The notes beneath the pieces were generated by a model. The model saw only the letters and a program-made list of their open reading frames with translations, was not told the origin of the DNA and did no database searches. The position numbers and the translations under genes were made by a program. From positions 1,820 to 65,819 of IMG/VR virus record IMGVR_UViG_3300037467_001075: a DNA stretch of 64,000 nt; one strand, given 5' to 3'. This document shows, one piece after another, positions 1 to 64,000 of this stretch (within the stretch, counting starts at the first letter, position 1; each line of letters begins with the position of its first letter). This DNA is from a virus. Its lineage: Duplodnaviria; Caudoviricetes.

Positions 1-555
1 AACCATTTCATGAAGAACGACTCTGAGAAGAAATCCAAGCGGGCTTCAGTGATGGGCCCGTGTATTCAGTCAGTCACATTGACCCAGATCAAGGGCGGCA
101 AGAATGCCTCCTATGCAATCGACGTCTTCTATCGAACGACTGAACTGCTCAAGAAGTTTCCCGCGGATTTGATCTTCATCCGCGATGTGCTCCTCAAAGA
201 CTTCGACTTTTCCGGCATGGAATTTCTCGGGATGACTTGTCATTTCGCCAATGTTACAGTCCACCCGATGTATTTCGTCACGCTGATCCCACACCTGGAG
301 GATCCCGTTGCCGAGCTTGAGCGCATCAAGAAGAAGGATCGATATTTCTATGACTGGATCATCAAGTGGACTGCGCGTTATGTATGCGAGGAACACTATC
401 GAGGCATCCAGAAGTTCGCACAGGCGCTCCGCGTGAAGATGGATGCTGACAAACGCATCAAAGGTCGTCGCCGTCGTGAGCTAATCGACTACCTGCGCGC
501 CAATCACCCAGGTCATAACAATGACTATGTAGACCCCGATGGAGACGATGAATGA
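1..555 (+). CDS. Divergent thymidylate-synthase-fold protein (5' probably truncated by window edge)
   Basis: Frame is open to base 1; PC motif (GPCIQS) followed by FYRTTELLKKFPADL, which aligns to the TS RSxD-x7-N/D segment; stop overlaps next TS gene (ATGA). Confidence 0.6.
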   Translation, partial: NHFMKNDSEKKSKRASVMGPCIQSVTLTQIKGGKNASYAIDVFYRTTELLKKFPADLIFIRDVLLKDFDFSGMEFLGMTCHFANVTVHPMYFVTLIPHLEDPVAELERIKKKDRYFYDWIIKWTARYVCEEHYRGIQKFAQALRVKMDADKRIKGRRRRELIDYLRANHPGHNNDYVDPDGDDE

Positions 556-1403
556 GGCCTTATCAATTCCCCACGTTTGCGGCAGCTTGTGAACAGTTGT
601 CGCATCGCCTACGCTACAAGTCCAGCCTTGTGCATTCTGCGCGTTGGCAGGGAGCTGACATCGCTGCTCGACCCGAGATGGCTACGCACGAACTGACCCA
701 TACAGCTTTCTGTGTTCCGCTGCCCCATGAAGATCGGGATCTATACGCTGCCGACATTCGACCCAACATGCCATGGGCTGAGGATCACTTCCGCGAACGC
801 GTCTGTGGTCGACCGATCAATCCGGGTGTCGAGTGGCAGAACTGGCCGTTCAGTAAGTCAGCTGCATCGTTCCTCGACGCTCGAGGCAAGTTCAATCATA
901 ACTACATGGAGAGGTATTGGCCTAAGCTTGCCGGCAAGGTTGCTGAACCCACCCATACGGTTGAAGGCTTCGATCACTTCCTCGAGCGTGACAACATCAA
1001 CGTCCATGATCCGCACACCGGCATCATGTATGAGTACGGAGACCTAGGCGATGTCGTGGCGCTGCTTGCTAATGATCCATATACGCGACAGGCTTATCTT
1101 CCAGTGTGGTTTCCCGAAGACACTGGCGGCGGGTCGAAGCGCGCTCCTTGCACAATTGGCTACCACTTTCTCATGCGAGACGGAAGGCTCGACATCAACT
1201 ATCACATCCGCTCCTGTGACTTTGTCCGTCATTTCCGGGACGACCTCTACCTCACCGTCCGCCTAGTTCTGTGGATGCTCGAGGCTTGTCGTCTCTGCAA
1301 CAGCGACTGGAACGATGTCGTCCCGGGTTTGTTCGTTATGCAGATCGGATCACTTCATATCTTCCGCAATGACTACCACATGCTGTATGGAGCGCCTCGA
1401 TGA
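552..1403 (+). CDS. Thymidylate-synthase family protein, dCMP-hydroxymethylase-like
   Basis: TRQA, catalytic PC (APCTIGYHF), RSCDFVRHFRDD and GSLHIF motifs; Asp at the specificity position as in T4 gp42. Confidence 0.85.
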   Translation: MRPYQFPTFAAACEQLSHRLRYKSSLVHSARWQGADIAARPEMATHELTHTAFCVPLPHEDRDLYAADIRPNMPWAEDHFRERVCGRPINPGVEWQNWPFSKSAASFLDARGKFNHNYMERYWPKLAGKVAEPTHTVEGFDHFLERDNINVHDPHTGIMYEYGDLGDVVALLANDPYTRQAYLPVWFPEDTGGGSKRAPCTIGYHFLMRDGRLDINYHIRSCDFVRHFRDDLYLTVRLVLWMLEACRLCNSDWNDVVPGLFVMQIGSLHIFRNDYHMLYGAPR

Positions 1404-1603
1404 AGTTGAGCTGTCTGTATGACATCGGCAATCGCGTCTTGATCGACAGCGACAAGGATATGCCGGTCACGATCTGTCAGGTTAAGTTCTCGCTCGCCAC
1501 GGGTAACTGCCTGATGATCTGGTATCTGTGTTCCTGGATCCACAACGGCGATGCGAAGAATGACTGGATCGAGGAATGGCGCTTGTCCCCGTGGAAGGAA
1601 TAA
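1400..1603 (+). CDS. Hypothetical protein
   Basis: 67 aa ORF coupled to upstream gene by ATGA overlap. Confidence 0.6.
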   Translation: MKLSCLYDIGNRVLIDSDKDMPVTICQVKFSLATGNCLMIWYLCSWIHNGDAKNDWIEEWRLSPWKE

Positions 1604-1610
1604 CCAACAG

Positions 1611-2117
1611 ATGAGGTATAGTCGTGAAAATATGTTCATGGACATGGCTCGAGCAGCATCGAAGCGTTCTACGTGCAGTCGACTTAACGTTGGCAGTCTG
1701 GTGGTGTGTGCTAACAATCCAATTAGTGTTGGATATAACGGGGCCGCGTCCGGTCAGCCACACTGCCTCGGTAATGAGTGTCCTGGCATGGTCCCTGGCC
1801 ATTGCCCTGCTATCCATGCTGAGGCCAACGCGCTCCGTAAGGCTGGAGAGTTACTTCCGGCAGGTACTGACGTTGACCTCTATCTTACTCACAGTCCATG
1901 CTCTCCGTGCGCTCTACTTGTGGTCAATTCCGATCTATGGGTTCGTCGCATCTTCTTTGAAATCCCTTACCGATCAACTCAGCACTTAGGGATGTTCGAG
2001 GGTTCCTACACGAAGCCCCATGACCCGGGACGCACTGGACGAACGGAAGTTTACGAGGTCACGCCGGCAGGTTATATTGTCGAGTACTTTACCCGAAAGG
2101 TCGTAGAACTCCCGTGA
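1611..2117 (+). CDS. dCMP deaminase (Zn-dependent)
   Basis: RSTC, GYNG, HAEANA and SPCSPC motifs; start placed at ATG 1611. Confidence 0.9.
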   Translation: MRYSRENMFMDMARAASKRSTCSRLNVGSLVVCANNPISVGYNGAASGQPHCLGNECPGMVPGHCPAIHAEANALRKAGELLPAGTDVDLYLTHSPCSPCALLVVNSDLWVRRIFFEIPYRSTQHLGMFEGSYTKPHDPGRTGRTEVYEVTPAGYIVEYFTRKVVELP

Positions 2118-2347
2118 CTGACCATAGAGCCCCTCCTGAGTTACTGTCGAAGGATGAGGAAGCAGCACTCCTGGCTCAGGCCGAGCAACTGTGGGAGGAT
2201 CTGCAACGAAATAACCTCGGCGGTTTCTCCGGGATTAATCGTCCTTTCTACATTCTACATGAGTTCAGGAGAGTGATTGAGCAATTCGGTCATCGGGATG
2301 TTGGGCTGACCTGGTCGAAGAATGATTTGGATGCTATCCCGAAATGA
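2114..2347 (+). CDS. Hypothetical protein
   Basis: 77 aa ORF overlapping both neighbours by 4 nt. Confidence 0.6.
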   Translation: MTDHRAPPELLSKDEEAALLAQAEQLWEDLQRNNLGGFSGINRPFYILHEFRRVIEQFGHRDVGLTWSKNDLDAIPK

Positions 2348-4947
2348 ACCGTAAAGAAGTCATGGTCGTCGGGGAAAGTCCCGACATCAATCCACGTGCC
2401 AAGAAAATCTTGATGGAGGCTATGCTGGAGGCTGGCTTCGAAGAGGACGATTTCCGGTGGGCTAACGTCTTGGAAATGTCGCCACCTGAAGGCAAGAACA
2501 TCACCAAGACGATGGTGAAAAACGCTCGACCGAAGATCCTGTCAAAGCTCGACCGCAAGGATCCTCGGTTCGTTGTGCTCATGGGCAACACTCCCTGTCA
2601 GGCGGTACTCGACAAGACGGGCATCACCAAGTTACGCGGCAAACCCTTCGAAGAGAATGGTCGCGTATTCCTGCCGATCCTTCACCCCAACCAAGCACTC
2701 CACGATGACAAGTGGATCGACGTTATCCAGGCCGACATCAAACGTCTAGCCGACTGCGTGAAGTTCGGTGGCATACCTGAAGAACGAGGCCTCGACTATC
2801 AGATCGTCGATGACTGGGACAAAGTCAAGGCGATGCTCAAGGACCTGACCGGTCTAGTCGCTACCGACCTCGAAACATCGCGCCTCTACCCCTTCACAAC
2901 GATGCAGGACGAGCTGATCGAGTCCGGTCGTGCGTCGAAGGAGTTGCTGCGTCAGCACAAAGAAACTCACGGGTCGAACAACCTACCACGTGTCGTGGCT
3001 ATGCAGTTCGGTTGTCGGAAACGTCAGTGGGTTGTGCCGATGGAAACGGCGGGTATATGGACCCGCAAGCAACTCGAGAAGATTGTCAAACTCGTTACCC
3101 GCAAATTGCGGAAGTGCAAGAATGTATTCCACAACGGGAAGTTCGATTGCCTGTGGATGCTCGTTCGCTTCGGCGTCAAGTGGACAGTCGATGATGACAC
3201 CATGCTCGCTCACTATATGCTGGACGAGAATGATCGGCATGACCTGAAATATCTTGCACAGAAGTTTCTCGGTGCTCCTGACTGGAACATCGACGGGAAG
3301 GAGAAAACATCCTGGTCGCCGGCGAACGCCAAGTATGCCGCACATGACGTCTACTATACGCGCAAGCTCCGAGCAGTGCTTCGCAAGATGCTCAACGAGG
3401 ATCATGATACTCGTCGAGTCTACAAGCTCATCATGGTACCCTGCATCAAAATGTTCATTGAGGCTGAGTTCAATGGCGTCGCTGTTGACCTCGACAAGAT
3501 GGACGATGCCGAGATTTATCTTCGTGAAGAATTAGCTAAGGCCGAGAAGAACCTTGAGAAGTGGGCCAAGAAAGCCGTCCTTGTTGACAAGAAGGGCGCG
3601 AACAAAGGCAAGATCAACTGGGGATCACCACAGCAACTTGCCGACCTTCTGTTCAATCAGCTCAAGATCAAGCCTCTCGCTGAGTGGAAGACGAAGACCG
3701 GATACAGCACAGCAGAGTCTGTGCTCAAGCAGATCGATCACCCCATGGTCGGTGACCTGCTCAAGTATCGTGGTCACAAGCAACAGCTATCATTCTTCAT
3801 TGAGGGTTGGAAGCCTTACATTGACCTAGAGGGTCGACTGCACCCGAGCTTCAAGTTACACGGCACGGTCACCGGTCGACTATCATGTGAGAACCCGAAC
3901 CTTCAGCAGGTGCCTCGTGACCCAAGGATCCGCAGCCTAATCACCGCGCCGCCGGGATGGGTTCTCATCGAAATGGACCTGTCGCAGATCGAACTGCGTA
4001 TTGCTGCGGAACTTGCCAACGAGTTCAACCTCCTACGGGTGTTCGTCAATGGTGGTGATCCCCACTGGGAGACTGCGATCCGAGAGATTGAACGCGGCGG
4101 CGGATACAAGAAGGAAGTCATCAAGACTGCCAAGCTCCACAGTGGTGGCGTCAAGATGGGTTACAGTGAGGCTATCGAATACGTCCTGAAGATGGGCGGC
4201 GACGAAGCAGTCGAGACTGTGGCGAAGTGGGCCGAGACGAAAGCACTCGAACCCTTCATGGACTGGAAGGAAACCAGGAAGAAGGCGAAGGCGATCAACT
4301 TCGGATACCTCTACGGCATGTGGTGGAAGAAGTTCAAGATCTACGCTCGCGACAACTACGGGGTGGAGGTGAATGATGCTGAGGCGCAAGCGAGTAGGGA
4401 AGCTTTCTTCGAGCTTTATCCTAGTTTCACAGCATGGCACGATAAACAGCGGCGTTTTGCTCAGGTCAACGGTTATGTGCGGTCCCTCTCCGGACGGAAA
4501 CGGCGCCTACCTGCTGCGATGGGAGGTCGAGATACCCCAGAAAGAAGAGAAGCCCAACGTCAGGCAATCAATTCTCCTGTTCAAAGCTTCGCTAATGAGC
4601 TTAACCTCATGGCTGCGTTACAAATGCGGCGTGAGTTCAAGAAAGCATGGTTCCGCATCTGTGGGACAGTTCACGATGCGATCCTGATGTGGGTTCGGAT
4701 CGATATGGTCGAGCACGTATATAACCGCGGGCTCGAGATTATGTCGCATCCTGATCTACTCGAAGACTTCGAGATTGAGATGAGCGTTCCGATTGAGGCT
4801 GAGGCGAAGATCGGCGCATGGAGCACCGGAAAGGGACTGAAGAAGTGGCTAGAGGAACAATCAAAGATCGTCGAGCAGCGCGTAAGCAAAGAGAAGCGCA
4901 GTTCATCCTCACACCGACCGCGGCAGCTGCAGCTCGAGTTGGAATAG
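2344..4947 (+). CDS. Family A DNA polymerase with N-terminal uracil-DNA-glycosylase-like domain and 3'-5' exonuclease
   Basis: VVGESPD...LHPN (UDG family 4-like), DLETS, HNGKFD, YAAHD, TGRLS, DLSQIELR, RKKAKAINFGYLYG, VHDAI. Confidence 0.95.
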   Translation: MNRKEVMVVGESPDINPRAKKILMEAMLEAGFEEDDFRWANVLEMSPPEGKNITKTMVKNARPKILSKLDRKDPRFVVLMGNTPCQAVLDKTGITKLRGKPFEENGRVFLPILHPNQALHDDKWIDVIQADIKRLADCVKFGGIPEERGLDYQIVDDWDKVKAMLKDLTGLVATDLETSRLYPFTTMQDELIESGRASKELLRQHKETHGSNNLPRVVAMQFGCRKRQWVVPMETAGIWTRKQLEKIVKLVTRKLRKCKNVFHNGKFDCLWMLVRFGVKWTVDDDTMLAHYMLDENDRHDLKYLAQKFLGAPDWNIDGKEKTSWSPANAKYAAHDVYYTRKLRAVLRKMLNEDHDTRRVYKLIMVPCIKMFIEAEFNGVAVDLDKMDDAEIYLREELAKAEKNLEKWAKKAVLVDKKGANKGKINWGSPQQLADLLFNQLKIKPLAEWKTKTGYSTAESVLKQIDHPMVGDLLKYRGHKQQLSFFIEGWKPYIDLEGRLHPSFKLHGTVTGRLSCENPNLQQVPRDPRIRSLITAPPGWVLIEMDLSQIELRIAAELANEFNLLRVFVNGGDPHWETAIREIERGGGYKKEVIKTAKLHSGGVKMGYSEAIEYVLKMGGDEAVETVAKWAETKALEPFMDWKETRKKAKAINFGYLYGMWWKKFKIYARDNYGVEVNDAEAQASREAFFELYPSFTAWHDKQRRFAQVNGYVRSLSGRKRRLPAAMGGRDTPERREAQRQAINSPVQSFANELNLMAALQMRREFKKAWFRICGTVHDAILMWVRIDMVEHVYNRGLEIMSHPDLLEDFEIEMSVPIEAEAKIGAWSTGKGLKKWLEEQSKIVEQRVSKEKRSSSSHRPRQLQLELE

Positions 4948-5999
4948 GCCACAACAAGGGGCCTGAGTGGAAGGAGGCTCCCGAGCACGACCACAGCCGG
5001 GTGTTGATGGCCGATGGCCAGATCAACATCAGCCAATCAAAGGTGAAAACCTACAGGAACTGTCGGCGAGCGTTCCACAACAAGTTCGTGCTCGGCATCC
5101 AAAAGAAAAAGAAAACACGGCCACTCATGTTCGGGTCCATCGTTCACGAGGTGATCGAGGCTCACATGGAAGGCAAGAAGTGGCGCAAGGTTCTTCGTAA
5201 GCTCGAAAAGGAACTCGGTCCCATGTTCCGCAAGGAACGAGAAATGTATGGGAACATCCTCAAAGACATCGAATACATCATGGAGGACTACTTCGAGTAT
5301 TGGGAAGGATCGATCAAGCCAATCGTTCATGACGGACGAAGCAGTGAGTATGAGTTCCGCATCGAACTGGACGACGGGCTCTGGTTTACTGGGAAGATCG
5401 ACGCGGTCGTCCGTGCCCGTAAGATGAAGTGGATTATGGAACACAAGACGTTCAACCGTATGCCGAGCGAGCATGAGCGGTGGAGGTCGGTGCAGGGATC
5501 AGTCTACTTCCGTGCTGCTGAGGAAATGGGATTTCCCACACTCGACGGCGTTCTGTGGGACTATGTCAGCAGCAAGCCATGCAATGTTCCCGGTGAATTG
5601 ACCGCCACAGGCAAGATCAGTCAGGCTCGAATAGATACGCTACCGTCCCGCGTAAATGCGTGGATCGAAGAGGAGGGTCACAAACCCAAGGACTTCAAGA
5701 AGATGCTTGCTGACGCGGAAGCGAACAGGCGTAACCGGTTCATTCGTGTCTTTAGTCCAGTCAAGCCTCGAGTGGTCGACAATATCTGGAATGACTTCGT
5801 CGATACGGCAAAAGAAATCCAGGATAACTTCGGCAAGAAAACCGATCAGAACATCGGCAGGCACTGCTCGTGGTGCGATTATCAGCTCCTGTGCGAGGCT
5901 GAGGTGAAGGACTCCGACCTCGAGTGGTTGCTCAAGCGTGAGTATCAGTCCGAGGACCTTAGTCACAAGCGTGAAAACAAGGACCGGACCGAGGACTAG
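4818..5999 (+). CDS. PD-(D/E)XK RecB/Cas4-like exonuclease (probable start GTG 4845)
   Basis: ISQS..C, FGSIVHE, GKID..EHKT, C-terminal CSWCDYQLLC cysteines. Confidence 0.85.
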   Translation: MEHRKGTEEVARGTIKDRRAARKQREAQFILTPTAAAAARVGIGHNKGPEWKEAPEHDHSRVLMADGQINISQSKVKTYRNCRRAFHNKFVLGIQKKKKTRPLMFGSIVHEVIEAHMEGKKWRKVLRKLEKELGPMFRKEREMYGNILKDIEYIMEDYFEYWEGSIKPIVHDGRSSEYEFRIELDDGLWFTGKIDAVVRARKMKWIMEHKTFNRMPSEHERWRSVQGSVYFRAAEEMGFPTLDGVLWDYVSSKPCNVPGELTATGKISQARIDTLPSRVNAWIEEEGHKPKDFKKMLADAEANRRNRFIRVFSPVKPRVVDNIWNDFVDTAKEIQDNFGKKTDQNIGRHCSWCDYQLLCEAEVKDSDLEWLLKREYQSEDLSHKRENKDRTED

Positions 6000-6002
6000 G
6001 GG

Positions 6003-6046
6003 TTGACTTCGGGGTAGGTTTGCTGTAGAACGACCAACCTACCCCG
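6003..6046 (+). promoter_or_regulatory. Sigma70-type promoter overlapped by an 11-bp inverted repeat
   Basis: TTGACT-17-TAGAAC; CGGGGTAGGTT (6010-6020) / AACCTACCCCG (6036-6046). Confidence 0.6.
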
Positions 6047-6063
6047 GAAAGGTAAATCGACAC

Positions 6064-6879
6064 ATGGCGACAACCGTTCGCAAAGAAGACCGCGCTCCTG
6101 GCGCTAAGCCTATCAGCGAAGTCAAACGGAATTCATCTGCTGCACTATACGGTCGAAGTGGTACCGGCAAGACGACACTCGCCGCGTCGTGGCCGAAGCC
6201 AATTCTCTACCTGAACATCAAGGACAACGGCGAAGAGTCCATCAGCGATGTCGAAGGGATCGACGCGGTGGACATCGAGACCAGTGAAGACCTGCTCGAG
6301 CAGATCCTCTGGCTCCACAAGAAGGCATCGAAGGGCAAGCTGGTCTATAAGACCGTCGTTCTGGATACGATGTCACAGCTTCAACGAGTGCTCACAGAAG
6401 AAATGGGCGCAACCAAGAAAATACCAAAGGGCAAACGCGCCGGAGACTTCGGCGTTCTTACGCGTCAGGATTGGGGAAAGATCAGTGGTGACCTCATCAA
6501 GGTCATCATGGATATCCGCGCACTCCCAGTGAACTCGGTATTCATTGCTCAGGAGCGCGTCTTCAACGCAGGGGACGAAGAAGACGATGGCGTCGATCAG
6601 CTTGCTCCTGAGGTTGGCACTAAGCTGATGCCGTCCGTGAACAAGGACCTATGCGCCAGTGTCAACATCGTCGGCAATACCTTCATCCGCATCAAGGTAA
6701 CGAAGAAGAAAGTCGACGGCAAGACCGAGAAGGTTATCAAGAAACAATTCTGTTTGCGGTTAGGCCCGAACGAGGTCTACACCACGAAGATCCGTAAGCC
6801 CAAGGGGATCGAGGCTCCGGATTTCATCGTAGATCCCACGTACCGGAAGATCATAGACATCGTGAAAGGAAAAGACTGA
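6064..6879 (+). CDS. AAA_24 / Sak4-like recombination ATPase
   Basis: YGRSGTGKTT Walker A, VVLDT Walker B, QDWG; lies between exonuclease and SSB. Confidence 0.85.
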   Translation: MATTVRKEDRAPGAKPISEVKRNSSAALYGRSGTGKTTLAASWPKPILYLNIKDNGEESISDVEGIDAVDIETSEDLLEQILWLHKKASKGKLVYKTVVLDTMSQLQRVLTEEMGATKKIPKGKRAGDFGVLTRQDWGKISGDLIKVIMDIRALPVNSVFIAQERVFNAGDEEDDGVDQLAPEVGTKLMPSVNKDLCASVNIVGNTFIRIKVTKKKVDGKTEKVIKKQFCLRLGPNEVYTTKIRKPKGIEAPDFIVDPTYRKIIDIVKGKD

Positions 6880-6881
6880 AC

Positions 6882-7829
6882 ATGGCACGTAGGAAAGCCA
6901 AATCGTCGTCGGTGAAGGTAAACTTCAAGGGCGTCGAAAGCCGGCAGACACCGGCAGAGGGCGATTATCCGTTCAAGGTCCTTGAGGCCGTGAGCGGTGT
7001 GTCGTCCAACAAGAACGACCAGATCGAGGTCACCGCCGAAATCTACAAGGGCGAGTACAAGGGCTACAAGGGGTATATCTACTTCCCCTTGCAGGAGAAC
7101 AGCCTGTGGAAGCTTCACGCTTTCCTGACGGCCCTCGGCGAGGAAGTGCCCGAGGACGAGATGGACATCGATCTGTCCGAGCTGGTCGACAAGGAGTTCG
7201 TCGGTGTTCTCACCCACGAGACCTACAACGGCCGGAAGCGCGCCAAGCTCACCGACTTCGACAGCATCGACAACTACTCGGGCGGCGATGACGACGAGAA
7301 GGGCGGCAAGGGCAAGAAGGGCGCCGGCAAGAAGTCGAAGTCCAAGAAGGTCAGCCGCTCGGACGTCGAGGAAATGGACGAGGACGAACTTCAGGAACTG
7401 CTCGAGGAGCATGACCTGGAGGACGAAGTCGACCTCGACGACCACAAGAAGCTGCCGAAGAAGATCGCCGCGGTGATCGAGGCGCTCGAGGAAGCCGACC
7501 TGCTCGACGACGGCGACGGGGATGACGACGAGGACGACAAGAAGTCGTCGAAGTCCAAGAAGTCCGGCAAGGGCAAGAAGTCCAAGGACGACGATGACGA
7601 CGAAGACGAGGATGACAAGAAGTCCTCGAAGAAGTCGGGCAAGGGCGGCAAGAAGAAGCCCAAGAAGATCGACCGCGACGACGTGGAAGACATGGACGAA
7701 GATGACCTCCAGGAGCTCATCGACGAACATGATCTGGACGTAGATCTGGACGATCACAAGAAGATCGGCAAAAAGCGCGAGGCTGTGATCGACGCGCTTG
7801 AAGACGAGGATCTGCTCGAAGACGAGTAA
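6882..7829 (+). CDS. DUF669-like ssDNA-binding protein with two acidic helical repeats
   Basis: PAEGDY, SLWKL..FL.ALG, DLSELVDK, HETYNG; duplicated DVEEMDEDELQELL unit; position after Sak4. Confidence 0.7.
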   Translation: MARRKAKSSSVKVNFKGVESRQTPAEGDYPFKVLEAVSGVSSNKNDQIEVTAEIYKGEYKGYKGYIYFPLQENSLWKLHAFLTALGEEVPEDEMDIDLSELVDKEFVGVLTHETYNGRKRAKLTDFDSIDNYSGGDDDEKGGKGKKGAGKKSKSKKVSRSDVEEMDEDELQELLEEHDLEDEVDLDDHKKLPKKIAAVIEALEEADLLDDGDGDDDEDDKKSSKSKKSGKGKKSKDDDDDEDEDDKKSSKKSGKGGKKKPKKIDRDDVEDMDEDDLQELIDEHDLDVDLDDHKKIGKKREAVIDALEDEDLLEDE

Positions 7830-7844
7830 TCCCATCTTCCGGGG

Positions 7845-7877
7845 AAGGGCGTCGGGTCATACCGGCGCCCTTTTTCT
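7845..7877 (+). terminator. Rho-independent terminator
   Basis: AAGGGCGTCGG-loop-CCGGCGCCCTT followed by T run. Confidence 0.85.
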
Positions 7878-7888
7878 AGGAGCATATC

Positions 7889-8083
7889 ATGAGCGTAAGA
7901 AAGTTTCCGTTCGGTCTTGACCGTGAACGTCTCACCGAACAGTTCGAAGCAATTACTGCGGGATTGAAGTCTGGCGAAGTCATCCCACAGGCGGTCACGT
8001 ATTCGGAAGACGAAATACAAGATGACTTCCAAATGCGGACCGTGACACTTAAGTTCGCCATGAAAGGAGCCACCGATGGCTAA
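7889..8083 (+). CDS. Hypothetical protein
   Basis: 64 aa ORF with AGGAG RBS. Confidence 0.65.
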   Translation: MSVRKFPFGLDRERLTEQFEAITAGLKSGEVIPQAVTYSEDEIQDDFQMRTVTLKFAMKGATDG

Positions 8084-8192
8084 CTGGAACGACGATGTGA
8101 GCAGAGCGAAGACTTGGGCAACCGGTCACCTCGTTCTCGCGGGCATCATCTGTGGGCTCGCCGGCATTCTCGTCGGCGCGCTTCTCTTCTAA
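8076..8192 (+). CDS. Small membrane peptide (38 aa, not in ORF track)
   Basis: AAGGAG RBS; MANWNDDVSRAKTWATGHLVLAGIICGLAGILVGALLF with one TM helix. Confidence 0.6.
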   Translation: MANWNDDVSRAKTWATGHLVLAGIICGLAGILVGALLF

Positions 8193-8210
8193 CCGTTCGG
8201 GCCATGAACC

Positions 8211-8720
8211 TTGAGCAAGAAAACAGAAACCCGGCTCCAGCAACGCATCAGGAAGGCGCTGCTCAAGGAGTGCGGGGGCAAGTGGTTTAAGGTTCATGGC
8301 TCGGCGTTCCAGGAAAGTGGCCAACCGGACATCATCGGTTGCGTTGATGGCCTCTTCTTTGGCTTCGAAGTCAAAGTCCCTCTCACCGGAAAGCCTTCAG
8401 AACTTCAACTCGAGACTCTCGCTGAGTGGAGGGAACAGGCGGCGGTCGCGTGTATCGTGGAAAGTCCTTCGCAAGCAGTATCCCTGGTTAAAGCAGCTAC
8501 GGCGTCACCAGAGAAGAGGCGTCGAGGCGATCGTCTCTACAAATGGATTTGCCGCACTCTTCGCTCAACGCACGGGGAAGACTTGGGTTACGGGCGTAGT
8601 CCTAACAATAGAAAGAAACGTGTCCCTCGACGTTCTGCTCGTTGGGCCACTGACCAATTTAGAAAGCACCTGGGGAAAGTTCCTACGGGAACGTCTGCCT
8701 TGGTACTCGGTGCACCGTAG
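8211..8720 (+). CDS. VRR-NUC domain nuclease
   Basis: ETRLQ, G.PDII, GFEVK, SELQ; domain ends near residue 95 and the remainder looks like off-frame helicase sequence. Confidence 0.85.
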   Translation: MSKKTETRLQQRIRKALLKECGGKWFKVHGSAFQESGQPDIIGCVDGLFFGFEVKVPLTGKPSELQLETLAEWREQAAVACIVESPSQAVSLVKAATASPEKRRRGDRLYKWICRTLRSTHGEDLGYGRSPNNRKKRVPRRSARWATDQFRKHLGKVPTGTSALVLGAP

Positions 8721-9909
8721 CCTTGAGAGCTATGACGCACACCGCAAGAAATATCCGAACAAGCACCGCATCCTACTGCTGAACCCCGAGCAGGTCACAC
8801 CGATCCGTGACAAGCTCCGTAGGCGCAAATGGGATCGTTTCATATGGGATGAGGCGCAACGCCTCAAGAACCGCACCTCACAGTCCTCGAGGGACGCAGC
8901 GCACATAGCGAAGAGCGCTAAGCGCAGACTCGCGTTGACCGGAACGCCTATGGACCTAGATCCGAAAGATCTGTGGGCAATCATGCGCTTCGTTGATGTC
9001 GAGGTGCTAGGCGATAAGTGGGGTAACTTCGAAGAACACTTCCTTGTCAAGCCGAGCATTGATATATCCAAAGCAAAGGGCGTCATTCAGCGACAGAAGA
9101 TGATGCTCGCCTACCAGATCGCTAAGCGCAAGGCACCGATGCGTGAGGATCGAGTAGATGAGTTCGCTGAGCTGATCAGTCCTCATGTGATGCGTATTTC
9201 CAAGCAGGATGCCGGCATCACCCCGGCCAACGTCCACCGGGTTCTATTCGATCTGGATCCACAGGAGGACCGTAAGTACCGCAAGCTCGAGAAGAACATG
9301 GTCGTGAAGATCAAAGGTAAAGCGGTCAAGACTCCCCTCAAGATAACTCAGATCGGTAAACTGCAGCAGATCACCGGCGGATACATTAAGGACGAGGAAG
9401 GTGAGGTTCACTGGATCGGCACGACTAAGCGCAGGATCCTTCGGAAGCTGATACGCGAGAAGATTGACGGGGCGTTCGGTTGCACGGAACCGTTCGTGGT
9501 CTTCTGCAAGTATACGCACGAGGTTCACATGCTTGCCTCGATCCTTGAACGCATGGATCTGGGTCGAGGTGCAAAGCTCTGGGGCAAGGTCAAAGACATC
9601 AAGCGGGATAAGCGACGGACGAACATGCTCCTCGACTTCCAGCAGGGCAAACTGAACTGGATGGTGTGCCAACAACGAACCGGTGGTGTCGGTGTTGATC
9701 TATACCGTGCCAGGAAAGCGTTTGTCTATTCGATGGGCCACTCCTACATCGACTACGACCAGATGCTGTCACGCCTTGACTTTATTGAACAATTTGCCCC
9801 AGCCGACTTTTTTCTCTTGATGGTACGGAAGTCTATTGACACGGATATAGAAGCAAGTGTAAAACGGAAGAAGTCGATCACTGAAGCGTTCTATGATCGA
9901 TTGCAATAG
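8296..9909 (+). CDS. SNF2-family helicase (true start unclear)
   Basis: LRRHQ, RTGKT, WDEAQ, LTGTP, GGVGVDL, Q..SRL motifs. Confidence 0.9.
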   Translation: MARRSRKVANRTSSVALMASSLASKSKSLSPESLQNFNSRLSLSGGNRRRSRVSWKVLRKQYPWLKQLRRHQRRGVEAIVSTNGFAALFAQRTGKTWVTGVVLTIERNVSLDVLLVGPLTNLESTWGKFLRERLPWYSVHRSLESYDAHRKKYPNKHRILLLNPEQVTPIRDKLRRRKWDRFIWDEAQRLKNRTSQSSRDAAHIAKSAKRRLALTGTPMDLDPKDLWAIMRFVDVEVLGDKWGNFEEHFLVKPSIDISKAKGVIQRQKMMLAYQIAKRKAPMREDRVDEFAELISPHVMRISKQDAGITPANVHRVLFDLDPQEDRKYRKLEKNMVVKIKGKAVKTPLKITQIGKLQQITGGYIKDEEGEVHWIGTTKRRILRKLIREKIDGAFGCTEPFVVFCKYTHEVHMLASILERMDLGRGAKLWGKVKDIKRDKRRTNMLLDFQQGKLNWMVCQQRTGGVGVDLYRARKAFVYSMGHSYIDYDQMLSRLDFIEQFAPADFFLLMVRKSIDTDIEASVKRKKSITEAFYDRLQ

Positions 9910-9937
9910 TGCACTACTCAAGCCCACGAGGGACACA

Positions 9938-10276
9938 ATGGCGAAAGACAAAGGCAAGAACAAAAAGGCCGACAAAGCCGAGAAGGAAACCCGCAGCGAA
10001 GAGCGCGAGTTCAAGTTCGGCGTCGAGGACATCGCCGAGGAGCTTGGCATCAAGCCGGCTTCGGTGCGCGTCCAGCTTCGCAACAAGGGGATCGAGAAGG
10101 CCGGCAAGTCTTACGGCTGGAACTCGAAGTCCGATCTGCGCGAGGTGATCGATCAGATCCGCAGCGGCGGCGACGACGATGAGAAGCCGGCCAAGAAGTC
10201 CTCGAAAAAGGACAAGAAGGCCGACAAGTCGTCCAAGAAGTCGAAGCGCTCGAAGTCGGACGACGACGACGAATAA
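9938..10276 (+). CDS. Small HTH DNA-binding protein with K-rich/acidic tails
   Basis: GVEDIAEELGIKPASVRVQLR...YGW; GAGGG RBS before ATG 9938. Confidence 0.75.
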   Translation: MAKDKGKNKKADKAEKETRSEEREFKFGVEDIAEELGIKPASVRVQLRNKGIEKAGKSYGWNSKSDLREVIDQIRSGGDDDEKPAKKSSKKDKKADKSSKKSKRSKSDDDDE

Positions 10277-10299
10277 GCTTTCGGCCTCGGCCTAACATC

Positions 10300-10340
10300 A
10301 AAGGGTCCGTCGTTAATTCGGCGGGCCCTTTTCTTTTTCT
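10300..10340 (+). terminator. Rho-independent terminator
   Basis: AAAGGGTCCGTCG-loop-CGGCGGGCCCTTT then T-rich tract. Confidence 0.85.
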
Positions 10341-10368
10341 CTTAAGCTGGCTCGGCTTATGATCGAGC

Positions 10369-10692
10369 ATGGGTCTCATATCACCAATCCTTCGACAGGC
10401 GTCTGACGGACTGCTCATCTTTTGGTGTCCAGGCTGTGACGGAGCACACGGCGTTCCTGTGGGATCAGGTCAAGGTCATCGCTGGACCTACAACGGAAAT
10501 GCCTATGCGCCAACCTTTCGTCCGTCCATCGTAGTTACCTACAAAAGATGGAACGAAGCAGAGAAAGCTTATACTCTAGTAGTTGGAGTATGCCACAGCT
10601 TCGTTACCGACGGGAAGATCCAGTTCCTCAATGACTGCACTCATCGCCTCGCAGGTCAGACTGTACCAATCCCACCATGGGATGAGACTTGA
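10369..10692 (+). CDS. DUF6527-like Zn-binding protein
   Basis: FWCPGC..H, WTYNG...PTFRPSI, CHSFVTDG.IQFL.DCTH. Confidence 0.7.
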   Translation: MGLISPILRQASDGLLIFWCPGCDGAHGVPVGSGQGHRWTYNGNAYAPTFRPSIVVTYKRWNEAEKAYTLVVGVCHSFVTDGKIQFLNDCTHRLAGQTVPIPPWDET

Positions 10693-11021
10693 TGTTTGCT
10701 CCTGTATCCATGTCCATACCCGAGTACCATCGGCGTGAGGTAAGAGTAGGCGTTCGAAGGATACAGCTGTCTGACCAAGAGCATAAGCTCGTTGTGGCAC
10801 TACTTCGTCGTCATCCCGAGCACTGGACCCGGGCTGAAGACCTGATTGAAGAAATGTGGGGCAATAGCCGCATACCTGATACCTGGCTTAAAGTGATACA
10901 TGCCACCTGCTACATGGTGCGTCGCAAGGGAGTGCCCATCGAAGGGCGCATAGGACGAGCCAATGGTGGCCTCAGAATATATCGCCGAGGTCGCATCACG
11001 CTAGTCGATCGCGTGTCATGA
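10689..11021 (+). CDS. Stand-alone OmpR/PhoB-type winged-helix protein
   Basis: IQLSDQEHKLV..LL, EDLIEEMWG pattern. Confidence 0.6.
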   Translation: MMFAPVSMSIPEYHRREVRVGVRRIQLSDQEHKLVVALLRRHPEHWTRAEDLIEEMWGNSRIPDTWLKVIHATCYMVRRKGVPIEGRIGRANGGLRIYRRGRITLVDRVS

Positions 11022-11113
11022 CGCACAACGCCTAGCGATGTCGCCTGCGCTACGCGCTGACGCTCGCTGATCGTGCCATTTATCGTCGATCACGAAGGCG
11101 ATTAAGCTGCCCG

Positions 11114-11142
11114 TTGACCAAAAGGTTGCCAGGAAGTAAAAT
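11114..11142 (+). promoter_or_regulatory. Sigma70-type promoter
   Basis: TTGACC-17-TAAAAT upstream of 11178. Confidence 0.65.
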
Positions 11143-11177
11143 AGCACCATCAATCTGGCTGGGGTGGTGATGGTACA

Positions 11178-11582
11178 ATGGACGAGTTATCGCGTGAACA
11201 GCTTGAGGATCAGGTAGAACTCCTCAAGCAACAACTCGAAGCCTTGACTGGTTCTGACAAGGAACTGGGCGCGTTAATGGCTTTGAGGCATGGCATGACG
11301 AAGACCCTCGCCACCATGCTCTACCTCCTCGTCAAACGTGCTCCCGCAGTCATCAGCCGGCAGACCTTCCATATCTTGATGTATGGCGATCAGGTCGATG
11401 GTGGTCCTGAGCCCAAGATCTTCGATGTCCGCATCTCACGACTCCGCTCGATCCTCAAGGAACTCAAAGCCAAAGGCACCTGTCCTCCTGGAGTGAAGAT
11501 CGATACGGTATGGCATGCCGGCTACCGTGCGAACCCACAGTTGGTCAAGTGGGTCAATGAACTCTATGAAGGAGACAAGTAA
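11178..11582 (+). CDS. CtrA-like winged-helix regulator lacking receiver domain
   Basis: MYG...PEPKIFDVRISRLR...IDTVWHAGY resembles the CtrA DNA-binding domain; N-terminal coiled coil. Confidence 0.75.
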   Translation: MDELSREQLEDQVELLKQQLEALTGSDKELGALMALRHGMTKTLATMLYLLVKRAPAVISRQTFHILMYGDQVDGGPEPKIFDVRISRLRSILKELKAKGTCPPGVKIDTVWHAGYRANPQLVKWVNELYEGDK

Positions 11583-12031
11583 TGGGTGGACTGTTAGCGA
11601 AAGTTGCCTTCTCAGCCTTCGGCAAGCCGATCACCGTCAAGATGATCCTACTCGCGATCCTCGGCATCCTTGTCGGCATCGGGATCTTCTTCGCCGTTCG
11701 TTTCATCAACCAACACTTCCAGCATATCAAGGACCTCGAGACGCAGAACGCTCAGCTGCTGCGTGACAAGGCGACCCTGGAAGAACAGAAGAAACAGCTG
11801 ATCCAGACAAACGCGGATAACGAGAAGACTCGGACAACCGAGAACGAAATCCATAGCTCGAACCAGAACATCGCAACCGAAGAACGCCATGCGTCCCAAC
11901 AGCGCACGGCCCAGTATAAGGAAATCTCCCATGCAATCCAGACTGCTCCGGCCTCTACAGCTCCTGTGTCTCCTGTCATCACTGACACCCTTGACCGCCT
12001 GTGGGGACCAGCACCCAAAGACCATAAGTGA
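11582..12031 (+). CDS. Inner-membrane spanin (Rz-like)
   Basis: N-terminal TM helix then coiled coil; overlapped by a lipoprotein gene. Confidence 0.75.
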   Translation: MGGLLAKVAFSAFGKPITVKMILLAILGILVGIGIFFAVRFINQHFQHIKDLETQNAQLLRDKATLEEQKKQLIQTNADNEKTRTTENEIHSSNQNIATEERHASQQRTAQYKEISHAIQTAPASTAPVSPVITDTLDRLWGPAPKDHK

Positions 12032-12269
12032 TGTCGTCGTTAAGACTAAGTTGGTCTTTGCAGAGCCTGATCCCTCGCTCCGCGAATGTCTGGCTCGTCT
12101 TGAACGACGGCCGGTCAAATCCGACAAGGATATTGCTCAGCTCATTTCAGACTCATTCGAAGTCGGGGATGACTGCCGCGCCAAGCTCGCTGCAACCTGG
12201 AAGTCGATTGATGATACCAGGGCCCGAGTGAAGGCCTTCAATCAAGCTCAGGGGTTTACTGACCAATGA
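11931..12269 (+). CDS. Outer-membrane lipoprotein spanin (Rz1-like)
   Basis: Signal peptide with lipobox LTAC, further Cys residues, AAGGA RBS, overlaps 3' end of Rz-like gene. Confidence 0.75.
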   Translation: MQSRLLRPLQLLCLLSSLTPLTACGDQHPKTISDVVVKTKLVFAEPDPSLRECLARLERRPVKSDKDIAQLISDSFEVGDDCRAKLAATWKSIDDTRARVKAFNQAQGFTDQ

Positions 12270-12937
12270 ACCTGTATCAGATCCTCGGCGTTTCTGTTCA
12301 AGCTTCGAATACGGAAATCCGTAAGGCGTACCGTAAACTGTCCGCGAAGCATCATCCCGACAGTGATGGTGGTGATCGAGACAAGTTCGAGCAGATTAAA
12401 CTTGCCCATGATGTCCTCATCAATCCGGAACGCCGGAAGCGTTATGACACCACAGGCAGGACCGACGAGGATCGGATCACCCCGGAGCGGATCGAACTGT
12501 TCCTGAAGGAAATGATTAAGACAGTCGTCGAGGCTGAGCGCCCTGACGGGTCAACGGATAACCCCGAGGGAGAGAACATCAAGGACAAGATGATCCTCAG
12601 CCTCAAGGCTTCTCGTCAAGCGATCCGGAATGATCGGCGCAAGCTCGAACGTCGACTGAGGCGCACCAACACTATGCTGCGTCGGTTCAAGCCTCGAGAG
12701 GGGTATGATCCTGTCGGCGATGCGCTGAGGGACCAGAAAGAGAAGTGGGAGTATGAGCTGCGGATGAACGACGACGCTATGCAGCTCTCCGTAGAAATGG
12801 AAAAGGTCCTCAACACTTACGACTACGACGTGGGACCCGGATCGGAGGGACAAGTCAACCCGGGCCCCACTGGCCACCTATTGCTAGGCGGTTCTCGTAC
12901 TCTGATGCCTGGACATCATCGTTTCCATCAGGGCTGA
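12266..12937 (+). CDS. J-domain (DnaJ-like) protein
   Basis: LYQILGV, IRKAYRKL, HHPD motif. Confidence 0.9.
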   Translation: MNLYQILGVSVQASNTEIRKAYRKLSAKHHPDSDGGDRDKFEQIKLAHDVLINPERRKRYDTTGRTDEDRITPERIELFLKEMIKTVVEAERPDGSTDNPEGENIKDKMILSLKASRQAIRNDRRKLERRLRRTNTMLRRFKPREGYDPVGDALRDQKEKWEYELRMNDDAMQLSVEMEKVLNTYDYDVGPGSEGQVNPGPTGHLLLGGSRTLMPGHHRFHQG

Positions 12938-13215
12938 CCGCCCGGAGGATCACTCGGCGGCGTGGTGTTCTTCGCGCTGGCTACTCCCTTGTCCTTGGTC
13001 GCGATCCCGAGACCGCCAAGAGAAAGGACAGCAGACAGCATTCCTCCATAAGCCAAGCAATAAGCGGTAGCATCCCAAGCTTGACCTCGCCACATAGCCC
13101 AAGCTTGAAAGGCCACGGGAGTGATAATCCCGTTCAGACCTCCTATCACAAAGAGGATCCGGGCACTGTCATACTGACCTGTGCCGCTCTTGAAAATATC
13201 GACAAGCTTAGTCAT
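12928..13215 (-). CDS. Putative holin
   Basis: 95 aa, two hydrophobic helices, directly downstream of endolysin. Confidence 0.6.
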   Translation of the reverse strand: MTKLVDIFKSGTGQYDSARILFVIGGLNGIITPVAFQAWAMWRGQAWDATAYCLAYGGMLSAVLSLGGLGIATKDKGVASAKNTTPPSDPPGGQP

Positions 13216-13221
13216 TAGACG

Positions 13222-13725
13222 CTATCCTTTCACAAGCTCGAAGTGCGGGTTGTCGGTTTCGCCGTGTTCGCGAGCAACTCCGTCACCGTCCCAGTCAGCA
13301 CCCCAACGGATATGAACACCGACGTCCGCAGCTGCCTGCTTCATATCCTTCGCCATCTGATCGAACAGAGGTTGCCAATCTTTCGGCTTACCAGCGAGCA
13401 CGAGACTGACGGGATACGGATACATATCGACCGCATAGCCGTAGCCGTCAGCTTTCTTCCTGTGGTTCGATGACAAGGGATGACCGACCCAAGTCACCTT
13501 CGGCATATGCGGCTGAGCATATTGTGCTGGACATCCCACAGCGGTGCATTGAGCTGCGGTGCGTCCTTTGCCGAAGTTAATATAGCACTGCTCATCCGAG
13601 CGAACGCCCTCGATGATTGTGCTGTCGATGTGAGAGACCTCGATGTAGCGGTTCAGCACCTTGACCAAGTCAGGATGCAAACCTTCCATGCGAGCCAACG
13701 ATCCTTTACCCCAAACGTGTCCCAT
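13222..13725 (-). CDS. Endolysin, M15-family (L-Ala-D-Glu) peptidase
   Basis: LHPDL, EGVRS..Q, SNH...AVD, IRWGADW, D.PHFEL; AGGAG RBS before ATG 13725. Confidence 0.9.
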   Translation of the reverse strand: MGHVWGKGSLARMEGLHPDLVKVLNRYIEVSHIDSTIIEGVRSDEQCYINFGKGRTAAQCTAVGCPAQYAQPHMPKVTWVGHPLSSNHRKKADGYGYAVDMYPYPVSLVLAGKPKDWQPLFDQMAKDMKQAAADVGVHIRWGADWDGDGVAREHGETDNPHFELVKG

Positions 13726-13733
13726 ACTTTCTC

Positions 13734-14072
13734 CTATCCCCAGATGATGCACACTGAGCAGTTGTCACCGGTTGGTCCCGAGTTTCCTGAACGCAAGACT
13801 TCACGAACCAATCCGGCTGAGAAGATGAAGCCTTGTTTAGCAAGTAGCGCCTCACGTTGAAGGCCGGCAGATCGAATTGATCCTTGAGTGGCCAGCAGTG
13901 TTTCACGTTGTAGGCCCGCAGACTCGATGCCGCTAGTGTTAGCAACGGGTGATCCTGCACCGTCGAGAATGATCGGAGCACTGGACTCCGGCTGAAAGTA
14001 AGTGCCTACAAGTCCGCTGCTGCCGAGACTATCGACAGGTTTTGAACCAACAGGATCAAAGCCCTGAGACAT
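13734..14072 (-). CDS. Virion-associated protein with three SAGLxRExL repeats
   Basis: In tail operon; visible internal repeats. Confidence 0.6.
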   Translation of the reverse strand: MSQGFDPVGSKPVDSLGSSGLVGTYFQPESSAPIILDGAGSPVANTSGIESAGLQRETLLATQGSIRSAGLQREALLAKQGFIFSAGLVREVLRSGNSGPTGDNCSVCIIWG

Positions 14073-14975
14073 TTAGACAGCGGTTCCCGTCAGTGAGAAA
14101 TATGGAACTGAGAATTTGGTTTGCCACGTAACACCTGACAACACCCAGACACCGATCCCGACACGGTTTGGGTTGTTAGCCATCCAGGCTGTGGCAGACT
14201 CCGTTGCCCAATCGTTCCAAACTTTCCCGTCACTCGATGTCGAGTAGGTGATGTTAGTCCCGATCTTCTCAAGCTTCACCCAATCATGGAAGGATCGAGT
14301 TGCCTGTGCAGCGAGGAAGTCAGTGTTCGCACCGTTTAGTGCAGCATAGTGCTCACACCGAATGACGCCAGGTTGATCCGAGAACTCGCTGTTGATGCCG
14401 ATGAGCCGACCGCCCACAGAGTCGTGAGCGTAAAGACCAAACCCACGATAGTTTTGAGCGTTAACGTGACCAACCATGCGAGCAACAAGCGCCCAGTTGT
14501 TTGCAGGAGTAGTCAACGTCCTATAAGCGATGCGATGAACAGGTCCGGCAACAAGCGTGTTACCGTTCACCGTAAGTCCAACATCAGCATCATCCGCAAG
14601 AACGAGCTGAGTTGCGTCACCACTCTCGAGTGAGAAGATCGAGGCAGGCGGCGGCATGAACAACCCCTGCACGAGGGTCTTGTTGTTAGCGACACATGCG
14701 ATGGTCGCAGAGCCGCTGAGGTTGATGAGCGCGCCGCTTGATGATGCGAACCATGGATCGACGCCCGGACCCGGCCTCGTGAACGTTGTGCCGTTGTAGA
14801 ACGTGACGCCGCTTTCCCAAGCGGTGCCATCCTCGATCAGGTAGTCATAGTAGTTGCCTGCCACTGCACCTGCAGCTGCCCAAGTTCGATAGGGAACCAC
14901 AAGGCCTGAAGGCGTGACTGCTCCAGTGCCCGTAGTTGCTGTGCTCTCCTTGGCTCGATTAAGCAGAAGTCCCAT
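14073..14975 (-). CDS. Tail fibre / lectin-like (ConA-type) protein
   Basis: NRAKESTATTGTG N-terminus typical of alphaproteobacterial phage fibre proteins; WVKLEK.G.NITYSTS.DG..W. Confidence 0.65.
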   Translation of the reverse strand: MGLLLNRAKESTATTGTGAVTPSGLVVPYRTWAAAGAVAGNYYDYLIEDGTAWESGVTFYNGTTFTRPGPGVDPWFASSSGALINLSGSATIACVANNKTLVQGLFMPPPASIFSLESGDATQLVLADDADVGLTVNGNTLVAGPVHRIAYRTLTTPANNWALVARMVGHVNAQNYRGFGLYAHDSVGGRLIGINSEFSDQPGVIRCEHYAALNGANTDFLAAQATRSFHDWVKLEKIGTNITYSTSSDGKVWNDWATESATAWMANNPNRVGIGVWVLSGVTWQTKFSVPYFSLTGTAV

Positions 14976-14985
14976 TATACAGCTC

Positions 14986-15438
14986 CTAGGTGTGCCAGGT
15001 AAGAATGCCGGCAGACGTCACGATGACCAGTGGACTGATGCTTGCAGAGACAGTCGTTCCTCCGACGTTGAAGTCTGCAAAGCCAATCAAGTCCTTGTTG
15101 GCGGCCGTGTTGTCAAAGATTGCGGCATACTTGAAGTTGATTGCTCCGGTCAGTGTCCACGATAGGTCACTAGCGGACCACTTTCTGCTTGATGCAGACG
15201 GTGAACTAATTGCGAGACCTGTCATCGCAAGTCCGCCGTTCGTGTAGCCATTCGCGGTTGCAAGCTCAGCGGTCAGATCAGAGTACTGACAGTTGCCGGA
15301 AGCGCCGACGAATGTTGCATCCAGGGCTTGCGCTGATCCGAGCAGAACAGCCTTAAAGGCATGACTGTCCAGATCCATCGTGCCGTCGAATGGCTTTGAG
15401 ATAGCCTTGTTAAACCAGGTCCAGGGTCCTACGGCCAT
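14986..15438 (-). CDS. Minor tail / fibre-associated structural protein
   Basis: MDLDS..FKAVLL, EL.T.NGYT.GG pattern; position in tail operon. Confidence 0.65.
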   Translation of the reverse strand: MAVGPWTWFNKAISKPFDGTMDLDSHAFKAVLLGSAQALDATFVGASGNCQYSDLTAELATANGYTNGGLAMTGLAISSPSASSRKWSASDLSWTLTGAINFKYAAIFDNTAANKDLIGFADFNVGGTTVSASISPLVIVTSAGILTWHT

Positions 15439-15448
15439 ACAGCTCTTC

Positions 15449-17020
15449 CTATGAAGTAATCTCGAGTCCGAACTTCGCAGCGTTCAGCGCCGCGGCTGCC
15501 CATGCAGCACTGGTGTTCGGATCGACAGACCAGAAACTTCCCTCCATGCCCCAACTCGTGGGCGGAGCGATATTGACGTTTTGACCGTAGTTGACGACCG
15601 CTCCTGACTTGCACAGGAACTTGATCGTTCGCAGACCGGAGTCCGACTTGGCAACGTTACCCTTGACCGATACACTATGGATCGCGGTCGGCGTATTGAC
15701 GAGTGGCGGGAACGTGTAGATATCTTGCTGCCCGACCGTCGCGGAAATGTTGTAGCCCAATGACTGTGGAGACGGTTGATTGCTCTCCTGTGTCCAGTGC
15801 GTCGTGACACCGGTCATCTGGATCATCAGACCGACGTTCACACTGTTAGTCGTGAAGCCGCTGCCCGCGGGTGACGGCGGTCCAGAAGTGTAGGTGTTCG
15901 CCTTCCTCCAACAGATGCCGCCGTCGTCATTGCCGATATAGTTGATGTTGGTATCGGTGATCCATCCGATCCAAAGCGTTTGACCTGCTGTGACGCCAGC
16001 AAGAGTGATAGGTAGCGGGATCGGCGTGTTGGCGGTGCATCCAATAACCTCAGTTCCGGTCGCGAGTAGTGCTGCCGGGGATCCTGCGCTATCGGCGTAG
16101 ATGCAGGCCTTAAACTTAGCGATTGCGGACGTCGTCGTCGGACGCATGATGTTGACCATGGAGATGGTGCCGGCTGCATCAGCGACGCACTTGACGAGAT
16201 ACACGATATTGCCGCCGGGTGCGATCCCGCTGAGGAAGCGACCCCAGTAATAGTTGGGAGACAGGAAGGCATGACCGTTGACTGTCCAAGCGGAGGCATT
16301 GTCGCCACTTGCTGAAGCAGTCTCGATGATGGGGTTATCAAGACAGGGAGTCTCGCTGCCGCCAGATGCAGTGAAGGCCCACAGATAGAAATGGTCCCAC
16401 TGTGCCGCATGGTTATTAGAGTTGATTGTGCCGAGGTCGATACCGTTGAAGTATGGATTGGCGTTGCTAATCGTGTTCTGACCCGTGAGGTTGATCGAAG
16501 TCGCAACACCATCCAACCAGATCTTTACGATCCCGGCTGAGGCATGGAAAGTGATGTCATACTCGAGAACGTGGACAGTATTGACCGACCAACTCTCGAG
16601 CGATGTTGCCATGAGCGTTCCTCCGCGCCAACCGCGGCGGATTTCGATATGGCCTGAGCTCATGTTGAGCTGGATCGTTAGCTGATTGACGCCGGCAGCA
16701 ACGTCCACGAACGTAAGTCCGTTCTGACTGAAAGCGTCGATTGCCTTGAAGGTGAAGCCTCCAACAACTCGAGCGTAGTTGGCCGGGAGTGACTTAAGAT
16801 CCTGTGCCGGTGAGTTGCCTGAGTTCGATGCCTTCTGACGATAGGAACCATGCCCGGTGACTGTTCCGCTGAGCGGCACTTCGATGTAGTGAGTATCACC
16901 GCCGCCGATTGACCGCCACTCGTCGACTGTTAGGGCAACGTTGTAAGTGTCCCAGATCGAGGTGTTGACTGGACCATACTTGTCCCAACCCTCAGTGAAG
17001 ACATAATCGGGAAGAGCCAT
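15449..17020 (-). CDS. Tail fibre / receptor-binding-like protein
   Basis: EGWDKY N-terminus, beta-rich, C-terminal DPNT..AW; paralogous to 22190-23278. Confidence 0.7.
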   Translation of the reverse strand: MALPDYVFTEGWDKYGPVNTSIWDTYNVALTVDEWRSIGGGDTHYIEVPLSGTVTGHGSYRQKASNSGNSPAQDLKSLPANYARVVGGFTFKAIDAFSQNGLTFVDVAAGVNQLTIQLNMSSGHIEIRRGWRGGTLMATSLESWSVNTVHVLEYDITFHASAGIVKIWLDGVATSINLTGQNTISNANPYFNGIDLGTINSNNHAAQWDHFYLWAFTASGGSETPCLDNPIIETASASGDNASAWTVNGHAFLSPNYYWGRFLSGIAPGGNIVYLVKCVADAAGTISMVNIMRPTTTSAIAKFKACIYADSAGSPAALLATGTEVIGCTANTPIPLPITLAGVTAGQTLWIGWITDTNINYIGNDDGGICWRKANTYTSGPPSPAGSGFTTNSVNVGLMIQMTGVTTHWTQESNQPSPQSLGYNISATVGQQDIYTFPPLVNTPTAIHSVSVKGNVAKSDSGLRTIKFLCKSGAVVNYGQNVNIAPPTSWGMEGSFWSVDPNTSAAWAAAALNAAKFGLEITS

Positions 17021-19692
17021 TACTTCGTTCCTACAATCGAGGCATAGATCGTGCCGACCATGCCATTCAAGTTAGCGGGTGCAACAAGTTGAGCACTTTG
17101 TCCACCCGGGATCGTTGTGTCAGCAGCCTTGATAAAGGTCGCGTTGACCGAGCCTGCAGCAAAGCGCATGGTTCCGATTGATGTTCCCGGCGGTGACTGA
17201 ATGTCGAAGTCAGTCTGAGCTGACGGCGCTGCAGACCCTGTGCCGCCAATGCTGCCTTGACAGTCAGCTGCACCCGCAGGTAGTTTCCAACTGATACCCG
17301 TCGGCGTATCGAAATAGGCAAACGGAGTCGAGACGGTGATGTTGGCGATGTCACGCTGGAAAGCGAACCCAAACTTCACAGTTGCGGCAGCAGCCGAAGT
17401 GATACTCACGCCGGTGCTTGCCGTTGCGTCACCAATCGTATTATTGGCTACGATGAAGTAGGTATAAGGCTGACCAGCTGCGGCGGTCGAGTCCGTATAG
17501 CTGTTGCCCGTCGTCGTTCCGATCTGCGTCGCAGAACCGAAGGATGCACCGAGACCGTTTGCACGGTAGACCTTGTAAAGCTTGATATTGTCTTGAGTAA
17601 CGTTCAGTGGCCAAGTGACAAGGTTATAGCCTGTCACCGCTGAAGCGCTCGGCGTTCCTGTCGCAGTCGGCACACCGCCAGGACCGGTACCGTAACCCAA
17701 GCCCGAAGGAGTATAGGTATAGGCCGTGCAGGTCGATAGGTCCTCTACAGCTCCACCAAAGATATTGTAACTCTGGAACTTGAAGTAGAGCGTCTTGTTG
17801 ATGTATTGAGGCGGCAAGACATACTTGAAGATCGCATTATCCAGTCGAGCAAAGCTGGAACCGATAGCATGAAGTGGCGCAGTCGTCCCATACAGCGCAC
17901 GGTAGAGTGCCGTCTGCAGCGTATAGTGTGAGGTCGAAGTGAAGAGTGCATCCTGATAGGAGATGAGCTCGCCGCCGATGTAGCTGAGAGTTGCATAGGT
18001 CGCAGCGTCACCCGCTGCAACGCTGATCAGCTCACCCAAGCTCATTGATAGATCGACACCGACAGTGTGCCCCGTGTCGGGATTGACGCCGGCATATGCA
18101 GCGAGTGCACTCGTCGTCTTACCCATGCGAGCCGGTTCGGTAATCTCACCAATCTCAGCGTAAGTTGCACCGTCCTGCGAAACCCAAACGAAGCATCCTC
18201 CCCAATTCGGGTTTGCTGTCGTTCCGTCACCGCCTGACACGGCAGCCCAAACCTCAGCATCCGAGGTGAGCAACGAAGTCGGCTCAATGAAGATCGGCGG
18301 ATTGACCGGGCCTGAAGCGACGCCCGTATCATTCCCTGTGGGAGTCTGATCGGGAACACCGAACCCGCTCGAGTCTGTGGATCCGACAAGAACCTGACTT
18401 GCTTCCATAGCGAAGTTGTTCTGATCGTCTTCCTCGATGCGATCCACTTGGACATCGATGATGCCGAGCACCGGATCGATAATAGTTAAGACGTCCATCG
18501 GCTCTACGAGTGAGAACGCCGGTCCCACAGTGAACTTGTAGGTGTTCCCGCCTCGATAGGCATTGCGCTGACCCATGAGAGCGACCATGCTTGTCGCCAT
18601 GGCCATGTCGCAAACTTCATGAGCATTGAAGACTGCATCCTGACGCGAGCCGAACTGATCGACCAATGCCTGATCGACCCATTCCACAGGGACTGCATTG
18701 TATTCCTTGGCTCGGTTCAGTATCTCCATCTGCAGACGGTTCTTGCGATCCGTCGGGTTGATGCGAGTAATGATGATGGGATCGACGCCTTCACCGTCTT
18801 CACCGCCGCCGCTGATATAGTCCGCATCGGTCAGCGTGTAGATCGGAGCACTGACCGTATTAGGCGGAATGTAGGTGACCCCATTGCCCGTGATCGTTTC
18901 GAGGGCGTAAGGAACGAACTTGAGCAAGGCACCGTTCCAGATAACCGCGGTGTTGCAGATCTTGCCCCACCTGTCTAGAACGTCGATTGCCTGCTCCTGC
19001 GTTGTCAGCGCTGGGGACAGGCCGAAGCCCATCGCCTGGCAATATGTCTGGAACGCGCTGTCGCCGGTCGTAGGCGCATCCGGTCCTGACAACAGGGAAG
19101 TCATATCGATCAACGTGCTGGGGAAGCCTGCGCCGCCGATAGGCAACGTCAGCAGGTCCTCGACGCATAGTGCCGGGTCAGCGTCACCGGCGCCGCCTAC
19201 TTGCGTATTGTAGCGCAGGCACTTTGTCTCGAATGAGTGCTGTGGCAAGGACGCCGAATTGCCCAGGTCATAATTGGCTTTGTCCACGTGGACCGTGCCA
19301 GGATAAGACAACGCAGCCTCGGGGTGATTGGCTACTAGATATGCCCATGGGGACTGAGGATCGGATCCGTCGAAGAACGTCAAGCCGAGTGACGCAAGGG
19401 TGGCATTCTTCTCATTGTCTCGGAAGACCTTGATAATCCCGGCTGACGGTCCCTGACAGATCGCCATCTGAAGTGATGCGGAATAGGTGTATTGAGCACC
19501 GCCCTTACCGCCGCCGCCTTTGCCGGCAGCCTTCTGCTTGTGCGCCTTGAAGTCACCATACCACATCAAGTTAGGTGCAAGACGGGTTAAGCCCCAGCAC
19601 AGCGGCAGGGGCAGATTGTTTGAGCTCGACTGAACCTGCAGCGAAGAATACTGCGGCTTGCTCTTCATTCGTGAACCAAAGAACAGACTCAC
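17020..19692 (-). CDS. Tail tip / host-specificity (gpJ or GTA megatron-like) protein with FN3-like domain
   Basis: 890 aa following NlpC/P60; LPL.WG..RL..NL.WY, GEL..Y, LYFKFQSYN. Confidence 0.85.
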   Translation of the reverse strand: MSLFFGSRMKSKPQYSSLQVQSSSNNLPLPLCWGLTRLAPNLMWYGDFKAHKQKAAGKGGGGKGGAQYTYSASLQMAICQGPSAGIIKVFRDNEKNATLASLGLTFFDGSDPQSPWAYLVANHPEAALSYPGTVHVDKANYDLGNSASLPQHSFETKCLRYNTQVGGAGDADPALCVEDLLTLPIGGAGFPSTLIDMTSLLSGPDAPTTGDSAFQTYCQAMGFGLSPALTTQEQAIDVLDRWGKICNTAVIWNGALLKFVPYALETITGNGVTYIPPNTVSAPIYTLTDADYISGGGEDGEGVDPIIITRINPTDRKNRLQMEILNRAKEYNAVPVEWVDQALVDQFGSRQDAVFNAHEVCDMAMATSMVALMGQRNAYRGGNTYKFTVGPAFSLVEPMDVLTIIDPVLGIIDVQVDRIEEDDQNNFAMEASQVLVGSTDSSGFGVPDQTPTGNDTGVASGPVNPPIFIEPTSLLTSDAEVWAAVSGGDGTTANPNWGGCFVWVSQDGATYAEIGEITEPARMGKTTSALAAYAGVNPDTGHTVGVDLSMSLGELISVAAGDAATYATLSYIGGELISYQDALFTSTSHYTLQTALYRALYGTTAPLHAIGSSFARLDNAIFKYVLPPQYINKTLYFKFQSYNIFGGAVEDLSTCTAYTYTPSGLGYGTGPGGVPTATGTPSASAVTGYNLVTWPLNVTQDNIKLYKVYRANGLGASFGSATQIGTTTGNSYTDSTAAAGQPYTYFIVANNTIGDATASTGVSITSAAAATVKFGFAFQRDIANITVSTPFAYFDTPTGISWKLPAGAADCQGSIGGTGSAAPSAQTDFDIQSPPGTSIGTMRFAAGSVNATFIKAADTTIPGGQSAQLVAPANLNGMVGTIYASIVGTK

Positions 19693-20156
19693 GGCAGTAA
19701 ACTCCTATGCGCGTAGCAGCGAAGCGGACGATCCTCTAGCATCGATCCCTTGGCAGACTGTTCCACCACGCATCCGTCATGGACATTAGCATGGAGGACG
19801 TTAGGCCAGTCAGTGACAAGAGCAGAATGACTGAAGGTTCGACCGAGTCTAATAACCACGACAGATGCTGGCGGTGCAATCCAACCGTCGCGCTTGGCGA
19901 AGGGCGCGTCGTTCCATTCCTCATCGATGCGGACAAGATACCTCTCCATGAAGCTGAGGTATCGTTCCTCAGAGCGATGTAGATGCCAATCCGGTGTATA
20001 GAAACCGGGATCGAAGTCTTCGTTCACGCCACTCTCAACGAAGGCGGCGATGATGACCTGAGCGCAGTCGACTCCGTGACCCTTGACCCGCGCCATATGG
20101 TGATAAGGCGTGAACAGCCAAGAGCGGCCTGCAGCGATGACGGCTTCAGCACTCAC
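19689..20156 (-). CDS. NlpC/P60 tail peptidase
   Basis: W..TPYHH.ARVKG.GVDC and SHSA motifs. Confidence 0.9.
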   Translation of the reverse strand: MSAEAVIAAGRSWLFTPYHHMARVKGHGVDCAQVIIAAFVESGVNEDFDPGFYTPDWHLHRSEERYLSFMERYLVRIDEEWNDAPFAKRDGWIAPPASVVVIRLGRTFSHSALVTDWPNVLHANVHDGCVVEQSAKGSMLEDRPLRCYAHRSLLP

Positions 20157-21055
20157 AGAGAAGTCTCCTCTGTGGGAACAAATGGATAGCCGCGGAAGTT
20201 CTCCGTATTACCGAGAGCCGTGCATCGGGTGAAGCTGCGATCACATCCTTCATAGACAGCGAAGTCCTGCCCCGTGCTAGGCGTGACCTCGAGCGGATAC
20301 GCAAGCAGGAGGCTGACACCGGGAACAACCTCGCGGATCGTGCGGACGAGTGTAACGCCTGACACAGTTTCGATGTAGAGTGTGCCGAGCGCCATGACTG
20401 CCGTTGCACCTGCCCACAGGATCTTGTTGTTGGTCGATCCTGCGCCGACGTTGCCGAGTGTCTGGAAGTCTGCACGATTGAGCTTGCATCCCAAGTCGTA
20501 GATTGCATTGCGGCAGGACGGCTGGAAAAGAGTCGTCGGCACATTGATGTTGAGCAGCCCAAGGCTCGAGCGAGTCTTGAACTTCGCATAGGAACGACCA
20601 ACTTCATCGAGGTCAGCGATCTGTCCCGAATACATGCGAGTGCCGCCTGCCCAATCAGTCGGTGTGTTGCCTTGACCCCAAGTCTGAGCGAAGTAGCGAT
20701 CACGCGTCAAGGATCCGCCGTCGAAGCGTCCCCACAGCAGAGCGTTGGGAAGCGTCAGTCCTTGGAAGCGTTGATCGGGAGTGAAGTCGATCTGACACTC
20801 TTGCTCATCGACATCGACGCCAGCTTGACTGACAGTCTTGACTCCGCTGACCTTGATGCCTTTCGATGACCAGGTTTGCTTGACGCCTCCGCCAATTGGA
20901 GTAACGATGACGTCTTTTTGAGACGAGCAGCAACGGATCTTGTCGCCGTTCGGTGCAGTGATCGTGAAGCAATCCGTAAAGACGAATTGGCGGGAAGCGA
21001 TGATCGCCTTCACCTCCGCTTCGGTATGCCCGGGCTCTGGCTGAACAGTCCTCAC
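20153..21055 (-). CDS. DUF2163 / BR0599-family tail hub protein
   Basis: GRFDG, FQPSC...YD..C, GCD....C...N..NFRG.PF.P. Confidence 0.9.
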   Translation of the reverse strand: MRTVQPEPGHTEAEVKAIIASRQFVFTDCFTITAPNGDKIRCCSSQKDVIVTPIGGGVKQTWSSKGIKVSGVKTVSQAGVDVDEQECQIDFTPDQRFQGLTLPNALLWGRFDGGSLTRDRYFAQTWGQGNTPTDWAGGTRMYSGQIADLDEVGRSYAKFKTRSSLGLLNINVPTTLFQPSCRNAIYDLGCKLNRADFQTLGNVGAGSTNNKILWAGATAVMALGTLYIETVSGVTLVRTIREVVPGVSLLLAYPLEVTPSTGQDFAVYEGCDRSFTRCTALGNTENFRGYPFVPTEETSL

Positions 21056-22185
21056 TGAATGACACTCCGAAAGTTAAGTTCCTGTAGCTCCCAGAGCTTA
21101 TCCATGAACTTGTTGAACTCGATTTGGTCGTCCTTGAACCGACAGACGAAGTAGTATTGGAAACTCGCTGTTGCGATTGCCCCATCCGCCGGGGCCGTGT
21201 CGAACGCAATCACGTTCGGCGCAGTGTAGGTGTAATCGGCGGGGTCGACCAAGTACTGATAGTGAAAGACGACTGTCGCTCCCTGCTGTGCAGCGTTGAA
21301 CGTATAGACGAGTCCGGCGACGCTATACTGCATCGCACCCGGCGCACCGACAACCTTGACGAGTGGCGTTCCACCAATCGTGAGCACGGGCTCCACAGTC
21401 GGAGTGTGCGGGAGCGTGATTGTATAGGGCCCGGGCATCGCGGGCACGTTATGATTTTCGTCGGTCTCCAACCAAATGTCGAGCGGCTGAGTATCATTCA
21501 GCTGTCCGACGGGCTCATAGAAACCTCCCATGCCTCGCACAAGATTGAAGTCGGGCGTGACACCATCGAACGTCTTCTGGAAGCCTGCAGTGACGATGTG
21601 GTCGTCAGGATCCTCGAACAGCCATGCTTTGAAGCGACCATTCATCTGCAGGAAGAAGCCCATGATCTGATGAAGATCCGTCTCTCCGACCGAGACCGGT
21701 CGATCAGGCAGATAATCATAGGTGAGCGTATAATCCCACTTCGGGTTTTCCCAATAGGATGTCGCTGTCTCTTCGCCGCTAGTATGCTCGACGATCTTGT
21801 TGCTGAAGCCCGGACGCTTCTGCACATCGAAGGCAAGACCTTTCAGCACGGCAGTGTCGCCCGTCGCGGGATCGATGCCGGGGAATACGTCGGTCGCCAT
21901 TACTTCCTCCAGGACTTCCATGAGTTCCTCGACGACACAAACACGCGTCCGCATGTTCGGGTAGCCGGATGGGTTGATTGATGCACCCGACAGGTCTTCC
22001 TGCCAGAGTTGTCGAGCCCGCATGTTGGGATAGTTACCAACAGCGGCTTCATCCCACAGTTGACGAGCCCGCATCGGCGCTGCATTGAGCGCGACTGCCT
22101 CAAGCGCGATGATCCGCGCACGAAGGTTGGCGGTATAGCCTCCGACGGCTGTGGTTGTGAGAAGGCGGACATGGATAGCTGCCAC
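21052..22185 (-). CDS. DUF2460-family distal tail protein with N-terminal repeat extension (second start at 21900)
   Basis: SG.E, FF....G....WLF.DP.D, YYF.CRF..D; internal GGAGGA RBS before ATG 21900. Confidence 0.85.
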   Translation of the reverse strand: MAAIHVRLLTTTAVGGYTANLRARIIALEAVALNAAPMRARQLWDEAAVGNYPNMRARQLWQEDLSGASINPSGYPNMRTRVCVVEELMEVLEEVMATDVFPGIDPATGDTAVLKGLAFDVQKRPGFSNKIVEHTSGEETATSYWENPKWDYTLTYDYLPDRPVSVGETDLHQIMGFFLQMNGRFKAWLFEDPDDHIVTAGFQKTFDGVTPDFNLVRGMGGFYEPVGQLNDTQPLDIWLETDENHNVPAMPGPYTITLPHTPTVEPVLTIGGTPLVKVVGAPGAMQYSVAGLVYTFNAAQQGATVVFHYQYLVDPADYTYTAPNVIAFDTAPADGAIATASFQYYFVCRFKDDQIEFNKFMDKLWELQELNFRSVIQ

Positions 22186-22189
22186 GACA

Positions 22190-23278
22190 TTAACCCGCTA
22201 GAACCTTCTGCCCGGCCTGAATAGCGTTCAGCTCGGCGGCGGTCCAGCCTACGCCGGTGTTCGGGTTGAGCTCCCAAACATCACGGTAGTAGTGATAGGT
22301 CTGTGCAAGGAAGTGGTCTGCTCCTTCGTATTCGGTTGCATGGGTCTTCATCACCAGATGAGACTTGAGCTGAGTGGAGTCGTCCTGACGATGTGCGCCG
22401 GTGAGCTGCACGGCGAGAATGTTCTGCGCCGTGACGTTCGGATCCATCGCATACAGGTCATAGTGACCCATGACGGAGTCGTAGACATACTCGACCTCGG
22501 TGAGCTCAGGCTCATTGACGGCATCCCAGTTGGCCGCCGCGCCGAAGACGCTCATCTGAGTGACATCGCCGACGCCTACGGTCTTCTGCAGATTGACGCG
22601 AACGTTGCCCAGATAGTCGGTATTGTTCAGACCCGTGTCATCGCTGATGTAGCGATCATCCCAGCGAAGTTGGTTCGTGTCGTCGTTGAAGCTGAGTGAG
22701 CCGCTCCACCAAATGGAGTCCCATCCGTATGCTTCACCTAACACAGGTGCAGTCGTGTTGCCCGTAGGTCCGACATAAGAAATGACGGTCACCTTGTTGA
22801 CCCGAACTTCCACAAGGCCGGAGCCGGGATATGCAATCTTGAACTTGACCTCGATGTAGTTCCATTCGTCGGCATGCCAAGACTTCGCCGCTGAGGTTGC
22901 GACGAGCACAGCGCCGGCACCAGCATTCTGGCGATAAACCCGAATAACCCCGAGTGTCTCGAATTGAAGGTAGAACTGAGTTCCAGCTCCACCTTCTGCA
23001 TCGTTGATCCCGAACTGGAAACCTGATCCACCGCCGGAAGGCCAGAAGATCGCTTGACCGATGATCGTCGTCTGAGTAGTCCAACGCTTACCAATTGCTT
23101 CCTGTGCGGTTTGGTTGAAGACCGATCCAGTGAAGCCCATTGCAAGGCCTTTACCGAAACGACCTGTGAAGGTCTGCAAGCCTGACGCGCCGTTATACCA
23201 TCCGTCTGCCTCGGCCTGAACCTGCACACTGCCGGCACTCGGATAGTAGTCCCAACCGTCAATCCGATAAACAGCCAT
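22190..23278 (-). CDS. Minor tail lectin-like protein
   Basis: DGWDYY, WNYIEVK, WELNPNT..WT; follows tape measure. Confidence 0.7.
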   Translation of the reverse strand: MAVYRIDGWDYYPSAGSVQVQAEADGWYNGASGLQTFTGRFGKGLAMGFTGSVFNQTAQEAIGKRWTTQTTIIGQAIFWPSGGGSGFQFGINDAEGGAGTQFYLQFETLGVIRVYRQNAGAGAVLVATSAAKSWHADEWNYIEVKFKIAYPGSGLVEVRVNKVTVISYVGPTGNTTAPVLGEAYGWDSIWWSGSLSFNDDTNQLRWDDRYISDDTGLNNTDYLGNVRVNLQKTVGVGDVTQMSVFGAAANWDAVNEPELTEVEYVYDSVMGHYDLYAMDPNVTAQNILAVQLTGAHRQDDSTQLKSHLVMKTHATEYEGADHFLAQTYHYYRDVWELNPNTGVGWTAAELNAIQAGQKVLAG

Positions 23279-26200
23279 TACTTGCTTCCTCCAGATGCGC
23301 CGCCGACAAAGGCGCCGTCACGCTGTTGCTTCTTCAACCAACGCAGCAGACGACCACCGTCGCGTCGAAGCAGTTGGTCCATATTCATTTCACGAGGCGC
23401 CGATCCGTACTGTGGACCATAGTGAAGATGAGTGTCACCACCATTGTTAGTCGTGCGGGACGACGCGCCGGCCGCAGCTGCAGAACCAAAGATGCCACCC
23501 GATGATGGGCCTGAACGCATCTGCTGACGCAGCGGCTCAGCGGCCCAAGCTGGCAACACCATTTCCTTCTTGTGCAACATGGAGAGCTGGCCGTCGAACG
23601 GAACCTCAGCCTGACCGCCACGTGCTGACACCAACGCAGCGAACCCAAGCACTGCCGCGAGGGCGGCTGCAGCAGCGACAGGCGCAGCGACGGGACCGAT
23701 GAACGGGATAACGACGGTTGACGAGAACGCGCCGGCTGCCGACGTTGCAGCGCGAGTGCCGATTTCCGCGACAGCGCCTGCTGCACCCACAGTACCACGA
23801 GTGGCCTCACCCGTTACCTTCGCGCCAGTCTGCACCGCTTCGGATGTGACCGATGCTCCAGTCTTTGCTGCCTGCTGGGCTACGTGAATTCCAACGGCAG
23901 CAGCGCCAATTCCTTCACGACTTGCGGTGCCCGCTGCAGTGATACCCGTCCGTGCAGACTCTCCCGCAGCAACTGCTGCAGTCTCCTGTGCTTGCTGGAT
24001 GTGAACAAGCCCAAGTCGGACGGCTTGCTTCGTCAGCCAGTCGACAAGCACCTTCTCACCCATGTCCGCGAACTTGTAGACGATTTGATCGCCGAGATTG
24101 ATGAGGCCTTGCCAGACCGTCATCGACCGTGTCCATAGTCCTTGGAAGGTGTTGTTCAGCGACTGACCCACAGTCTGGAACATGCCTCGCCATGTGTCCA
24201 TCGAGAGCTGAGCAGTCTGAATGTTTAGCGCTTGAGTCTGTGTTGCAGCCTGAGCCTGGATGCCGCGCATCTTCGCTTGATGCTCAGCTTCCATCACCTC
24301 GAGCTGATTGAGCAACTGCCGGCGAGCATCAGCGGTCAGGTTGTCAAGTGCGAGTTGATCCTCGACCGCTTGCTTCTTCAGGCCATAGATCGTATCCTCG
24401 AAGCGCATCTGATCCGTCGTCTCTTCGGCGAGGATCCGCTTCTTCTCTTGAAGTGCCTTGTGGTCACTGACAAGACCGTTCGTTGCTGCGAAGTCGGCAA
24501 GCTGACTCTGCTGCTGAATGGCCTGGTTCTGAACCTCGTTCTCGGCGTTCGCTCCTTGCGTTGCGATGTCGAGCTTCTTCTGGATCGTTTCCTGTGCGAT
24601 CTTGACTTGTTCTTGCCCGATCCGGTACTCCAGGTCAAGTGTTTTCTTGTGCTCTTCCTGAGCCTGCTTCGACTGAGCGCCGTAGAATGCGGCGGTCTTG
24701 GCTTCAATCTCGTCCTGGATCTGCAGCTGAGCGTAGAGGTCGTCCTTATACAGCTCCTTCTTCGCCTCGAGTGTTTCGACCTCACCCTCAAGTGCCTCGC
24801 GTTGGCGCTTATGCTCAGCACTCTCGACTGCCTTGTCGTCGGCGATCAACTCATTGGCTAACTTCGATCCAGCCGGCTTACCGACAATGGACTGAGGAGC
24901 CTCGATGTGAACGTGATCCTTGTGTTGGTTCACATTCGGTGGAATATCGTAGGACGGTCCACCACCGAATGGCTGATAGACTTTCCCGTTCCACAGGATC
25001 CTGAAGCCGCGAGCCTGATAGGCAGCGACCATCTTGTCCATCTGTAGCTTCGCCGATGCGTTCGCGGCCTCAGTTCCTGCACCGGGAATGTTGACATCGA
25101 TAGCGAACTCGGCATGAGCTGTATTGCCCATACCCGGATGGTTACCGTGAATACCGCCAAATTGGTTGTTCTCGCCTACCGAGTAGCCTGCCTTCTGCAG
25201 TTCACGACCGGCGACACCAATCGCCTGAGTCCGACTGTGGAATGTCGCCTTTTCTTCCTCACGCGCAGCAGACGCTGCATCGCGGCGAGCTTGAGCCTCT
25301 TGCTCCTTGACACGGTTGTAGCGCTCATTCTCCTGACGGCGCAGCAGTGCAGCACGGTCGAAGTCGGCAAGCGTCTGCTGACTATTGCGATAGGCGTCGG
25401 TGATCGCTTGCAGTCGCTTCTGGTGTTCCTTCTCCGAAGGTTCCTCATCAGCGGTCTTCTTGAGCAATGCAGTCCGAGACTCGGTAAGTGCATCGGTCGA
25501 CGTCTTCAGCAGAACCTGCTCGCGACTAAGCTCACGCTGCGCCAGAACAAGACGACCATACTGAACGCCGAGCATAGCGAGCTGTGCAGCTTGAGGCGCA
25601 AGATTGTAGACCGTGTTCTTACCGGCCCGCATATCGTCATATTCTTGCTGAAGCTGATTTACCTTCGCCTGCGCCTGAGCAACTTGGGCAGTTGCCTGAG
25701 CCTGCGTCGTTGCGTTCAGGTTGTTGGTGTTCTCGAGGTTCTGCAGATCCTCGTTGTTCGACTGACGCTGCTGCTCGACATAATCCTCGAGTGCCTTGGT
25801 CAGGTCCTTGACCGTTGCAGTGCGACGAGACTCGGCATCGTTCAGATCGAGCGTCTTCTTCTTGCCGTCGTCAAGACTTTCCCACAGGTAGCCGAGGACC
25901 ATCGTGAACCCGATGATCGCCGCACCCCAGGGGCCTGCGAAGAAGGCAGCGACACGACCGACGGTACCGCCCATGGTCGACATCGCCGCAGCGGTCTGAC
26001 CTCCCTGCTGTGCAAGGATCACGAGCGGATTGATACCGGATGCCCAAGACGCGACCACGTCTTGCATCTGATAACCGATCTGGACGTTCAGGTTATTCAT
26101 CCGCCCCATCGTGCGGACGTTGACATCCATCTGTGCCTTGGCCTGCTTCAAGACCGCAGTGTATTCAGCCTGACTAAGCTTCTCCGCGTCGAGTAGCTTC

Positions 26201-27114
26201 TTCGCCGTCTGCACAGTTTGATTATAGCGCATCTGCGCAGCGTAGGCGGGATCAATCGATGCGCGAAGCTGTTGTGCTGCCTGCGCTTCCGCGGCGGCGG
26301 CCTTTGCGGCGTCAGCTTCAGCCTTCGCAGCTTCACGAGCAGCGGCAGCAGCCATCCGCTCGGCTTGAGCCTTCTCTTGAGCCGCAGTCTTCGCAGCCTG
26401 AGCTGCATCACGCGCAGCCTGCTTCTGCTGCTGACGAATTGCCTTCTCTTGTGCGGCAGCTTCCTGCATCGCTGCACGTTCGTCGGCTGCCTGCTGACGC
26501 TTCGCTGCGGTTATGGCAGCGGCGGCCTCCTTTGCTGCGGCCTTCTCCTGCGCAGCGGCCTCACGCTCTGCGGCTGCCTTGGCCTGCGCTTGGGCCTTAG
26601 CCTCCTGTGCAGCTTGACGGATTGCCGCACGTTCCTCAGCACGGGCCGCTGCTTGAGCTGCTGCAGCTTCCTTCGCTGCTGCACGTTCAGCGGCAGCCTT
26701 TTCCATCGCTGCTGCACGAACTGCCGCCGCAGCTGCACGAGCATCTGCCGCTTCTTGTGCCTTACGAGCACGAGCTTCTGAGGCAGCTGCACGACCGGCA
26801 GCACTGTTCCGCATAAGCGCAGCGGACTCTTCGTCGAGCAGTTGCTTTGCAGCGCGGATGGTCGCATTGTATTCCTTGCGATCCATTTCTCCCGCTTTGA
26901 GCAGAAGCTTGGCATCCTGCAGCAACTTGTTGTAGCGTTCCTGTGCAGCGAAGGTCGGATCGATTGCCGCCTTGATCCGCTTGAACGCCTGCTCGAGTTG
27001 TTTGGCCTCGTCCGTGACCGAACTGACAGCCGCCTTCGACCGGCGACTGCCAGACTCAACACCGGACGGGTTCATCCCGATGTTGATATTAAGATCGTTG
27101 TTTTCGTCAGCCAT
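23278..27114 (-). CDS. Tape measure protein
   Basis: 1278 aa Ala-rich helical; lambda-type QIGYQMQD...QQGGQ; C-terminal LHKKEMVLP. Confidence 0.95.
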   Translation of the reverse strand: MADENNDLNINIGMNPSGVESGSRRSKAAVSSVTDEAKQLEQAFKRIKAAIDPTFAAQERYNKLLQDAKLLLKAGEMDRKEYNATIRAAKQLLDEESAALMRNSAAGRAAASEARARKAQEAADARAAAAAVRAAAMEKAAAERAAAKEAAAAQAAARAEERAAIRQAAQEAKAQAQAKAAAEREAAAQEKAAAKEAAAAITAAKRQQAADERAAMQEAAAQEKAIRQQQKQAARDAAQAAKTAAQEKAQAERMAAAAAREAAKAEADAAKAAAAEAQAAQQLRASIDPAYAAQMRYNQTVQTAKKLLDAEKLSQAEYTAVLKQAKAQMDVNVRTMGRMNNLNVQIGYQMQDVVASWASGINPLVILAQQGGQTAAAMSTMGGTVGRVAAFFAGPWGAAIIGFTMVLGYLWESLDDGKKKTLDLNDAESRRTATVKDLTKALEDYVEQQRQSNNEDLQNLENTNNLNATTQAQATAQVAQAQAKVNQLQQEYDDMRAGKNTVYNLAPQAAQLAMLGVQYGRLVLAQRELSREQVLLKTSTDALTESRTALLKKTADEEPSEKEHQKRLQAITDAYRNSQQTLADFDRAALLRRQENERYNRVKEQEAQARRDAASAAREEEKATFHSRTQAIGVAGRELQKAGYSVGENNQFGGIHGNHPGMGNTAHAEFAIDVNIPGAGTEAANASAKLQMDKMVAAYQARGFRILWNGKVYQPFGGGPSYDIPPNVNQHKDHVHIEAPQSIVGKPAGSKLANELIADDKAVESAEHKRQREALEGEVETLEAKKELYKDDLYAQLQIQDEIEAKTAAFYGAQSKQAQEEHKKTLDLEYRIGQEQVKIAQETIQKKLDIATQGANAENEVQNQAIQQQSQLADFAATNGLVSDHKALQEKKRILAEETTDQMRFEDTIYGLKKQAVEDQLALDNLTADARRQLLNQLEVMEAEHQAKMRGIQAQAATQTQALNIQTAQLSMDTWRGMFQTVGQSLNNTFQGLWTRSMTVWQGLINLGDQIVYKFADMGEKVLVDWLTKQAVRLGLVHIQQAQETAAVAAGESARTGITAAGTASREGIGAAAVGIHVAQQAAKTGASVTSEAVQTGAKVTGEATRGTVGAAGAVAEIGTRAATSAAGAFSSTVVIPFIGPVAAPVAAAAALAAVLGFAALVSARGGQAEVPFDGQLSMLHKKEMVLPAWAAEPLRQQMRSGPSSGGIFGSAAAAGASSRTTNNGGDTHLHYGPQYGSAPREMNMDQLLRRDGGRLLRWLKKQQRDGAFVGGASGGSK

Positions 27115-27449
27115 TAGTGGAACATCCCGCCAGGTCCAGCCATTTTCAGCAACTCATTCAAGTCGTCGCCGCGGTGACCTTCCTTAGCAGGTTTTCCTTG
27201 TGACGACCTTTTCTTCTTCGGTTTAATTAACCCCAAATAAGCTGCGGCGGAAACATAGACCGGTGGACCATTCTCAGCCCAGAACTCAACCATCTTGTAA
27301 TAGCGTGGAAGAGTCCACCGATGTCTGACTAGTTCCCAGTCTCCTCCGCAGTAGCCGGCGGCGACGAGTTCGGCGGTGAGGTCGGAGCAGTCTCCTGTGA
27401 AAGGCTCGATTGTGCCTCCCCCGCCGGTCCCGGCGCCAAGGCTTCCCCC
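27114..27449 (-). CDS. -1 frameshift extension of tail assembly chaperone (GT-like)
   Basis: Open -1 frame (…WTLPRYYKMVEFWAENGPPVYVSAAAYLG…MFH) from GGGGGAA to a TAA overlapping the TMP ATG. Confidence 0.75.
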   Translation of the reverse strand, partial: GGSLGAGTGGGGTIEPFTGDCSDLTAELVAAGYCGGDWELVRHRWTLPRYYKMVEFWAENGPPVYVSAAAYLGLIKPKKKRSSQGKPAKEGHRGDDLNELLKMAGPGGMFH

Positions 27450-27787
27450 GATATGGGTTCCAGCCCGGCCTCCTGATTGATAATGTCCACAGACTTGCGG
27501 ATGCCTTCAATCTCCTTCGCCAGGATCTTCTTCTTGAGGAAGATGACGATCCGTTCGAAGGTCTGATCCTCGCCGAGCATTTCGTCTTCGGCGATGTTGA
27601 ACTTCGTCTTGTCGAAGTGAGGCGCCTCAAGCAAGCCCGCGGCGATAATGGAAATACCCGCGGATACACCCTTCATGGGGTCCGTGGTCATCATAGCTTC
27701 TTCGACGAACGGCCATGCTCGTTCGAGAGCAGCAAAGTTCATTTCCGGCACTTCGTATTCAGCGCCGCCTACAGTCACGGTAGCCAT
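27329..27787 (-). CDS. Tail assembly chaperone
   Basis: Between tail tube and TMP genes; slippery sites near 3' end. Confidence 0.85.
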   Translation of the reverse strand: MATVTVGGAEYEVPEMNFAALERAWPFVEEAMMTTDPMKGVSAGISIIAAGLLEAPHFDKTKFNIAEDEMLGEDQTFERIVIFLKKKILAKEIEGIRKSVDIINQEAGLEPISGEALAPGPAGEAQSSLSQETAPTSPPNSSPPATAEETGN

Positions 27788-27816
27788 TCGGTTGTCCCTC
27801 CATCTGGCTGATTTAG

Positions 27817-27881
27817 AAATAGGCGACGCCGGGCAAGGGGATTACCCGACGCCGCCCACTACGGAAGCCCACCCCCCGTAG
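27817..27881 (-). terminator. Double hairpin / attenuator after major tail gene
   Basis: CTACGG..CCGTAG then GGGCGGCGTCGGGTAA-TCCCC-TTGCCCGGCGTCGCCT followed by ATTT. Confidence 0.6.
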
Positions 27882-27885
27882 ATTG

Positions 27886-28641
27886 TTAGTTTCCGCCGCC
27901 GGCGATCGAGGTGGTCGTGATCCGAGCAACGCGGTTCGCTGCATCGGCCATCGACTGACCCGACAGTTCGGCGATGAGATAATCGTCCTGCTTGAGCGGC
28001 AGAGACAGTTTGTCCGCAACGTTGCTGTAGAGCAACAGAGTGAACGTGCTGCCGTCATAGATCTGCGAAAGCACAAGCTGGAACTTCGGCGTGTTGCCCA
28101 TGAGCTGGTTGCTGATGTCGAGCGAACCGCCCGTCGCAGCATCTTCCCACAGGTAGTTGAACAGCAGCGCGGTTCCGGCATCCGTCGCATTGAACGTATA
28201 GACGCCGGCGGTGCTGACCGTATACTCACCCGCGGCAGGAGCCGAAGCAACCTGCTTGAACGGAGTAGCATCCGCCGCCGTGTAGACACCGAGGTCCATG
28301 ACGAAATCGGCGCCGTGAGTAACGGTAACCGTGAACGGAGTCATCGCCGGGACAGAAGCCGCCTCGTTGATGACCTGCACGAGCTGATTGCCCGTATCGA
28401 CCGTCTCGCCGAAGAAGATCTGGTTGAACGCCTCGACATCGATGTTACCCGTCGAAGCCTTCCACTCGATCTTGGTCTTGCCGCGAGCGGTGTCCAGCGC
28501 ATACTGGTACTGACCGAACAGCTGCTTGATGTCGCCGGAGAAGTCGACCGACACATCCTGCAGTGCGCCGAAGCGCAGTGGGGCACCTCCACCAACCGGG
28601 GTCGCAAAGAGCTGCCCGGTGCCGAAGACAAACTGACTCAT
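27886..28641 (-). CDS. Major tail (tube) protein
   Basis: FG.G.L, FGALQDVSVDFS, LFGQYQY....ARGK; strong RBS and codon bias. Confidence 0.85.
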   Translation of the reverse strand: MSQFVFGTGQLFATPVGGGAPLRFGALQDVSVDFSGDIKQLFGQYQYALDTARGKTKIEWKASTGNIDVEAFNQIFFGETVDTGNQLVQVINEAASVPAMTPFTVTVTHGADFVMDLGVYTAADATPFKQVASAPAAGEYTVSTAGVYTFNATDAGTALLFNYLWEDAATGGSLDISNQLMGNTPKFQLVLSQIYDGSTFTLLLYSNVADKLSLPLKQDDYLIAELSGQSMADAANRVARITTTSIAGGGN

Positions 28642-28732
28642 CTTTCAAGCTCCTTACCTAAATAACCCAACCGAAGAATTCGGCTTTCACAGATTTGGAG
28701 GCTGTCCCCCGCACCCGGGCCCGTGAAACTCA

Positions 28733-29212
28733 TTATGGCACCAACAGTTTAATGGGAACAACAATCATCCCCTGATCGTCGATGTCCCCGGGGTCTTTGA
28801 AGATACGACCGCTGATGAAGCAGTGGTATACCAGACCACCCAACGTATTGCGCTTATCCTGATAGCCAGGATCCGACGGCAATGGTGCCAGTGCTTTCCT
28901 GATGCCACCAAGAATAAGGTTGTTCTCGATGGTGCCCTTGGCCTTCTTGTCCTTGCCGACGCATTGGAACACGATCCAGTTGGCGGTGATCGTCGCCTTG
29001 TAAGGCAAGTTCGACACCTGCACCTCGTCAGTGCCCCACTCGGCCTGGAAGCAGGCTGGCTGTTGATCGCTCGGAACATCGGCGAAGAGGCGAACGCGCC
29101 GGTCGGTCGTGATGAACTGCCGGGGAGTGCTCGGATCATCGCCTGCGCGTAACCAGGTGACCGCTGCGACACGCTCGAAGAGCTTCGCGAGGATTGCTTC
29201 TTCGTCGATCAT
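28733..29212 (-). CDS. Tail terminator / completion protein
   Basis: Position; NTLGGLV motif. Confidence 0.7.
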   Translation of the reverse strand: MIDEEAILAKLFERVAAVTWLRAGDDPSTPRQFITTDRRVRLFADVPSDQQPACFQAEWGTDEVQVSNLPYKATITANWIVFQCVGKDKKAKGTIENNLILGGIRKALAPLPSDPGYQDKRNTLGGLVYHCFISGRIFKDPGDIDDQGMIVVPIKLLVP

Positions 29213-29721
29213 ACCGAGCGCCTCATATGAGCACGGATACCATCAAGCACAGCGCGCTTGGTGCCACGAGCAATCTCAGGACCGCGGGCACGGAAAGCAT
29301 CCTTCATGAAGTGATGGGCGGGGATATGACCACCGGGGTGAGAAACGCGGGTCGCGAAGATCTTCTTTCCCTCATAGCCATAGAACGCGAGAACCCGATG
29401 CTTGTTCGGGTAGATCATGTGCGGCGGCGTCTGACCACCCTCTTCCTGTGGGCGAGCATACGGCACACCACGAATGAAGACACGAGCAAGGATCATCTTG
29501 CCCGTTTGCTTGACTTCCGAACCAAGGCCACGAAGAAGTTTGCCGGATCGTTCCTTGAGACGGGACTGGATATTGTCCGCAACGTCACTCTCGAGCTCTT
29601 CCGCCCAGTCCTCTGCCTTCGCGAGCAGAAGTTGCCGAACAACGTCGGGCAGCTGATCGAGGTTCCTTAGGAGATTGGACTCACCCAGGATGTTGAGATA
29701 GAGGAAATCGTCCGCGGCCAT
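29209..29721 (-). CDS. HK97 gp10-like neck protein
   Basis: RSG.L, YA..QE.GG, V.HPG..IP...FM. Confidence 0.75.
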   Translation of the reverse strand: MAADDFLYLNILGESNLLRNLDQLPDVVRQLLLAKAEDWAEELESDVADNIQSRLKERSGKLLRGLGSEVKQTGKMILARVFIRGVPYARPQEEGGQTPPHMIYPNKHRVLAFYGYEGKKIFATRVSHPGGHIPAHHFMKDAFRARGPEIARGTKRAVLDGIRAHMRRSV

Positions 29722-29722
29722 G

Positions 29723-30517
29723 TTAGAACGGTACCACGTTCATGTAAGGCTGAAGCGTCGACTTGATGGAGTCACCCATGTCCTTCTGCGAGAAGGTTAC
29801 GGTTTCTTGACCGCCGAGGGTCTTGGAGATAAGACCGATCCGATCCTTCCGCTTATACCACTCACCGATCAGTTCGGTTACGGCGAAGGAGACGTCGAAG
29901 GGAACATAGTCATAGGTGATGACAGCTTCCTTGCCCGTGTCCGCATCGGCGAATGTATAGAGACCTGAGACATCCACGGAGTACTGACCGGTTGCGGGAC
30001 TATCAGCAACCTTCGTTGCGGCAACGCCCGCAATGGTCACACCCTCATCGGCGATCCATTGTCCACCCTCGGTCGGAGCGATCTGGAAAGGCGTTGCGGG
30101 AATGTCACCTGTCTGCGAAGTGCGGAAACCGGCAGTGTAGATGACTTGCGACGGCGCGCCGGACCAGAAGTTGTAGCCGTAGAGGTCAAGCGACTGATTG
30201 CCGAAGCGAGCATCGCTGACGACATAGCCAGAATTCGGATTGCCTACGTTGCCGAATGTGGAAGGAGAAATCGCAGATCCTGCAACTCCCACAGAGGTAA
30301 CGGATACAACGGGCCAGAAAGGGAGAAGGATCGAGGACTTACCATTGCCTCGAAAGTTCATGGTATATTGGATCGGTGCAAAGCTGTCACGGCCGACCCA
30401 TGTGAGAACGAACTGAGAGGCCGACAAGATCAGGCGGTCGAGAAAGCTATCGCTGTTCCCGTCCGTGATGCCAAGGTAGTCCTTGACAGCCGCTAATGTC
30501 GTCAGCCTCTCGTTCAT
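29723..30517 (-). CDS. Head-tail connector/adaptor
   Basis: LTTLAAVKDYLGI, D.FL.RLI..AS, YTAGF, VP.DV. Confidence 0.8.
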   Translation of the reverse strand: MNERLTTLAAVKDYLGITDGNSDSFLDRLILSASQFVLTWVGRDSFAPIQYTMNFRGNGKSSILLPFWPVVSVTSVGVAGSAISPSTFGNVGNPNSGYVVSDARFGNQSLDLYGYNFWSGAPSQVIYTAGFRTSQTGDIPATPFQIAPTEGGQWIADEGVTIAGVAATKVADSPATGQYSVDVSGLYTFADADTGKEAVITYDYVPFDVSFAVTELIGEWYKRKDRIGLISKTLGGQETVTFSQKDMGDSIKSTLQPYMNVVPF

Positions 30518-30520
30518 CGC

Positions 30521-30829
30521 TTATTCCTCGTTGATGCCGGCGGCTTCACGGGCGAGACGCTTCAGCTTCTTCATGCCCATGCTGTTGTCGGCTTCGCCGC
30601 CGCGCTCCTCGATGAACTCAACGAGCTCGTCCTTGTCGTCGCAGCCCTCGATGAACTCGTCGGCGTCTTTGCCGTCTTCGATGACATCGGTGAAGCCATG
30701 ACGCTTGAGCGTTTCGATATGGCTGTCCTGTGCGACCGTGATGACCCCGTTCTTGGGAACATCATAGGTGTGACCCTCGATGTTCGCCTGGGTCGTGCCC
30801 TTCGGGGCCTGCATCTTCGTCTTACTCAT
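30521..30829 (-). CDS. Small two-domain protein after MCP (lambda gpFI-like position; C-terminal HeH-like domain)
   Basis: Position; KDELVEFIEERG...MKKLKRLA helical hairpin. Confidence 0.6.
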   Translation of the reverse strand: MSKTKMQAPKGTTQANIEGHTYDVPKNGVITVAQDSHIETLKRHGFTDVIEDGKDADEFIEGCDDKDELVEFIEERGGEADNSMGMKKLKRLAREAAGINEE

Positions 30830-30852
30830 GTTGGATTGTCCCGTCTTGCGCC

Positions 30853-30901
30853 AAAGAAAGGAAATAGATCGGGAGGCATCTGGCGCGACACCTCCCGATC
30901 C
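30853..30901 (-). terminator. Rho-independent terminator after MCP
   Basis: GATCGGGAGGTGTC-loop-GATGCCTCCCGATC then T-rich tract. Confidence 0.8.
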
Positions 30902-30911
30902 TTACGACCCG

Positions 30912-32420
30912 TTAGGCGCCGATGTTGCAGATCAAGCCCATCGACGGCGGGAAGTAATGCTGCAGCACCTCGTCGGCATAGACGCCGTACTCGTACTTAC
31001 GAGTGCGGAGCGGCCATTCGATCTGGTAGTACTCCTGACGAGTACGGATCTGCATGACGTTCCCGACGCCGGAGACCGGATACGGGATGCTGTTCGAGGT
31101 GAACAGGATCATGCCCTGCGGCATGTTCGGATGGATCCGAACCTTCACGACGTTGGCGCCGGCCATCGAGAAGCGGTTCAGGTAGGTTGCGACCATGACG
31201 CCGCCGACCATCATTCCCTGCTCCATGTTGACCACGATGCGGTAAGCACCGTTCGCATTGCCGGCCAGGATCTTCTGGCTGATCAGCAAGGCGAGGTCCG
31301 ACGAGACCCAGATCGTGTCCGGGGTCAACTTGTAGTTGTCCCAGAACGACTTGAGAGCCGCATCGATTTCGACGATGCCGCCTGCCCCGTCCGCGGTGAT
31401 CGTTGCACCGTCGAGCGAACGATAGTAGCTGTTGCTACCCGGCTGAGCAATCTGCGTCAGCAGTCCGTCGAAGACGAGGTTGTTGCGGCTGTTGTCGGCC
31501 GTAACCGTCGAAGCGGCCTGAGTGCCCGCACCAGCGGCAGTCGTCAGCGTCGCAGCGTTCACCGTGGTGATTGCTCCGAGCGTTGCGGTGCCGGCAGCTG
31601 CGCCCCAGAACCATGCGTAGGCAACAGCGCCCTTGACCGCGGCGACCGTCGCCGTGATCGAACCCGTCGGGCCGGTGACCGCCACAGAAGCGTCGACCGA
31701 GATATTGGCCGATCCGCCGCCGAAGGTGTCCGTCGAACTGTCCGCATTGGTCCGGGTGACCGAAGTCGGGATGCCCGCAACCACAGACGAGTTGATGTAA
31801 CCTTCGAGCGTCAGAGCAACGACCCGAACGTGGACGGTGCCCGTTGCAATGGTGCCGCCCGTGGTCCCCGCGGTGAGCGAAGGAGTGGGGGTGACGCCCA
31901 GAGCAAGGGTGCCGTTGCCACCGAGGATCAGAATTTCCTCGGCCAGCATGAGAGCCTGAAGGCCAACCTTCGCTGCAAGAGCGCGGATGTCTTCGAAGCC
32001 CTGACCGGCATACTGCGCCTCGAAGTCGACGTTGTCTTCGATGCCGATGCCCTTGTAGGCAGCCGCATAGTCGGCAACGCTGACAGCCATGACGGCGCCG
32101 CGGTTACCACCGCTGACACCGACGCGGATGCCCGAGGTGTTGATGCCCGTAACGGCCTTCCAGTTTGCCTGGATACCGCCTCGTCCGCTGACCCGCGGAA
32201 TTTCGTTCCGCAGCGGCGTGAGGATCGGGTAGAGCATCTTCGCCCCGGCCTCGAGGTCGTAGAAGGTAAGGCCGGTCGTGGCCGAACCCGACTGCGAGAA
32301 CGTCGACTTGATGAGGTCGCTGTTCTCACCGGTGAGGATCGGCGAGCTTGCGAGAGCCTTCATGAGGGCTTCCATGGAAGTCCCTGCAGCGAGGCCCTGT
32401 TCAATCGGAAGCGTATTCAT
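30912..32420 (-). CDS. Major capsid protein with inserted Ig/FN3-like domain
   Basis: 502 aa, strongest codon bias, after protease/scaffold; YDLE..AK.LYP.LTPLRN, YYQIEWP, YGVY.DEVL. Confidence 0.85.
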   Translation of the reverse strand: MNTLPIEQGLAAGTSMEALMKALASSPILTGENSDLIKSTFSQSGSATTGLTFYDLEAGAKMLYPILTPLRNEIPRVSGRGGIQANWKAVTGINTSGIRVGVSGGNRGAVMAVSVADYAAAYKGIGIEDNVDFEAQYAGQGFEDIRALAAKVGLQALMLAEEILILGGNGTLALGVTPTPSLTAGTTGGTIATGTVHVRVVALTLEGYINSSVVAGIPTSVTRTNADSSTDTFGGGSANISVDASVAVTGPTGSITATVAAVKGAVAYAWFWGAAAGTATLGAITTVNAATLTTAAGAGTQAASTVTADNSRNNLVFDGLLTQIAQPGSNSYYRSLDGATITADGAGGIVEIDAALKSFWDNYKLTPDTIWVSSDLALLISQKILAGNANGAYRIVVNMEQGMMVGGVMVATYLNRFSMAGANVVKVRIHPNMPQGMILFTSNSIPYPVSGVGNVMQIRTRQEYYQIEWPLRTRKYEYGVYADEVLQHYFPPSMGLICNIGA

Positions 32421-32518
32421 ACTAACTCCAATCTATTGGTGCTTCTTGGGTTGGTGAAACCTTACCGTCCCCGGCAAGGGTGAAGTTGGCTCCCGTCCCC
32501 GGTCGCCTCGTTGCTCCG

Positions 32519-34429
32519 TTACGATCCGTGGTTGGTATTGGGCAGACCAATCCGGATCGGGTTCTGGTGAGACAGCTTGATGAGCTTCGTCGCAAGGGCA
32601 TCGGGCCCCTCCGCCTTCAGCATATCATTCAAGACTGCGATGCGTTCTTCCTCGGTGTTGGCCGTCTTCCCGAAGAACGAGTTGTCGCCCGGCTTCAGAG
32701 CAACGTTCTTCGGTGCCCGAGGCAGCGGCGTATTCTCGACCGTCTCGACGCGCTTGGTCAGCGTCTCCACAGCAGCGACCGCATCCTCGGCGACCTTCTT
32801 GAGTTCCTTGTTCTCGGACTCCAGGGCGTCGAAGCGCTTCTTGAGTCCGGGCGTCATTTCATCCTCGGGCTCGTCGTCGCCTTCCTCGCTCATGCCGTAG
32901 GCCTTGGCCAACGTCTCACGAGTCTCGCGGCTGGGATCCTTGAGCTCGGTGATGATCGAGCAGACGTCCTTCGCCAGGCCGTTCTCGGGATCGCTCTGCA
33001 CGGCGTTGTAGTAATAGTCGTAGTAGCCGACGATCACTTCATCGTCCATGCCGGCGAGCAGTTCCTGCACCTGTTCGGTTGCGTAGGTGATGAACGACTT
33101 GCCGAGCGACTTGACCGCATCGATCAATTCCTGCGACACTGTGGAGTCCGAACCATCGTCGCCTTCCCGGACGCCTTCGGCCTTGATCGACTTCGACAGC
33201 GAAGCCATATCGGACAGAACGTTCGAGAAACGGTTGATGGTATACATGCCCTTCTCGAGCTTCGGCTCACCATTGTCGGCGAACGGAGTCGAGAGTGCGT
33301 TGAACACCTTGGACAGACGCTCGAAGTCTTCCGTGACCGGAACGACCTCCTCGGCTTCCTCGGGGTTGGTGGCCTTGGCAAGACGTTCACGGAGTTGTTC
33401 CGCTTCGGTCTTGGGCGCCGCCGCCTTCTGCAGCTGCTCCTCGTGAGCAACAGCCTCGTCCTTCTTCTCGAAGGTCTTGCCGTCACTGGCGGTCCACACC
33501 TGCTTCACGCCGGACGGGGTAACCTTCTCGACCTGGTCACCACCGGTGGCATCATCGTCGGCGGTCGAGTCATCGTCGCCTTCACCTGACGCACCTTCTT
33601 CCGTCGTTTTGGCTTCACCGGTACCCGCATCAGCTGCTGCCTCCTGCTGTTGGCCGACCGCAGCGTTGAGTGCCGAGGTCTCACCCTTCATGAGAGCGTC
33701 GCGAGCGGCATCGATGTGATCCTGCCAGGTCGAGCCGTCATTGGCGGCCTTGGCAAGCTCACCGGCCTTCTCGGCGATTGCAGTTGCGGTCGGCTCACCG
33801 GCCACAGGCAGCTTGTGATCGTCGGCAACGGTCTTCTCGACCTTCACCTCAGGACCGTCCGATCCTTCGCCACCGGTATCGGTGTCTTCGGGAGGATCGA
33901 TGGTGGCGACCGCATCGGTGAAGGCATGCTCTTCGACCGAACCGTCGGCCTTCACAAGTGCGAAGGTTGCCGACTTGACGCAGGGGTTGTCGACCAGGCT
34001 GACCTCGTTGGGAACGGCCGTGAACTTGGTGATCGTCTCACCGTCCACAGTCTCCTTCCACTTCTTGCCATACTTGCCGCCGACGCTGAAGCCGGTGTAG
34101 CAGCCTTCGACCACCTTGTTCCATTCGGCGTCGTCGACCACCTTGGCGCACACCTCGATCGACTGATCGGCGTCGTCATAGCTGATGTCGGTCAGCTTGC
34201 CGGCCACAGACAGACCGTGCATGACCCGAAGATTGCCCTTCGAGAGACCGCCCGAACCCTGTTCGATCTGCGCAGACCAAGACTCGAAGTTCGGCTTGGA
34301 CGTTTCATAGTCCATCATTTCGCCGGACTGATCGACCTCCTGGGCGGTGATCTTACCGAAGACGAGGCGCTGTTCCTCGTCCACCTTCATCAGCGGGACG
34401 AACACCCGCGCCTTCTTCGTACCACTCAT
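32519..34429 (-). CDS. Prohead protease / scaffold fusion
   Basis: KVDEEQRLVFG, LRVMH, YTGFSVGG, EVSLVDNP; acidic coiled-coil C-terminus. Confidence 0.85.
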   Translation of the reverse strand: MSGTKKARVFVPLMKVDEEQRLVFGKITAQEVDQSGEMMDYETSKPNFESWSAQIEQGSGGLSKGNLRVMHGLSVAGKLTDISYDDADQSIEVCAKVVDDAEWNKVVEGCYTGFSVGGKYGKKWKETVDGETITKFTAVPNEVSLVDNPCVKSATFALVKADGSVEEHAFTDAVATIDPPEDTDTGGEGSDGPEVKVEKTVADDHKLPVAGEPTATAIAEKAGELAKAANDGSTWQDHIDAARDALMKGETSALNAAVGQQQEAAADAGTGEAKTTEEGASGEGDDDSTADDDATGGDQVEKVTPSGVKQVWTASDGKTFEKKDEAVAHEEQLQKAAAPKTEAEQLRERLAKATNPEEAEEVVPVTEDFERLSKVFNALSTPFADNGEPKLEKGMYTINRFSNVLSDMASLSKSIKAEGVREGDDGSDSTVSQELIDAVKSLGKSFITYATEQVQELLAGMDDEVIVGYYDYYYNAVQSDPENGLAKDVCSIITELKDPSRETRETLAKAYGMSEEGDDEPEDEMTPGLKKRFDALESENKELKKVAEDAVAAVETLTKRVETVENTPLPRAPKNVALKPGDNSFFGKTANTEEERIAVLNDMLKAEGPDALATKLIKLSHQNPIRIGLPNTNHGS

Positions 34430-36006
34430 GAGCGCTGCTCCTCTTCGATTTCACGTAAGAACTTAGCCAAACCCTCCTCATCGCCTGCCTCGATGAACGC
34501 AGCGAGCTTCTGGGCAAGTTTGCCCTTGTCGCCTTGATCTTCCGGCAGGTTATCAGGTCCAGGGCCTGGCTGTGCCGCTGGATCGTTCGCATTTGGGTCA
34601 CTCGGATTGGCGCCCTGTGCAGTCGCATCCAGAAGAAGTGGAGCGAGACCGTTGGACGTCATGAACATGGGCTTGTCGAAGGCCGGATCATCATATGGAT
34701 CCTTGCCTTGAGAAATGCGGCCTTCATTGAGGGTCGATAGACCGCACTTGACATCGGCTTCAGTGATCTGCTGACGCTTGACAGGATCAAGCTCGTCATC
34801 ACCGCGCCACATCAGCTCGAAGTCTTCTGCGTCGAAGTCTTCTGCCAGAACATCATCCACGATGCCCTTGACAAAGTTCTTCAACGGCTCGAGACCGGTT
34901 GCAGACGCTTCATTCGAGGCAACTTCACTCGTTGCCCGGTTCATCATCTTAATGAAGGGCTGCGGGTTGATGCTGAAGGCGAAGCAACAGACACGAGCAA
35001 GCCAATCCTCGGCGGATCCGAATAGCTCAGTCTCCTGCGTCGGGATGTAGGTCTTTCCCACAGCTGAAGGAACGAACCGAGCCTTGCGACGCTCAGCAAG
35101 GTTGCCGGCGTTGATCCCGTCGAACCATTCCTGGAACGTGCGGATCTGATCAGGCGTCCACTGTTCGGGAACACCGATCAAGGAAGCCGGCATATTGCCT
35201 TCGGTGAAGAAGTTGAGCTGGTAGACTTGACGACGAAGAGCAATGTTAATCGTCATCATGATCTGCTCGACCGGCGAGTAACCGTAGATCTTGTGGATCC
35301 GCAGGTTACGCGGGCGGAACATAATCTCGTCTTTGCGGTAGTTGACCGCGGGCATGCCCTTCAGTATCTGCTGATAGGCGGTGTCGTTCGGATCTTCCGG
35401 AGTGCGACCCCAATCGTCGAGAACGCGGCGCATCGTCGCACCATCGATCTGATCGAGCGCGACAAGCTGACCTCCACGGGTGCGACGGCGATGAAGCGTG
35501 AGCGCGTCCACGACAAATACGTCTTCAAGGATCATCCGGAGCCACTGGTTCCAGTGGTGTTCGCCGTCCGGTTTCATGAAGAACTTGGTGAGGTCCTTGA
35601 TGCGGTTCCGCTTCTGCGGCGTCAGCTTGTCCTTCGGATCCTTGAGCTGAATAACCCAACGAAGCCGCTCCATCTGATCCTTGCGGGTCTCGATGATGAG
35701 ACGCAGAAGATCATAGCTATCGGCGAAGGCGCGAAGCGTCTCGTAGGTGACCGGTGATGCTGGACGCTGAGTGGTAAGGAGGTTGACGTTGCTCGGGAAG
35801 TCGAACGCACGGCCCTTGACTTCTTCAGGAGCCTGTGGCGCCATCGGCTGGCCGGGACCAAACCACTGTGCGCCTTGCCCCTGAGCCCCCATTTGGTAGC
35901 CGAAGGAGTAGAAGCCAGGGTTGATCGCGACTTCGCGGCCTCCTCCTGCAGCTGCACGTTGACTTGTCATTTGGTAGTAGTTCCCCGCGGCAAAACGCCT
36001 CACCAA
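34426..36006 (-). CDS. Portal protein
   Basis: YG.SPVEQ, FFTEGN.P, TLNE.R; between TerL and protease. Confidence 0.9.
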   Translation of the reverse strand: MVRRFAAGNYYQMTSQRAAAGGGREVAINPGFYSFGYQMGAQGQGAQWFGPGQPMAPQAPEEVKGRAFDFPSNVNLLTTQRPASPVTYETLRAFADSYDLLRLIIETRKDQMERLRWVIQLKDPKDKLTPQKRNRIKDLTKFFMKPDGEHHWNQWLRMILEDVFVVDALTLHRRRTRGGQLVALDQIDGATMRRVLDDWGRTPEDPNDTAYQQILKGMPAVNYRKDEIMFRPRNLRIHKIYGYSPVEQIMMTINIALRRQVYQLNFFTEGNMPASLIGVPEQWTPDQIRTFQEWFDGINAGNLAERRKARFVPSAVGKTYIPTQETELFGSAEDWLARVCCFAFSINPQPFIKMMNRATSEVASNEASATGLEPLKNFVKGIVDDVLAEDFDAEDFELMWRGDDELDPVKRQQITEADVKCGLSTLNEGRISQGKDPYDDPAFDKPMFMTSNGLAPLLLDATAQGANPSDPNANDPAAQPGPGPDNLPEDQGDKGKLAQKLAAFIEAGDEEGLAKFLREIEEEQRS

Positions 36007-36047
36007 TGGCTATATTTATACTGGCAGGTTGGTTAAGAGATGGTTAC
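36004..36047 (-). promoter_or_regulatory. Putative late promoter with CtrA-like box
   Basis: GTAA-N7-TTAAC and ATCTCTTAA-N12-TATAA-N-TATAGCCATTG, repeated at 42076-42113. Confidence 0.7.
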
Positions 36048-36053
36048 CGGGGA

Positions 36054-37751
36054 TTAAGGTGCCACCTTAGCATCGGCGAAGTTGCGCTTAAAGCCAGCTG
36101 ACTGCAGGGGAGCAACGTCCTCTTCCTTCACATGAAAGAGGCCATCACCGTCGATGCGGTACTCAATGCCACTCATGCCATATGCCACCATTGGTGTGTT
36201 CACTGGCGGTGGCAACATCGGCACCGTCGAAGCGGTAGAAAGATCGTAAGTCTCTTGACCGGACAGACGCTTCTTGATCGCCTCGTTCTCCTGGCGATAG
36301 TAATCCATGAGACCTTCGTGAGCAATCGACCCGACCAGGAGTTCAGTGAAGCCCCACACCAAGGCATCCATCCGGTCCGGCGAATAACCCATGTTCCCGG
36401 CTTCGGTATACTCGCAGAGTTGATCCTCGAGTTCGGGGAAGTAGCCAACGTGGTGAACCTTGTGCTGTTCGTAGAGCTGCGACACGGGCTCAGCGCGAAC
36501 AATCTTGCCTCGCGTTGCATGAACAGCCTTGATCGGGACGAAGTCAGCTGTGCGGTGACCTTCTTCCTTCAGCGACTTACCAGCCTGACGCAGAACAGCG
36601 GCAACCATCTCACCGCCCTGATTGGCTTCATAGACAATTTGATCGGCCGCCCAGTCGTCATATGCCTGCACTGCGACACGGCCCCACTCTTCGGGGGTAC
36701 CATGAAGCGACAGATCCTCGAGCAAGTAACCGTGACCTTCAGCAGTCTTGCCAACAACAACGATACCGGTTTCTGCATATGCAGTCGCCTTATACTCATC
36801 GCTCTGCTTCTTATTCTCGGACCGCTTCTGCTGAACTTCCTTCGCAGGATCAACCGCGACAAGAACACGAACAAAGTGAGGCAAGACAACCGGGGTGACA
36901 CTATCGACTGGAGTAATACGGTCATCATCGATCATAGTCCGGTTCCACAGGGCGCCGGGCACATCATCAAGGATTTCTGCGTTTAGCTCCTGTCGACCAA
37001 TGCGAGTTCCCTGGTACTTATCAACCACCGCCTTACGGAACGGAGGTGCGAGATTGACCAGGTTTTCCATCGTCGAGCCCTTGGTCAGGGCCGTATCACT
37101 CCGAAGGATAATGTCCTTCAGAAGCCTAAGTGGTCGAGGCGTTGTAGTAACGATCTGCTTGGGATGGTCGCCAAGACGGAGTCCGAACTGAAGGTTATCC
37201 CACGCCTCCTGGGCGTATCTCCACTTGCAAAGCTCGTCGCACCAGGCACCGTCGAATTGGGGACCACGAAGCGAGTCAAAATCCTCTGCGGAGAAAAGGG
37301 TAGCAATAGCGCCATTTGGCCAGACGAGGCGTCGCTTAGAAGGGAAGTACTCAGGACGGAAATCCCGCGGAGAACAGGCAAGGATCCCTGACTCACCTTC
37401 CACCATAACGTCTCGCGCATCAGCGGAGTCCTCAGCAACCAATGCAATTCTTCGACAGGTCCCTTCGCGAACCCACTTAATAACTGTCTCTGCTCCGCAT
37501 CGAGTCTTTCCGAAACCGCGACCTGCCAGAATAAGCCATGTGACCCAATGTTCGCCATTTGGGAGAACCGCGTCGGGCTCAAGTTGATTGGGCCGCGCCC
37601 AAAGTTCCCAGGTGTGGAGGAGTTCATCGGCTTCTTCATCCGTTAAGTTTTCGGAAAGCTTCGCAAGGTCGATAGTCTTGAGGTGGTGACTACGAAGCAG
37701 CTTTCCGTCGATTACCTTGTTCAGCTGCTCGCCGCTTTCGTCCCCGCTCAT
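36054..37751 (-). CDS. Terminase large subunit
   Basis: AGRGFGKTR, LRGPQFD.AW.DE, TTTP, VAVDP, SPDRMDALVW; start placed at ATG 37751. Confidence 0.95.
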   Translation of the reverse strand: MSGDESGEQLNKVIDGKLLRSHHLKTIDLAKLSENLTDEEADELLHTWELWARPNQLEPDAVLPNGEHWVTWLILAGRGFGKTRCGAETVIKWVREGTCRRIALVAEDSADARDVMVEGESGILACSPRDFRPEYFPSKRRLVWPNGAIATLFSAEDFDSLRGPQFDGAWCDELCKWRYAQEAWDNLQFGLRLGDHPKQIVTTTPRPLRLLKDIILRSDTALTKGSTMENLVNLAPPFRKAVVDKYQGTRIGRQELNAEILDDVPGALWNRTMIDDDRITPVDSVTPVVLPHFVRVLVAVDPAKEVQQKRSENKKQSDEYKATAYAETGIVVVGKTAEGHGYLLEDLSLHGTPEEWGRVAVQAYDDWAADQIVYEANQGGEMVAAVLRQAGKSLKEEGHRTADFVPIKAVHATRGKIVRAEPVSQLYEQHKVHHVGYFPELEDQLCEYTEAGNMGYSPDRMDALVWGFTELLVGSIAHEGLMDYYRQENEAIKKRLSGQETYDLSTASTVPMLPPPVNTPMVAYGMSGIEYRIDGDGLFHVKEEDVAPLQSAGFKRNFADAKVAP

Positions 37752-38220
37752 GAAGACTGCCGGGTTCGGGCGGCGGGAGGAGCTTGACGGCCTTGGGGGC
37801 TTCCGCCTTAAGTACTTCAGGCTCTTCTTCACCGCTCCCTGTGGGAACGTTCCCTTCAGCCTGGAGCCGCGCAATCTTATTGAGCAGTCTCGCTCTGGCG
37901 CCCGTAACATCAATTCCTCCGCTCAGCTCAAGCTTGTTCGCCCTGTCGAACTTGTCCGGACGTCGAGCCTTGAGAATGGCCAACATAAGTGGATCTGATT
38001 TCTTCAGAGCACGTTCCGTTGCAACGTCCTCGATGAAGTCGGTGCCATCTTCGATTGCTTCGTCCCAGTCGGCGGCGAAGTTTGCATCGTCGGCTCGCCA
38101 ACGCTTCATGATCGAAGTCGTCGCTCCGGCGGCCATCGCTGCTTTCGAGACTGAGTCACCCGCGGCTAGACAATCGAGGAAGATCTTCCTGGATCTGAAG
38201 GTGCGGACGAAACGAGACAT
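37690..38220 (-). CDS. Terminase small subunit
   Basis: HTH N-terminus, F...WDEA, SD.L...LKARRP.KF; upstream of TerL. Confidence 0.85.
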   Translation of the reverse strand: MSRFVRTFRSRKIFLDCLAAGDSVSKAAMAAGATTSIMKRWRADDANFAADWDEAIEDGTDFIEDVATERALKKSDPLMLAILKARRPDKFDRANKLELSGGIDVTGARARLLNKIARLQAEGNVPTGSGEEEPEVLKAEAPKAVKLLPPPEPGSLHERGRKRRAAEQGNRRKAAS

Positions 38221-38283
38221 GGACGGTTGATCTTTCGACGCGTTGAAGATATTATGTAGTCATTCCCCATCGAGGAGTGATAC

Positions 38284-39006
38284 ATGGCACGAACAAGAAA
38301 ATCCCATGAGAGTGGTAAAGAGGAAGTGAAGTCCTCAGGTGCGAAGCTAAAGCCCGCATACGCCGCTAATGGTCGTGATCCTTTCGTAGTGTATGCTGAT
38401 CTGCAGCGCGAGGGTGATCCTTATGCGCGGGTGCTTGTGTTGAAGTTCGCGGCCGAGTACGCGGCGCAGCACTTTATCTCGACGCTAATCCACAACGACG
38501 GTTTTGAGTGGATCGATCCTATTGGGAAGCGAAAGTGCATCAAGACCACAGGTGGTGTCCGGATCAGCATGTTCGGTGACGATCTGCAGAGGATCCTGGA
38601 CTACAAATGCTCGGAGGCCGAGAAGGCTTGGCAGGATGAGCAGATGAAGCAACAAGTGCTTCGCTTCAAGTACGGCACTCATGAGGCGGCGAAGAAAGAT
38701 GATAACGAGGAACGCACAGACGGAACCAATGAGACGCTTGGTGACGGTGCAACCAAGAGCAAGTCTAAGCGAGGAGCAGCTCGAACTCCTAAGGAACCTA
38801 AAGCGAAGGTTGATAAGTCAGGCTTCGTCTCAGCAATCGACATCGCCAAGGAACTCAAACTCGAAGGACGCGAAGTCCGAGTAGCGCTTAGAGCCTCGGG
38901 ACTGAAGAAGCCCGACATCGGCTGGATGTGGCCCAAGGACAGCAAAGAGTTGAAGGAAGCTAGAAAGCTGATCGAGGCCAACCTGAAGAAGAAAGCCAAG
39001 AAGTGA
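38284..39006 (+). CDS. DNA-binding protein with C-terminal HTH (paralogue of 58489-58986)
   Basis: LRFKYGT motif and DIAKEL...VR..LR...KP..GW; promoter TTGATC-17-TATTAT at 38227-38255. Confidence 0.75.
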   Translation: MARTRKSHESGKEEVKSSGAKLKPAYAANGRDPFVVYADLQREGDPYARVLVLKFAAEYAAQHFISTLIHNDGFEWIDPIGKRKCIKTTGGVRISMFGDDLQRILDYKCSEAEKAWQDEQMKQQVLRFKYGTHEAAKKDDNEERTDGTNETLGDGATKSKSKRGAARTPKEPKAKVDKSGFVSAIDIAKELKLEGREVRVALRASGLKKPDIGWMWPKDSKELKEARKLIEANLKKKAKK

Positions 39007-39209
39007 CCAAGCAAGAAGCCTATGAGATTGTCAACCGGGGATATGGTAAGGGTTATGTCGTCAAGGTTCTTGAGGTCATCGAGCGCAAAGGTCTTACCCT
39101 CATTCGGTATAAGGTCACCGCTGACCGAGACGGCTTTGTCGAATATCGCGTTAAGGGGTGGGGGTCTGCAATGTCCGGATGGGACTATCCGTATCGTCGC
39201 AGGTGGTAA
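39003..39209 (+). CDS. Hypothetical protein
   Basis: GTGA overlap with upstream gene. Confidence 0.55.
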   Translation: MTKQEAYEIVNRGYGKGYVVKVLEVIERKGLTLIRYKVTADRDGFVEYRVKGWGSAMSGWDYPYRRRW

Positions 39210-39210
39210 C

Positions 39211-39248
39211 AAAAAGGCCGGCGACCGGGGGCATGGTCACCGACCTTT
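39211..39248 (-). terminator. Rho-independent (probably bidirectional) terminator
   Basis: AAAGGTCGGTGACC-ATGCCCCC-GGTCGCCGGCCTTTTT between converging genes. Confidence 0.75.
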
Positions 39249-39276
39249 CCGTGTCCCTCCAGGGGTGAAGGGACTA

Positions 39277-39747
39277 CTAGACGCGAGTACCGGACTTCGA
39301 CGAGTTGTCCGTGCCGACAGAGTCGACGAAACCGGCCGCATCTTCCTGGACACCGTTCATCGCGGCATCATAGGAGCCCGGAGGGGCATAAGCGACGCGA
39401 CCATGATCGTTGCGAACGACGCCAGCCGGATCGGGTCCGACCGCAGCACCCGGAACGATGTTCTCGCCGGCGTCATCGGCAACAGCCGTATCGGCCTGCG
39501 TCGAAGGATCCGTCACATCCTTGACCGGCAATTCGGTCGAAGCGACATGGCGATCTTCGGTTTCCGACGCGGACTCGGTCAGAGTCGCGTTCGGCTCATT
39601 CGGGTTGCGCGGGTCGTCCTGGATCGGACCACCATCGGCCGACGTCTTGGAGGCGTTGTCGATTTCCTCCTTGGTCGGGTTGTCCTTGTCGACCGAAGCC
39701 AGCGACTGCTTGCCGGCACCGACGTTATCACCACTGAAAGTACTCAT
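39277..39747 (-). CDS. Acidic, probably disordered hypothetical protein
   Basis: GAGGAGG RBS, highly-expressed codon bias, D/T/A/P-rich. Confidence 0.7.
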   Translation of the reverse strand: MSTFSGDNVGAGKQSLASVDKDNPTKEEIDNASKTSADGGPIQDDPRNPNEPNATLTESASETEDRHVASTELPVKDVTDPSTQADTAVADDAGENIVPGAAVGPDPAGVVRNDHGRVAYAPPGSYDAAMNGVQEDAAGFVDSVGTDNSSKSGTRV

Positions 39748-39838
39748 ATCATTCCTCCTCGGATCGATCCCTCAAATGCCACAACGCTCGTCAGCGTAAA
39801 TGGTTCCACCAATGTAACATCACCCAGGAGCACCGTCA

Positions 39839-40072
39839 ATGGCTAAAGAGAAACGGGATAAGCCGCCGCCTGGTGGCTGGATGGGGCCACCTCGAACAAC
39901 AGGCCTCAAAGGACTTCGTGAAGCAGTTGGATCAAAGAAAGGAAAATGGATATGGAAGGACATACCACAGAAGGCCAAGGATCGTCGACTTCGCAAGGAG
40001 TGGGAACGGCGGATGTCCAAAGCGGATGCGAAAGGGCATTGGCATTTCCCGTGGCCTCCGAAGGACGAGTAG
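39839..40072 (+). CDS. Basic hypothetical protein
   Basis: AGGAG RBS; 77 aa. Confidence 0.5.
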   Translation: MAKEKRDKPPPGGWMGPPRTTGLKGLREAVGSKKGKWIWKDIPQKAKDRRLRKEWERRMSKADAKGHWHFPWPPKDE

Positions 40073-40764
40073 TCCTAGATCATGGCTATGTGAAGTTGAG
40101 AAACCTCGCAGGTCCGACCCGGCGCCGAGACTTGGAGTTCGACGCAATTGACATCGATCCAGCTCAGGCTGCTCGAATGTCGTTCGATCAGATGGACAGT
40201 GATCGCACCTATGAGGACGATATGAAGCTTAACCGCTATCTCCTCAAGAACATGCACACCAGTCCCTTCGAAATGATTTCGGTATGGGTCGAAGTGAAGG
40301 TGCCGATCTTCGTTGACCGTCAGCTTGTCAGACATCGGACGTGGCGACGCAACGAGTCTTCCGGCCGTTACATCGTTTTGCCCGACGAGTGGTATATCCC
40401 ACAGGTTGTCGGCGGTAAGGCACCGAATGCCAAGCAAGGTCAAGCAGACACTCTTGACCAGATTACTCAATCGAAGTTCAAGACCGACTTGAACGATCAA
40501 TGCCGAGAAAGCTACGATCTTTACAAGTACTACATCGATGAAGGTGTGGCGCCAGAGCATGCTCGGATGTTTCTCCACCTCAACCACTACGTTCATTGGT
40601 TGGGCAATGTCGACTTGGGCAATATGTTCAAGTTTCTTGCCCTACGAGCTCACAGTCATGCACAGATAGAGGCTCAGGCTTATGCGTTTGCGATCATCGA
40701 TCTGCTGCGTCCTCGTCTGCCCGGTCTCATGAGCCTATTCGACGAGTTGGTGAAGCGTCCATGA
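39946..40764 (+). CDS. thyX: Flavin-dependent thymidylate synthase (probable start GTG 40051)
   Basis: LDHGYV, AARMSF, HTSPFE, PIFV.RQ..RHRTWRRNESSGRY, APE.AR, HAQ.E. Confidence 0.95.
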   Translation: MDMEGHTTEGQGSSTSQGVGTADVQSGCERALAFPVASEGRVVLDHGYVKLRNLAGPTRRRDLEFDAIDIDPAQAARMSFDQMDSDRTYEDDMKLNRYLLKNMHTSPFEMISVWVEVKVPIFVDRQLVRHRTWRRNESSGRYIVLPDEWYIPQVVGGKAPNAKQGQADTLDQITQSKFKTDLNDQCRESYDLYKYYIDEGVAPEHARMFLHLNHYVHWLGNVDLGNMFKFLALRAHSHAQIEAQAYAFAIIDLLRPRLPGLMSLFDELVKRP

Positions 40765-41258
40765 TTTCAGAAGCGGGCATCAGCTCGGACAAGAAATATC
40801 GCTGGTGGTTGTTCAGGTGTTGGGCGGCGCATCTGCCGCTCATCATCTGGATCATGATGAACCCATCGACCGCCGATCACCAGAAGAATGATCCGACGAT
40901 CCTAAAGATCATTCGCTACTCGAAGAAGTGGGGTTACGGCGCAGTACTCGTCTTGAATATCTACGCGTTCAGGTCATCGAGACCAGAAAACCTTCCACAG
41001 GTGATGAAGGATGCTGTGGGCAAGGCGAATGATTGGTGGATCCGCACGATCTTCAGGTTTGCGGTGCGGAAGAAGATCCCCGTCGTCTGCGCATGGGGAG
41101 TAAAGCATAAGGAACGCGGGGCCCAGATAAGGGTTGTAGCAGACGAAGCTGGCCTGCAACTGATGTGTTTGGAGCTCGCTCTAAACGCCGAACCCAAGCA
41201 CCCGCGGTTCCTGTCGGAAGATTTGCGCCCCCGACCTCTTCAGTCTAAGCGACGCTAG
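40761..41258 (+). CDS. DUF1643 family protein
   Basis: YR..L.R.W, MMNPSTAD...NDPT, NIYAFR, AWG, PKHP. Confidence 0.9.
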   Translation: MISEAGISSDKKYRWWLFRCWAAHLPLIIWIMMNPSTADHQKNDPTILKIIRYSKKWGYGAVLVLNIYAFRSSRPENLPQVMKDAVGKANDWWIRTIFRFAVRKKIPVVCAWGVKHKERGAQIRVVADEAGLQLMCLELALNAEPKHPRFLSEDLRPRPLQSKRR

Positions 41259-41266
41259 AACCATTG

Positions 41267-41560
41267 TCAACCTTTTTTACCAAGACCGAGGTTCAGCATG
41301 ACTTTAATCTCAAGCATACAGCTGAAGATCTGTCGCTGAACCTCGGTATTTTCACGGATGGCTTCAGTGAGCAGGGTCATGCTCATGTTGTCCATCAAGG
41401 TAGCGCCGGCGATGTGAAGTTGGTCGGTCTTCTTCTCACTCAGTCGCTTGAACCCCTTGCGAAAGCCGAAGGCGGTCGCTATCGCAGTCACCACGAAAGT
41501 AGCAACCGCTCCAGCGACTACATTCCAATCGACATTAGCGGCCTGTAAGGCTGCGAACAT
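41267..41560 (-). CDS. Single-TM membrane protein (holin/antiholin-like)
   Basis: AGGAG RBS, N-terminal TM helix and helical tail. Confidence 0.55.
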   Translation of the reverse strand: MFAALQAANVDWNVVAGAVATFVVTAIATAFGFRKGFKRLSEKKTDQLHIAGATLMDNMSMTLLTEAIRENTEVQRQIFSCMLEIKVMLNLGLGKKG

Positions 41561-42056
41561 TGGACTGCTCCTCGGATCCAACAGGAGTGAGCTCACGCAG
41601 CCTTCGGTTCGCTTCTGCTTCGACGACATCAGCAGCCGAGCGGAACGAGGAGTAGATATCTGCGAGCATGTGCCATCCATAGATGACGATGCCTAACACG
41701 GCACCTGACCTGAACAAGCCGGCAGCGATGAAGAACCACACGCATACGGATAGAAACGAGGTCAAGAGTCTTATCTGGGGTGTTCGGCACCAGAAGCCGT
41801 TCACTGTCAAGGCGACAAGCCTCGATCCACCCATGACAAAGGCGAACATGCCCCATACTTGCTGCGGGGCCCAATTGGTTAAGGGTTGAAAGAACGCCTG
41901 GTACTCTGGACGAACGAACAGGCCTGGCATAAGGAGGACAATGGATCCCCATGCGAGAAGGCAAGAGGCACTCCACCATTCGATAGCTCGAACTTCGAAG
42001 TGTCGCTTCATCTCGACGATAAGCATATCATTTCCCATCTGGTCTCGGTTTCCCAC
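41535..42056 (-). CDS. Multi-TM membrane protein, possibly lysis-associated
   Basis: About four hydrophobic helices; preceded by the late-type promoter. Confidence 0.65.
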   Translation of the reverse strand: MGNRDQMGNDMLIVEMKRHFEVRAIEWWSASCLLAWGSIVLLMPGLFVRPEYQAFFQPLTNWAPQQVWGMFAFVMGGSRLVALTVNGFWCRTPQIRLLTSFLSVCVWFFIAAGLFRSGAVLGIVIYGWHMLADIYSSFRSAADVVEAEANRRLRELTPVGSEEQSNVRSLTGR

Positions 42057-42075
42057 CCCGGTTAACTGTTGCGAA

Positions 42076-42113
42076 CAATGGCTATAGTTATACCAGGCGG
42101 GGATTTAAGAGAT
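42076..42113 (-). promoter_or_regulatory. Putative late promoter (second copy)
   Basis: ATCTCTTAA-N12-TATAA-N-TATAGCCATTG identical in conserved blocks to portal promoter. Confidence 0.7.
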
Positions 42114-42159
42114 TTCGTGCGCGTGATATGATGTAGTCATCTATGCCACAGGAGGAAGC

Positions 42160-42546
42160 ATGTTTGCCTTTTCGGATAAAGATTGGCCGGGTATCGCCAA
42201 GATGGTTGAAGAATGCGGCGAGTTGCAGGAGGTCTTGCCACTCGTGATCCTCATGAAGTCCCTTGGGAAGATCACCCAGACGCAAGGAAAGCTCATGATG
42301 ATCCAAGGTGGCACCGATCATTGGTCCGGTGACCTCCGAAAGGCTATGATCGAGGAGATGGCTGATGTGATAGCCTCGATCCGCTTCGTCGGTGAGCATA
42401 ACCTGAGCAAGCGGGAGCGAAAGATGATCGCCACTCGCGTCGAAAAGAAGATGCAACGCTTCGAGAAGTGGCATAGAGGCGCACAGGTGCAACAGCGGAT
42501 AGCGAAAAATCAATCCAAGGCGAAAACGCGACGACGCAATGCATGA
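42160..42546 (+). CDS. MazG-like NTP pyrophosphohydrolase
   Basis: K.VEECGEL and EEMADV acidic helices; AGGAGG RBS. Confidence 0.7.
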   Translation: MFAFSDKDWPGIAKMVEECGELQEVLPLVILMKSLGKITQTQGKLMMIQGGTDHWSGDLRKAMIEEMADVIASIRFVGEHNLSKRERKMIATRVEKKMQRFEKWHRGAQVQQRIAKNQSKAKTRRRNA

Positions 42547-42656
42547 TGACGCGTCGATGACCTCGAAAACGCGCCTAAGGCGCCCAAAATCGACGTTTTG
42601 GATGCCTTAGAACGCGTGTTCAACGTGCATTGATCGATGACGACGCAATGACGGGT

Positions 42657-43813
42657 TCAACGACCTCGGGCGTCTTGCGTCAATTCCTTGCGAGCGTCGG
42701 GATTGTTCCATCGCTGCAGTTGTTCGTCTCGATGAGCTCGAAATAGGAAGCCATACCAGACCCGATCACCACGCTCAAAGCTTCGGCACGGATAGAAGTC
42801 TGTGGGCTCGGGTCGAGGATGCTTTGGTACCGACAACCAGAATGGTGCGGGCTCACGGTAGCTCTCATTCATGATCTTGCTTGCGGCTGCTCGGAGCGTT
42901 ATAGTACCGAGCCACTCAAAGTTATTCGGATCATGCCACTTAGTAGCTCGGGGAGTCTCACGCTTTCGAGGTGAAACATCCTCACCTGCTTCCTTGCGGC
43001 GTTTACGTTCTGCGCGTCGTTCTGCTGCTCTCAGCTTCTTCAGCCGAACGCGCTCAAAGGGATCAGCCTTCTTAGCGGCTTCGCGCTCCTTACGACTGCG
43101 ACGGGCCATTGCCGTTCATCTGAATAGCGTTGGTGGGCTTCTCGGCCTGATGACGGTCGATGTCCTTCAGCCAATTCCTGAAGCCGAGGTTCTTCGTCTG
43201 TCCCTGGTAACCGCAGAGCATATCGAACTTGCCCTCTTCGCGGTGTTCCCACAGCTGAATGTAGACGTTGCAGTATTCCATGCTCAGGCCGATCAGGCCG
43301 TTCTTGATTGCAGAAATATCCACGCCGGAGATTGCATAGTCGCCGAGCCCGATCTTCGCTTTCGGACTGACCTGTTCCACAGTCACATAGCAACGGAACC
43401 GTGCGATAGGAACAGCAACGGTAAGGATCTGCTCGCAGAGGGCAATAGCCTCGTTGTCCTTTTCCCCTTCCTCGCTTAATGCGGGGGCTTGATCCATGAT
43501 GAGAGACTCACCGAGTTGGACACGGGCCAGTCCCAGGACTCTCTGTAACGCTTGTGAGGCTTGCACTGTATTCTCCTTAGATAAAGATCTTGGCGATGCG
43601 GCGGAGGTTGTCGCAGTCGTTGTCGAAGGTTTCGTTCTGATCCTTCAGGTCGAGCACAAGCAGTTGCGCGTCCTGATCGTGTCGCTCCTCGACATTCAGC
43701 CTGCTCATCAGCTCGAGGTTCTCAAGTGAACGCTGATCCTGCATTTCTGCGTGAGTGTTCAGGATCGACGCTACCTGCATTGCGTCCTCGTCGCTAATCA
43801 TCACCATCCGCAT
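42657..43813 (-). other. Three hypothetical CDS (42657-43109, 43090-43566, 43577-43813)
   Basis: Contiguous ORFs with RBSs; promoter TTGCTC-17-CATAAT at 43844-43872. Confidence 0.6.
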
Positions 43814-43877
43814 GTTCGTTCTCCGTTGCGTTTCGATGCGTTGATTATGCGACCAAGACGTCCCGGGAGCAACTGGA

Positions 43878-44843
43878 TTATTCTGTGAAATCCCATTCTG
43901 GCCGGAAGTCGACGAACTCAACGAAGTTCGGATGGCGAGGCTTATCCTTCTCGCCCACCTTCTGCTTTTTGTACCGAACCAACTTGTTCTTAAGCGCCAG
44001 AGGATCCCGCTGTATGATCTTCCACAGCTCGCGTCGTTGCTCAGCAGAAAATCCTCCACCGACACGGACCTCGACCTTAGTCGAGCAATCCTCAAGGATA
44101 AAGCCTCCGAGAGTTCCCTTAGGCTTTTTGCCTTCTTTGGATGAAGATCTCTTTTGCTTGCCCGTTGCATCGCGCTTCGCCTCATTGGTATTCTCCTGTT
44201 CCTCGAACCATCCCTTGATCCGGCCTTCGGCGTCGATGAATGGCTTATACTTGAGCATGAACTGCTCTCTTAAGGTGGACTTACCTTCTTTATATGGCCC
44301 ATGGATCGAGCGTGTAATGATGCCTTCATATCCACGTTCAAGACAGCGGCTAGCATATCGTTCAAGCTCGCCGGCGTCGGATAGCAGCTTGTGTCGTAGG
44401 AACCTGATGCGGTCATGACCAAGGTCGGTAACGATCTGCTCGGCAAGCTGTAAACGGTCTCTAAAGCCATAACCAAGCTGTGGGGTATCGAAGACCCACA
44501 GGGTGAAGTCAGGTTTGCCGTCTCCATTCGTGACACCGGAGGAAGTGCGTTGCAGAACCCCTTTACCCCGCTTATCCCCAACGACGAGCTCTCCATCGAG
44601 GAGAGGATCTGGTCCATCAAAAAGCTTGGATAGTTCTGATCGAACGAACGGATTGCGAAAGGGTCCCAGACGGCTGGTGAGCGGTTGACGGCCGACGAGG
44701 CAACGGAAGCCATCAATCTTGGGCGATGCGTAGCACGGAAGCTGAACCTGTGAGAGCTCATCGAGGGCTACTCCTTTCATGGGACGCTTAATCATGGTAT
44801 CTATATGCCCCATCTTGATTGTTGAACCTAAAGACGATTGCAC
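43878..44843 (-). CDS. ATP-dependent DNA ligase
   Basis: KIDGFR, LDGEL, VFD, GYEGII, Y..GKST, LKYK, RHP.F. Confidence 0.95.
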   Translation of the reverse strand: MQSSLGSTIKMGHIDTMIKRPMKGVALDELSQVQLPCYASPKIDGFRCLVGRQPLTSRLGPFRNPFVRSELSKLFDGPDPLLDGELVVGDKRGKGVLQRTSSGVTNGDGKPDFTLWVFDTPQLGYGFRDRLQLAEQIVTDLGHDRIRFLRHKLLSDAGELERYASRCLERGYEGIITRSIHGPYKEGKSTLREQFMLKYKPFIDAEGRIKGWFEEQENTNEAKRDATGKQKRSSSKEGKKPKGTLGGFILEDCSTKVEVRVGGGFSAEQRRELWKIIQRDPLALKNKLVRYKKQKVGEKDKPRHPNFVEFVDFRPEWDFTE

Positions 44844-45186
44844 CCGGTACCAAGTAGTCCGGGAACTCGGTCCGCATTATCTCCAAGGCTTCCATGTGCC
44901 CGATCAGTTGCGGGATGAAGATTGTTTGCTCCTTGAACTTCATCGTCTCGTTGGCGATGATCCCGCGGTGCAAGGTGATGTCGATCCGACACTCGTTCCA
45001 GGACACCGCTGTATGATTGCGGTCTTCGAACCACCACAGGTTCGCGAGGTCTGATCGCTGGTGATACGGCGCAAGGTGCTTGACCTTGTAGTTGTCGAAT
45101 ACCTCGCTCTCAATCGGGCGAAGATCCTTCGAGTAGAGTTGTCGTGGTTCGCCGTGCTCCAGTCGACCGTAGAATAGCAGCGGCAT
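44788..45186 (-). CDS. Hypothetical protein
   Basis: Coupled to neighbours. Confidence 0.55.
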   Translation of the reverse strand: MPLLFYGRLEHGEPRQLYSKDLRPIESEVFDNYKVKHLAPYHQRSDLANLWWFEDRNHTAVSWNECRIDITLHRGIIANETMKFKEQTIFIPQLIGHMEALEIMRTEFPDYLVPGAIVFRFNNQDGAYRYHD

Positions 45187-45467
45187 CAGCGTCTCTTCTT
45201 CTTTGGCGGTGGTGATCGTGACGGCGGCTTGGTCGAGATAGGTTCCTCGCCGAGCGGCAGGTAAATCGTCTGAGGATAATAACCTAGGGCCTCAGGTATT
45301 TGCAACCCTGCGGTCTGAACCTTACGCATGAAGGCTGAAGCTGCTTGCGGCGTGATGTCGTTATCCGTTGCCCATGAGCTAAGGGTCGACTCTCGTGCCG
45401 CTTCCCTAAGCAAACGCCGAAGCTGCTTTTCGGTTATCGCTGACTTGGGGATCTTGTTCTTTTTCAT
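45186..45467 (-). CDS. Cro/XRE-like HTH protein
   Basis: LSSWA..NDITPQ..S.F.R...G..I..ALGY. Confidence 0.55.
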   Translation of the reverse strand: MKKNKIPKSAITEKQLRRLLREAARESTLSSWATDNDITPQAASAFMRKVQTAGLQIPEALGYYPQTIYLPLGEEPISTKPPSRSPPPKKKRR

Positions 45468-45544
45468 GGGATGCTCCGACGGTGAGGGGCCGCGGGGGGC
45501 TTGGGAGGCGGGGGACCGCGACCCCTCGTCGAGTAGAAGGTGCG

Positions 45545-45859
45545 TTAGACCTGCTGGTCTGCGGCTCCTGCCCCCGACTGATTGCCGGTCGGTGGTTGCG
45601 GCGCCTTGCGCTTGCCGCCTTGACCGAGCAGTTCGTCGTTCTGAGTGCGGCCGGGAACTTCGGCGCTGTCGGTTCCGGTGGCTTCATCGACGAAACCTTC
45701 GGATGCAGGCGCTTCGGCAGGCTGCGTCACCGAGAAGGACTTGGTCCCTTCGGCGATGTGGAAGCTGTGTTCACGGTTCGGGGCGACTTCGGTCGTCTCG
45801 CCGTCGACTTCGACGGTAGCTCCGTGAGCACGAGCCTTGACGGTAACAGTGGTCGTCAT
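45545..45859 (-). CDS. Hypothetical protein with acidic disordered tail
   Basis: AAGGAG RBS; own promoter and leader hairpin. Confidence 0.7.
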   Translation of the reverse strand: MTTTVTVKARAHGATVEVDGETTEVAPNREHSFHIAEGTKSFSVTQPAEAPASEGFVDEATGTDSAEVPGRTQNDELLGQGGKRKAPQPPTGNQSGAGAADQQV

Positions 45860-45873
45860 AGGGGGCTCCTTCT

Positions 45874-45924
45874 GTCGCATGATTGCGACGCGAGCCTTCT
45901 AACGTTTTAACGTGCCGGTGTCAA
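45874..45924 (-). promoter_or_regulatory. Sigma70 promoter with leader hairpin (copy 1)
   Basis: TTGACA-17-TAGAAG-6-GTCGC AATCAT GCGAC. Confidence 0.7.
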
Positions 45925-46460
45925 CTACCTCGAGGTGTATCGCATCCCGGATTTCTCTTACCTTGGGATATACGAGCCAAGGCCTAGGATACTCTGTCCT
46001 ATATGGGACCACAGGGATAGCAGTGAAGAAGGGTGTGCCCGCGCATACGTTGGCACCTATCTCCCTAGCTGTATGCTTGCACTCGAAGGCCATGACCAGC
46101 TCGACGCCTTCCCGTGGGAAGCAGACGAAGTATCGATCAAGGTCGGTGCGAAACTCGATGAAGGGCTTACTGCCCGTCAGTTCTACTCGCGAGACGCCTG
46201 GCACGAGTAATCCTCCCCGTTCTTGTCCTTGGTTGGGCCGGGACCCCAGAAACCGTATAAACTGCCTCGACCGCACCCTTCACCGGTGGATACAGTGAGG
46301 CCTTCCGAAGATGGTAAGTGATGCCGCCGCGAGTAAAAGACTCCTTGACATCCGTTCCCGCCCCGTGGACAATCGTGATCCGGCGTCTGCCTCGCATTGT
46401 GCACTCCATGAAAATGCGGGACCGACTGAGCCTGCACGAACAGCCGATCCCGCACCTGAC

Positions 46461-46565
46461 TTACCGCTTGATGAGCCCGAGCAGCCCATTCATGATTGCG
46501 CTGCCAAGGGCAAAGCCGAGGCCAAACACAATCGCGGCAAGGAACAACATTAACGATGGCTCCAT
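46461..46565 (-). CDS. Small membrane peptide (34 aa)
   Basis: GAGGAGG RBS; MEPSLMLFLAAIVFGLGFALGSAIMNGLLGLIKR; followed by terminator at about 46412-46456. Confidence 0.65.
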   Translation of the reverse strand: MEPSLMLFLAAIVFGLGFALGSAIMNGLLGLIKR

Positions 46566-46606
46566 TTGAGCCTCCTCTGTAGACGTCCCTCTACAGGTAG
46601 CCGAGG

Positions 46607-46768
46607 CTACTTGATTTCGGGGATTTCCACAGTGATCGACTTGGGCGCGTCCTTCTTCCCGAACGCCTTCTTGCTGATATAGAGCGAAGGGATCGGGGCG
46701 TCTTCGTCGTCGTTCTTGAAGACGTTGGTGTTCTTGGTGTCGCGCTCGAACTTCAAGGTCGTTTTCAT
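46607..46768 (-). CDS. Small beta-rich protein (53 aa, not in ORF track)
   Basis: AGGAG RBS; MKTTLKFERDTKNTNVFK...SLYISKKAF...SITVEI; strong codon bias. Confidence 0.75.
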   Translation of the reverse strand: MKTTLKFERDTKNTNVFKNDDEDAPIPSLYISKKAFGKKDAPKSITVEIPEIK

Positions 46769-47039
46769 GGTGGGCTCCTGTTGATAACCTCCTCATTATC
46801 GTTATGCAGGAGCTATATGTCAATGACCTTTATTCTCGAGGGCAGTAGCTACGCGCTCGAGCCCGTGATTGATTGCCTTCCACAGGGTGATCGCGTTTTG
46901 AGGAGGCTGGGCTCCTTCGGGCATGTTGCCGAACTCACGAAGTGCCTTCGCAAGATGACGGCAGAAAGCATCATAGTCCATACTGACCTCACTAAAATGG
47001 GGACGGCACCGAAGCACCGTCCCCGTAGTCGATCGCAGC

Positions 47040-47549
47040 TTAGGCCGTCGGGTCGGTTGCGTCGCCGCTACCCGTGTCGGTCCCGGTTCCCGTGTCCGTT
47101 CCGCCGGCGCCCGAGGTATCGGTGCCCGACGAACCCGAAGTGTCCGAACCGCTGCCCGTATCGGTACCACCCGTGGGAGCACCTGCACCGCCGCCCGTGC
47201 CCTGGTTGGCGACAGCCGCGGCAAGCGGAGCTGCATCCTGTCCGAGCTGATCGGTGATCGCCTGGACAGCAGCGACGACTTCCGTCGGATCGCTCGAGCT
47301 GTTCAAGGCATTGGCGAGCTGCGTCTGAAGACCCGTGATGAGGGCCACAGCCGATTGCTCGGTGTCGCGCACTGCCGAAACCTCGGTCTGAAGCTGTGCG
47401 AGTGCGTCTTGGATCTGCTGTTGCATATGTTTGACTTCCTTTCTCAGTTGTTGAACTTCCCGGAGAATTTCCCCGAGCACAATATCGGTACTTCTGTCCC
47501 GACCTCCTCTCTGCGGTTGAAGGATGAATAACCGCCGAAGACCTTCCAT
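47040..47549 (-). CDS. Coiled-coil protein with G/T/S/D low-complexity tail (alternative start 47426)
   Basis: Helical N-terminus then GTDTG-type repeats. Confidence 0.7.
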   Translation of the reverse strand: MEGLRRLFILQPQRGGRDRSTDIVLGEILREVQQLRKEVKHMQQQIQDALAQLQTEVSAVRDTEQSAVALITGLQTQLANALNSSSDPTEVVAAVQAITDQLGQDAAPLAAAVANQGTGGGAGAPTGGTDTGSGSDTSGSSGTDTSGAGGTDTGTGTDTGSGDATDPTA

Positions 47550-47553
47550 AAGC

Positions 47554-50262
47554 CTATCTCCCAGCTTGCCTAAGGATGTAAGCCCAAACCCTTGCGGTCG
47601 CGGCAAGCATAGCCAACGCCAGAGTCGCACAAGACTTTTGTATGCCGACCTCCATCTTGAGGCCCATGAACGTCTCCCCGGGGTTCTGTTGCCACAGACT
47701 GAAGCCTGCGACGGCTCCTTGTCCCGGCGGGAGTTCTTGTTCTGCACGAACCCATCCTTGAGGTTTGCAGCGATAGATATTGTCCATCGCGGATGATCGA
47801 TTGAGTGGCGGGATCGTCTGACCAAGCAACGTCATCGCAGGTTCACGGATCAGATCCATGAGTTGCTGCTGCAGGTCGAGTGTCCAAACGGTACCAGCCT
47901 CGGCTGCCGTGGCGAAGTCGTCGAGTTGTTGTGATGTCGTGGGCATACCTTAATCCTACACCTGCTGGTTTAAGAGGTCAACCTGTGGTTATGCCGAACC
48001 TTCGGGCTTGGTTAACGTCATTAATGCGGCACGATTACCGATTTCGATATTCTCCGACACGATCTGCATTGCCATGTCCGGCGTGATCTTGCGCTGATCC
48101 TGCAGCGCGATCAACTGGCCCACGAACTGAGACGCGATGGCCAGGATCCTCTGGTCCGCCATATTAGGAGGCATCGCTGCCTTCATATCGGCCAGAAACT
48201 TGTTGTCTTCATCGGTGGGCTGGAAGCCTCTAGTTTGCTTGTTCACGAACGGTTCCCTTGAGTGGATCGCCGCACGGCTTGGCACCGAATTGACGATACA
48301 GGTTGACGAAGCGGTCTCGGTTCGCCTGTCCTTCGAAGGCATAATGACGAACCTGACTGCCCTGAACAAATACCACAGAAATGTGCTCACCAACAATAGA
48401 GGTGTTCACGTTCTGAGGCTTCAGGCCTGTGGTCGTAGGGACCGTGGCGTAGTGAGGATCGGAGAAGGCCTGCGTTACTTTGGCCTGCCACCGCTTGCGC
48501 CACATCATGAGTTCACTCATGCGGGTTCACTCCTTGAGGTATCTCATCGCGGAAACGTTCGGGGATCGATTGATGCAGCTTCTGCCTGACGCGAAACACG
48601 TTGGCGGCAGTGTCCATGCTATCTGGATCGTTCTTGTCGAGCATCGGTAGGAAGTGATCGATGAACAGGATTAAGCTTCCCGCATCCTCGACATCGATCC
48701 TTGGGGTTATACACGCTATTTGGCCATCGATTGTTTTCTGGTTCATTCCCCGTCCTTTCAACTGAACAACAATAACGTTTCTGGAAAAACCAGGCAACTT
48801 TCTCTGGGAATTAGGTGTGAATAACTCTGGAATTTTGGATTAGGTCAATTAGACCTTGGCGCGCCACCAAAGTCCTTCCACTCCTTCCAAGGTCCAACGA
48901 TGTCGCGCTCGATGCGCTCGTCCAGGATCTTGAGGCACATCAGCTTGCCGTGTTCCTTGTGCCGTTCACCGTTTCCGGGGTTATTGGTCCATGTGCCGTC
49001 CTCATACTGGATCCAGTGACAGTCCTCTTCGAACTTGACCGTATCGCCAAACTCCTCTGCTCGCCACTCATAGTGGCGCGGCTTGTCTTGCAGCATGAAG
49101 TCGATACTGAAGCCAACGAACCAACCACCGCTGCCCATGAGGTTATTGAAGTAGGCCGGCCCTACAGTTTGAATATGGGCAAGATCAACATGGCGATTGA
49201 TGAGGCCCAAACGAACTATCATGGTCATCGTCCTAGCGAGCGGGCCCAATCGTCCGCACTCATGTTGTCCGCCGTCAAAGGCTCTTCCACAGGGCTCAGC
49301 GGATGCGTTTGATTGTGGATGTCTCGGAGGTGATCCTCGATCTGCTCAGCGAGCGACAGGTTGATCGCGCTCTTGATGCGTGACGCTTCCTTCTGTTTGA
49401 CATCGACTGCAGCCTCGGACTTCGTCAGGTGTTCCTGCGCGTAGAAACGAAACTGAATTGCTGACTTACGCAACAGCGAAATAGTCTGGTCATTCATCTT
49501 GTATCCTCTCATCTTCTGTTACAAACCCTCTCTTCGCCACAGTTCATGCACCGGGTGATGATGCGGTCTATGGTGGGCCAGAACCAACCCCGCTTGTAGG
49601 CACAACTGTCGCAGTACCGGTCGACAGGTGCTCTAGCCATGGTTGACTTCAGGCTCGTGAGCCTCACCCGGTTCTGCGGCCTTAACGTAGACCTCGTAGG
49701 GATCGCCGTCCAGGATGACGACGGCCCGCACAGAAACGGGAGGGTGAAGATTGGGAATGTATGGCTTGTTTAAGACGACTTCTGGATGAGTGTCGTCTTC
49801 AGCAACCTCGAGTCCGACCTCGAGTGCGTCCATGATGAATTGGAAATGTTCAGTCTTGCTCATGATATTGGCCCCGAGTTGAGTACGAGCTTGCCGAGCT
49901 CCTGGTAGACCTTTTCTTCAAGGTCGGACATCGCCACCAAGGTTGGCGTATCACGGATGGCACATCCGATGACTTTACGCCGGCGAGGCGATAGGGTGAT
50001 GAGCGCCTGCTTGAGGTCTTCGCTAACTCTCATAGTTCAGGACCTTCATTTCCTCGAGCCTCGCAAGGCCGAGCATGACGGCAAGAGCCTGTGCATACCC
50101 GAGCCAACGATGAGCCTTCTCGGTGTTGTCCCATCCCGTGATCGTGCGCAGCATGAAGACGAGGTGAGCTTGAGTGTTACCTTCGGGCGACTGCTCGCCT
50201 TGATCCTCGGGCGGAATGCCGAACCTCTCGAGCATTGCCGCTGCCGCGTGACTTGGTTGCAT
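47554..50262 (-). other. Cluster of about ten small hypothetical CDS (47554-47946, 47989-48246, 48230-48520, 48513-48797, 48845-49249, 49225-49512, Zn-finger 49509-49640, 49633-49863, 50023-50262)
   Basis: Head-to-tail ORFs with short overlaps and RBSs. Confidence 0.6.
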
Positions 50263-50611
50263 GCTTTGGTCCTTTCTTCGGCATCTTGGGCCGGCCTACG
50301 AATGAGACGTCGATGTTGAGGTAGATGCCGCGGCCCTTGTTACGCAGTTCTTGAGCCACAGCAGAGGATACGGGCATCAGCTCATGGCCGAGTGCAAGTA
50401 GGAACGCCTCGATTGAAGCGTAGCGCGGAAAGTGGGTCTCACCGTATAACCACTTAGAAATGGTACCGGGCGTCGGCCCGCCGCGTTCGTGGATCTGCTT
50501 CTGCGTCAGACCCGAGTTGATGAAGAGCGCGATGCAGTCGTCTCGAAGATGCTCGAGTTTTTGGTTCTGCTCACGCTGGAACGGTGTCTTTCGTTCTGAT
50601 CTGCCAAACAT
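50177..50611 (-). CDS. XRE-family HTH protein
   Basis: SGLTQKQI...TISKW..GET..P...IE..L.ALG. Confidence 0.75.
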   Translation of the reverse strand: MFGRSERKTPFQREQNQKLEHLRDDCIALFINSGLTQKQIHERGGPTPGTISKWLYGETHFPRYASIEAFLLALGHELMPVSSAVAQELRNKGRGIYLNIDVSFVGRPKMPKKGPKHATKSRGSGNAREVRHSARGSRRAVARR

Positions 50612-50676
50612 CAGGTGCCTCCTTAACGCTAGATTGTCGTCGAAGTGGCACCTGATGTCAATTCCTCTTAAACTCT

Positions 50677-51102
50677 CTATTTCTCCTGGGCTGGAAGCCT
50701 ACGGGCCTCGGTGATCGGGATGCCGGCTTCCGTCGGCACATAGATCAACTGGGCATGGGTGTTCTCATATGCCTGGATCGTCAGGTATCGGAGATAGCCA
50801 TCCGGTCCGCCGAGCGAGTTCTGCAAGATATGGTTGGCCTGCGCTGCACCCTTCGCTCGAGTCACCTCGGCTTCTGCGAGGAATTGCGCTGACTCCATCT
50901 TCTGCTTCGCCTCCAGTGTGGCGACCTGACGGGATGACTGCGCTTCGGCGAGCTTTGCGCGGCCCGACATTTCCTGGGAGTAGACGCCGTAGCGCGGACA
51001 GCCGACCATTGCGAGGATCGCCAGGACGATCAACGGTGCGAGGATCCACTTGATGATCCAGGTCGCCAGACCGGCAACCGGTACTTCTTCTTCGTATCTC
51101 AT
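50677..51102 (-). CDS. SPFH/band-7-like membrane-anchored protein
   Basis: TM helix, G.A.LA.A, RAKG.A.AN, YLRYL, IYVPTEA..PI.EA. Confidence 0.75.
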   Translation of the reverse strand: MRYEEEVPVAGLATWIIKWILAPLIVLAILAMVGCPRYGVYSQEMSGRAKLAEAQSSRQVATLEAKQKMESAQFLAEAEVTRAKGAAQANHILQNSLGGPDGYLRYLTIQAYENTHAQLIYVPTEAGIPITEARRLPAQEK

Positions 51103-53328
51103 TCTTTCACTCCATGATGCTCAGTCAGACTATCGACCCACTCTTTGCCGCTGAGCTTGACATAGGTGGTGGTTGGTAGAAGCAGGACGACCTGATAATC
51201 CACAGGTAGGTAGATGACAGGCCAGTGAAGTCCGCCTTCGAGGATCGAGTAGCCGATGATGTGGAAGCTTCGGCCTTCCTCCTCGACTAGGCTGTGATGA
51301 TCGACGCGGCAGATCGTGTCCTCACGCCTAGGTAGCTCGAAGACGTTGCCAACCTCGAGGCTGCCGACGGGGATCCACTGCCGCTCATACTTGCTCATCG
51401 AGGTTTCACTCCATACTTGAGGATCTTCTTGCAGTTGCTGCAGAACTTGACGCCATACTGCTTGATGGCTTTATGCTCTGAGCAGACGCATTTACCCTTC
51501 TTTTTCTTGGCCATCACCAACCGCCTCAGGCAGAGTGTAGACGACACGCTCCGTCTCGACCGTCATCCGGAACTCCTGAGTCCGGCTCAAGTGGTCCATG
51601 GTCAGAGTGTAGGCATGGGGAACGACGAACTTGACTACGCCGCCCTTCTGCTCGCAGTCGCGGATCCAGACGTCGAGCTTATGCGCCTCGACGAAGGCCA
51701 TGTGCAGACGATCAGTGACCATCAGTCGCGTCCGAACCCGAGGGGTAGGTCCATGTCGCTCAGACCTTCGAGTGATGACAGGTCGGGCTCGAGGTCAAGA
51801 TCTTCAATGGCCTGGAGCTTCTCGCCCATGGGAGAGTCGGCGAGGTTCTCGGGAAGGTTGTCCTTCCAATCGACATACTCCTGCTTGACCTCCTGAAGCG
51901 CCTCGAGCGCATTCTCGAGTTCTTCCTTCGCTGTCTCGACTCGCTGAGCACACTCTGTCCAACGATCTGCTCGCGACTGCCTCCTCTTACGTCTTGCCAT
52001 TAGTCGTCTCCGTATGGTGATAGAGCTCCACTTGTCAATCGTTTTGGTGGACTGCCGGTGCGGCGCCACTCTTCGGCTTCGTTCGGGGTGATGAACCCGC
52101 GCCTGACCATCGAGAGGATGTGCTCGTCTTCCTTGTGGCGCTTGATGAGTTGGCCAAGTGCAAGACCCACGCCGATGGAAACGCCTATTGCCGCGGCGAT
52201 CACGATTGCTACCGTGCTCATGTGAGTTTCTCCTGGTACTTGAGAGTGGCGGTGTCGTCGTTCATGATAACACAGCCTCGCACTTCCGGGAATACCCGCT
52301 TCCCACACTCTGGGCAGTAGGAGGGAAACCGTGGATTGACCCAGCAGGCCAAGAAGTTACAGCAAGGCATCTGGATCAGGCGGAAGTGAACCCGCTCAGT
52401 CGTCATCTGCATCTAACTCCGGCCATCGAACTACACCTGCTTGGGGTGCATAGGCCCTCACAGCAATGCAAGCTACTCCTTGAACACCAATACCGGGCAG
52501 CTGCAGTAACTCCTCAAGTGTCTGGTGCTCCGGATGTTTGACACCAGCAGTCTTCAACGCCGCCACAGTGCGAGCAGGTAGACGTCGGGTCAGGGCAATG
52601 AAGCTCCGAGGCATCTTGATGTGCTGGGTGGCCTTCATTATCCGCAAGCACTCGCGCAGATGAGTATTGAGTGCCCGCAACGCATCCTTGACCTCGCGGT
52701 CCCGAGCGTTCTGAGCCTTCGCGTTCTGCGCTGTGGGATGAACTGCATAGACGCAGCGCGCCCGTTCTGCTGCCTCGCACTTGACCATCAGTGTGGTCAC
52801 GAGGTCGTCCGTGCTGATGTCTCTCATTGACTGTGTCCTAATTGCTTGCCGATAGTCTTGGTTTCGACCTCGGCTGTGGGATCATCGTCGCGGGAGAAGA
52901 ATGCTTGGGTGCTTCGACAGCTACCGCAAGTTACCTTCTCCTTGTTCTTGGTGATCTGGAGCTGATGACCGAGCGGCAATCTTCGGGACGCCATGTTGCA
53001 AGCAGTCCAGAAAATCGGATAGTGGAGGTGGACTTTAGTCATTGTAGAACCGGTTGCCGTCGCGGTCGAATAGATCCTCGAGTGCGCAGAATGCTATTAT
53101 CTCCGCGCCGTGAAAGACACCCACACATTCTCCGAGGCAGTGGGATCCTCCATTCAGGCTCTGCTCTTCCTCGAGCGTCAAGCGGCGGAGAGTGACTTGC
53201 GGTATTCCTTCGCCGGGCTTCTTGCCTTCGAAGACTTCGCCGAAGTGTTTGCGTTGCATATCAGTTACCTCCTGATAGTTAAGTGTATCAGGACTGGATG
53301 CTGCGGGCAACCGAGACATCCCATGCAC
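51099..53328 (-). other. Cluster of small hypothetical CDS (51099-51398, 51492-51722, 51722-52000, 52000-52221, Zn-ribbon 52218-52412, 52824-53042, 53035-53328)
   Basis: Head-to-tail ORFs; several CxxC pairs. Confidence 0.6.
52396..52827 (-). CDS. Protein with C-terminal RNA polymerase alpha-CTD-like (HhH) domain
   Basis: LPARTVAALKTAGV...LEELLQLPGIGVQG...I. Confidence 0.6.
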   Translation of the reverse strand: MRDISTDDLVTTLMVKCEAAERARCVYAVHPTAQNAKAQNARDREVKDALRALNTHLRECLRIMKATQHIKMPRSFIALTRRLPARTVAALKTAGVKHPEHQTLEELLQLPGIGVQGVACIAVRAYAPQAGVVRWPELDADDD

Positions 53329-53459
53329 GGATCAACCAGTGACACGTAATTACATGACTCTCATTTTCCAAGCTATATAAGATGGGACCAGGTGCGTGGG
53401 ATACGTTCATGGCCCGGTTTTTTGGACGGGGCGGTCATGAACGCAGGCGGGTTAATTTA

Positions 53460-53570
53460 TTAAGGCAGGACGTTCGATAGCGTGGTCATGGTGTGATAGA
53501 AGTTCGACAGCAACGGGATCAGACAGTAGAACACGTAGAGCGGAACAGCGATTTGAACAATGCGGATCAT
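53460..53570 (-). CDS. Small hydrophobic peptide (36 aa, not in ORF track)
   Basis: AAAGGA RBS; MIRIVQIAVPLYVFYCLIPLLSNFYHTMTTLSNVLP; own TTAA-type promoter at 53599-53630. Confidence 0.6.
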   Translation of the reverse strand: MIRIVQIAVPLYVFYCLIPLLSNFYHTMTTLSNVLP

Positions 53571-53638
53571 GGTCAGTTCCTTTCGTTTCGATGTTCACAG
53601 TATACATGCAACAGGTTAAGGAAGTGTTACGGGTTGAA

Positions 53639-53758
53639 GAAAAAAGATGCGCGTCAGTGAAGGTCACATTACGGAACACGACGGATGCACAGGGCATTTC
53701 ATGTAACGCGCATCAGAGGCAGGTTGTGTCGCGCACAACGGACAGTCATGCGCGACAC
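53639..53758 (-). ncRNA. Structured 3' UTR / candidate sRNA ending in terminator
   Basis: 14-bp hairpin plus 11-bp stem enclosing about 47 nt, then T7. Confidence 0.45.
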
Positions 53759-53767
53759 GTAACGGCA

Positions 53768-54058
53768 TTAGGCGTCGGTCGTTTCGACGTTCGCCTTTTT
53801 CGTCGACTTGCGCGAACGCGCAGGACGAGCGATTTTGGCGGCGTAGGTAGTATCGAACGCGGCGCGGATTGCATCATATTCGCGTTGATTGTTCGCAACC
53901 CATGAAGTGTTGCGAATGTGCGATGCAACCTTCGAACGCAAACGCGAACGGATTTGTTTGTCGTTCAACGTGAACGACTTGTTATCCTTGTGCGCGTCGT
54001 TGATGATCGACTTGAGCACAATCGGGAACGTCGTTGATTTACGTGCAGGCATGTTCAT
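53768..54058 (-). CDS. Basic early protein, divergent member of the HTH paralogue family
   Basis: LNDKQIRSRLR...W; AAAGGA RBS; promoter with leader hairpin. Confidence 0.7.
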   Translation of the reverse strand: MNMPARKSTTFPIVLKSIINDAHKDNKSFTLNDKQIRSRLRSKVASHIRNTSWVANNQREYDAIRAAFDTTYAAKIARPARSRKSTKKANVETTDA

Positions 54059-54069
54059 TTCCTTTCATC

Positions 54070-54120
54070 GTCGCGTCATTGCGACAATCACAATATGCGC
54101 GCAATCTATTAACAAATCAA
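54070..54120 (-). promoter_or_regulatory. Sigma70 promoter with leader hairpin (copy 2)
   Basis: TTGATT-17-CATATT-6-GTCGC AATGAC GCGAC. Confidence 0.75.
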
Positions 54121-54160
54121 TAAGCCATTTCTTTTTTCTCTGTCTCGTATTGGGACGGAA

Positions 54161-54615
54161 TATGGTTAAGGATTTCGGCGGTTCGGCTTAACCATAAAGT
54201 CGTCAGCGGGTGGGCCAGCCACGTCTGGACTATCTGTTCTGGACGTTCCGCTGCGCTCTGGCTGGACCAACCATGGTTTGGCTAATCTTGCGGTTGGGCC
54301 AACCAAGCCTTACCCGGGCTATACAGTTGAAGGTGTAGGTGCAGATAGATCCATATGGCCAGCACGCAGATTATTGCCCACAGCGCACCCGTCCTTATGG
54401 ACATATAGTCTGGTTGGGCCAACTGACACGTAATAAGTTGTCAGCATTGCGAGCACCTGTCTACTTCTGCATCAAGTCTTGCTGTAGAGAAGTTGGTCAG
54501 AGTACTGGCTGGTCCATACCCGTCCTATACAGTTGCAGGCTATACAGCTCTACCTAGTCTATCACGTAATTACGTGGCTCATATTGGCCCGTCTCTCGGC
54601 TGGTCCAGCTGGTCT
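54161..54615. repeat. Non-coding island of short palindromic repeats (candidate origin or packaging/terminus region)
   Basis: Six TGGNCCA, three CTATACAG, palindrome CACGTAATTACGTG, inverted repeat TATGGTTAAG/CTTAACCATA. Confidence 0.7.
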
Positions 54616-54735
54616 TTTCTCCCCTAAAATCACGATCCTGATCTGCATAGATCCAATCCTGTTACGGGTTTGCCCATGCGCGAACAGTCCAGTTGTTGTA
54701 GTTTTTGTAGGTTTTTACTCAAGATTTGTTCCGTA

Positions 54736-54764
54736 TTGACACTAAGGCGCTCTTCCTGTAAAAT
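54736..54764 (+). promoter_or_regulatory. Sigma70 promoter
   Basis: TTGACA-17-TAAAAT. Confidence 0.75.
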
Positions 54765-54868
54765 GCCATACGGAAATACCAATCTGGTCCTATTTCGGCA
54801 CTACTCTTGAGTGAAAAACCGCGAAATCGACAATCTGGTGTGTATATAGCGCTAGGAAAAACTACAAG

Positions 54869-55426
54869 ATGGAAAAATCTACAAGACGAAATGTCAAAGT
54901 GAAAATCCGGAAGCCAAAACTGGATGTAGACGAGTTCAATGCTCTGACGGATGTTCTATTCGAGCTCTTCAAAGAGAATGGCTCAAAGTGCGCCTACATG
55001 CTGGACATTTCTCGATCTACCTGGACAAAATGGACGACGAACCCTCCCCGGCAATGGTGGTGGAACTTGGTGCTCCGAGACGTCATCAAGTCTGCGATCA
55101 CAGGTCTTCACGGACGCAGAGGCTTCACAGCACGACACAGGCGCAAGGTGATGGAAGCGCTACAGCGAGTTCCACAGAGCGAAGAGTTTCTCGGCGTGAT
55201 AGAGGCCGAAACTTACAGTGTCGATGGCGCAGCTAATTTCTTACGCTTAACCCTCGGGCGGAAGGGAATGTTCTGGGACGAGCTCCGGAAGCCTGCAAAC
55301 TGCGGCGGCTATACGGAACGCGCGCTCCGAAAGGCAGCACGGATGATTGGGGTAGTCAAGACGCAGGAAGGTTTCGGCGACAACAAGCGCAGCTATTGGC
55401 GGCTGTCGAACGAGGACGACGACTGA
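54869..55426 (+). CDS. DNA-binding protein: N-terminal HTH plus C-terminal winged helix related to the primase-helicase C-terminus
   Basis: CAYMLDISRSTW; AANFL...L...RALRKAA...GV.K...G...W.L. Confidence 0.7.
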   Translation: MEKSTRRNVKVKIRKPKLDVDEFNALTDVLFELFKENGSKCAYMLDISRSTWTKWTTNPPRQWWWNLVLRDVIKSAITGLHGRRGFTARHRRKVMEALQRVPQSEEFLGVIEAETYSVDGAANFLRLTLGRKGMFWDELRKPANCGGYTERALRKAARMIGVVKTQEGFGDNKRSYWRLSNEDDD

Positions 55427-56604
55427 CCTATCGGCCGATGAAGTACCCTGCAGCTCCAGCGATCAGCACACATGACAGCAGGAAGACGTAGTGCTTGAAC
55501 TTGAGACCGCGGAAGAAGCCTAGACGAGCGAACAGCCACAGGATCCCGAGCCCGACGACTGTTCCAATGCCTCCGAGGATCGTTTGACCGAAAGCCTTTT
55601 GGCTATGCGATGTTGCGGCGATTGCGAGTCCAGAGACCTCATTCACCACGAGCAAGAATGCGAGGAACTTATACTTCATGATAGACTCCCTACGAACATT
55701 AAGGCCATGAGGCCAAAGAAGAATGCGAGCACGGCGATTTCGTCACGGGTGAAGGTCATAGCCTGTACTTCGCTTTCCGCGACTTGTTCCATAGCCTGAC
55801 AAATCGCCGCAATTCGTCCTGCGTGTAGCCCGAGAGCTCTTCGTCGAGTTGATCGACGCGCATCTGCAGGTCTTCAGCGTATTCGAGCTCGGCGCCTTCC
55901 AAGTCCTGCTTCAGCAACAGTCGCTTGAGCTTCTTGTCGAGGTCACGGCGCTCGAGCACCATGTTGCCCATCGCAATTTCGTTGGCTGTGGCCTTTTCGA
56001 GTTCGGTGCGCTTGTCCTTGCGCTTCGCGTCGGCTTCCCGACGGTACTTGCCCGAGTAGATATTCTTCAGGTTCTCGTTGATGCGCCGGCGAAGCTCACG
56101 TTCCCGTTCTTGCTTGTCGGTCGTGTTATACCCGAACGCATGGTCTCTGAAGATGCTCACGACGGCTCCTTGATCTGGAATGGGATCAGCGTCATAGCGC
56201 GACGGCCGTGAAGTTCGCCGTAAGCGTCGGCCTGCCGGATGACGTCTTCGGGACTGTCGCCCATGAATGAGGTTCCGTAGGCGTTCACGAACCAGGGATC
56301 CACGAACGTTACGACCAATCCGTCCATAGGAAACGACAGGTCCATGATGTTGGGATCATTCCTCATGCGGACATCTCGGGCGCGAACGGCACGGTCAGCT
56401 CGTTGCCGTATTGGCCGACGAAGCGGAAGCATTCGTCATCGGATCCAACGTCCATATGGAAGTTCAGGATCGTTCCGCCCGGCAGGTGAACACCAATGTC
56501 CCAGACTTCGTCACCCTCATGGACATCGATGCGCGGTGCATCGGGATAGTACCGACGGAACTCGGAACGGAGGTAAGCATGGACATCAAACATTTCAAGT
56601 CTCC

Positions 56605-56655
56605 ATCGCGTTGTTGCGATACGGACATTATATGCGCGTGGCTACCAGCATGCAA
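56605..56655 (-). promoter_or_regulatory. Sigma70 promoter with leader hairpin (copy 3)
   Basis: TTGCAT-17-TATAAT-6-ATCGC AACAAC GCGAT. Confidence 0.75.
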
Positions 56656-57696
56656 CCATTATTCGCCAGTGATTTCTTCACCATCATCGTCTGGATGATA
56701 ATCTTTCCAGAGCGACAGGAACGGCTCAGTCAAGACGATGCCGGGATCATCGACATCCTTTCCGCATAGCAGTTCCATGTAGAGCTCGAATAGACCACGA
56801 GCACCCTCGCAGTCGTTCATCTGCACGAACAGACTCTCTACGATCTGGTCGGACAGCTGCCGTTCACGTTCAAGACGGCGTTGAATACGACCATGTCCGC
56901 CGGGCAACGGCTGCGAACGGATCTGTTTCAATTCCTCATAAGGCTCTAATGGCATTGCGTCCTCCAGTTCTTCTCCATCTGGACGGCCGTGTCATAAGCG
57001 TCCTGTGGATCCGTTGTGTAGTATGCGACGGCTTCCTCGCGATCCTTCGACAGACCGCGGAACGTTACCCGCAATTCATCAGGGTCGAAGGTCTCGAGCC
57101 GAGCCTTCACATGCGGGAGCTTGTTGATTTCCGTCACGGCATGGGTCTTGAAGCGGATTTCCATCATATCACCCACAGATGAATACGCAGCAGGTCTCGG
57201 CGACGGCCTGAGCAATCGGATAGATCAGCTCAGGACGATCATCGCCATATCCGCGGCGCACATGATATTGGAGAACGGCACCCGCGTCGATTGCGGCCTT
57301 GCAATCATCACCACAGGTGCTGTCGAGCGGCATGGAGCTGAGCGCGTCACGGACGGATTGGTCCGAGTGACACCCAAGATAGTCGTGAAAGGCTATCTCG
57401 AAATAATCGCGCACGGTCATTAGCAGCTTCCCACGGGCCATGCGCCGCAATCGTTAGCGAACGCGGACTCGGCCTGCGCGGTGCGGAAGTCGAGTTCGGC
57501 CTGTTGTTCGATGTAGTTGACGGCAAGCGGCCGTTCGGTGCGATGAGCAACCACGTTGCCGGAGTTGCGGATCACATAACCGTCGCCCGTGCGTTCGATC
57601 TGATAATGAACGCCGGTCTCGTTGCACCGGAAATCGTCGAGACGGTCAGACAACTTGCGGCAGGTAAAGGTCACGGACATGGTCAATTCCTTTCGT

Positions 57697-57747
57697 GTTG
57701 CGTCGTTGCAACCTGGACATTATACGATCCTGGTGACTATCAATCAA
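57697..57747 (-). promoter_or_regulatory. Sigma70 promoter with leader hairpin (copy 4)
   Basis: TTGATT-17-TATAAT-6-GTTGC AACGAC GCAAC. Confidence 0.8.
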
Positions 57748-58488
57748 CTGTCCAATTCTGATTTATCCTCGACCCGAGGACCAATGACCTTCAGCCCAAG
57801 CTTGATTGAGTAGGTCTCGAAGCTTCTTCGCATTGTCAGCGCGGGTTCGTGTTGCGACTACGTAGCGATCACCGCCCAGCGGTGCACGATAGACGACTGC
57901 GTAGACATCAGGATCAACACCGGCGAGCTCTCCCGCAACTGCCTCATACGGGCTATACAGCTTCGTAGATCGTTTGATAGCCGCGTCATGGAGTGACTTG
58001 CTGTCGTGCTTGTCCATCACTACGCTACGTTGTCTTGGCACGTTGCGCCTCCAAAGCTTTCTTCCACAGGAATTCTGTGCACTCGTTGCCCGGGTGATGA
58101 TACGGCGTGGCTTCGAACCCAGCCTCTACAGCTCTCGATACGCAGGTATCACACAGCCAAACGTTGGGTGCGGATATCTTACGCAGACAGCCGGCGCACT
58201 CATTCGGTTCGGGATCAAACGTCGTCATCACGGACCAATCTCGCGAACCGCGAACGGTCGCCATGCTTGTTGTAGAAGTAGACGTGGATGATGAACGGCT
58301 CATCACCATCGTCGAGTTCATATCTGAACTCAAGTTCACCGAGTGGCGGATGCTCATCTGTGGAGATATACGCATCGGCCCGATCCTGCAACAGCTCACG
58401 CAGTTCTTCGAGCGTCTCGACATCGTAGTGCCCCGGTCCACCAACCTTATGGGACTTTTGAACTATCCAACGGGTCTTCATATGTTCC

Positions 58489-58986
58489 TCACTTGATCCC
58501 GACCAATTTCTTGATCTTCGCCACTTCCTTCGGTGCGAACGCCCAACCATATTCAGGCTTCTCGAAGTTCGCTCGCAATATCGCTCGCGCATCGCTCGCA
58601 GCGACGCCTGAGGCAGCGCACAGCTCAGTGATCGTCACGTAACCGTCAGGACGCTGCGCTCGTGATACACGCTTAGCCCCCGGGCGGTCCTTCGACGCCT
58701 TGGCGTCAGCGACCTCGGGCTCATCCTTCACATGCACCTCATCCCATGTGCCATACTTGAAGCGAAGGATCCATTGCAGGCGTTCGTCCGGCAGTTGCCA
58801 GTCGGTCGACGGCGCAGCACGGATCTGATCCATCTGCTGCGATTTGACAGTGAACCCCTCGGGCAGGTTGTGCTCCATTCGCTCGAGCCATACCTTAGCA
58901 TGGGATGCGTCGTCGAACTTAACGATGTGGTCACGCGGATAGATATCCGGTGCTCGGTGACCTCGGGCATAGAGAACGAACGTCAT
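58489..58986 (-). CDS. DNA-binding protein with C-terminal HTH (paralogue of 38284-39006)
   Basis: LRFKYGT and GYVTITEL...AR..LR...KPEYGWAF. Confidence 0.75.
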   Translation of the reverse strand: MTFVLYARGHRAPDIYPRDHIVKFDDASHAKVWLERMEHNLPEGFTVKSQQMDQIRAAPSTDWQLPDERLQWILRFKYGTWDEVHVKDEPEVADAKASKDRPGAKRVSRAQRPDGYVTITELCAASGVAASDARAILRANFEKPEYGWAFAPKEVAKIKKLVGIK

Positions 58987-58996
58987 AGCTTTCTCC

Positions 58997-59047
58997 GTCG
59001 CGTGATTGCAACATGGGCATTATGAATGTGCGGATGCCAAGAGTCAA
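58997..59047 (-). promoter_or_regulatory. Sigma70 promoter with leader hairpin (copy 5)
   Basis: TTGACT-17-CATAAT-6-GTTGC AATCAC GCGAC. Confidence 0.8.
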
Positions 59048-59645
59048 CCGCTTATTTCTGTCATGCGGGTCATCAGCAACTCAATGGTCCGCTGCAGGAT
59101 CAAGAGCTCTGTGGTGTTGCCCGCCAGACCGATCATACCCTTCTCATACGGATGGTTATTGATGAGCTGGGTATCCTCGTGGCGAGACTTGATGCCTAAG
59201 CTTTCACTCTCGCCCATTGCTACGCAGACTGCCATGCCTTCGACGAAGCCCGCGCCGACCACAGGTGCAGTTCCTCGTTCGAGCATTTGCTCGAGCTGTC
59301 GCGGTCGTAGATCCTTCTTGGGATCGTTCGCTTCGATCACCAACTGCATAGCGCCGGCGACGAACGAATGGACCAAGTCGTCTGGAAAGATGACCGGCAC
59401 GAACCGATCCCGTTCCAGATCGTGCAGCATGATATACTTCCAAGCCATTACAGACCCCTCATCGCTTCCTTAACCTTGTTCTGGATGTCATCCCATTGCT
59501 CAGCAACTTGAGCAGCGTCACCGTGAGAGATATCTATCTCTTCCTGGATGATCGCAGTGCGGATGGCCTTCTCTGCTTCCTTGATGTCCGTGTAGGTGAC
59601 ATCATCCACAATGAAGGCCATGGTCTTGACGACCTTCGGCATCAA
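59044..59645 (-). other. Two hypothetical CDS (59044-59448, 59448-59645)
   Basis: Coupled ORFs; first has PVIFP..LVH, GAGF, GESESL motifs. Confidence 0.65.
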
Positions 59646-60502
59646 CGTATCTCCTTCCTGAGCTGAACGCTGTCGCCGGCGGCAAAGCCTGCGCTCGATC
59701 CGCTTCCCATCGGTAGTCTGCGAGGCCGAGGCCCCTTGCGTCGAGCTGCTGCTCGAGCATCCTTCTTGCGCTGAGCCTCGAGTGCCTTGTCTTCCTGCTC
59801 GCGTTCGTAGGGCGTCAGTGCAGCGCGGCGTTCTTCTTCCCGGCGCTGACGTTCGAGACGCTGCTGCTCCCAGCGGGCCTCTTCTTCCGGCGTCGGCTTG
59901 TAGTAGTCCGCAATCTCCTGGCGCAGGGTCTTGAAGTAGTCCTGAACCACGAGCGCTGTCGAACCTGTGGTCTTCTGAGCCACTTCGTTGTTGAACTGCA
60001 TTTCCCGCATCAGCTTGATGGCTCGCTCATTAACGCGGTATGCACAGGCAGCTTTGAACGTGCGGCGATACTCCGCCCGAGCAGCTTGCGTCATTCCGCG
60101 AGGCAGACTCTGCTTGTAGAGCAACTCGACCTGACGCATGAGCCAGAACGCAGTCTGTTCAGCGAGCTCGATGTTCTCCTCGCGGCCGATGAAGTAGCAG
60201 CCGCTCTTGCCGTGATTGTAGGTGTAGAGCTCGCAGCCATACAACTCGCCGGCTGCTTGGAACGCGAGGACCTGGTGTATCTTCCAGGCCTGATTGAAGG
60301 CTTTCTTCGTTGCCTTCCGCTTCGTAGTACCGCCTGTGGCGGCTTGGATCGACGACAGTTCGATACCCAAACGGGTAGCGATTGCCGCGGCCATGGACAT
60401 TGCCGTTTCCTGCTCGTCCTCTGAACAGCCGTTCTCGACGGTCATGTTCATCAGCTTCGCTATCTTGGCTTTGGCCTTGGCGATTTCTTCAAGATCGGAC
60501 AT
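59642..60502 (-). CDS. DUF2786-family protein
   Basis: KI.KL......G.SE.E...A N-terminus; C-terminal G..AG..V.L. Confidence 0.75.
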   Translation of the reverse strand: MSDLEEIAKAKAKIAKLMNMTVENGCSEDEQETAMSMAAAIATRLGIELSSIQAATGGTTKRKATKKAFNQAWKIHQVLAFQAAGELYGCELYTYNHGKSGCYFIGREENIELAEQTAFWLMRQVELLYKQSLPRGMTQAARAEYRRTFKAACAYRVNERAIKLMREMQFNNEVAQKTTGSTALVVQDYFKTLRQEIADYYKPTPEEEARWEQQRLERQRREEERRAALTPYEREQEDKALEAQRKKDARAAARRKGPRPRRLPMGSGSSAGFAAGDSVQLRKEIR

Positions 60503-60513
60503 CGTTATCCTCC

Positions 60514-60564
60514 GTTGCGTGATTGCAACCTGTAGGTTATCGCATAGTGGTCACCGGCGATCAA
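60514..60564 (-). promoter_or_regulatory. Sigma70 promoter with leader hairpin (copy 6)
   Basis: TTGATC-17-GATAAC-6-GTTGC AATCAC GCAAC. Confidence 0.75.
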
Positions 60565-60594
60565 CTCGCCAGTGCCACTATATTCTGCGACCGG

Positions 60595-61287
60595 TTACTT
60601 GAGGATCTTGGCGATTGCCGCCTTCGCCGACTTCGGGAACGTCCAGCGTTCACCCTTGACAGGCTTCGGATAGTTGTCCTTGCCTTCGTAGCGGCGCATC
60701 TTCGCTCGAGCGATCTTCGGGTCGATGTTGAGTTCGCGGGCGATGTCGGCGACTGTGACTTCATCCGCGTTCTTCTCCCGTGACTTGGCAGTCTTGCCTT
60801 CGGCCTTGCGCTTCGCCTGCTTGTCGGCGATGTGCTGCTTCTGGCGCTTGCCCTTCGCAGTCTTCGGATCGAGGTCACCCTTGCGGCGCTTCGCCTCGTC
60901 CTTGATCTGCTGCTTGTCCTCGGGACTGAGCTGTGCAGCTTCGGCCTTCTTGTCCTTCTTCTCCTTCTCGCGAATGTCGCGGACTGCCTTGCGAGAATGA
61001 TGAGCATAGCTTTCCGTGTCGAGACCGCGAGCGAGTGACGGCTTGCCGTTCGTCTTCGTCGGTTCCTTCTTCGGTGCCGGCTCCTCGACGGGACGAGCTG
61101 CAGCGACCTCAGGATCTTCGATCACGGGCTCAGCGTCAGGATTTGCGCCGGGCAGTGCGTCGGTGAAGCCTGCGTCCTCGAGTGTCTTCACCGCTTCGTC
61201 GAGCTTTGACTGATCGGCTTTCCATGCCTTCAGTTCTTTCTTACCCGCGTTGACGCGCAGGCGGTTTAACTTCGCCAAGTCGTTCAT
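60595..61287 (-). CDS. Lys-rich protein with C-terminal HTH
   Basis: VTVADIARELNIDPKIARAKMR...PKP...WTF; GGAGG RBS. Confidence 0.75.
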   Translation of the reverse strand: MNDLAKLNRLRVNAGKKELKAWKADQSKLDEAVKTLEDAGFTDALPGANPDAEPVIEDPEVAAARPVEEPAPKKEPTKTNGKPSLARGLDTESYAHHSRKAVRDIREKEKKDKKAEAAQLSPEDKQQIKDEAKRRKGDLDPKTAKGKRQKQHIADKQAKRKAEGKTAKSREKNADEVTVADIARELNIDPKIARAKMRRYEGKDNYPKPVKGERWTFPKSAKAAIAKILK

Positions 61288-61302
61288 TTGATGTGCCTCC
61301 AC

Positions 61303-61357
61303 ATTGCGTCGTGATTGACGCAACTGCCACTATAAACACCTGGCAACCCGGCGTCAA
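61303..61357 (-). promoter_or_regulatory. Sigma70 promoter with leader hairpin (copy 7, longer stem)
   Basis: TTGACG-17-TATAGT then TTGCGTC AATCAC GACGCAA. Confidence 0.8.
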
Positions 61358-61471
61358 TCGACTATTTGCCACTACTGGCATTTTCTGGTGCAGATTAAGT
61401 CAGGATGCGGTGGTTGACGAACGGTGACCAGTGCGCGATTATATGACTTCCACTGAGAGGAGGTGATGTGT

Positions 61472-61588
61472 ATGCTTCCAGGTCCGAATGATCCGCCCGG
61501 CACGGGTGACTCACCGGAACCCGTTGAGACCCCGAGCGATGAGCCCGATACGTCTCATCCCGACCCTCAGCCTGATACGAACGACTGA
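61472..61588 (+). CDS. Acidic Pro-rich peptide (38 aa, not in ORF track)
   Basis: TTGACG-17-GATTAT promoter, SD AGGAGGTGAT; MLPGPNDPPGTGDSPEPVETPSDEPDTSHPDPQPDTND. Confidence 0.6.
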   Translation: MLPGPNDPPGTGDSPEPVETPSDEPDTSHPDPQPDTND

Positions 61589-61730
61589 TCGCCGGCGCCG
61601 CGGAGTGCATCAATGACCTGGATCAAAACCTTGCCCCGAACATTCGCCTGATCTACGCGGGGCTCAAGACGGATCAGGACCCCTTCGAGTCTACCAAACG
61701 AGGGTCTCATGCCAGGAAAGCATGGGACCC

Positions 61731-63647
61731 TCACTCTTCAGTATCATCCTCGTCATCGGATTTGATTTCCCACGTCTCAACGCGATCCTTACCTTTTCCT
61801 CGCGTCTTCTTCGTGACGTTCATCTTCGAGGCTGCACGATCAATCATCTTTTGAGAGATGGACCGTTTCTCACCCATCCTATACAGCTTCTGTATGTCGG
61901 TTGGAGCATTGGTGATCGTGCCCTCGAGAAATTCCATTGCATCCTGCATCCCGGTTCCCTGCTTGCCTTCGGCTCGTGCCTCAGCAGCGGCGTCCATGAT
62001 TTCCTGCGATGACAGGTTAACGAAGTCACCCCATACAAACTCTGATGCACCCTTCTTCCGTTCTTCGATGCGGAACGTCAATGCCTGTGGAGGCTTAGCG
62101 AAGTTCATCTTAGTGATTGCCATTGCGCGGGTGTCAGTGTCATCGGGATCGACGCCCACAGACATAACGACACGAGCGAGACCGGCAAACGTGATCGATC
62201 CCTGTCCTCGATAGATCGCTGATCCCCCGCCCTTCACAAGGTGACGCAACACAAGCACCGAGCAGTTGAAGTCCCGAGCTAGCTGCATGAAGAACCCGAA
62301 TGCTTGAGCTACCTCCGATCCCTTATGAGTGTCCGCCTTACCAATGTAGGTGTTGAGTGTGTCGAAGACGGCTAGGGCAGGCTTGATGCGTTCAAACTCT
62401 TCATAGATATAATCCTTCGCATCCTCATCATCGATGCTGAATGGTTGCTGCACCACGTTATACATGCCGGAGAAGTCGGTGAAACCGTTCTGTGTTAATC
62501 GAGGCTTGGTAACTGAGCCTGCGCTGTTCTCCATGTCGAAATAGACAACGGGCCCAGTAACCTTCGGTGATCCCTTATAGGGACTAATCAGTCTGCGACC
62601 TGTAGCAATCGACCCTGCCACCATCTGTGCTAGGTAGCTCTTCCCCAATCCTGGGTCACCCTCGAGGATCGACACTTCACCTCGTGCAAGGTAAGGACGC
62701 CAGATGAAGTCAAGCTCTTCCTGCTTCACATCGTCCATCGACTCGAACCGAATGAACCCGTGAGGACGCTTCTCCTCTTCGGACTCTTCGTCATCTGCCT
62801 TCCTGTGGCGCTTATCAGCACCTTTGGGTTTCTCTTTGAATTGGTGCTCAACGATCTTCGACAGTTCACGCCTCAGTTGCGCGTCCTCGTTGCGGCGTCC
62901 CTTGAACTTGTTCCAGGCTGATCCCTTGATAACAGCGAACGCTTCCTCGAGTGTCATACCTGACTCAACGCAAGCATTCTCCAATTTCCATAGCATTTCA
63001 GATCGATCAGCCCTCCCGGTGATCTTCTTCGCTAGCAGTTCACGCCGAACCCACCTAGGTAGCTTTCCCTGATACAGCTCGAATACCTCGGCGGCTGAGA
63101 GGTTCTCACCTTCTTCCTCGGGATCTTCTTCAGGCAGATACTTCTCGATGCGCTTGGTTGACCACGTTGGTCCGTCATCCCACAGGACGCGCACCTTTGG
63201 TTGTGAGCTATACTTGTAATTCCTTGTGCCCGGGAAGCGCAGAACCTGCGTCAAATCCCATCCGCCGTGATCCGCGTCTAGATGATATGTCAGTCGACGG
63301 TTGAGCGACTCCGTCATCTGATCTTTCAATACCCACAGGCCGACGAACCTGCCCGGCGATGACTCAATAGCCACCGTCGGCTTTGGCTTCATGCCGTTAG
63401 GATCAGCAAAGTCAAGATCAGCCCAAAGCAGATTGGGAAGAACAGCCTCTCCCTTCTGACGAACGCGACGATTGAAGCCGTGCGGACAGAAGTAGATGTC
63501 CTTATCATCGTTGTCCCTCAGAAACTTACGGATTGAGCCAAACTCGTCGGGTGCAAAGAAGTGATCCTTCCAGTTACCGCTTCCCGATTTAGTTGATATG
63601 CAGAAGAATTTGCCTGGTTGTTCTGCCCAAATACGCGTGATTAGCAC
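61731..63647 (-). CDS. Primase (RepB-type prim-pol) / AAA_25 helicase fusion
   Basis: LWADLD, ESSPGR, D...VLR.PGT.N.KY; GDPGLGKS Walker A; LRHL.K; C-terminal winged helix. Confidence 0.92.
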   Translation of the reverse strand: MLITRIWAEQPGKFFCISTKSGSGNWKDHFFAPDEFGSIRKFLRDNDDKDIYFCPHGFNRRVRQKGEAVLPNLLWADLDFADPNGMKPKPTVAIESSPGRFVGLWVLKDQMTESLNRRLTYHLDADHGGWDLTQVLRFPGTRNYKYSSQPKVRVLWDDGPTWSTKRIEKYLPEEDPEEEGENLSAAEVFELYQGKLPRWVRRELLAKKITGRADRSEMLWKLENACVESGMTLEEAFAVIKGSAWNKFKGRRNEDAQLRRELSKIVEHQFKEKPKGADKRHRKADDEESEEEKRPHGFIRFESMDDVKQEELDFIWRPYLARGEVSILEGDPGLGKSYLAQMVAGSIATGRRLISPYKGSPKVTGPVVYFDMENSAGSVTKPRLTQNGFTDFSGMYNVVQQPFSIDDEDAKDYIYEEFERIKPALAVFDTLNTYIGKADTHKGSEVAQAFGFFMQLARDFNCSVLVLRHLVKGGGSAIYRGQGSITFAGLARVVMSVGVDPDDTDTRAMAITKMNFAKPPQALTFRIEERKKGASEFVWGDFVNLSSQEIMDAAAEARAEGKQGTGMQDAMEFLEGTITNAPTDIQKLYRMGEKRSISQKMIDRAASKMNVTKKTRGKGKDRVETWEIKSDDEDDTEE

Positions 63648-63820
63648 GAGGCCTGTTCCTTCTTGAGCCGCTCGACCTCTGCTACAGGAACAAGCTTTAT
63701 GCGTCCAAACTCTTGCGCTTCGACCTTACCTCGGGCGATGCGTTGCAGGAGCGTCTTATATTTGATCCCGGTGGCTTTGGATGCTGCCTCCACCGAGTAG
63801 AAATCTGATAGGCGTTTCAA
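63641..63820 (-). CDS. HTH_17 / excisionase-like DNA-binding protein (59 aa, not in ORF track)
   Basis: TTG start; FYSVEAASKATGIKYKTL..RI.RG.V.A...G...LVP..EVERL; stop overlaps primase start. Confidence 0.75.
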   Translation of the reverse strand: MKRLSDFYSVEAASKATGIKYKTLLQRIARGKVEAQEFGRIKLVPVAEVERLKKEQASC

Positions 63821-63830
63821 GATGCCCCCG

Positions 63831-63881
63831 TTGACACTGGCGAATTCTGGGAATATAACACCGGTTGTCGACTCAAGTCAA
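63831..63881. promoter_or_regulatory. Overlapping divergent sigma70 promoters
   Basis: + TTGACA-17-TATAAC (63831-63859); - TTGACT-18-TATATT (63881-63852). Confidence 0.7.
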
Positions 63882-63898
63882 CAAGCGGGGTTCCCCAA

Positions 63899-64000
63899 AT
63901 GATCGTGATTGAGGGTATGGATAACTCTGGCAAGAGCACACTTGCGCAGAGCCTGGCTGATTATATGGAACTGATCGTTCAAGAAAGTGAAGGGCCGCCA
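63899..64000 (+). CDS. Thymidylate/dNMP-kinase-like P-loop protein (3' truncated)
   Basis: MIVIEGMDNSGKSTLA. Confidence 0.8.
   Translation, partial: MIVIEGMDNSGKSTLAQSLADYMELIVQESEGPP

Follow-up and report, generated by a model that had tools for sequence, protein, structure and literature searches.

What does a small hairpin do when it stands directly behind seven promoters of one phage, and does it act as RNA or as DNA? The phage is uncultured and tailed (Duplodnaviria; Caudoviricetes; IMG/VR record IMGVR_UViG_3300037467_001075), and the window, by which we mean the whole stretch of DNA that was analysed, is 64,000 nt long. At seven sites on the minus strand of its early region, a −35 box, 17 nt, a −10 box, 4–6 nt, a hairpin, a ribosome site and a start codon follow each other in this order.

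Seven promoter–hairpin units of the early region

A preliminary description had listed seven units of promoter, hairpin and ribosome site on the minus strand, and all seven are present there. TTG(A/C)NN, 17 nt and a −10 hexamer lead up to each stem, a ribosome site of the GGAG/AAGG type and then ATG come after it, and the hairpins have stems of 5–8 bp with a C-AAYVAY-G hexaloop. Rereading the sites bore out a distance of exactly 6 nt between the −10 box and the stem for six of the seven. The exception, at 61304, starts 4–5 nt past that box and has a stem of 7–8 bp beside the 5-bp stems of the others, in agreement with the earlier claim that the stem can be longer with the C-AAYVAY-G loop kept. 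The +1 position was derived from the position of the −10 box by promoter geometry only, and all starts given here are predicted.

All coordinates below are on the minus strand. At the first site, the promoter (TTGACG, 17 nt, TATAGT; 61329..61357) is followed after 4 nt by the hairpin GTTGCGTC AATCAC GACGCAAT (61303..61324; 8 pairs with G-U outermost, MFE −13.5 kcal/mol), then by GGAGG and by the ATG at 61287 of a gene for a 230-aa basic protein (60595-61287). The second promoter (TTGATC, 17 nt, GATAAC; 60536..60564) precedes GTTGC AATCAC GCAAC (60514..60529), which is adjoined by GGAGG and leads to the ATG at 60502 of a 286-aa DUF2786/DUF7168 protein; its orthologue in the related contig G002 reads ATCGC AATAAC GCGAT. 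The third unit comprises TTGACT, 17 nt and CATAAT (59019..59047), the hairpin GTTGC AATCAC GCGAC with a single U-G pair (58997..59012), an adjoining GGAG and a 165-aa protein starting at ATG 58986. In the fourth, TTGATT, 17 nt and TATAAT (57719..57747) are followed by GTTGC AACGAC GCAAC (57697..57712), 5 nt, AAGG and ATG 57680, and in the fifth, TTGCAT, 17 nt and TATAAT (56627..56655) by ATCGC AACAAC GCGAT (56605..56620), whose stem is the commonest in the family described below, with GGAG adjoining and ATG at 56593. The sixth promoter (TTGATT, 17 nt, CATATT; 54092..54120) stands before GTCGC AATGAC GCGAC (54070..54085), which can be extended to 8 pairs at 54067-54088, and before a 94-aa basic protein starting at ATG 54052; the orthologues of this site in relatives have a stem of 11–12 positions (CATCGA-A-ACGC...). 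The seventh (TTGACA, 17 nt, TAGAAG, with a weak −10 box; 45896..45924) lies downstream of a strong intrinsic terminator at 46999-47024, and its hairpin GTCGC AATCAT GCGAC (45874..45889) is followed by 3 nt, AAGGAG and ATG 45859.

The motif GYAAYVAYGC was found 10 times against 3.33 ± 1.71 expected, a count reached in none of 100 shuffles. Searching all 65,819 nt of the genome for AAYVAY loops on stems of at least 4 pairs gave 12 matches, and those with at least 5 pairs on the minus strand were the seven sites only. A covariance model trained on 63 rows, the seven window sites among them, recovered these sites in the window at 17.1–30.8 bits and no other match, the next score being 11.7 bits (E 0.95); the reverse strand of one site scored 9.2 bits. 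When the seven leaders were folded, the hairpin formed from nucleotide 1 with the ribosome site unpaired (z −1.4 to −3.4), and the 5-bp stems were weak (−5.6 to −8.2 kcal/mol). Strong early promoters free of a hairpin exist as well, at window positions 50661, 46823 and 47981. Of the comparisons that the preliminary description had proposed, that of covariation supported the pairing in related phages, and that with Rfam gave no match over the whole window, nor any at E ≤ 1 in 45500-61600.

Pairing, position and loop in related phages

We collected 64 promoter-proximal copies from 10 related contigs, in whose early gene clusters they lie and which belong to a clade of uncultured 59–67 kb siphophages; 114 CAAYNAYG cores were reduced to 67 by a filter for promoter and ribosome site, and 3 judged false by eye were dropped. 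Each phage genome has 7–13 early promoters with the hairpin, and on sequence comparison the element is a hallmark of the clade. It is absent from the cultured relatives, the Brevundimonas phages Strzyga and Polewnik, and metagenomes contain 93 homologues of a single early protein of the clade. Contig G003 holds near-identical duplicated units at 62569 and 64102.

Over the 63 distinct rows, paired cells made up 90.8% against 73.9 ± 1.2% in shuffles, cells changed on both sides numbered 49 against 10.5 ± 2.7, and the covariation score was 0.452 against 0.142; none of the 500 shuffles reached any of these values, although the shuffle statistics overstate independence because orthologues or duplicates are numerous among the 64 sites. 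Controls in which the partner was slid by 1–3 columns paired at no more than 46%, and each of the four free stem positions has 3–4 Watson-Crick pair types. Stem variants such as TGTGC/GCACA and CATGC/GCATG are changed at several positions and in both arms. The compensatory stem changes claimed earlier for the window are therefore found across the family, and the pairing is under selection. Pairing is kept over stem sequence, though ATCGC/GCGAT prevails: this stem occurs at 29 of the 64 sites, and one identical 16-mer accounts for 15 of them, across contigs whose primases are 56–76% identical. It had further been argued that the sole mismatch, a G-U pair, points to the transcript strand; that is true in the window, but the family has no such trend, with 4 G-U cells against 9 A-C/C-A cells and no enrichment of G-U.

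The orientation of the hairpin relative to the promoter is the same at 64 of 64 sites. The distance from the −10 box to the loop is 11 nt at 34 sites and ranges from 7 to 18 nt overall, while the stem base stays fixed, 4–7 nt past the −10 box in most of the 64; the stem base, rather than the loop, holds its distance from the promoter. Among the 14 sites with a distance of at least 13 nt, 12 have an extended stem, often bulged, in which the predicted +1 or +2 is paired (5.8 with shuffled extensions). A larger distance thus goes with a longer stem, which keeps the predicted first base in a pair. A purine opens the stem at 60 of the 64 sites and a pyrimidine stands just before the stem at 49, and the ribosome-site core follows the stem with no gap at 30 sites and with a gap of 1 nt at 8.

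All 64 loops are 6 nt long, of the AAYNAC type and closed by C-G. The last base is C, giving a 3' AC, in 62; AAUAAC was found in 24 and AACAAC in 6, so that 30 loops contain UAAC or CAAC, and loop position 4 is unconstrained. In a scan of 38 strong promoters that was blind to the loop, 18 had a perfect hairpin of at least 5 pairs starting 4–8 nt past the −10 box, and the preference for AAYNAC is not an artefact of the filter because 14 of these 18 carried it. Among the exceptions, the site at 26523 of contig G014 keeps the stem with the loop ATTTC, and another site has an unrelated hairpin at +1.

RNA leader or DNA operator

Protection or co-regulation of the early messages is the probable function of the hairpin. 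We give about an even chance to a leader module shared by these messages, a 5'-terminal stem-loop that would act on RNA in cis and may also be read by a protein. Host sigma70 RNA polymerase would initiate at the first stem base, and each early transcript would therefore open with a stem-loop of 5–11 bp and no unpaired 5' nucleotides, in which a C-G-closed stem would carry the AAYNAC hexaloop and the ribosome site would come immediately after. Folded in this way, the RNA would act in cis, its paired 5' end blocking 5'-end-dependent decay by the RppH/RNase E route and its adjoining ribosome site being left free. This decay route is known from ompA- and papA-type leaders, and E. coli mRNA is reportedly stabilised by 5'-terminal base pairing, as Emory in 1992, Bouvet and Belasco in 1992 and Bricker and Belasco in 1999 are said to have found. 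A passive shield needs neither a fixed loop nor a fixed stem sequence, yet both are favoured here; some strong early promoters and the cultured relatives do without the hairpin, and the 5-bp stems are weak. Moreover, there are few terminators between the units, and read-through transcripts would therefore carry internal hairpins that shield nothing. The strong loop preference suggests that a protein also reads the loop. As an explanation in its own right, such reading, in which a phage or host protein would recognize C-AAYNAC-G on all early leaders and switch their translation or stability jointly, seems somewhat unlikely to us; joint switching is proposed because the ribosome site adjoins the stem, as the gap of 0 or 1 nt at 38 sites illustrates. 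The loop-blind hairpins and the nearly constant last C speak for this operator, as do the AAUAAC and AACAAC loops, which resemble the UAAC/CAAC loops of the T4/RB69 gene 43 operator (PMC3014915), and conserved early proteins with no assigned function are at hand as candidate readers. Against it, no RNA-binding protein was recognized, the domain shared by candidates has a weak likeness to a DNA-binding winged helix of small size, position 4 of the loop is unconstrained, and the two exceptional sites of the loop-blind scan depart from the loop or from the whole hairpin.

That domain bears on a dyad-symmetric DNA operator from +1 to +16, through which phage winged-helix proteins would shut off or autoregulate the early promoters. 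It is a C-terminal domain common to three of the seven first-gene proteins (230, 165 and 94 aa), recognized by eye and through weak BLAST links, and the best small-domain matches of its AlphaFold model (mean pLDDT 80.4) are the MerR, RacA and pSK1-Par DNA-binding domains, which would suit such a role; all fold matches are, however, below significance (Foldseek prob 0.66-0.69, E above 0.6; structural alignment Z 4.3, rmsd 2.3, 49 aligned), and a separate, ordinary-looking palindrome array in the phage would suit such proteins. The site overlaps the start point, its commonest form is the perfect inverted repeat ATCGC-N6-GCGAT, and the genes for the same three proteins each retain their own stem variant across relatives, the stem sequence being conserved beyond what RNA pairing alone needs. 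The half-sites are nevertheless not independent, given the excess of double-sided changes: the arms covary, the six asymmetric central bases that would be a mere spacer are the best conserved and most constrained part and always face one way, bulges in the extended stems upset the dyad register, and the loop shifts against the promoter over a fixed stem base. A simple dyad operator fits poorly with covariation, stem-length compensation and fixed orientation, and we consider it unlikely; the comparative evidence favours a predicted 5'-terminal RNA stem-loop over it. More improbable still is that the element works at the DNA level only, as an initial-transcribed or −10-like element of the kind behind sigma70-dependent promoter-proximal pausing, with incidental pairing, a reading to which we attach hardly any weight: AATAAC, at +6 to +11, shares four of six letters with TATAAT, but the equivalent of the critical T(−7) is C at 62 of the 64 sites and the covariation of the flanks is left unexplained. 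The boxB-like antitermination suggested in the preliminary description, in which the hairpin would load an N-type antiterminator on polymerases leaving the early promoters, is very unlikely. An A-rich conserved loop on a hairpin of nascent early RNA at each promoter would suit it, but boxB has a GNRA-like pentaloop on a stem of 5 bp, whereas the loop here is a hexaloop; a hairpin at the predicted +1 with the ribosome site so close leaves no room for boxA; the early strand has a single strong intrinsic terminator, beyond which the seventh hairpin promoter lies; and an arginine-rich N-like protein was not recognized among the protein sequences viewed by eye. What stands of the earlier reading as an RNA tag at the extreme 5' end is a covarying hairpin at the predicted +1, without the boxB analogy and the G-U argument for the strand.

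Known leaders and what the element would mean

The preferred 5'-terminal leader would share with the ompA and papA stabilisers a stem-loop at, or no more than 1–2 nt from, the 5' end (here predicted), and it shares with them a short leader before the ribosome site and the conservation of pairing rather than of stem sequence; it differs in that the module is repeated on 7–13 promoters per genome with a preferred hexaloop and a commonest 16-mer, and stabilisation would be by analogy. In the lambda nut boxB/N system, nascent early RNA likewise forms a small hairpin whose loop is A-rich, and the element here differs from that system by its hexaloop, the absence of boxA room and of a terminator series, and its +1 position adjoining the ribosome site. 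The PeSL (promoter-early stem-loop) cassettes of the T4-type phages RB49 and phi1 also combine, in repeated units before small early genes of unassigned function, a strong sigma70-like promoter with a stem-loop, a Shine-Dalgarno sequence and a start codon, but their stem-loops are terminators, mostly between or over the −35 and −10 boxes or upstream, often with G/C tracts and with an unconserved loop (PMC2839356). The hairpin here is short, with 5 pairs, a fixed loop and no U tract, and lies past the −10 box at the predicted +1; we rejected membership in PeSL, for which the stem-loop should be a terminator or attenuator within, across or ahead of the promoter boxes, since the hairpin comes after the −10 box and has no T run. 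The duplicated units of contig G003 are the only hint of PeSL-like module shuffling.

The T4/RB69 gene 43 operator is a phage hairpin upstream of the ribosome site and functionally tied to it, whose loop contains UAAC, or CAAC in a SELEX variant, with a critical 3' AC (PMC3014915). In the same account it is single-copy, serves one gene from a position ~40 nt ahead of the start codon and has the T4-type polymerase as its binding protein, whereas the element here is multi-copy and at predicted transcript 5' ends (PMC3014915). No hairpin stands before the polymerase gene of this phage (window 2344-4947, plus strand), the seven copies being on unrelated early genes, and its polymerase matches PHROG polymerase families other than the T4-type. 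As a tentative possibility, a phage-wide regulon acting after transcription, with the hairpin as its operator, may exist in this large uncultured clade: one protein would read the loop on all 7–13 early messages per genome and switch their translation or decay jointly, the reader possibly being among the conserved early proteins expressed from the same leaders. Such a regulon would be a hairpin-addressed equivalent of that of T4 RegA, reusing a loop like that of the gene 43 operator.

If the 5'-terminal leader is real, it would be an undescribed, strongly covarying RNA motif, not in Rfam, that marks out the early regulon in a widespread clade, and a clean natural case of early phage mRNAs following the rule of a paired 5' end. 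For expression design, its 16 nt would make a compact leader part, and its invariant loop would be a handle with which to fish out an early-gene control factor in phages for which no member is in culture.

Promoter-linked hairpins in the early region

The window, which covers bases 1820–65819 of a virus record of 65,819 nt, has a GC content of 51–61% and no tRNA genes, and its PHROG matches follow a siphovirus layout. Terminase, portal, tape measure and tail genes were matched at ~14–38 kb on the minus strand and a primase-helicase at 61731–63647 (minus), and genes for a DNA polymerase, an exonuclease, an annealing protein and a helicase were also found in the window. Two thymidylate-synthase-like genes and a dCMP deaminase were matched at 552–2117 and 39946–40764 on the plus strand, from which the phage DNA may contain a modified pyrimidine. 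The minus strand from 45.5 to 61.4 kb is a typical early region, with ~45 small ORFs of which very few could be assigned to a family. The only strong intrinsic terminator on this early strand was found at 46999–47024 (minus; an 11-pair stem with 8 G-C pairs, and a T run), with six hairpin units upstream and the seventh beyond it.

Reading the minus strand at 45874, 54070, 56605, 57697, 58997, 60514 and 61304 reproduced exactly the seven hairpin strings of the preliminary description. Each hairpin followed a promoter composed of TTG(A/C)NN, 17 nt and a −10 hexamer (TATAAT twice, CATAAT, CATATT, TATAGT, GATAAC and TAGAAG), with a gap of 6 nt between the −10 and the stem at six sites and of 4–5 nt at 61304. 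The stems of 5–8 pairs enclosed the loops AATCAC (three sites), AATCAT, AATGAC, AACAAC and AACGAC, and a purine-rich ribosome site and then ATG were found on the 3′ side of every hairpin. The core GYAAYVAYGC was matched 10 times against an expectation of 3.33 ± 1.71, a count reached in 0 of 100 shuffles. Although the whole genome contained 12 AAYVAY loops with stems of at least 4 pairs, those on the minus strand with at least 5 pairs were the seven promoter-linked sites only. RNAfold placed the hairpin from nucleotide 1 and left the ribosome site unpaired in each predicted leader (MFE −5.6 to −13.5 kcal/mol, z −1.4 to −3.4). No Rfam family was matched at gathering scores, nor at E ≤ 1.

Covariation, placement and loop of the hairpin

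We collected all 114 CAAYNAYG cores in the early clusters of 10 related contigs and kept the 67 that had a promoter score of at least 7 and a ribosome site. Three of these (G007p 5860, G007p 409 and G014 17348, given as contig and position) were discarded as false by eye, and the final collection contained 64 sites with 41 distinct 16-mers. This filter fixes the closing C-G pair only and leaves four stem positions free. In the alignment of the 63 distinct rows (A1), 90.8% of the cells at the four free positions were paired compared with 73.9 ± 1.2% in shuffles, 49 cells were changed on both sides compared with 10.5 ± 2.7, and the covariation score was 0.452 compared with 0.142; each of the three values was matched by 0 of 500 shuffles, which overstate independence because many sites are orthologues or duplicates. 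When the partner was slid by 1–3 columns as a control, pairing was 46% or less. The third stem pair was C-G (39), U-A (11), G-C (5) or U-G (2), and several letters were altered in both arms of stems such as TGTGC/GCACA, CATGC/GCATG and GATGC/GCATC. In one orthologous pair, GTTGC...GCAAC at window 60514 corresponded to ATCGC...GCGAT in the relative with 92% primase identity, with the promoter almost unchanged. The compensatory stem changes noticed at the window sites were thus borne out, but the use of a G-U mismatch as an argument for the transcript strand did not generalize, since G-U cells (4) were rarer than A-C/C-A cells (9) among the collected sites. A covariance model built from A1 scored the seven window sites at 17.1–30.8 bits, the next-best match at 11.7 bits and the opposite strand of a site at 9.2 bits.

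The distance from the −10 to the loop was 11 nt at 34 of the 64 sites. Stem extension was assessed by RNAfold from the predicted +1 with shuffled controls; a greedy helix extension allowing G-T pairs and internal loops was set aside as too permissive, as it ran into the promoter. Among the 14 sites with a −10-to-loop distance of 13–18 nt, the stem reached the predicted +1/+2 in 12 (one orthologous class accounting for 5 of them), compared with 5.8 when the 5′ extension was shuffled. The first stem base was a purine at 60 of the 64 sites and was preceded by a pyrimidine at 49; a purine after a pyrimidine is the usual start-site signature. Taken together, the collected sites show a selected fold at the predicted transcript start. 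Downstream, the ribosome-site core followed the 3′ arm after 0 nt at 30 of the 64 sites and after 1 nt at 8, and the start codon was 26–29 nt from the first stem base at 35. Given these tight spacings, the leader consists of the hairpin, a Shine-Dalgarno sequence, a spacer and AUG, with nothing to spare.

Since the site filter had required AAYNAY, the analysis was repeated blind to the loop with 38 strong promoters (at least 9 of 12 matches and a downstream ribosome site) from the same clusters. A perfect hairpin of at least 5 pairs starting 4–8 nt after the −10 was found at 18 of them, where 14 had an AAYNAC loop, 2 were alternative folds of AATGAC sites, one (G014 26523) carried the usual stem GTCGC/GCGAC with the loop ATTTC instead, and one (G014 14548) was an unrelated 7-bp hairpin. 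Among the other 20, imperfect versions of the hairpin were present in some cases and no hairpin in others, the latter including window 50661, 47981 and 46823. By these counts, the AAYNAC loop is strongly preferred but not obligatory, and the +1 hairpin is common but not universal. The promoter at window 50611–50661 (minus; TTGACA-17-GACAAT), which is without a hairpin, precedes an HTH gene (50177–50611) that is the only Pfam-recognizable one and that the relatives lack. This promoter lies between the arms of an 11-nt inverted repeat (CATCAGGTGCC / GGCACCTGATG), which covers the −35 and the start codon.

Distribution among related viruses

A primase search identified five related viral contigs with identities of 99, 92, 68, 64 and 39%, and the hairpin motif was found on the early strand in the first four. 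The form ATCGC AATAAC GCGAT occurred eight times in the 68% relative, and the viral contig collection contained this exact 16-mer 55 times, spread over 54 stretches. Twenty of the 55 passed a context filter (a sigma70-like promoter ending 4–8 nt upstream, with ribosome site and start codon) and another 6 were borderline; the remaining matches fell into three groups of unrelated contexts that are apparently coding. The contigs behind the good matches were further genomes with 4–13 copies each, clustered on one strand, and shared the primase (56–76%) and several early proteins with the window (tblastn). Two promoter-hairpin units in one contig (G003 62569 and 64102; L037 10552–10583 and 12085–12116) were identical over 47 upstream nt, which suggests a recent duplication or recombination between cassettes. 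In two other stretches, L106 (G011) and L108 (G013), a 16-mer hairpin unit was found before a small gene (~110 aa) located immediately ahead of the two terminase genes, small and large; early regions are therefore not the only place where the module occurs.

The clade has no cultured member, and the cultured phages found nearest were two Brevundimonas phages, Strzyga and Polewnik, at 68% for the capsid and 54% for the primase. Because the motif was absent from both, the hairpin is, as judged from these genomes, a trait of a sub-clade and not of the whole group. The early promoters of Strzyga have a conserved unpaired leader, TATGAT GTCTTC ATCAAC...AAAGGAC; in the compared stretch (L134, ON529867.1 9000–29500), eight early promoters had in common TATGAT GTCTTC ATC(A/G)A... 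and, ahead of the start codon, AAAGGAC, without a hairpin. The GTCTTC-AT start of these leaders was also found in contig G008, which has the hairpin. Among 50,697 phage records, window 54000–62000 had no megablast match and the 230-aa protein of the first gene had no tblastn match. A 20-mer (the 16-mer followed by GGAG) was matched once in 185,579 prokaryote genomes, in a Verrucomicrobia MAG; this match was without promoter context and, by eye, inside a coding stretch, and therefore pointed neither to a host nor to a host regulon.

Early proteins and the level at which the hairpin acts

The conserved early proteins, which are candidate partners of the hairpin, had lengths of 230 aa (product of the first unit), 286 aa (a DUF2786/DUF7168 protein), 165, 88, 92, 94 and 93 aa. 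Of the seven proteins encoded first in the units, five had no match in PHROGs or Pfam, the 286-aa protein matched only domains of unknown function, and the unit 4 product (86 aa) was without a PHROG match. The protein-atlas lead HTH_59 was rejected with a score (0.79) below the level that shuffled proteins also reach, and nothing below E 0.4 came from a PDB sequence search. Four proteins (60595–61287, 58489–58986 and 53768–54052 on the minus strand, and 38284–39006 on the plus strand) seem to share a C-terminal domain of ~50 aa, two of them as read by eye only, and the gene behind the 16-mer in L106 and L108 seems to have it as well; a C-terminal motif common to the 230-, 165- and 94-aa proteins was also read by eye. 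Weak BLAST links (E 0.024 to 8e-6) connected the 165-aa protein to the 240-aa protein at 38284–39006 and to the gene behind the 16-mer in L106/L108, which are otherwise unlike the window. The 165-aa family had 93 metagenomic homologues. In its AlphaFold model (mean pLDDT 80.4), an alpha/beta domain at the N terminus is followed by a C-terminal domain of three helices, for which the best matches were the small DNA-binding domains of MerR, RacA and pSK1-Par, none of them significant (Foldseek E above 0.6, prob 0.66–0.69; VIA-align Z 4.3, rmsd 2.3, 49 aligned), and structure searches with the model gave no Foldseek match at E ≤ 0.001 and no VIA-align Z ≥ 5.

In the ORF-free region at 54150–54730, the 13-bp palindrome GGYTGGNCCARCC was repeated five or six times (5 matches compared with 0.44 expected) alongside a 26-nt direct repeat; a minus-strand promoter at 54120 and a plus-strand promoter at 54736 flank the region. 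Six relatives also have copies of the palindrome, which in most of these relatives lie close to the 94-aa gene's orthologue, and the region is a candidate origin or protein-binding array. The flanking promoter at 54736–54764 (+; TTGACA-17-TAAAAT, 11/12) was the best sigma70 match of the region, is directed against the early genes and is without a hairpin; behind it lies a basic 185-aa ORF (54869–55426, +) conserved in five relatives with 25–48% identity.

The weak resemblance of the 165-aa model to DNA-binding domains keeps alive a reading in which the hairpin dyad is a DNA operator bound by early proteins, but the GGYTGGNCCARCC palindromes would be a more ordinary target for such proteins, and four facts speak for a folded transcript over an operator of two half-sites. 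The arms covary, where independent half-sites would resemble the shuffles; constraint is strongest in the six central bases, which are asymmetric and lie in one orientation at 64 of 64 sites; bulges and internal mismatches in longer stems (for example CATCGA-A-ACGC...GCG-A-TCGATG upstream of the 94-aa gene's orthologues, and TGTC-G-ATGC...GCAT-GACA) break the dyad register; and it is the base of the stem rather than the loop that stays in position. From the proposal of an RNA tag at the 5′ end, a covarying fold of one orientation at the predicted start was thus retained. Its boxB-like component is unlikely, because the hairpin has a hexaloop, the leader offers no space for boxA and the early strand has a single strong terminator. 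A sigma70 pause element was rejected on account of the last loop base, which is C. To our knowledge, none of the IHF, DnaA, LexA, CRP and LacI-type boxes, the Hfq ARN motif and the MS2/PP7 operators fits.

We infer that the hairpin would act on RNA. The full loop of the T4 gene 43 operator begins AAUAAC. The nearest precedent for a hairpin read by a protein is this operator in T4/RB69, the loop of which contains UAAC (CAAC in the SELEX variant) and depends critically on its 3′ AC (PMC3014915). PeSL cassettes have the cassette idea in common with the hairpin units, but their stem-loops are terminators within or before the promoter, whereas the hairpin here follows the −10 (PMC2839356). Among the papers retrieved by literature searches, we found no account of the hairpin element or of transcription in this clade. 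That the hairpin is a new RNA motif is well supported by the compared sequences, and its partner and function are candidates only. The best-founded candidate function is protection from 5′-end-dependent decay, which a stem starting at nucleotide 1 would provide; RppH needs unpaired 5′ nucleotides (PMC3997798). A protein may additionally read the hairpin, because the loop is preferred, the 16-mer is dominant and the hairpin abuts the ribosome site, and any hairpin-bound factor would contact that ribosome site.

Follow-up and report, generated by a model that had tools for sequence, protein, structure and literature searches.

The window analysed here is a 64,000-nt stretch (positions 1,820 to 65,819 of the IMG/VR record IMGVR_UViG_3300037467_001075) of a phage described as a soil phage, whose group is uncultivated. 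It contains a short region in which CC, GG, CT and AG dinucleotides (hereafter steps) are rare, which raises the question of what could make a phage avoid such small sequence elements in one place. The original prediction had counted 18 steps in 53881–54120 and 70 in 54181–54420, and both numbers were reproduced exactly. The mean over all 240-nt windows was 60.1 steps (sd 7.1), and the lowest one (53867–54106) had 17, approximately 6 sd under the mean. Scanning the whole 65,819-nt genome for maximal-scoring segments revealed a single outlier (53723–54123, Table 1) with a score of 31.4; the largest score in the 40 first-order Markov simulations that served as the null was 12.5. All four dinucleotides were low on the + strand of this patch (CC 6, GG 14, CT 8, AG 9). 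Relative to the window as a whole, the rate was 0.34 for AG/CT and 0.39 for CC/GG. Since AA/TT, GA/TC and CG were found at 1.60, 0.88 and 1.59 of the window rate, respectively, the pattern is not simple purine–pyrimidine alternation, in agreement with the prediction. A second patch said to lack these steps (42521–42652) fared less well: the segment 42520–42653 has 12 steps in 134 nt and scores 10.9, which is within reach of the null simulations, and taken alone it is therefore not significant.

The depletion proved significant also when codon usage was controlled for. The 96-aa ORF in the patch contains 31 steps, while synonymous resampling with the genome codon usage gave 57.6 ± 4.7, and none of 20,000 resamples was as low as the observed value. 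When the gene's own synonymous codons were shuffled, 38.8 ± 2.1 steps were obtained (fraction as low, 0.0001), which is still above the observed 31, so steps are avoided at the codon junctions, too. The protein sequence does not explain the step depletion of the ORF.

Table 1. Features of the depleted patch, its flanks and the nucleotide-metabolism genes in the window
Feature	Position	Strand	Basis and remarks
CC/GG/CT/AG-depleted patch	53723..54123	.	Maximal-scoring segment; 37 steps in 401 nt, ~100 expected
Predicted sigma-70-like promoter of the cassette	54092..54120	-	Consensus inference from sequence
Leader hairpin	54067..54088	-	RNA fold; stem ~8 bp, loop AAUGAC, immediately 5' of RBS AAGGAA
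ORF, 96 aa, basic, without Gly	53768..54058	-	ORF list; conserved family
3' hairpin closing the patch	53726..53758	-	RNA fold; 14-bp stem, no U-tract after it
Second early promoter (predicted), leader ACATCGAAACG	53460..53640	-	Pattern match at 53584-53594
Conserved element TGACCGCCCCGTCC ... CACCTGGTCCC ... CATGTAATTACGTG	53340..53440	-	Downstream of the cassette, rich in avoided steps
Non-coding region upstream of the cassette	54140..54440	.	Step-rich repeats: GGTTAA, GGTTGGGCCAAC-type palindromes
3' part of the 277-aa gene (genome 1541-2374), thymidylate-synthase fold in model	1..555	+	Foldseek, 9iqu
ThyA-like enzyme	552..1403	+	Catalytic Cys and RSxD kept; Asp at L. casei TS Asn229 (E. coli Asn177)
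dCMP deaminase	1551..2117	+	PHROG 174, E 1e-32
ThyX, flavin-dependent thymidylate synthase	39946..40764	+	PF02511, E 6.7e-37

Judged from the layout of the sequence, the patch appears to be one unit (the cassette), in which a predicted promoter, a 5' leader hairpin, a small minus-strand gene and a 3' hairpin follow each other. The predicted promoter consists of a −35 box (TTGATT, 54115–54120) and a −10 box (CATATT, 54092–54097) with a 17-nt spacer, and an equivalent layout stands upstream of the homologous gene in the relatives. The RBS spacing suggests that the ORF probably starts at its second ATG (54052). In the relatives, the leader hairpin is kept with differing stem sequences and a similar loop, and a hairpin of other sequence occupies the position of the 3' hairpin, which may be a terminator or an RNA-stabilising element. 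Farther downstream, the region of the second predicted promoter includes a 36-aa hydrophobic ORF (about 53460–53570, minus strand), and in some extreme relatives a small ORF at this position falls within the depleted patch. The conserved element beyond it stands before the next gene, follows the patch in seven loci (L003, L004, L005, L006, L009, L011, and L016), and may be a different kind of promoter. On the opposite side, the patch ends sharply at the edge of the repeat region; similar kinds of repeats occur in the relatives and in the Brevundimonas phage Strzyga. This edge lies 2–3 nt upstream of the predicted −35 box in the window and, as estimated by eye, ~50 nt or more upstream of it in L003 and L004, and at its end the patch stops just past a hairpin whose sequence varies between relatives. 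Both flanks thus carry conserved motifs rich in the avoided steps, and the limits of the patch would fit a transcription unit. The patch is rich in 4-mer palindromes (e.g., TCGA, GCGC, CGCG, and GATC). RNA structure was rejected as the driver of depletion, the folding energies being ordinary (z scores of −2.3 for the window and +0.8 for L003). Megablast of 53000–56000 of the window against phage records returned no match.

The relatives proved to be more informative than the window itself. The cassette (500–660 nt) is almost step-free in 8 of the 19 distinct relatives with DNA sequence (L003/L012, L004, L005, L006, L009, L010, L011, and L016), whose ORFs contain 4–16 steps, close to the minimum of 1–9 computed by dynamic programming, while random synonymous choice gives 45–58. 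Six pairs of these extreme patches, which differ in 4–37% of their nucleotides, still have 8–17 steps. For the five pairs with 28–37% divergence (136–194 substitutions), the same number of random substitutions resulted in 80–99 steps, and none of the 2000 simulations went below 54. Step-poverty has been held across this divergence, so selection keeps it. In the pooled extreme patches (3,928 nt), the rho values of AG, CC, GG, and CT were 0.11, 0.10, 0.13, and 0.05, respectively, CG was enriched 2.8-fold, and no further trinucleotide was avoided. The leftover steps were found in the RBS, Pro CCN, Trp TGG, and Lys AAG. Codon optimality is sacrificed in the cassette ORFs (only AAA, GAA, CAA, TTR, and CGH are used), which argues for selection on the nucleic acid. 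Depletion is a property of one unit running from promoter to hairpin; it is selected, lies at the DNA level and affects both strands alike. The simplest description of the pattern is that of the original prediction: neither strand has a C with a pyrimidine after it.

The patch was the single top segment in each of the genomes G001, G002, G003, G004, G007, and G011 (scores 116, 114, 121, 90, 67, and 76, respectively). The G + C content of the patch is 0.41–0.49, below the 0.49–0.56 of the genomes. Outside the patch, the phage genome has steps at 0.24–0.27, which is the normal rate. Ten genomes have the thymidylate synthase (TS)-like module described below and lack the 96-aa gene; nine of them had no segment with a score of at least 14, and the remaining one had a 151-nt segment scoring 15. 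Likewise, no segment above score 16 was found within 10 kb of the TS-like gene in 80 loci. Other relatives show intermediate or no depletion. In the maximum-likelihood tree, the clade of the window (index 0.36–0.52) is placed among lineages with an index of 0.02–0.15, and 49 of its 98 step positions are private to one of the four sequences. Nested among extreme lineages, this clade seems to preserve the step-free state only in a decaying, relic form. Hardly any orthologues are shared between the compared genomes in the surrounding early region, and the 96-aa gene is the sole early gene common to the group.

Homologues of the 96-aa protein form 103 clusters with 46–96% identity. The absence of Gly, noted already in the original prediction, holds for the protein of the window and for the core of the family, and L006 and L016 have exchanged the Trp (TGG) found in the other family members for His. 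In this respect the protein is adapted to the step constraint. Lineages in which the gene is of ordinary composition (L013–L015 and G006) still keep the family protein sequence. The protein is small, basic, highly conserved and, in its AlphaFold2 model (pLDDT 71.6), helical. It had no match in Pfam, PHROGs, or the protein atlas; its best E value in the sequence-profile comparison with the PDB was 0.53, Foldseek found no PDB match at E ≤ 0.001, the wide structural search reached a best Z of 4.6, and tblastn detected no homologue in 50,697 phage records.

The prediction also assumed that DNA which the host RNA polymerase reads first is kept free of the steps, and pointed to seven step-free leader hairpins. 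Five copies of the hairpin (GCAAnnACGC[GA]) with step-free cores were identified in the genome, which thus supports the claim in part. The sites at 42645, 47830, and 56190 do not form the motif hairpin and contain 6–10 steps in the 50-nt core tested, thus not all seven could be identified. These are copies of one short motif, and in the four outside the cassette (G000) the preceding 55 nt contain 8–13 steps. Further early promoters of the cassette design, eight in G001 and six in G002, carry 5–9 steps in the same interval and drive genes of ordinary composition. The other early promoters of G001, G002, and G000 use GGAG ribosome-binding sites, and the cassette promoter lacks the AG/GG that stands before their −35 hexamer. 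Since the host polymerase would be expected to use these step-bearing promoters as well, first-read DNA is not kept free in general.

What, then, keeps a single unit step-free? We tentatively favour the avoidance of a covalent DNA modification or lesion at 5'-CY/RG steps, for which either the phage itself or its host would be responsible; we regard this as a serious possibility short of a probable one. The cassette would be a self-contained early transcription unit, its timing and promoter being predicted, and purifying selection keeps it without 5'-CY-3' on both strands (i.e., without 5'-RG-3' on the opposite one). Each CY/RG step would be the target of a covalent change with dinucleotide-context specificity, which could be either a bulky group that the phage attaches to C5-modified pyrimidines of its DNA or damage done by a defence enzyme of the host; a host-inflicted lesion of the same context would fit equally well. 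Without help, host RNA polymerase would bind or read a template with marked steps less well, and therefore the unit expressed first, or under attack, would be written without steps. In the window's own lineage this constraint has been relaxed, and the patch looks half-decayed. The full scenario appears more doubtful: in it, phages decorate, or hosts attack, pyrimidines after C, and a 500–660-bp immediate-early "clean strip" without such steps, having lost Gly and Trp, is readable by unaided host RNA polymerase, and its product makes the rest of the marked genome usable. We know of no enzyme with a "modified C plus 3' pyrimidine" or "pyrimidine after C" rule, one of which would be needed to cover CC and CT. 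As a possible model of a lesion directed at guanine in RG steps, DarT1 was considered and dropped, since no consensus motif is reported for it (PMC11543638).

The gene content of the group is compatible with a modified DNA. From sequence and model similarities, the group appears to carry a pre-replicative pyrimidine C5-modification module consisting of a dNMP-kinase-like and a MazG-like protein, two TS-fold proteins, and a dCMP deaminase; the genes of the first two lie upstream of the 277-aa gene, beyond the window. The best Foldseek match of the 277-aa model was 9iqu, the dCMP hydroxylase of phage HY126 (E 2.5e-5, TM 0.48/0.59). The PC...RSCD...D layout of the ThyA-like enzyme aligns with L. 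casei TS, and its best PDB sequence matches are the N229D mutants 1njc and 1njd. This position, L. casei Asn229 or E. coli Asn177, determines substrate specificity (PMC13326640), and it is Asp in all five family members aligned (FRDDL and variants), while in the ViI-type enzyme of Salmonella phage 38 the Asn aligns one residue away; the ThyA-like enzyme is probably cytosine-directed. The kinase-like, MazG-like, and 277-aa genes were all detected by tblastn in G002, and the kinase/MazG/TS-fold/TS-like nucleotide module is also carried by the cultured phage Strzyga. The module is present in every group member, including G006 (index 0.89) and G008 (0.80). It is there whatever the patch state, and its carriers comprise two complete genomes that have the gene without a depleted ORF and ten genomes with neither gene nor patch. 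The link drawn in the original prediction to the "TS pair" (ThyA-like and ThyX) is not specific.

Against the covalent-mark reading, none of the 16 genes tabulated across genomes follows the patch state, ThyX variants, DUF1643, DUF6011, and the 5-hmdU DNA kinase included. The latter was found in G001, which has an extreme patch (PF18723, E 8e-79), and had no match in G000 or G002–G005, nor did tblastn against the remaining genomes and the short loci detect it, that is, one of the two complete extreme genomes has it (G001) and the other (G002) does not. DpdA (PF01702) and C5-methyltransferase (PF00145) were absent from G000, G001, G002, G007, and G011, while 14 and 9 of 14 control genomes were positive, respectively; Tet/JBP (PF12851) had no match in the same five genomes and likewise in none of the 14 controls, which makes this comparison uninformative. 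No glycosyltransferase family was recognised among the ORFs scanned with Pfam and PHROGs, many of which had no match at all.

Palindrome usage did not follow the patch either. In G000–G005, 6-mer palindromes containing steps occur at 0.88–1.01 of expectation and those without steps at 0.58–0.65, and of six dinucleotide classes tested only AG/CT (0.91) and CC/GG (0.96) are exempt from palindrome avoidance; the corresponding figures in one unrelated control phage, CRP-6, were 0.45 and 0.39. This asymmetry is independent of the patch state (0.60/0.89 in G006 without a patch, 0.81/0.86 in G007 with one) and heterogeneous among the 80 loci with a TS-like gene. Two step-containing sites are avoided in Strzyga: GGATCC, with 15 occurrences expected and none observed, and AGATCT, with 10 expected and 1 observed. 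TGATCA and CGATCG were depleted and CGATCA/TGATCG were not, which does not agree with an exposure of GATC restricted to YGATCR contexts, so this idea was dropped; the TGATCA/CGATCG signal is ordinary restriction-site avoidance, separate from the patch signal. Classical palindrome avoidance is not the patch signal, which is purely dinucleotide and leaves many 4-mer palindromes in place. The bulky modification of C before a pyrimidine, as originally predicted, is thus in keeping with the strand-symmetric selected depletion, the module, the kinase of G001, and the genome-wide exemption of step-containing palindromes from avoidance, but module, kinase, and palindromes do not track the patch.

Among the alternatives, a constraint on the RNA is the first to be weighed, and we consider it unlikely. 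The transcript would have to lack AG/GG (Shine–Dalgarno-like) and CC/CU (anti-Shine–Dalgarno-like) sequences, or the dinucleotide targets of a host enzyme that modifies or cuts RNA, so that this mRNA stays translatable when others are hit. A defence enzyme acting on one dinucleotide in single-stranded RNA is described, namely CmdT (bioRxiv 10.1101/2024.02.24.581662). As AG/GG are the Shine–Dalgarno core and CC/CU its complement, one logic could cover all four dinucleotides, and the leftover steps cluster at the real RBS. However, the four are avoided about equally and singly, not as Shine–Dalgarno-like words, no trinucleotide signal was found, and the Trp replacement and the Gly ban far exceed the needs of internal Shine–Dalgarno avoidance. 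The ordinary folding energies in the window and L003 also speak against it, as does the extension of the patch upstream of the predicted −35 box in L003 and L004, although this part, examined by eye, may hold further promoters and so may be transcribed.

Protection of a leading end has only a slim chance. Here the cassette would enter the cell first, lack the sites of a low-specificity nuclease, and encode an inhibitor of it, and the rest of the genome would enter later, as in the first-step transfer of T5 or the transcription-driven entry of T7. One protected unit and the lineage variation (via host range) would be explained in this way, and a repeat-rich non-coding region does adjoin the cassette. 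The terminase genes, however, are ~16 kb away, and two IMG/VR records with "direct terminal repeats" put the gene 11 kb and 19 kb from the end, which is inconsistent. A lambda-like layout would presumably put the first-entering end near 38.3 kb of the window, not at 54 kb, and nicking enzymes with 2–3-base sites are, to our knowledge, known only from chlorella viruses.

A similarly slender chance is left for immunity to a DNA binder, in which DNA would be bound at the steps and silenced, either by the 96-aa basic protein or by some other protein of phage or host, and the step-free cassette would stay expressed. The size, charge, helicity, and conservation of the protein would suit such a role, and so would the step-rich conserved motifs flanking the cassette and the missing AG/GG before its −35 box. 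On the other hand, no DNA-binding fold or family was detected for the protein, a reader of single dinucleotides would coat all the DNA, in which steps have their normal rate outside the patch, and the family sequence is kept where the composition of the gene is ordinary (L013–L015, G006).

Local mutation bias without selection, e.g., through a deaminase with context specificity in a region that is strongly transcribed or frequently single-stranded, is very improbable. It would agree with the lowered G + C content and the raised AA/TT of the patch, but deamination does not yield His from Trp, a replacement that can take up to three changes, CG is enriched rather than lost, the sharp edges coincide with functional elements, and same-position homologues in related genomes have normal composition. 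Moreover, the deaminases known to us are guided by the 5' neighbour and would not remove both CC and CT. Finally, that the patch is imported DNA with an unusual composition or arose by chance, as the quick gene turnover in an early region nearly without orthologues might suggest, has next to no likelihood given the segment score (31.4 against a null maximum of 12.5), the persistence at the coding minimum through 28–37% divergence, and the gene's being the only early gene common to the group; for the extreme relatives it is already refuted by the coding minimum and the divergent pairs.

Returning to the covalent mark, context-specific hypermodification of phage DNA, on which the original prediction was built, is established (PMC8989533, PMC7544227). 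In phage CAjan, preQ0 is found at GA and GGC and shields sites that include these motifs (PMC7544227), 5-hmdU is described as converted in "sequence-specific contexts" in phages (PMC8989533), and phage C5-methyltransferases are reported to prefer GpC (bioRxiv 10.1101/2023.12.21.572611). In all these systems (CAjan, the 5-hmdU-derived bases of M6, ViI, PhiW-14, and SP10, and the GpC C5-methyltransferase/TET/glycosyltransferase clusters) a bulky base modification is confined to very short contexts, and in CAjan one modification covers two motifs. CAjan and the C5-methyltransferase clusters differ in DpdA and C5-methyltransferase, neither of which was found in the phages searched here. The 5-hmdU phages have the kinase in common with the relative G001, whereas the genome of the window lacks it, and where the dUMP-specific TS of M6/ViI thymidine hypermodification has Asn (E. 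coli 177), Asp is found here. The available portions of the hypermodification papers make no mention of a genome region kept free of the modified context.

Glucosylation in T-even phages depends on the neighbouring base. The gene set of T4-type cytosine replacement (dCMP hydroxymethylase, dCTPase, dNMP kinase, and dCMP deaminase, followed by glucosylation) is similar to the module, and the specificity Asp of the ThyA-like enzyme corresponds to Asp179 of T4 dCMP hydroxymethylase (PDB 6l18, "T4dCH D179N"). The signature of the 5-hydroxy-dCMP synthase of the RB69/DLP3 type, D169N in E. coli ThyA numbering (PMC13326640), is absent, the ThyA-like enzyme keeping RSCD. Unlike T4, these phages have two adjacent TS-fold proteins and no recognised glycosyltransferase.

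Anti-restriction genes or site avoidance on first-entering DNA are known from T7 (gene 0.3), the pre-early region of T5, and the leading regions of plasmids. The likeness is that the sequence of an early unit is shaped to survive or function before counter-defence; however, those regions avoid 4–8-bp sites, and the cassette avoids two reverse-complement dinucleotide classes. Animal RNA viruses avoid CpG and UpA genome-wide. CmdT ADP-ribosylates GA dinucleotides, and the authors describing CmdTAC considered escape by mutation of the recognition site implausible for a whole genome (bioRxiv 10.1101/2024.02.24.581662). Both cases share recognition at the dinucleotide level and escape by writing without it, whereas the purge found here is local, complete, strand-symmetric, and concerns other dinucleotides. 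A full-text literature search did not find a local, near-total, strand-symmetric purge of two dinucleotide classes described.

Motif avoidance is a known means of viral escape; a purge at the coding minimum, costing amino acids and lasting over >30% divergence, is a different matter. It suggests that, in these phages and their hosts, single CY/RG steps are the point at which something acts on the DNA, or on nucleic acid more generally, and that a small protein has to be produced nonetheless. The natural series of extreme, intermediate, relaxed, and absent patches offers ready-made controls, and Strzyga is a cultured relative with the module. If the full scenario is true, this would be the first gene whose dinucleotides are known to have been rewritten so that it evades a mark on DNA, and the context of unknown phage DNA modifications or defence enzymes could be deduced from genome sequence. 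If modification is the cause, clean strips could be a sequence-only signal for the context of new hypermodifications. If a host enzyme is the cause, the 96-aa family would be a candidate counter-defence protein.

A local avoidance of the dinucleotides CC, GG, CT and AG (hereafter D-steps) had been proposed from the sequence, and this observation was confirmed. The counts were reproduced exactly (18 D-steps in 53881-54120 and 70 in 54181-54420), while all 240-nt windows had a mean of 60.1 (sd 7.1) and a lowest count of 17, at 53867-54106. When the complete genome (65,819 nt) was scanned for maximal-scoring segments, a single outlier emerged, 53723-54123 (401 nt, 37 D-steps, score 31.4), whereas 40 Markov simulations reached no more than 12.5. 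A second patch, proposed at 42520-42653, scored 10.9 and fell inside this null range. Each of the four dinucleotides was low in the outlier segment, CG was up 1.6-fold and, as the original prediction stated, AA/TT and GA/TC were still common (1.6-fold raised and near normal, respectively). Within the segment, D-steps were scarcest in the promoter and over the first two thirds of the gene. The proposed control for codon usage was also carried out: synonymous resampling of the ORF gave 57.6 +/- 4.7 D-steps versus the 31 present, with none of 20,000 resamplings as low. Shuffling of the ORF's own synonymous codons still gave 38.8 +/- 2.1, thus codon junctions are also avoided. Codon usage does not account for the depletion of the ORF.

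The depleted DNA (patch) covers a minus-strand cassette, the first unit in the leftward early gene block. The phage is siphovirus-like, with a genome of 65.8 kb that comes from soil or root metagenomes, and its large terminase is ~61% identical to those of Brevundimonas phages Strzyga and Polewnik. On its upstream side the cassette is bordered by non-coding DNA with many repeats and abundant D-steps; on its downstream side it is followed by another small unit and by a conserved element rich in D-steps. With 103 homologous protein clusters (46-96% identity) and 23 invariant residues in the alignment, the 96-aa ORF is a real gene, and it is the sole gene of the fast-changing early block that is common to the related genomes compared. 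Its product had no match to Pfam, PHROG, PDB sequences or known folds, and its model is small and helical (mean pLDDT 71.6).

Positions of the features in the window, unless another sequence is named
Feature	Position	Strand	Remarks
Two adjoining thymidylate-synthase-fold genes	1-1403		277 aa and 283 aa; with upstream genes, genome 74-2374 (locus L036)
Conserved non-coding element	53340-53440	minus	TGACCGCCCGTCC ... CACCTGGTCC.ATATCTATATTTCTAGG ... CACGTAATTACGTG; between cassette and next gene
Small hydrophobic ORF	53460-53570	minus	36 aa, after the 96-aa gene; 24 aa in relative L003 (10358-10435)
Hairpin	53726-53758	minus	14-bp stem
96-aa ORF	53768-54058	minus
Leader hairpin	54067-54088	minus	ribosome-binding site also within the patch
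Predicted sigma-70-like promoter, -10	54092-54097	minus	CATATT
Predicted sigma-70-like promoter, -35	54115-54120	minus	TTGATT
Non-coding DNA between divergent early units	54140-54860		~700 bp; GGTTAA-type tandem repeats, GGTTGGGCCAAC-type palindromes
Divergent 185-aa gene	54869-55426	plus	acidic DDD tail at end
Early promoter family	43829, 56617, 57701, 59001, 60518	minus	also in early regions of relatives G001 and G002
5-hmdU DNA kinase gene	G001:24599-25492 (L022:4599-5492)		PF18723, E 8e-79; 3 kb from the patch of G001

Several neighbouring elements are also conserved. The non-coding element, found 3' of the patch in L003, L004, L005, L006, L009, L011 and L016 as well, differs in appearance from the early promoters of sigma-70 type; it may serve as an operator or promoter that belongs to a different class. 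The early promoters share GTTGAT/GTTGAC, a spacing of ~17 nt and a TATAAT-like box, followed by a leader hairpin (GCAAnnACGCG) and a GGAG ribosome-binding site; the conserved loop of the hairpin suggests a protein-binding or RNA-stabilising role. The 24-aa hydrophobic ORF of L003 falls within the step-free patch. Repeats and palindromes between the divergent units are conserved in kind across the group (upstream regions of L005 and L006; Strzyga, L037, 19220-19290), and the region could function in regulation, as an origin or as a partition site. The 185-aa gene, which had no family match, is conserved in G001, G003, G004, G006, G008, G011 and Strzyga, and in the latter a 325-nt moderately depleted stretch (31 D-steps) lies immediately upstream of it.

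Homologous DNA was taken from 16 loci, four further whole contigs and the window, and after dropping two duplicates (L001, the window's own phage, and L012, a duplicate of L003) 19 distinct sequences were compared by an index, that is, (observed D-steps - coding minimum)/(random-synonymous mean - coding minimum).

States of the cassette in the 19 sequences
State	Sequences	D-steps in ORF	Index	Depleted stretch
Extreme	L003, L004, L005, L006, L009, L010, L011, L016	4-16 (minimum 1-9; synonymous mean 45-58)	0.02-0.15	496-658 nt with 8-28 D-steps vs ~125-175 expected
Intermediate	G007, G011	22, 26	0.30, 0.36	756 nt, 752 nt
Partial	window, L002, L007, L008	25-40	0.36-0.52
Promoter region only	G008	68	0.80	confined to 155 nt upstream of the gene
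None	G006, L013, L014, L015	51, 70-72	0.89-1.20	none; cassette architecture unchanged

The patch was the top-scoring segment in each patch-bearing genome (114-121 in G001-G003, 90 in G004, 67-76 in G007 and G011). Ten genomes carry the nucleotide-metabolism module discussed below and lack the 96-aa gene; nine of them had no segment scoring at least 14, and the remaining one, G010, had one of 151 nt with a score of 15.

In the extreme relatives the depletion is maintained by selection. Although aligned extreme patches differ pairwise at 28-37% of their nucleotides (136-194 substitutions), they still hold 8-16 D-steps; the same number of random substitutions put in one patch produced 80-99 (minimum 54 in 2000 trials). 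The leftover steps, located in the ribosome-binding site, Phe-Pro (TTCC), Trp (TGG) and Lys AAG, are those unavoidable or needed. In the pooled patches the observed/expected ratio was 0.11 for AG, 0.10 for CC, 0.13 for GG, 0.05 for CT and 2.79 for CG, and no extra trinucleotide avoidance was found; the pattern is strictly dinucleotide and strand-symmetric. The forced codons (AAA, GAA, CAA, TTR, CGH, NCR) run against the genome's own usage, therefore selection acts on the nucleic acid. The protein has also adapted to the constraint, as the core of the family is devoid of Gly and an otherwise conserved Trp is replaced by His in L006 and L016. RNA structure was considered as the driver and rejected (folding z = -2.3 and +0.8).

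The window's patch appears to be a relic, a decayed copy of the much more striking feature of its relatives. Its clade is nested in an otherwise entirely extreme group in the maximum-likelihood tree of 17 family members (midpoint root, modest support values), and 49 of the 98 D-step positions in the clade are private to one of four sequences, the pattern expected from independent gains after relaxation, while 13 are common to all four.

All group members carry the module, with genes for a dNMP-kinase-like and a MazG-like protein, the two thymidylate-synthase-fold proteins (277 aa and ThyA-like), dCMP deaminase and DNA polymerase I, which lie in this order in the window's genome; the module is also present in Strzyga and Pseudomonas phage PMBT14, and relatives of the ThyA-like gene are encoded on 322 IMG/VR stretches. 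In the ThyA-like protein both the catalytic Cys and the RSxD motif are preserved, and Asp stands at the position of Asn229 of the L. casei enzyme (Asn177 in E. coli), described as setting dUMP versus dCMP specificity (PMC13326640). The 277-aa protein was modelled as a second thymidylate-synthase-like fold (pLDDT 86.7), with the phage dCMP hydroxylase 9iqu as nearest solved structure (E 2.5e-5). Judging by these residues and folds, the phages are likely to modify a pyrimidine, probably cytosine, at C5 before replication. The extreme relative G001 encodes a 5-hmdU DNA kinase, described as the entry step of post-replicative hypermodification in sequence-specific contexts (PMC8989533), although its own ThyA-like enzyme carries Asp at the specificity position; possibly, 5-hmdUMP arises there by deamination of 5-hm-dCMP. 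No such kinase was found in the complete extreme genome G002 or in the window's genome, nor DpdA or C5-methyltransferase in five genomes searched. A Tet/JBP search of five genomes gave no match, yet none in any control genome either. None of 16 genes tabulated across genomes tracked the patch state.

As an independent genome-wide measure, palindrome avoidance singled out the two dinucleotide classes of the patch as well: in G000-G005 (the window's genome and five relatives), 6-base palindromes without D-steps occurred at 0.58-0.65 of expectation versus 0.88-1.01 for those with D-steps, and only AG/CT and CC/GG of the six dinucleotide classes were exempt from avoidance, while the unrelated phage CRP-6 avoided both palindrome classes (0.45, 0.39). 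Such a pattern would be expected if a modification shielded the sites that contain D-steps, as was shown experimentally for GA/GGC sites in phage CAjan (PMC7544227). The asymmetry follows the whole group and not the patch-bearing genomes, and is heterogeneous in more distant phages; Strzyga strongly avoids GGATCC and AGATCT, both with D-steps. TGATCA and CGATCG are strongly avoided in G000-G005 and Strzyga (5 vs 34 and 5 vs 48 expected in the window's genome), ACATGT is absent from three genomes, and the non-palindromic CGATCA/TGATCG is over-represented. This suggests that the hosts have restriction of BclI-like and PvuI-like type.

The explanation we tentatively prefer is a context-specific covalent mark at CY/RG steps, inflicted by the phage or by its host, and the unit that must be read first would be written without such steps. 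The self-inflicted variant may be somewhat likelier; the two were merged because a host enzyme marking RG/CY on either DNA strand also fits the strand symmetry, the single (counter-defence) unit, the variation among lineages and the fact that no correlated phage gene was found. The defence enzyme CmdT has dinucleotide specificity, acting on GA in RNA (bioRxiv 10.1101/2024.02.24.581662). The original prediction of a modification is partly supported: the selected patch and the C5 module stand in favour and the lack of a tracking gene against, as do further early promoters of the same -35/-10 layout with leader hairpin and GGAG site (eight in G001, six in G002, four in the window's genome), which are preceded by 55 nt with 5-13 D-steps. 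If the mark blocked host polymerase, expression from these promoters would have to await the product of the cassette, a possible but extra assumption. The specific link to the thymidylate synthase pair (ThyA-like and ThyX) was not supported as stated.

A constraint at the RNA level is improbable, as single dinucleotides are avoided all-or-none, amino acids are changed and the patch reaches upstream of the inferred promoter. Slightly less probable still are protection of the leading end against a low-specificity nuclease, not favoured by the position of the terminase, and, equally, immunity to a DNA-binding silencer, since no DNA-binding fold was detected. Local mutation bias is very improbable and conflicts with the CG enrichment and the Trp-to-His change, and chance or foreign origin, excluded for the extreme relatives, is practically negligible.

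Short-word avoidance as an escape from enzymes is an already known principle. What appears to be new is that two dinucleotide classes have been purged locally, almost totally and symmetrically on both strands from a single gene cassette. This purge, of which no mention was found in the full-text literature searched, stays at the coding minimum despite deep divergence and has visible costs to the protein.
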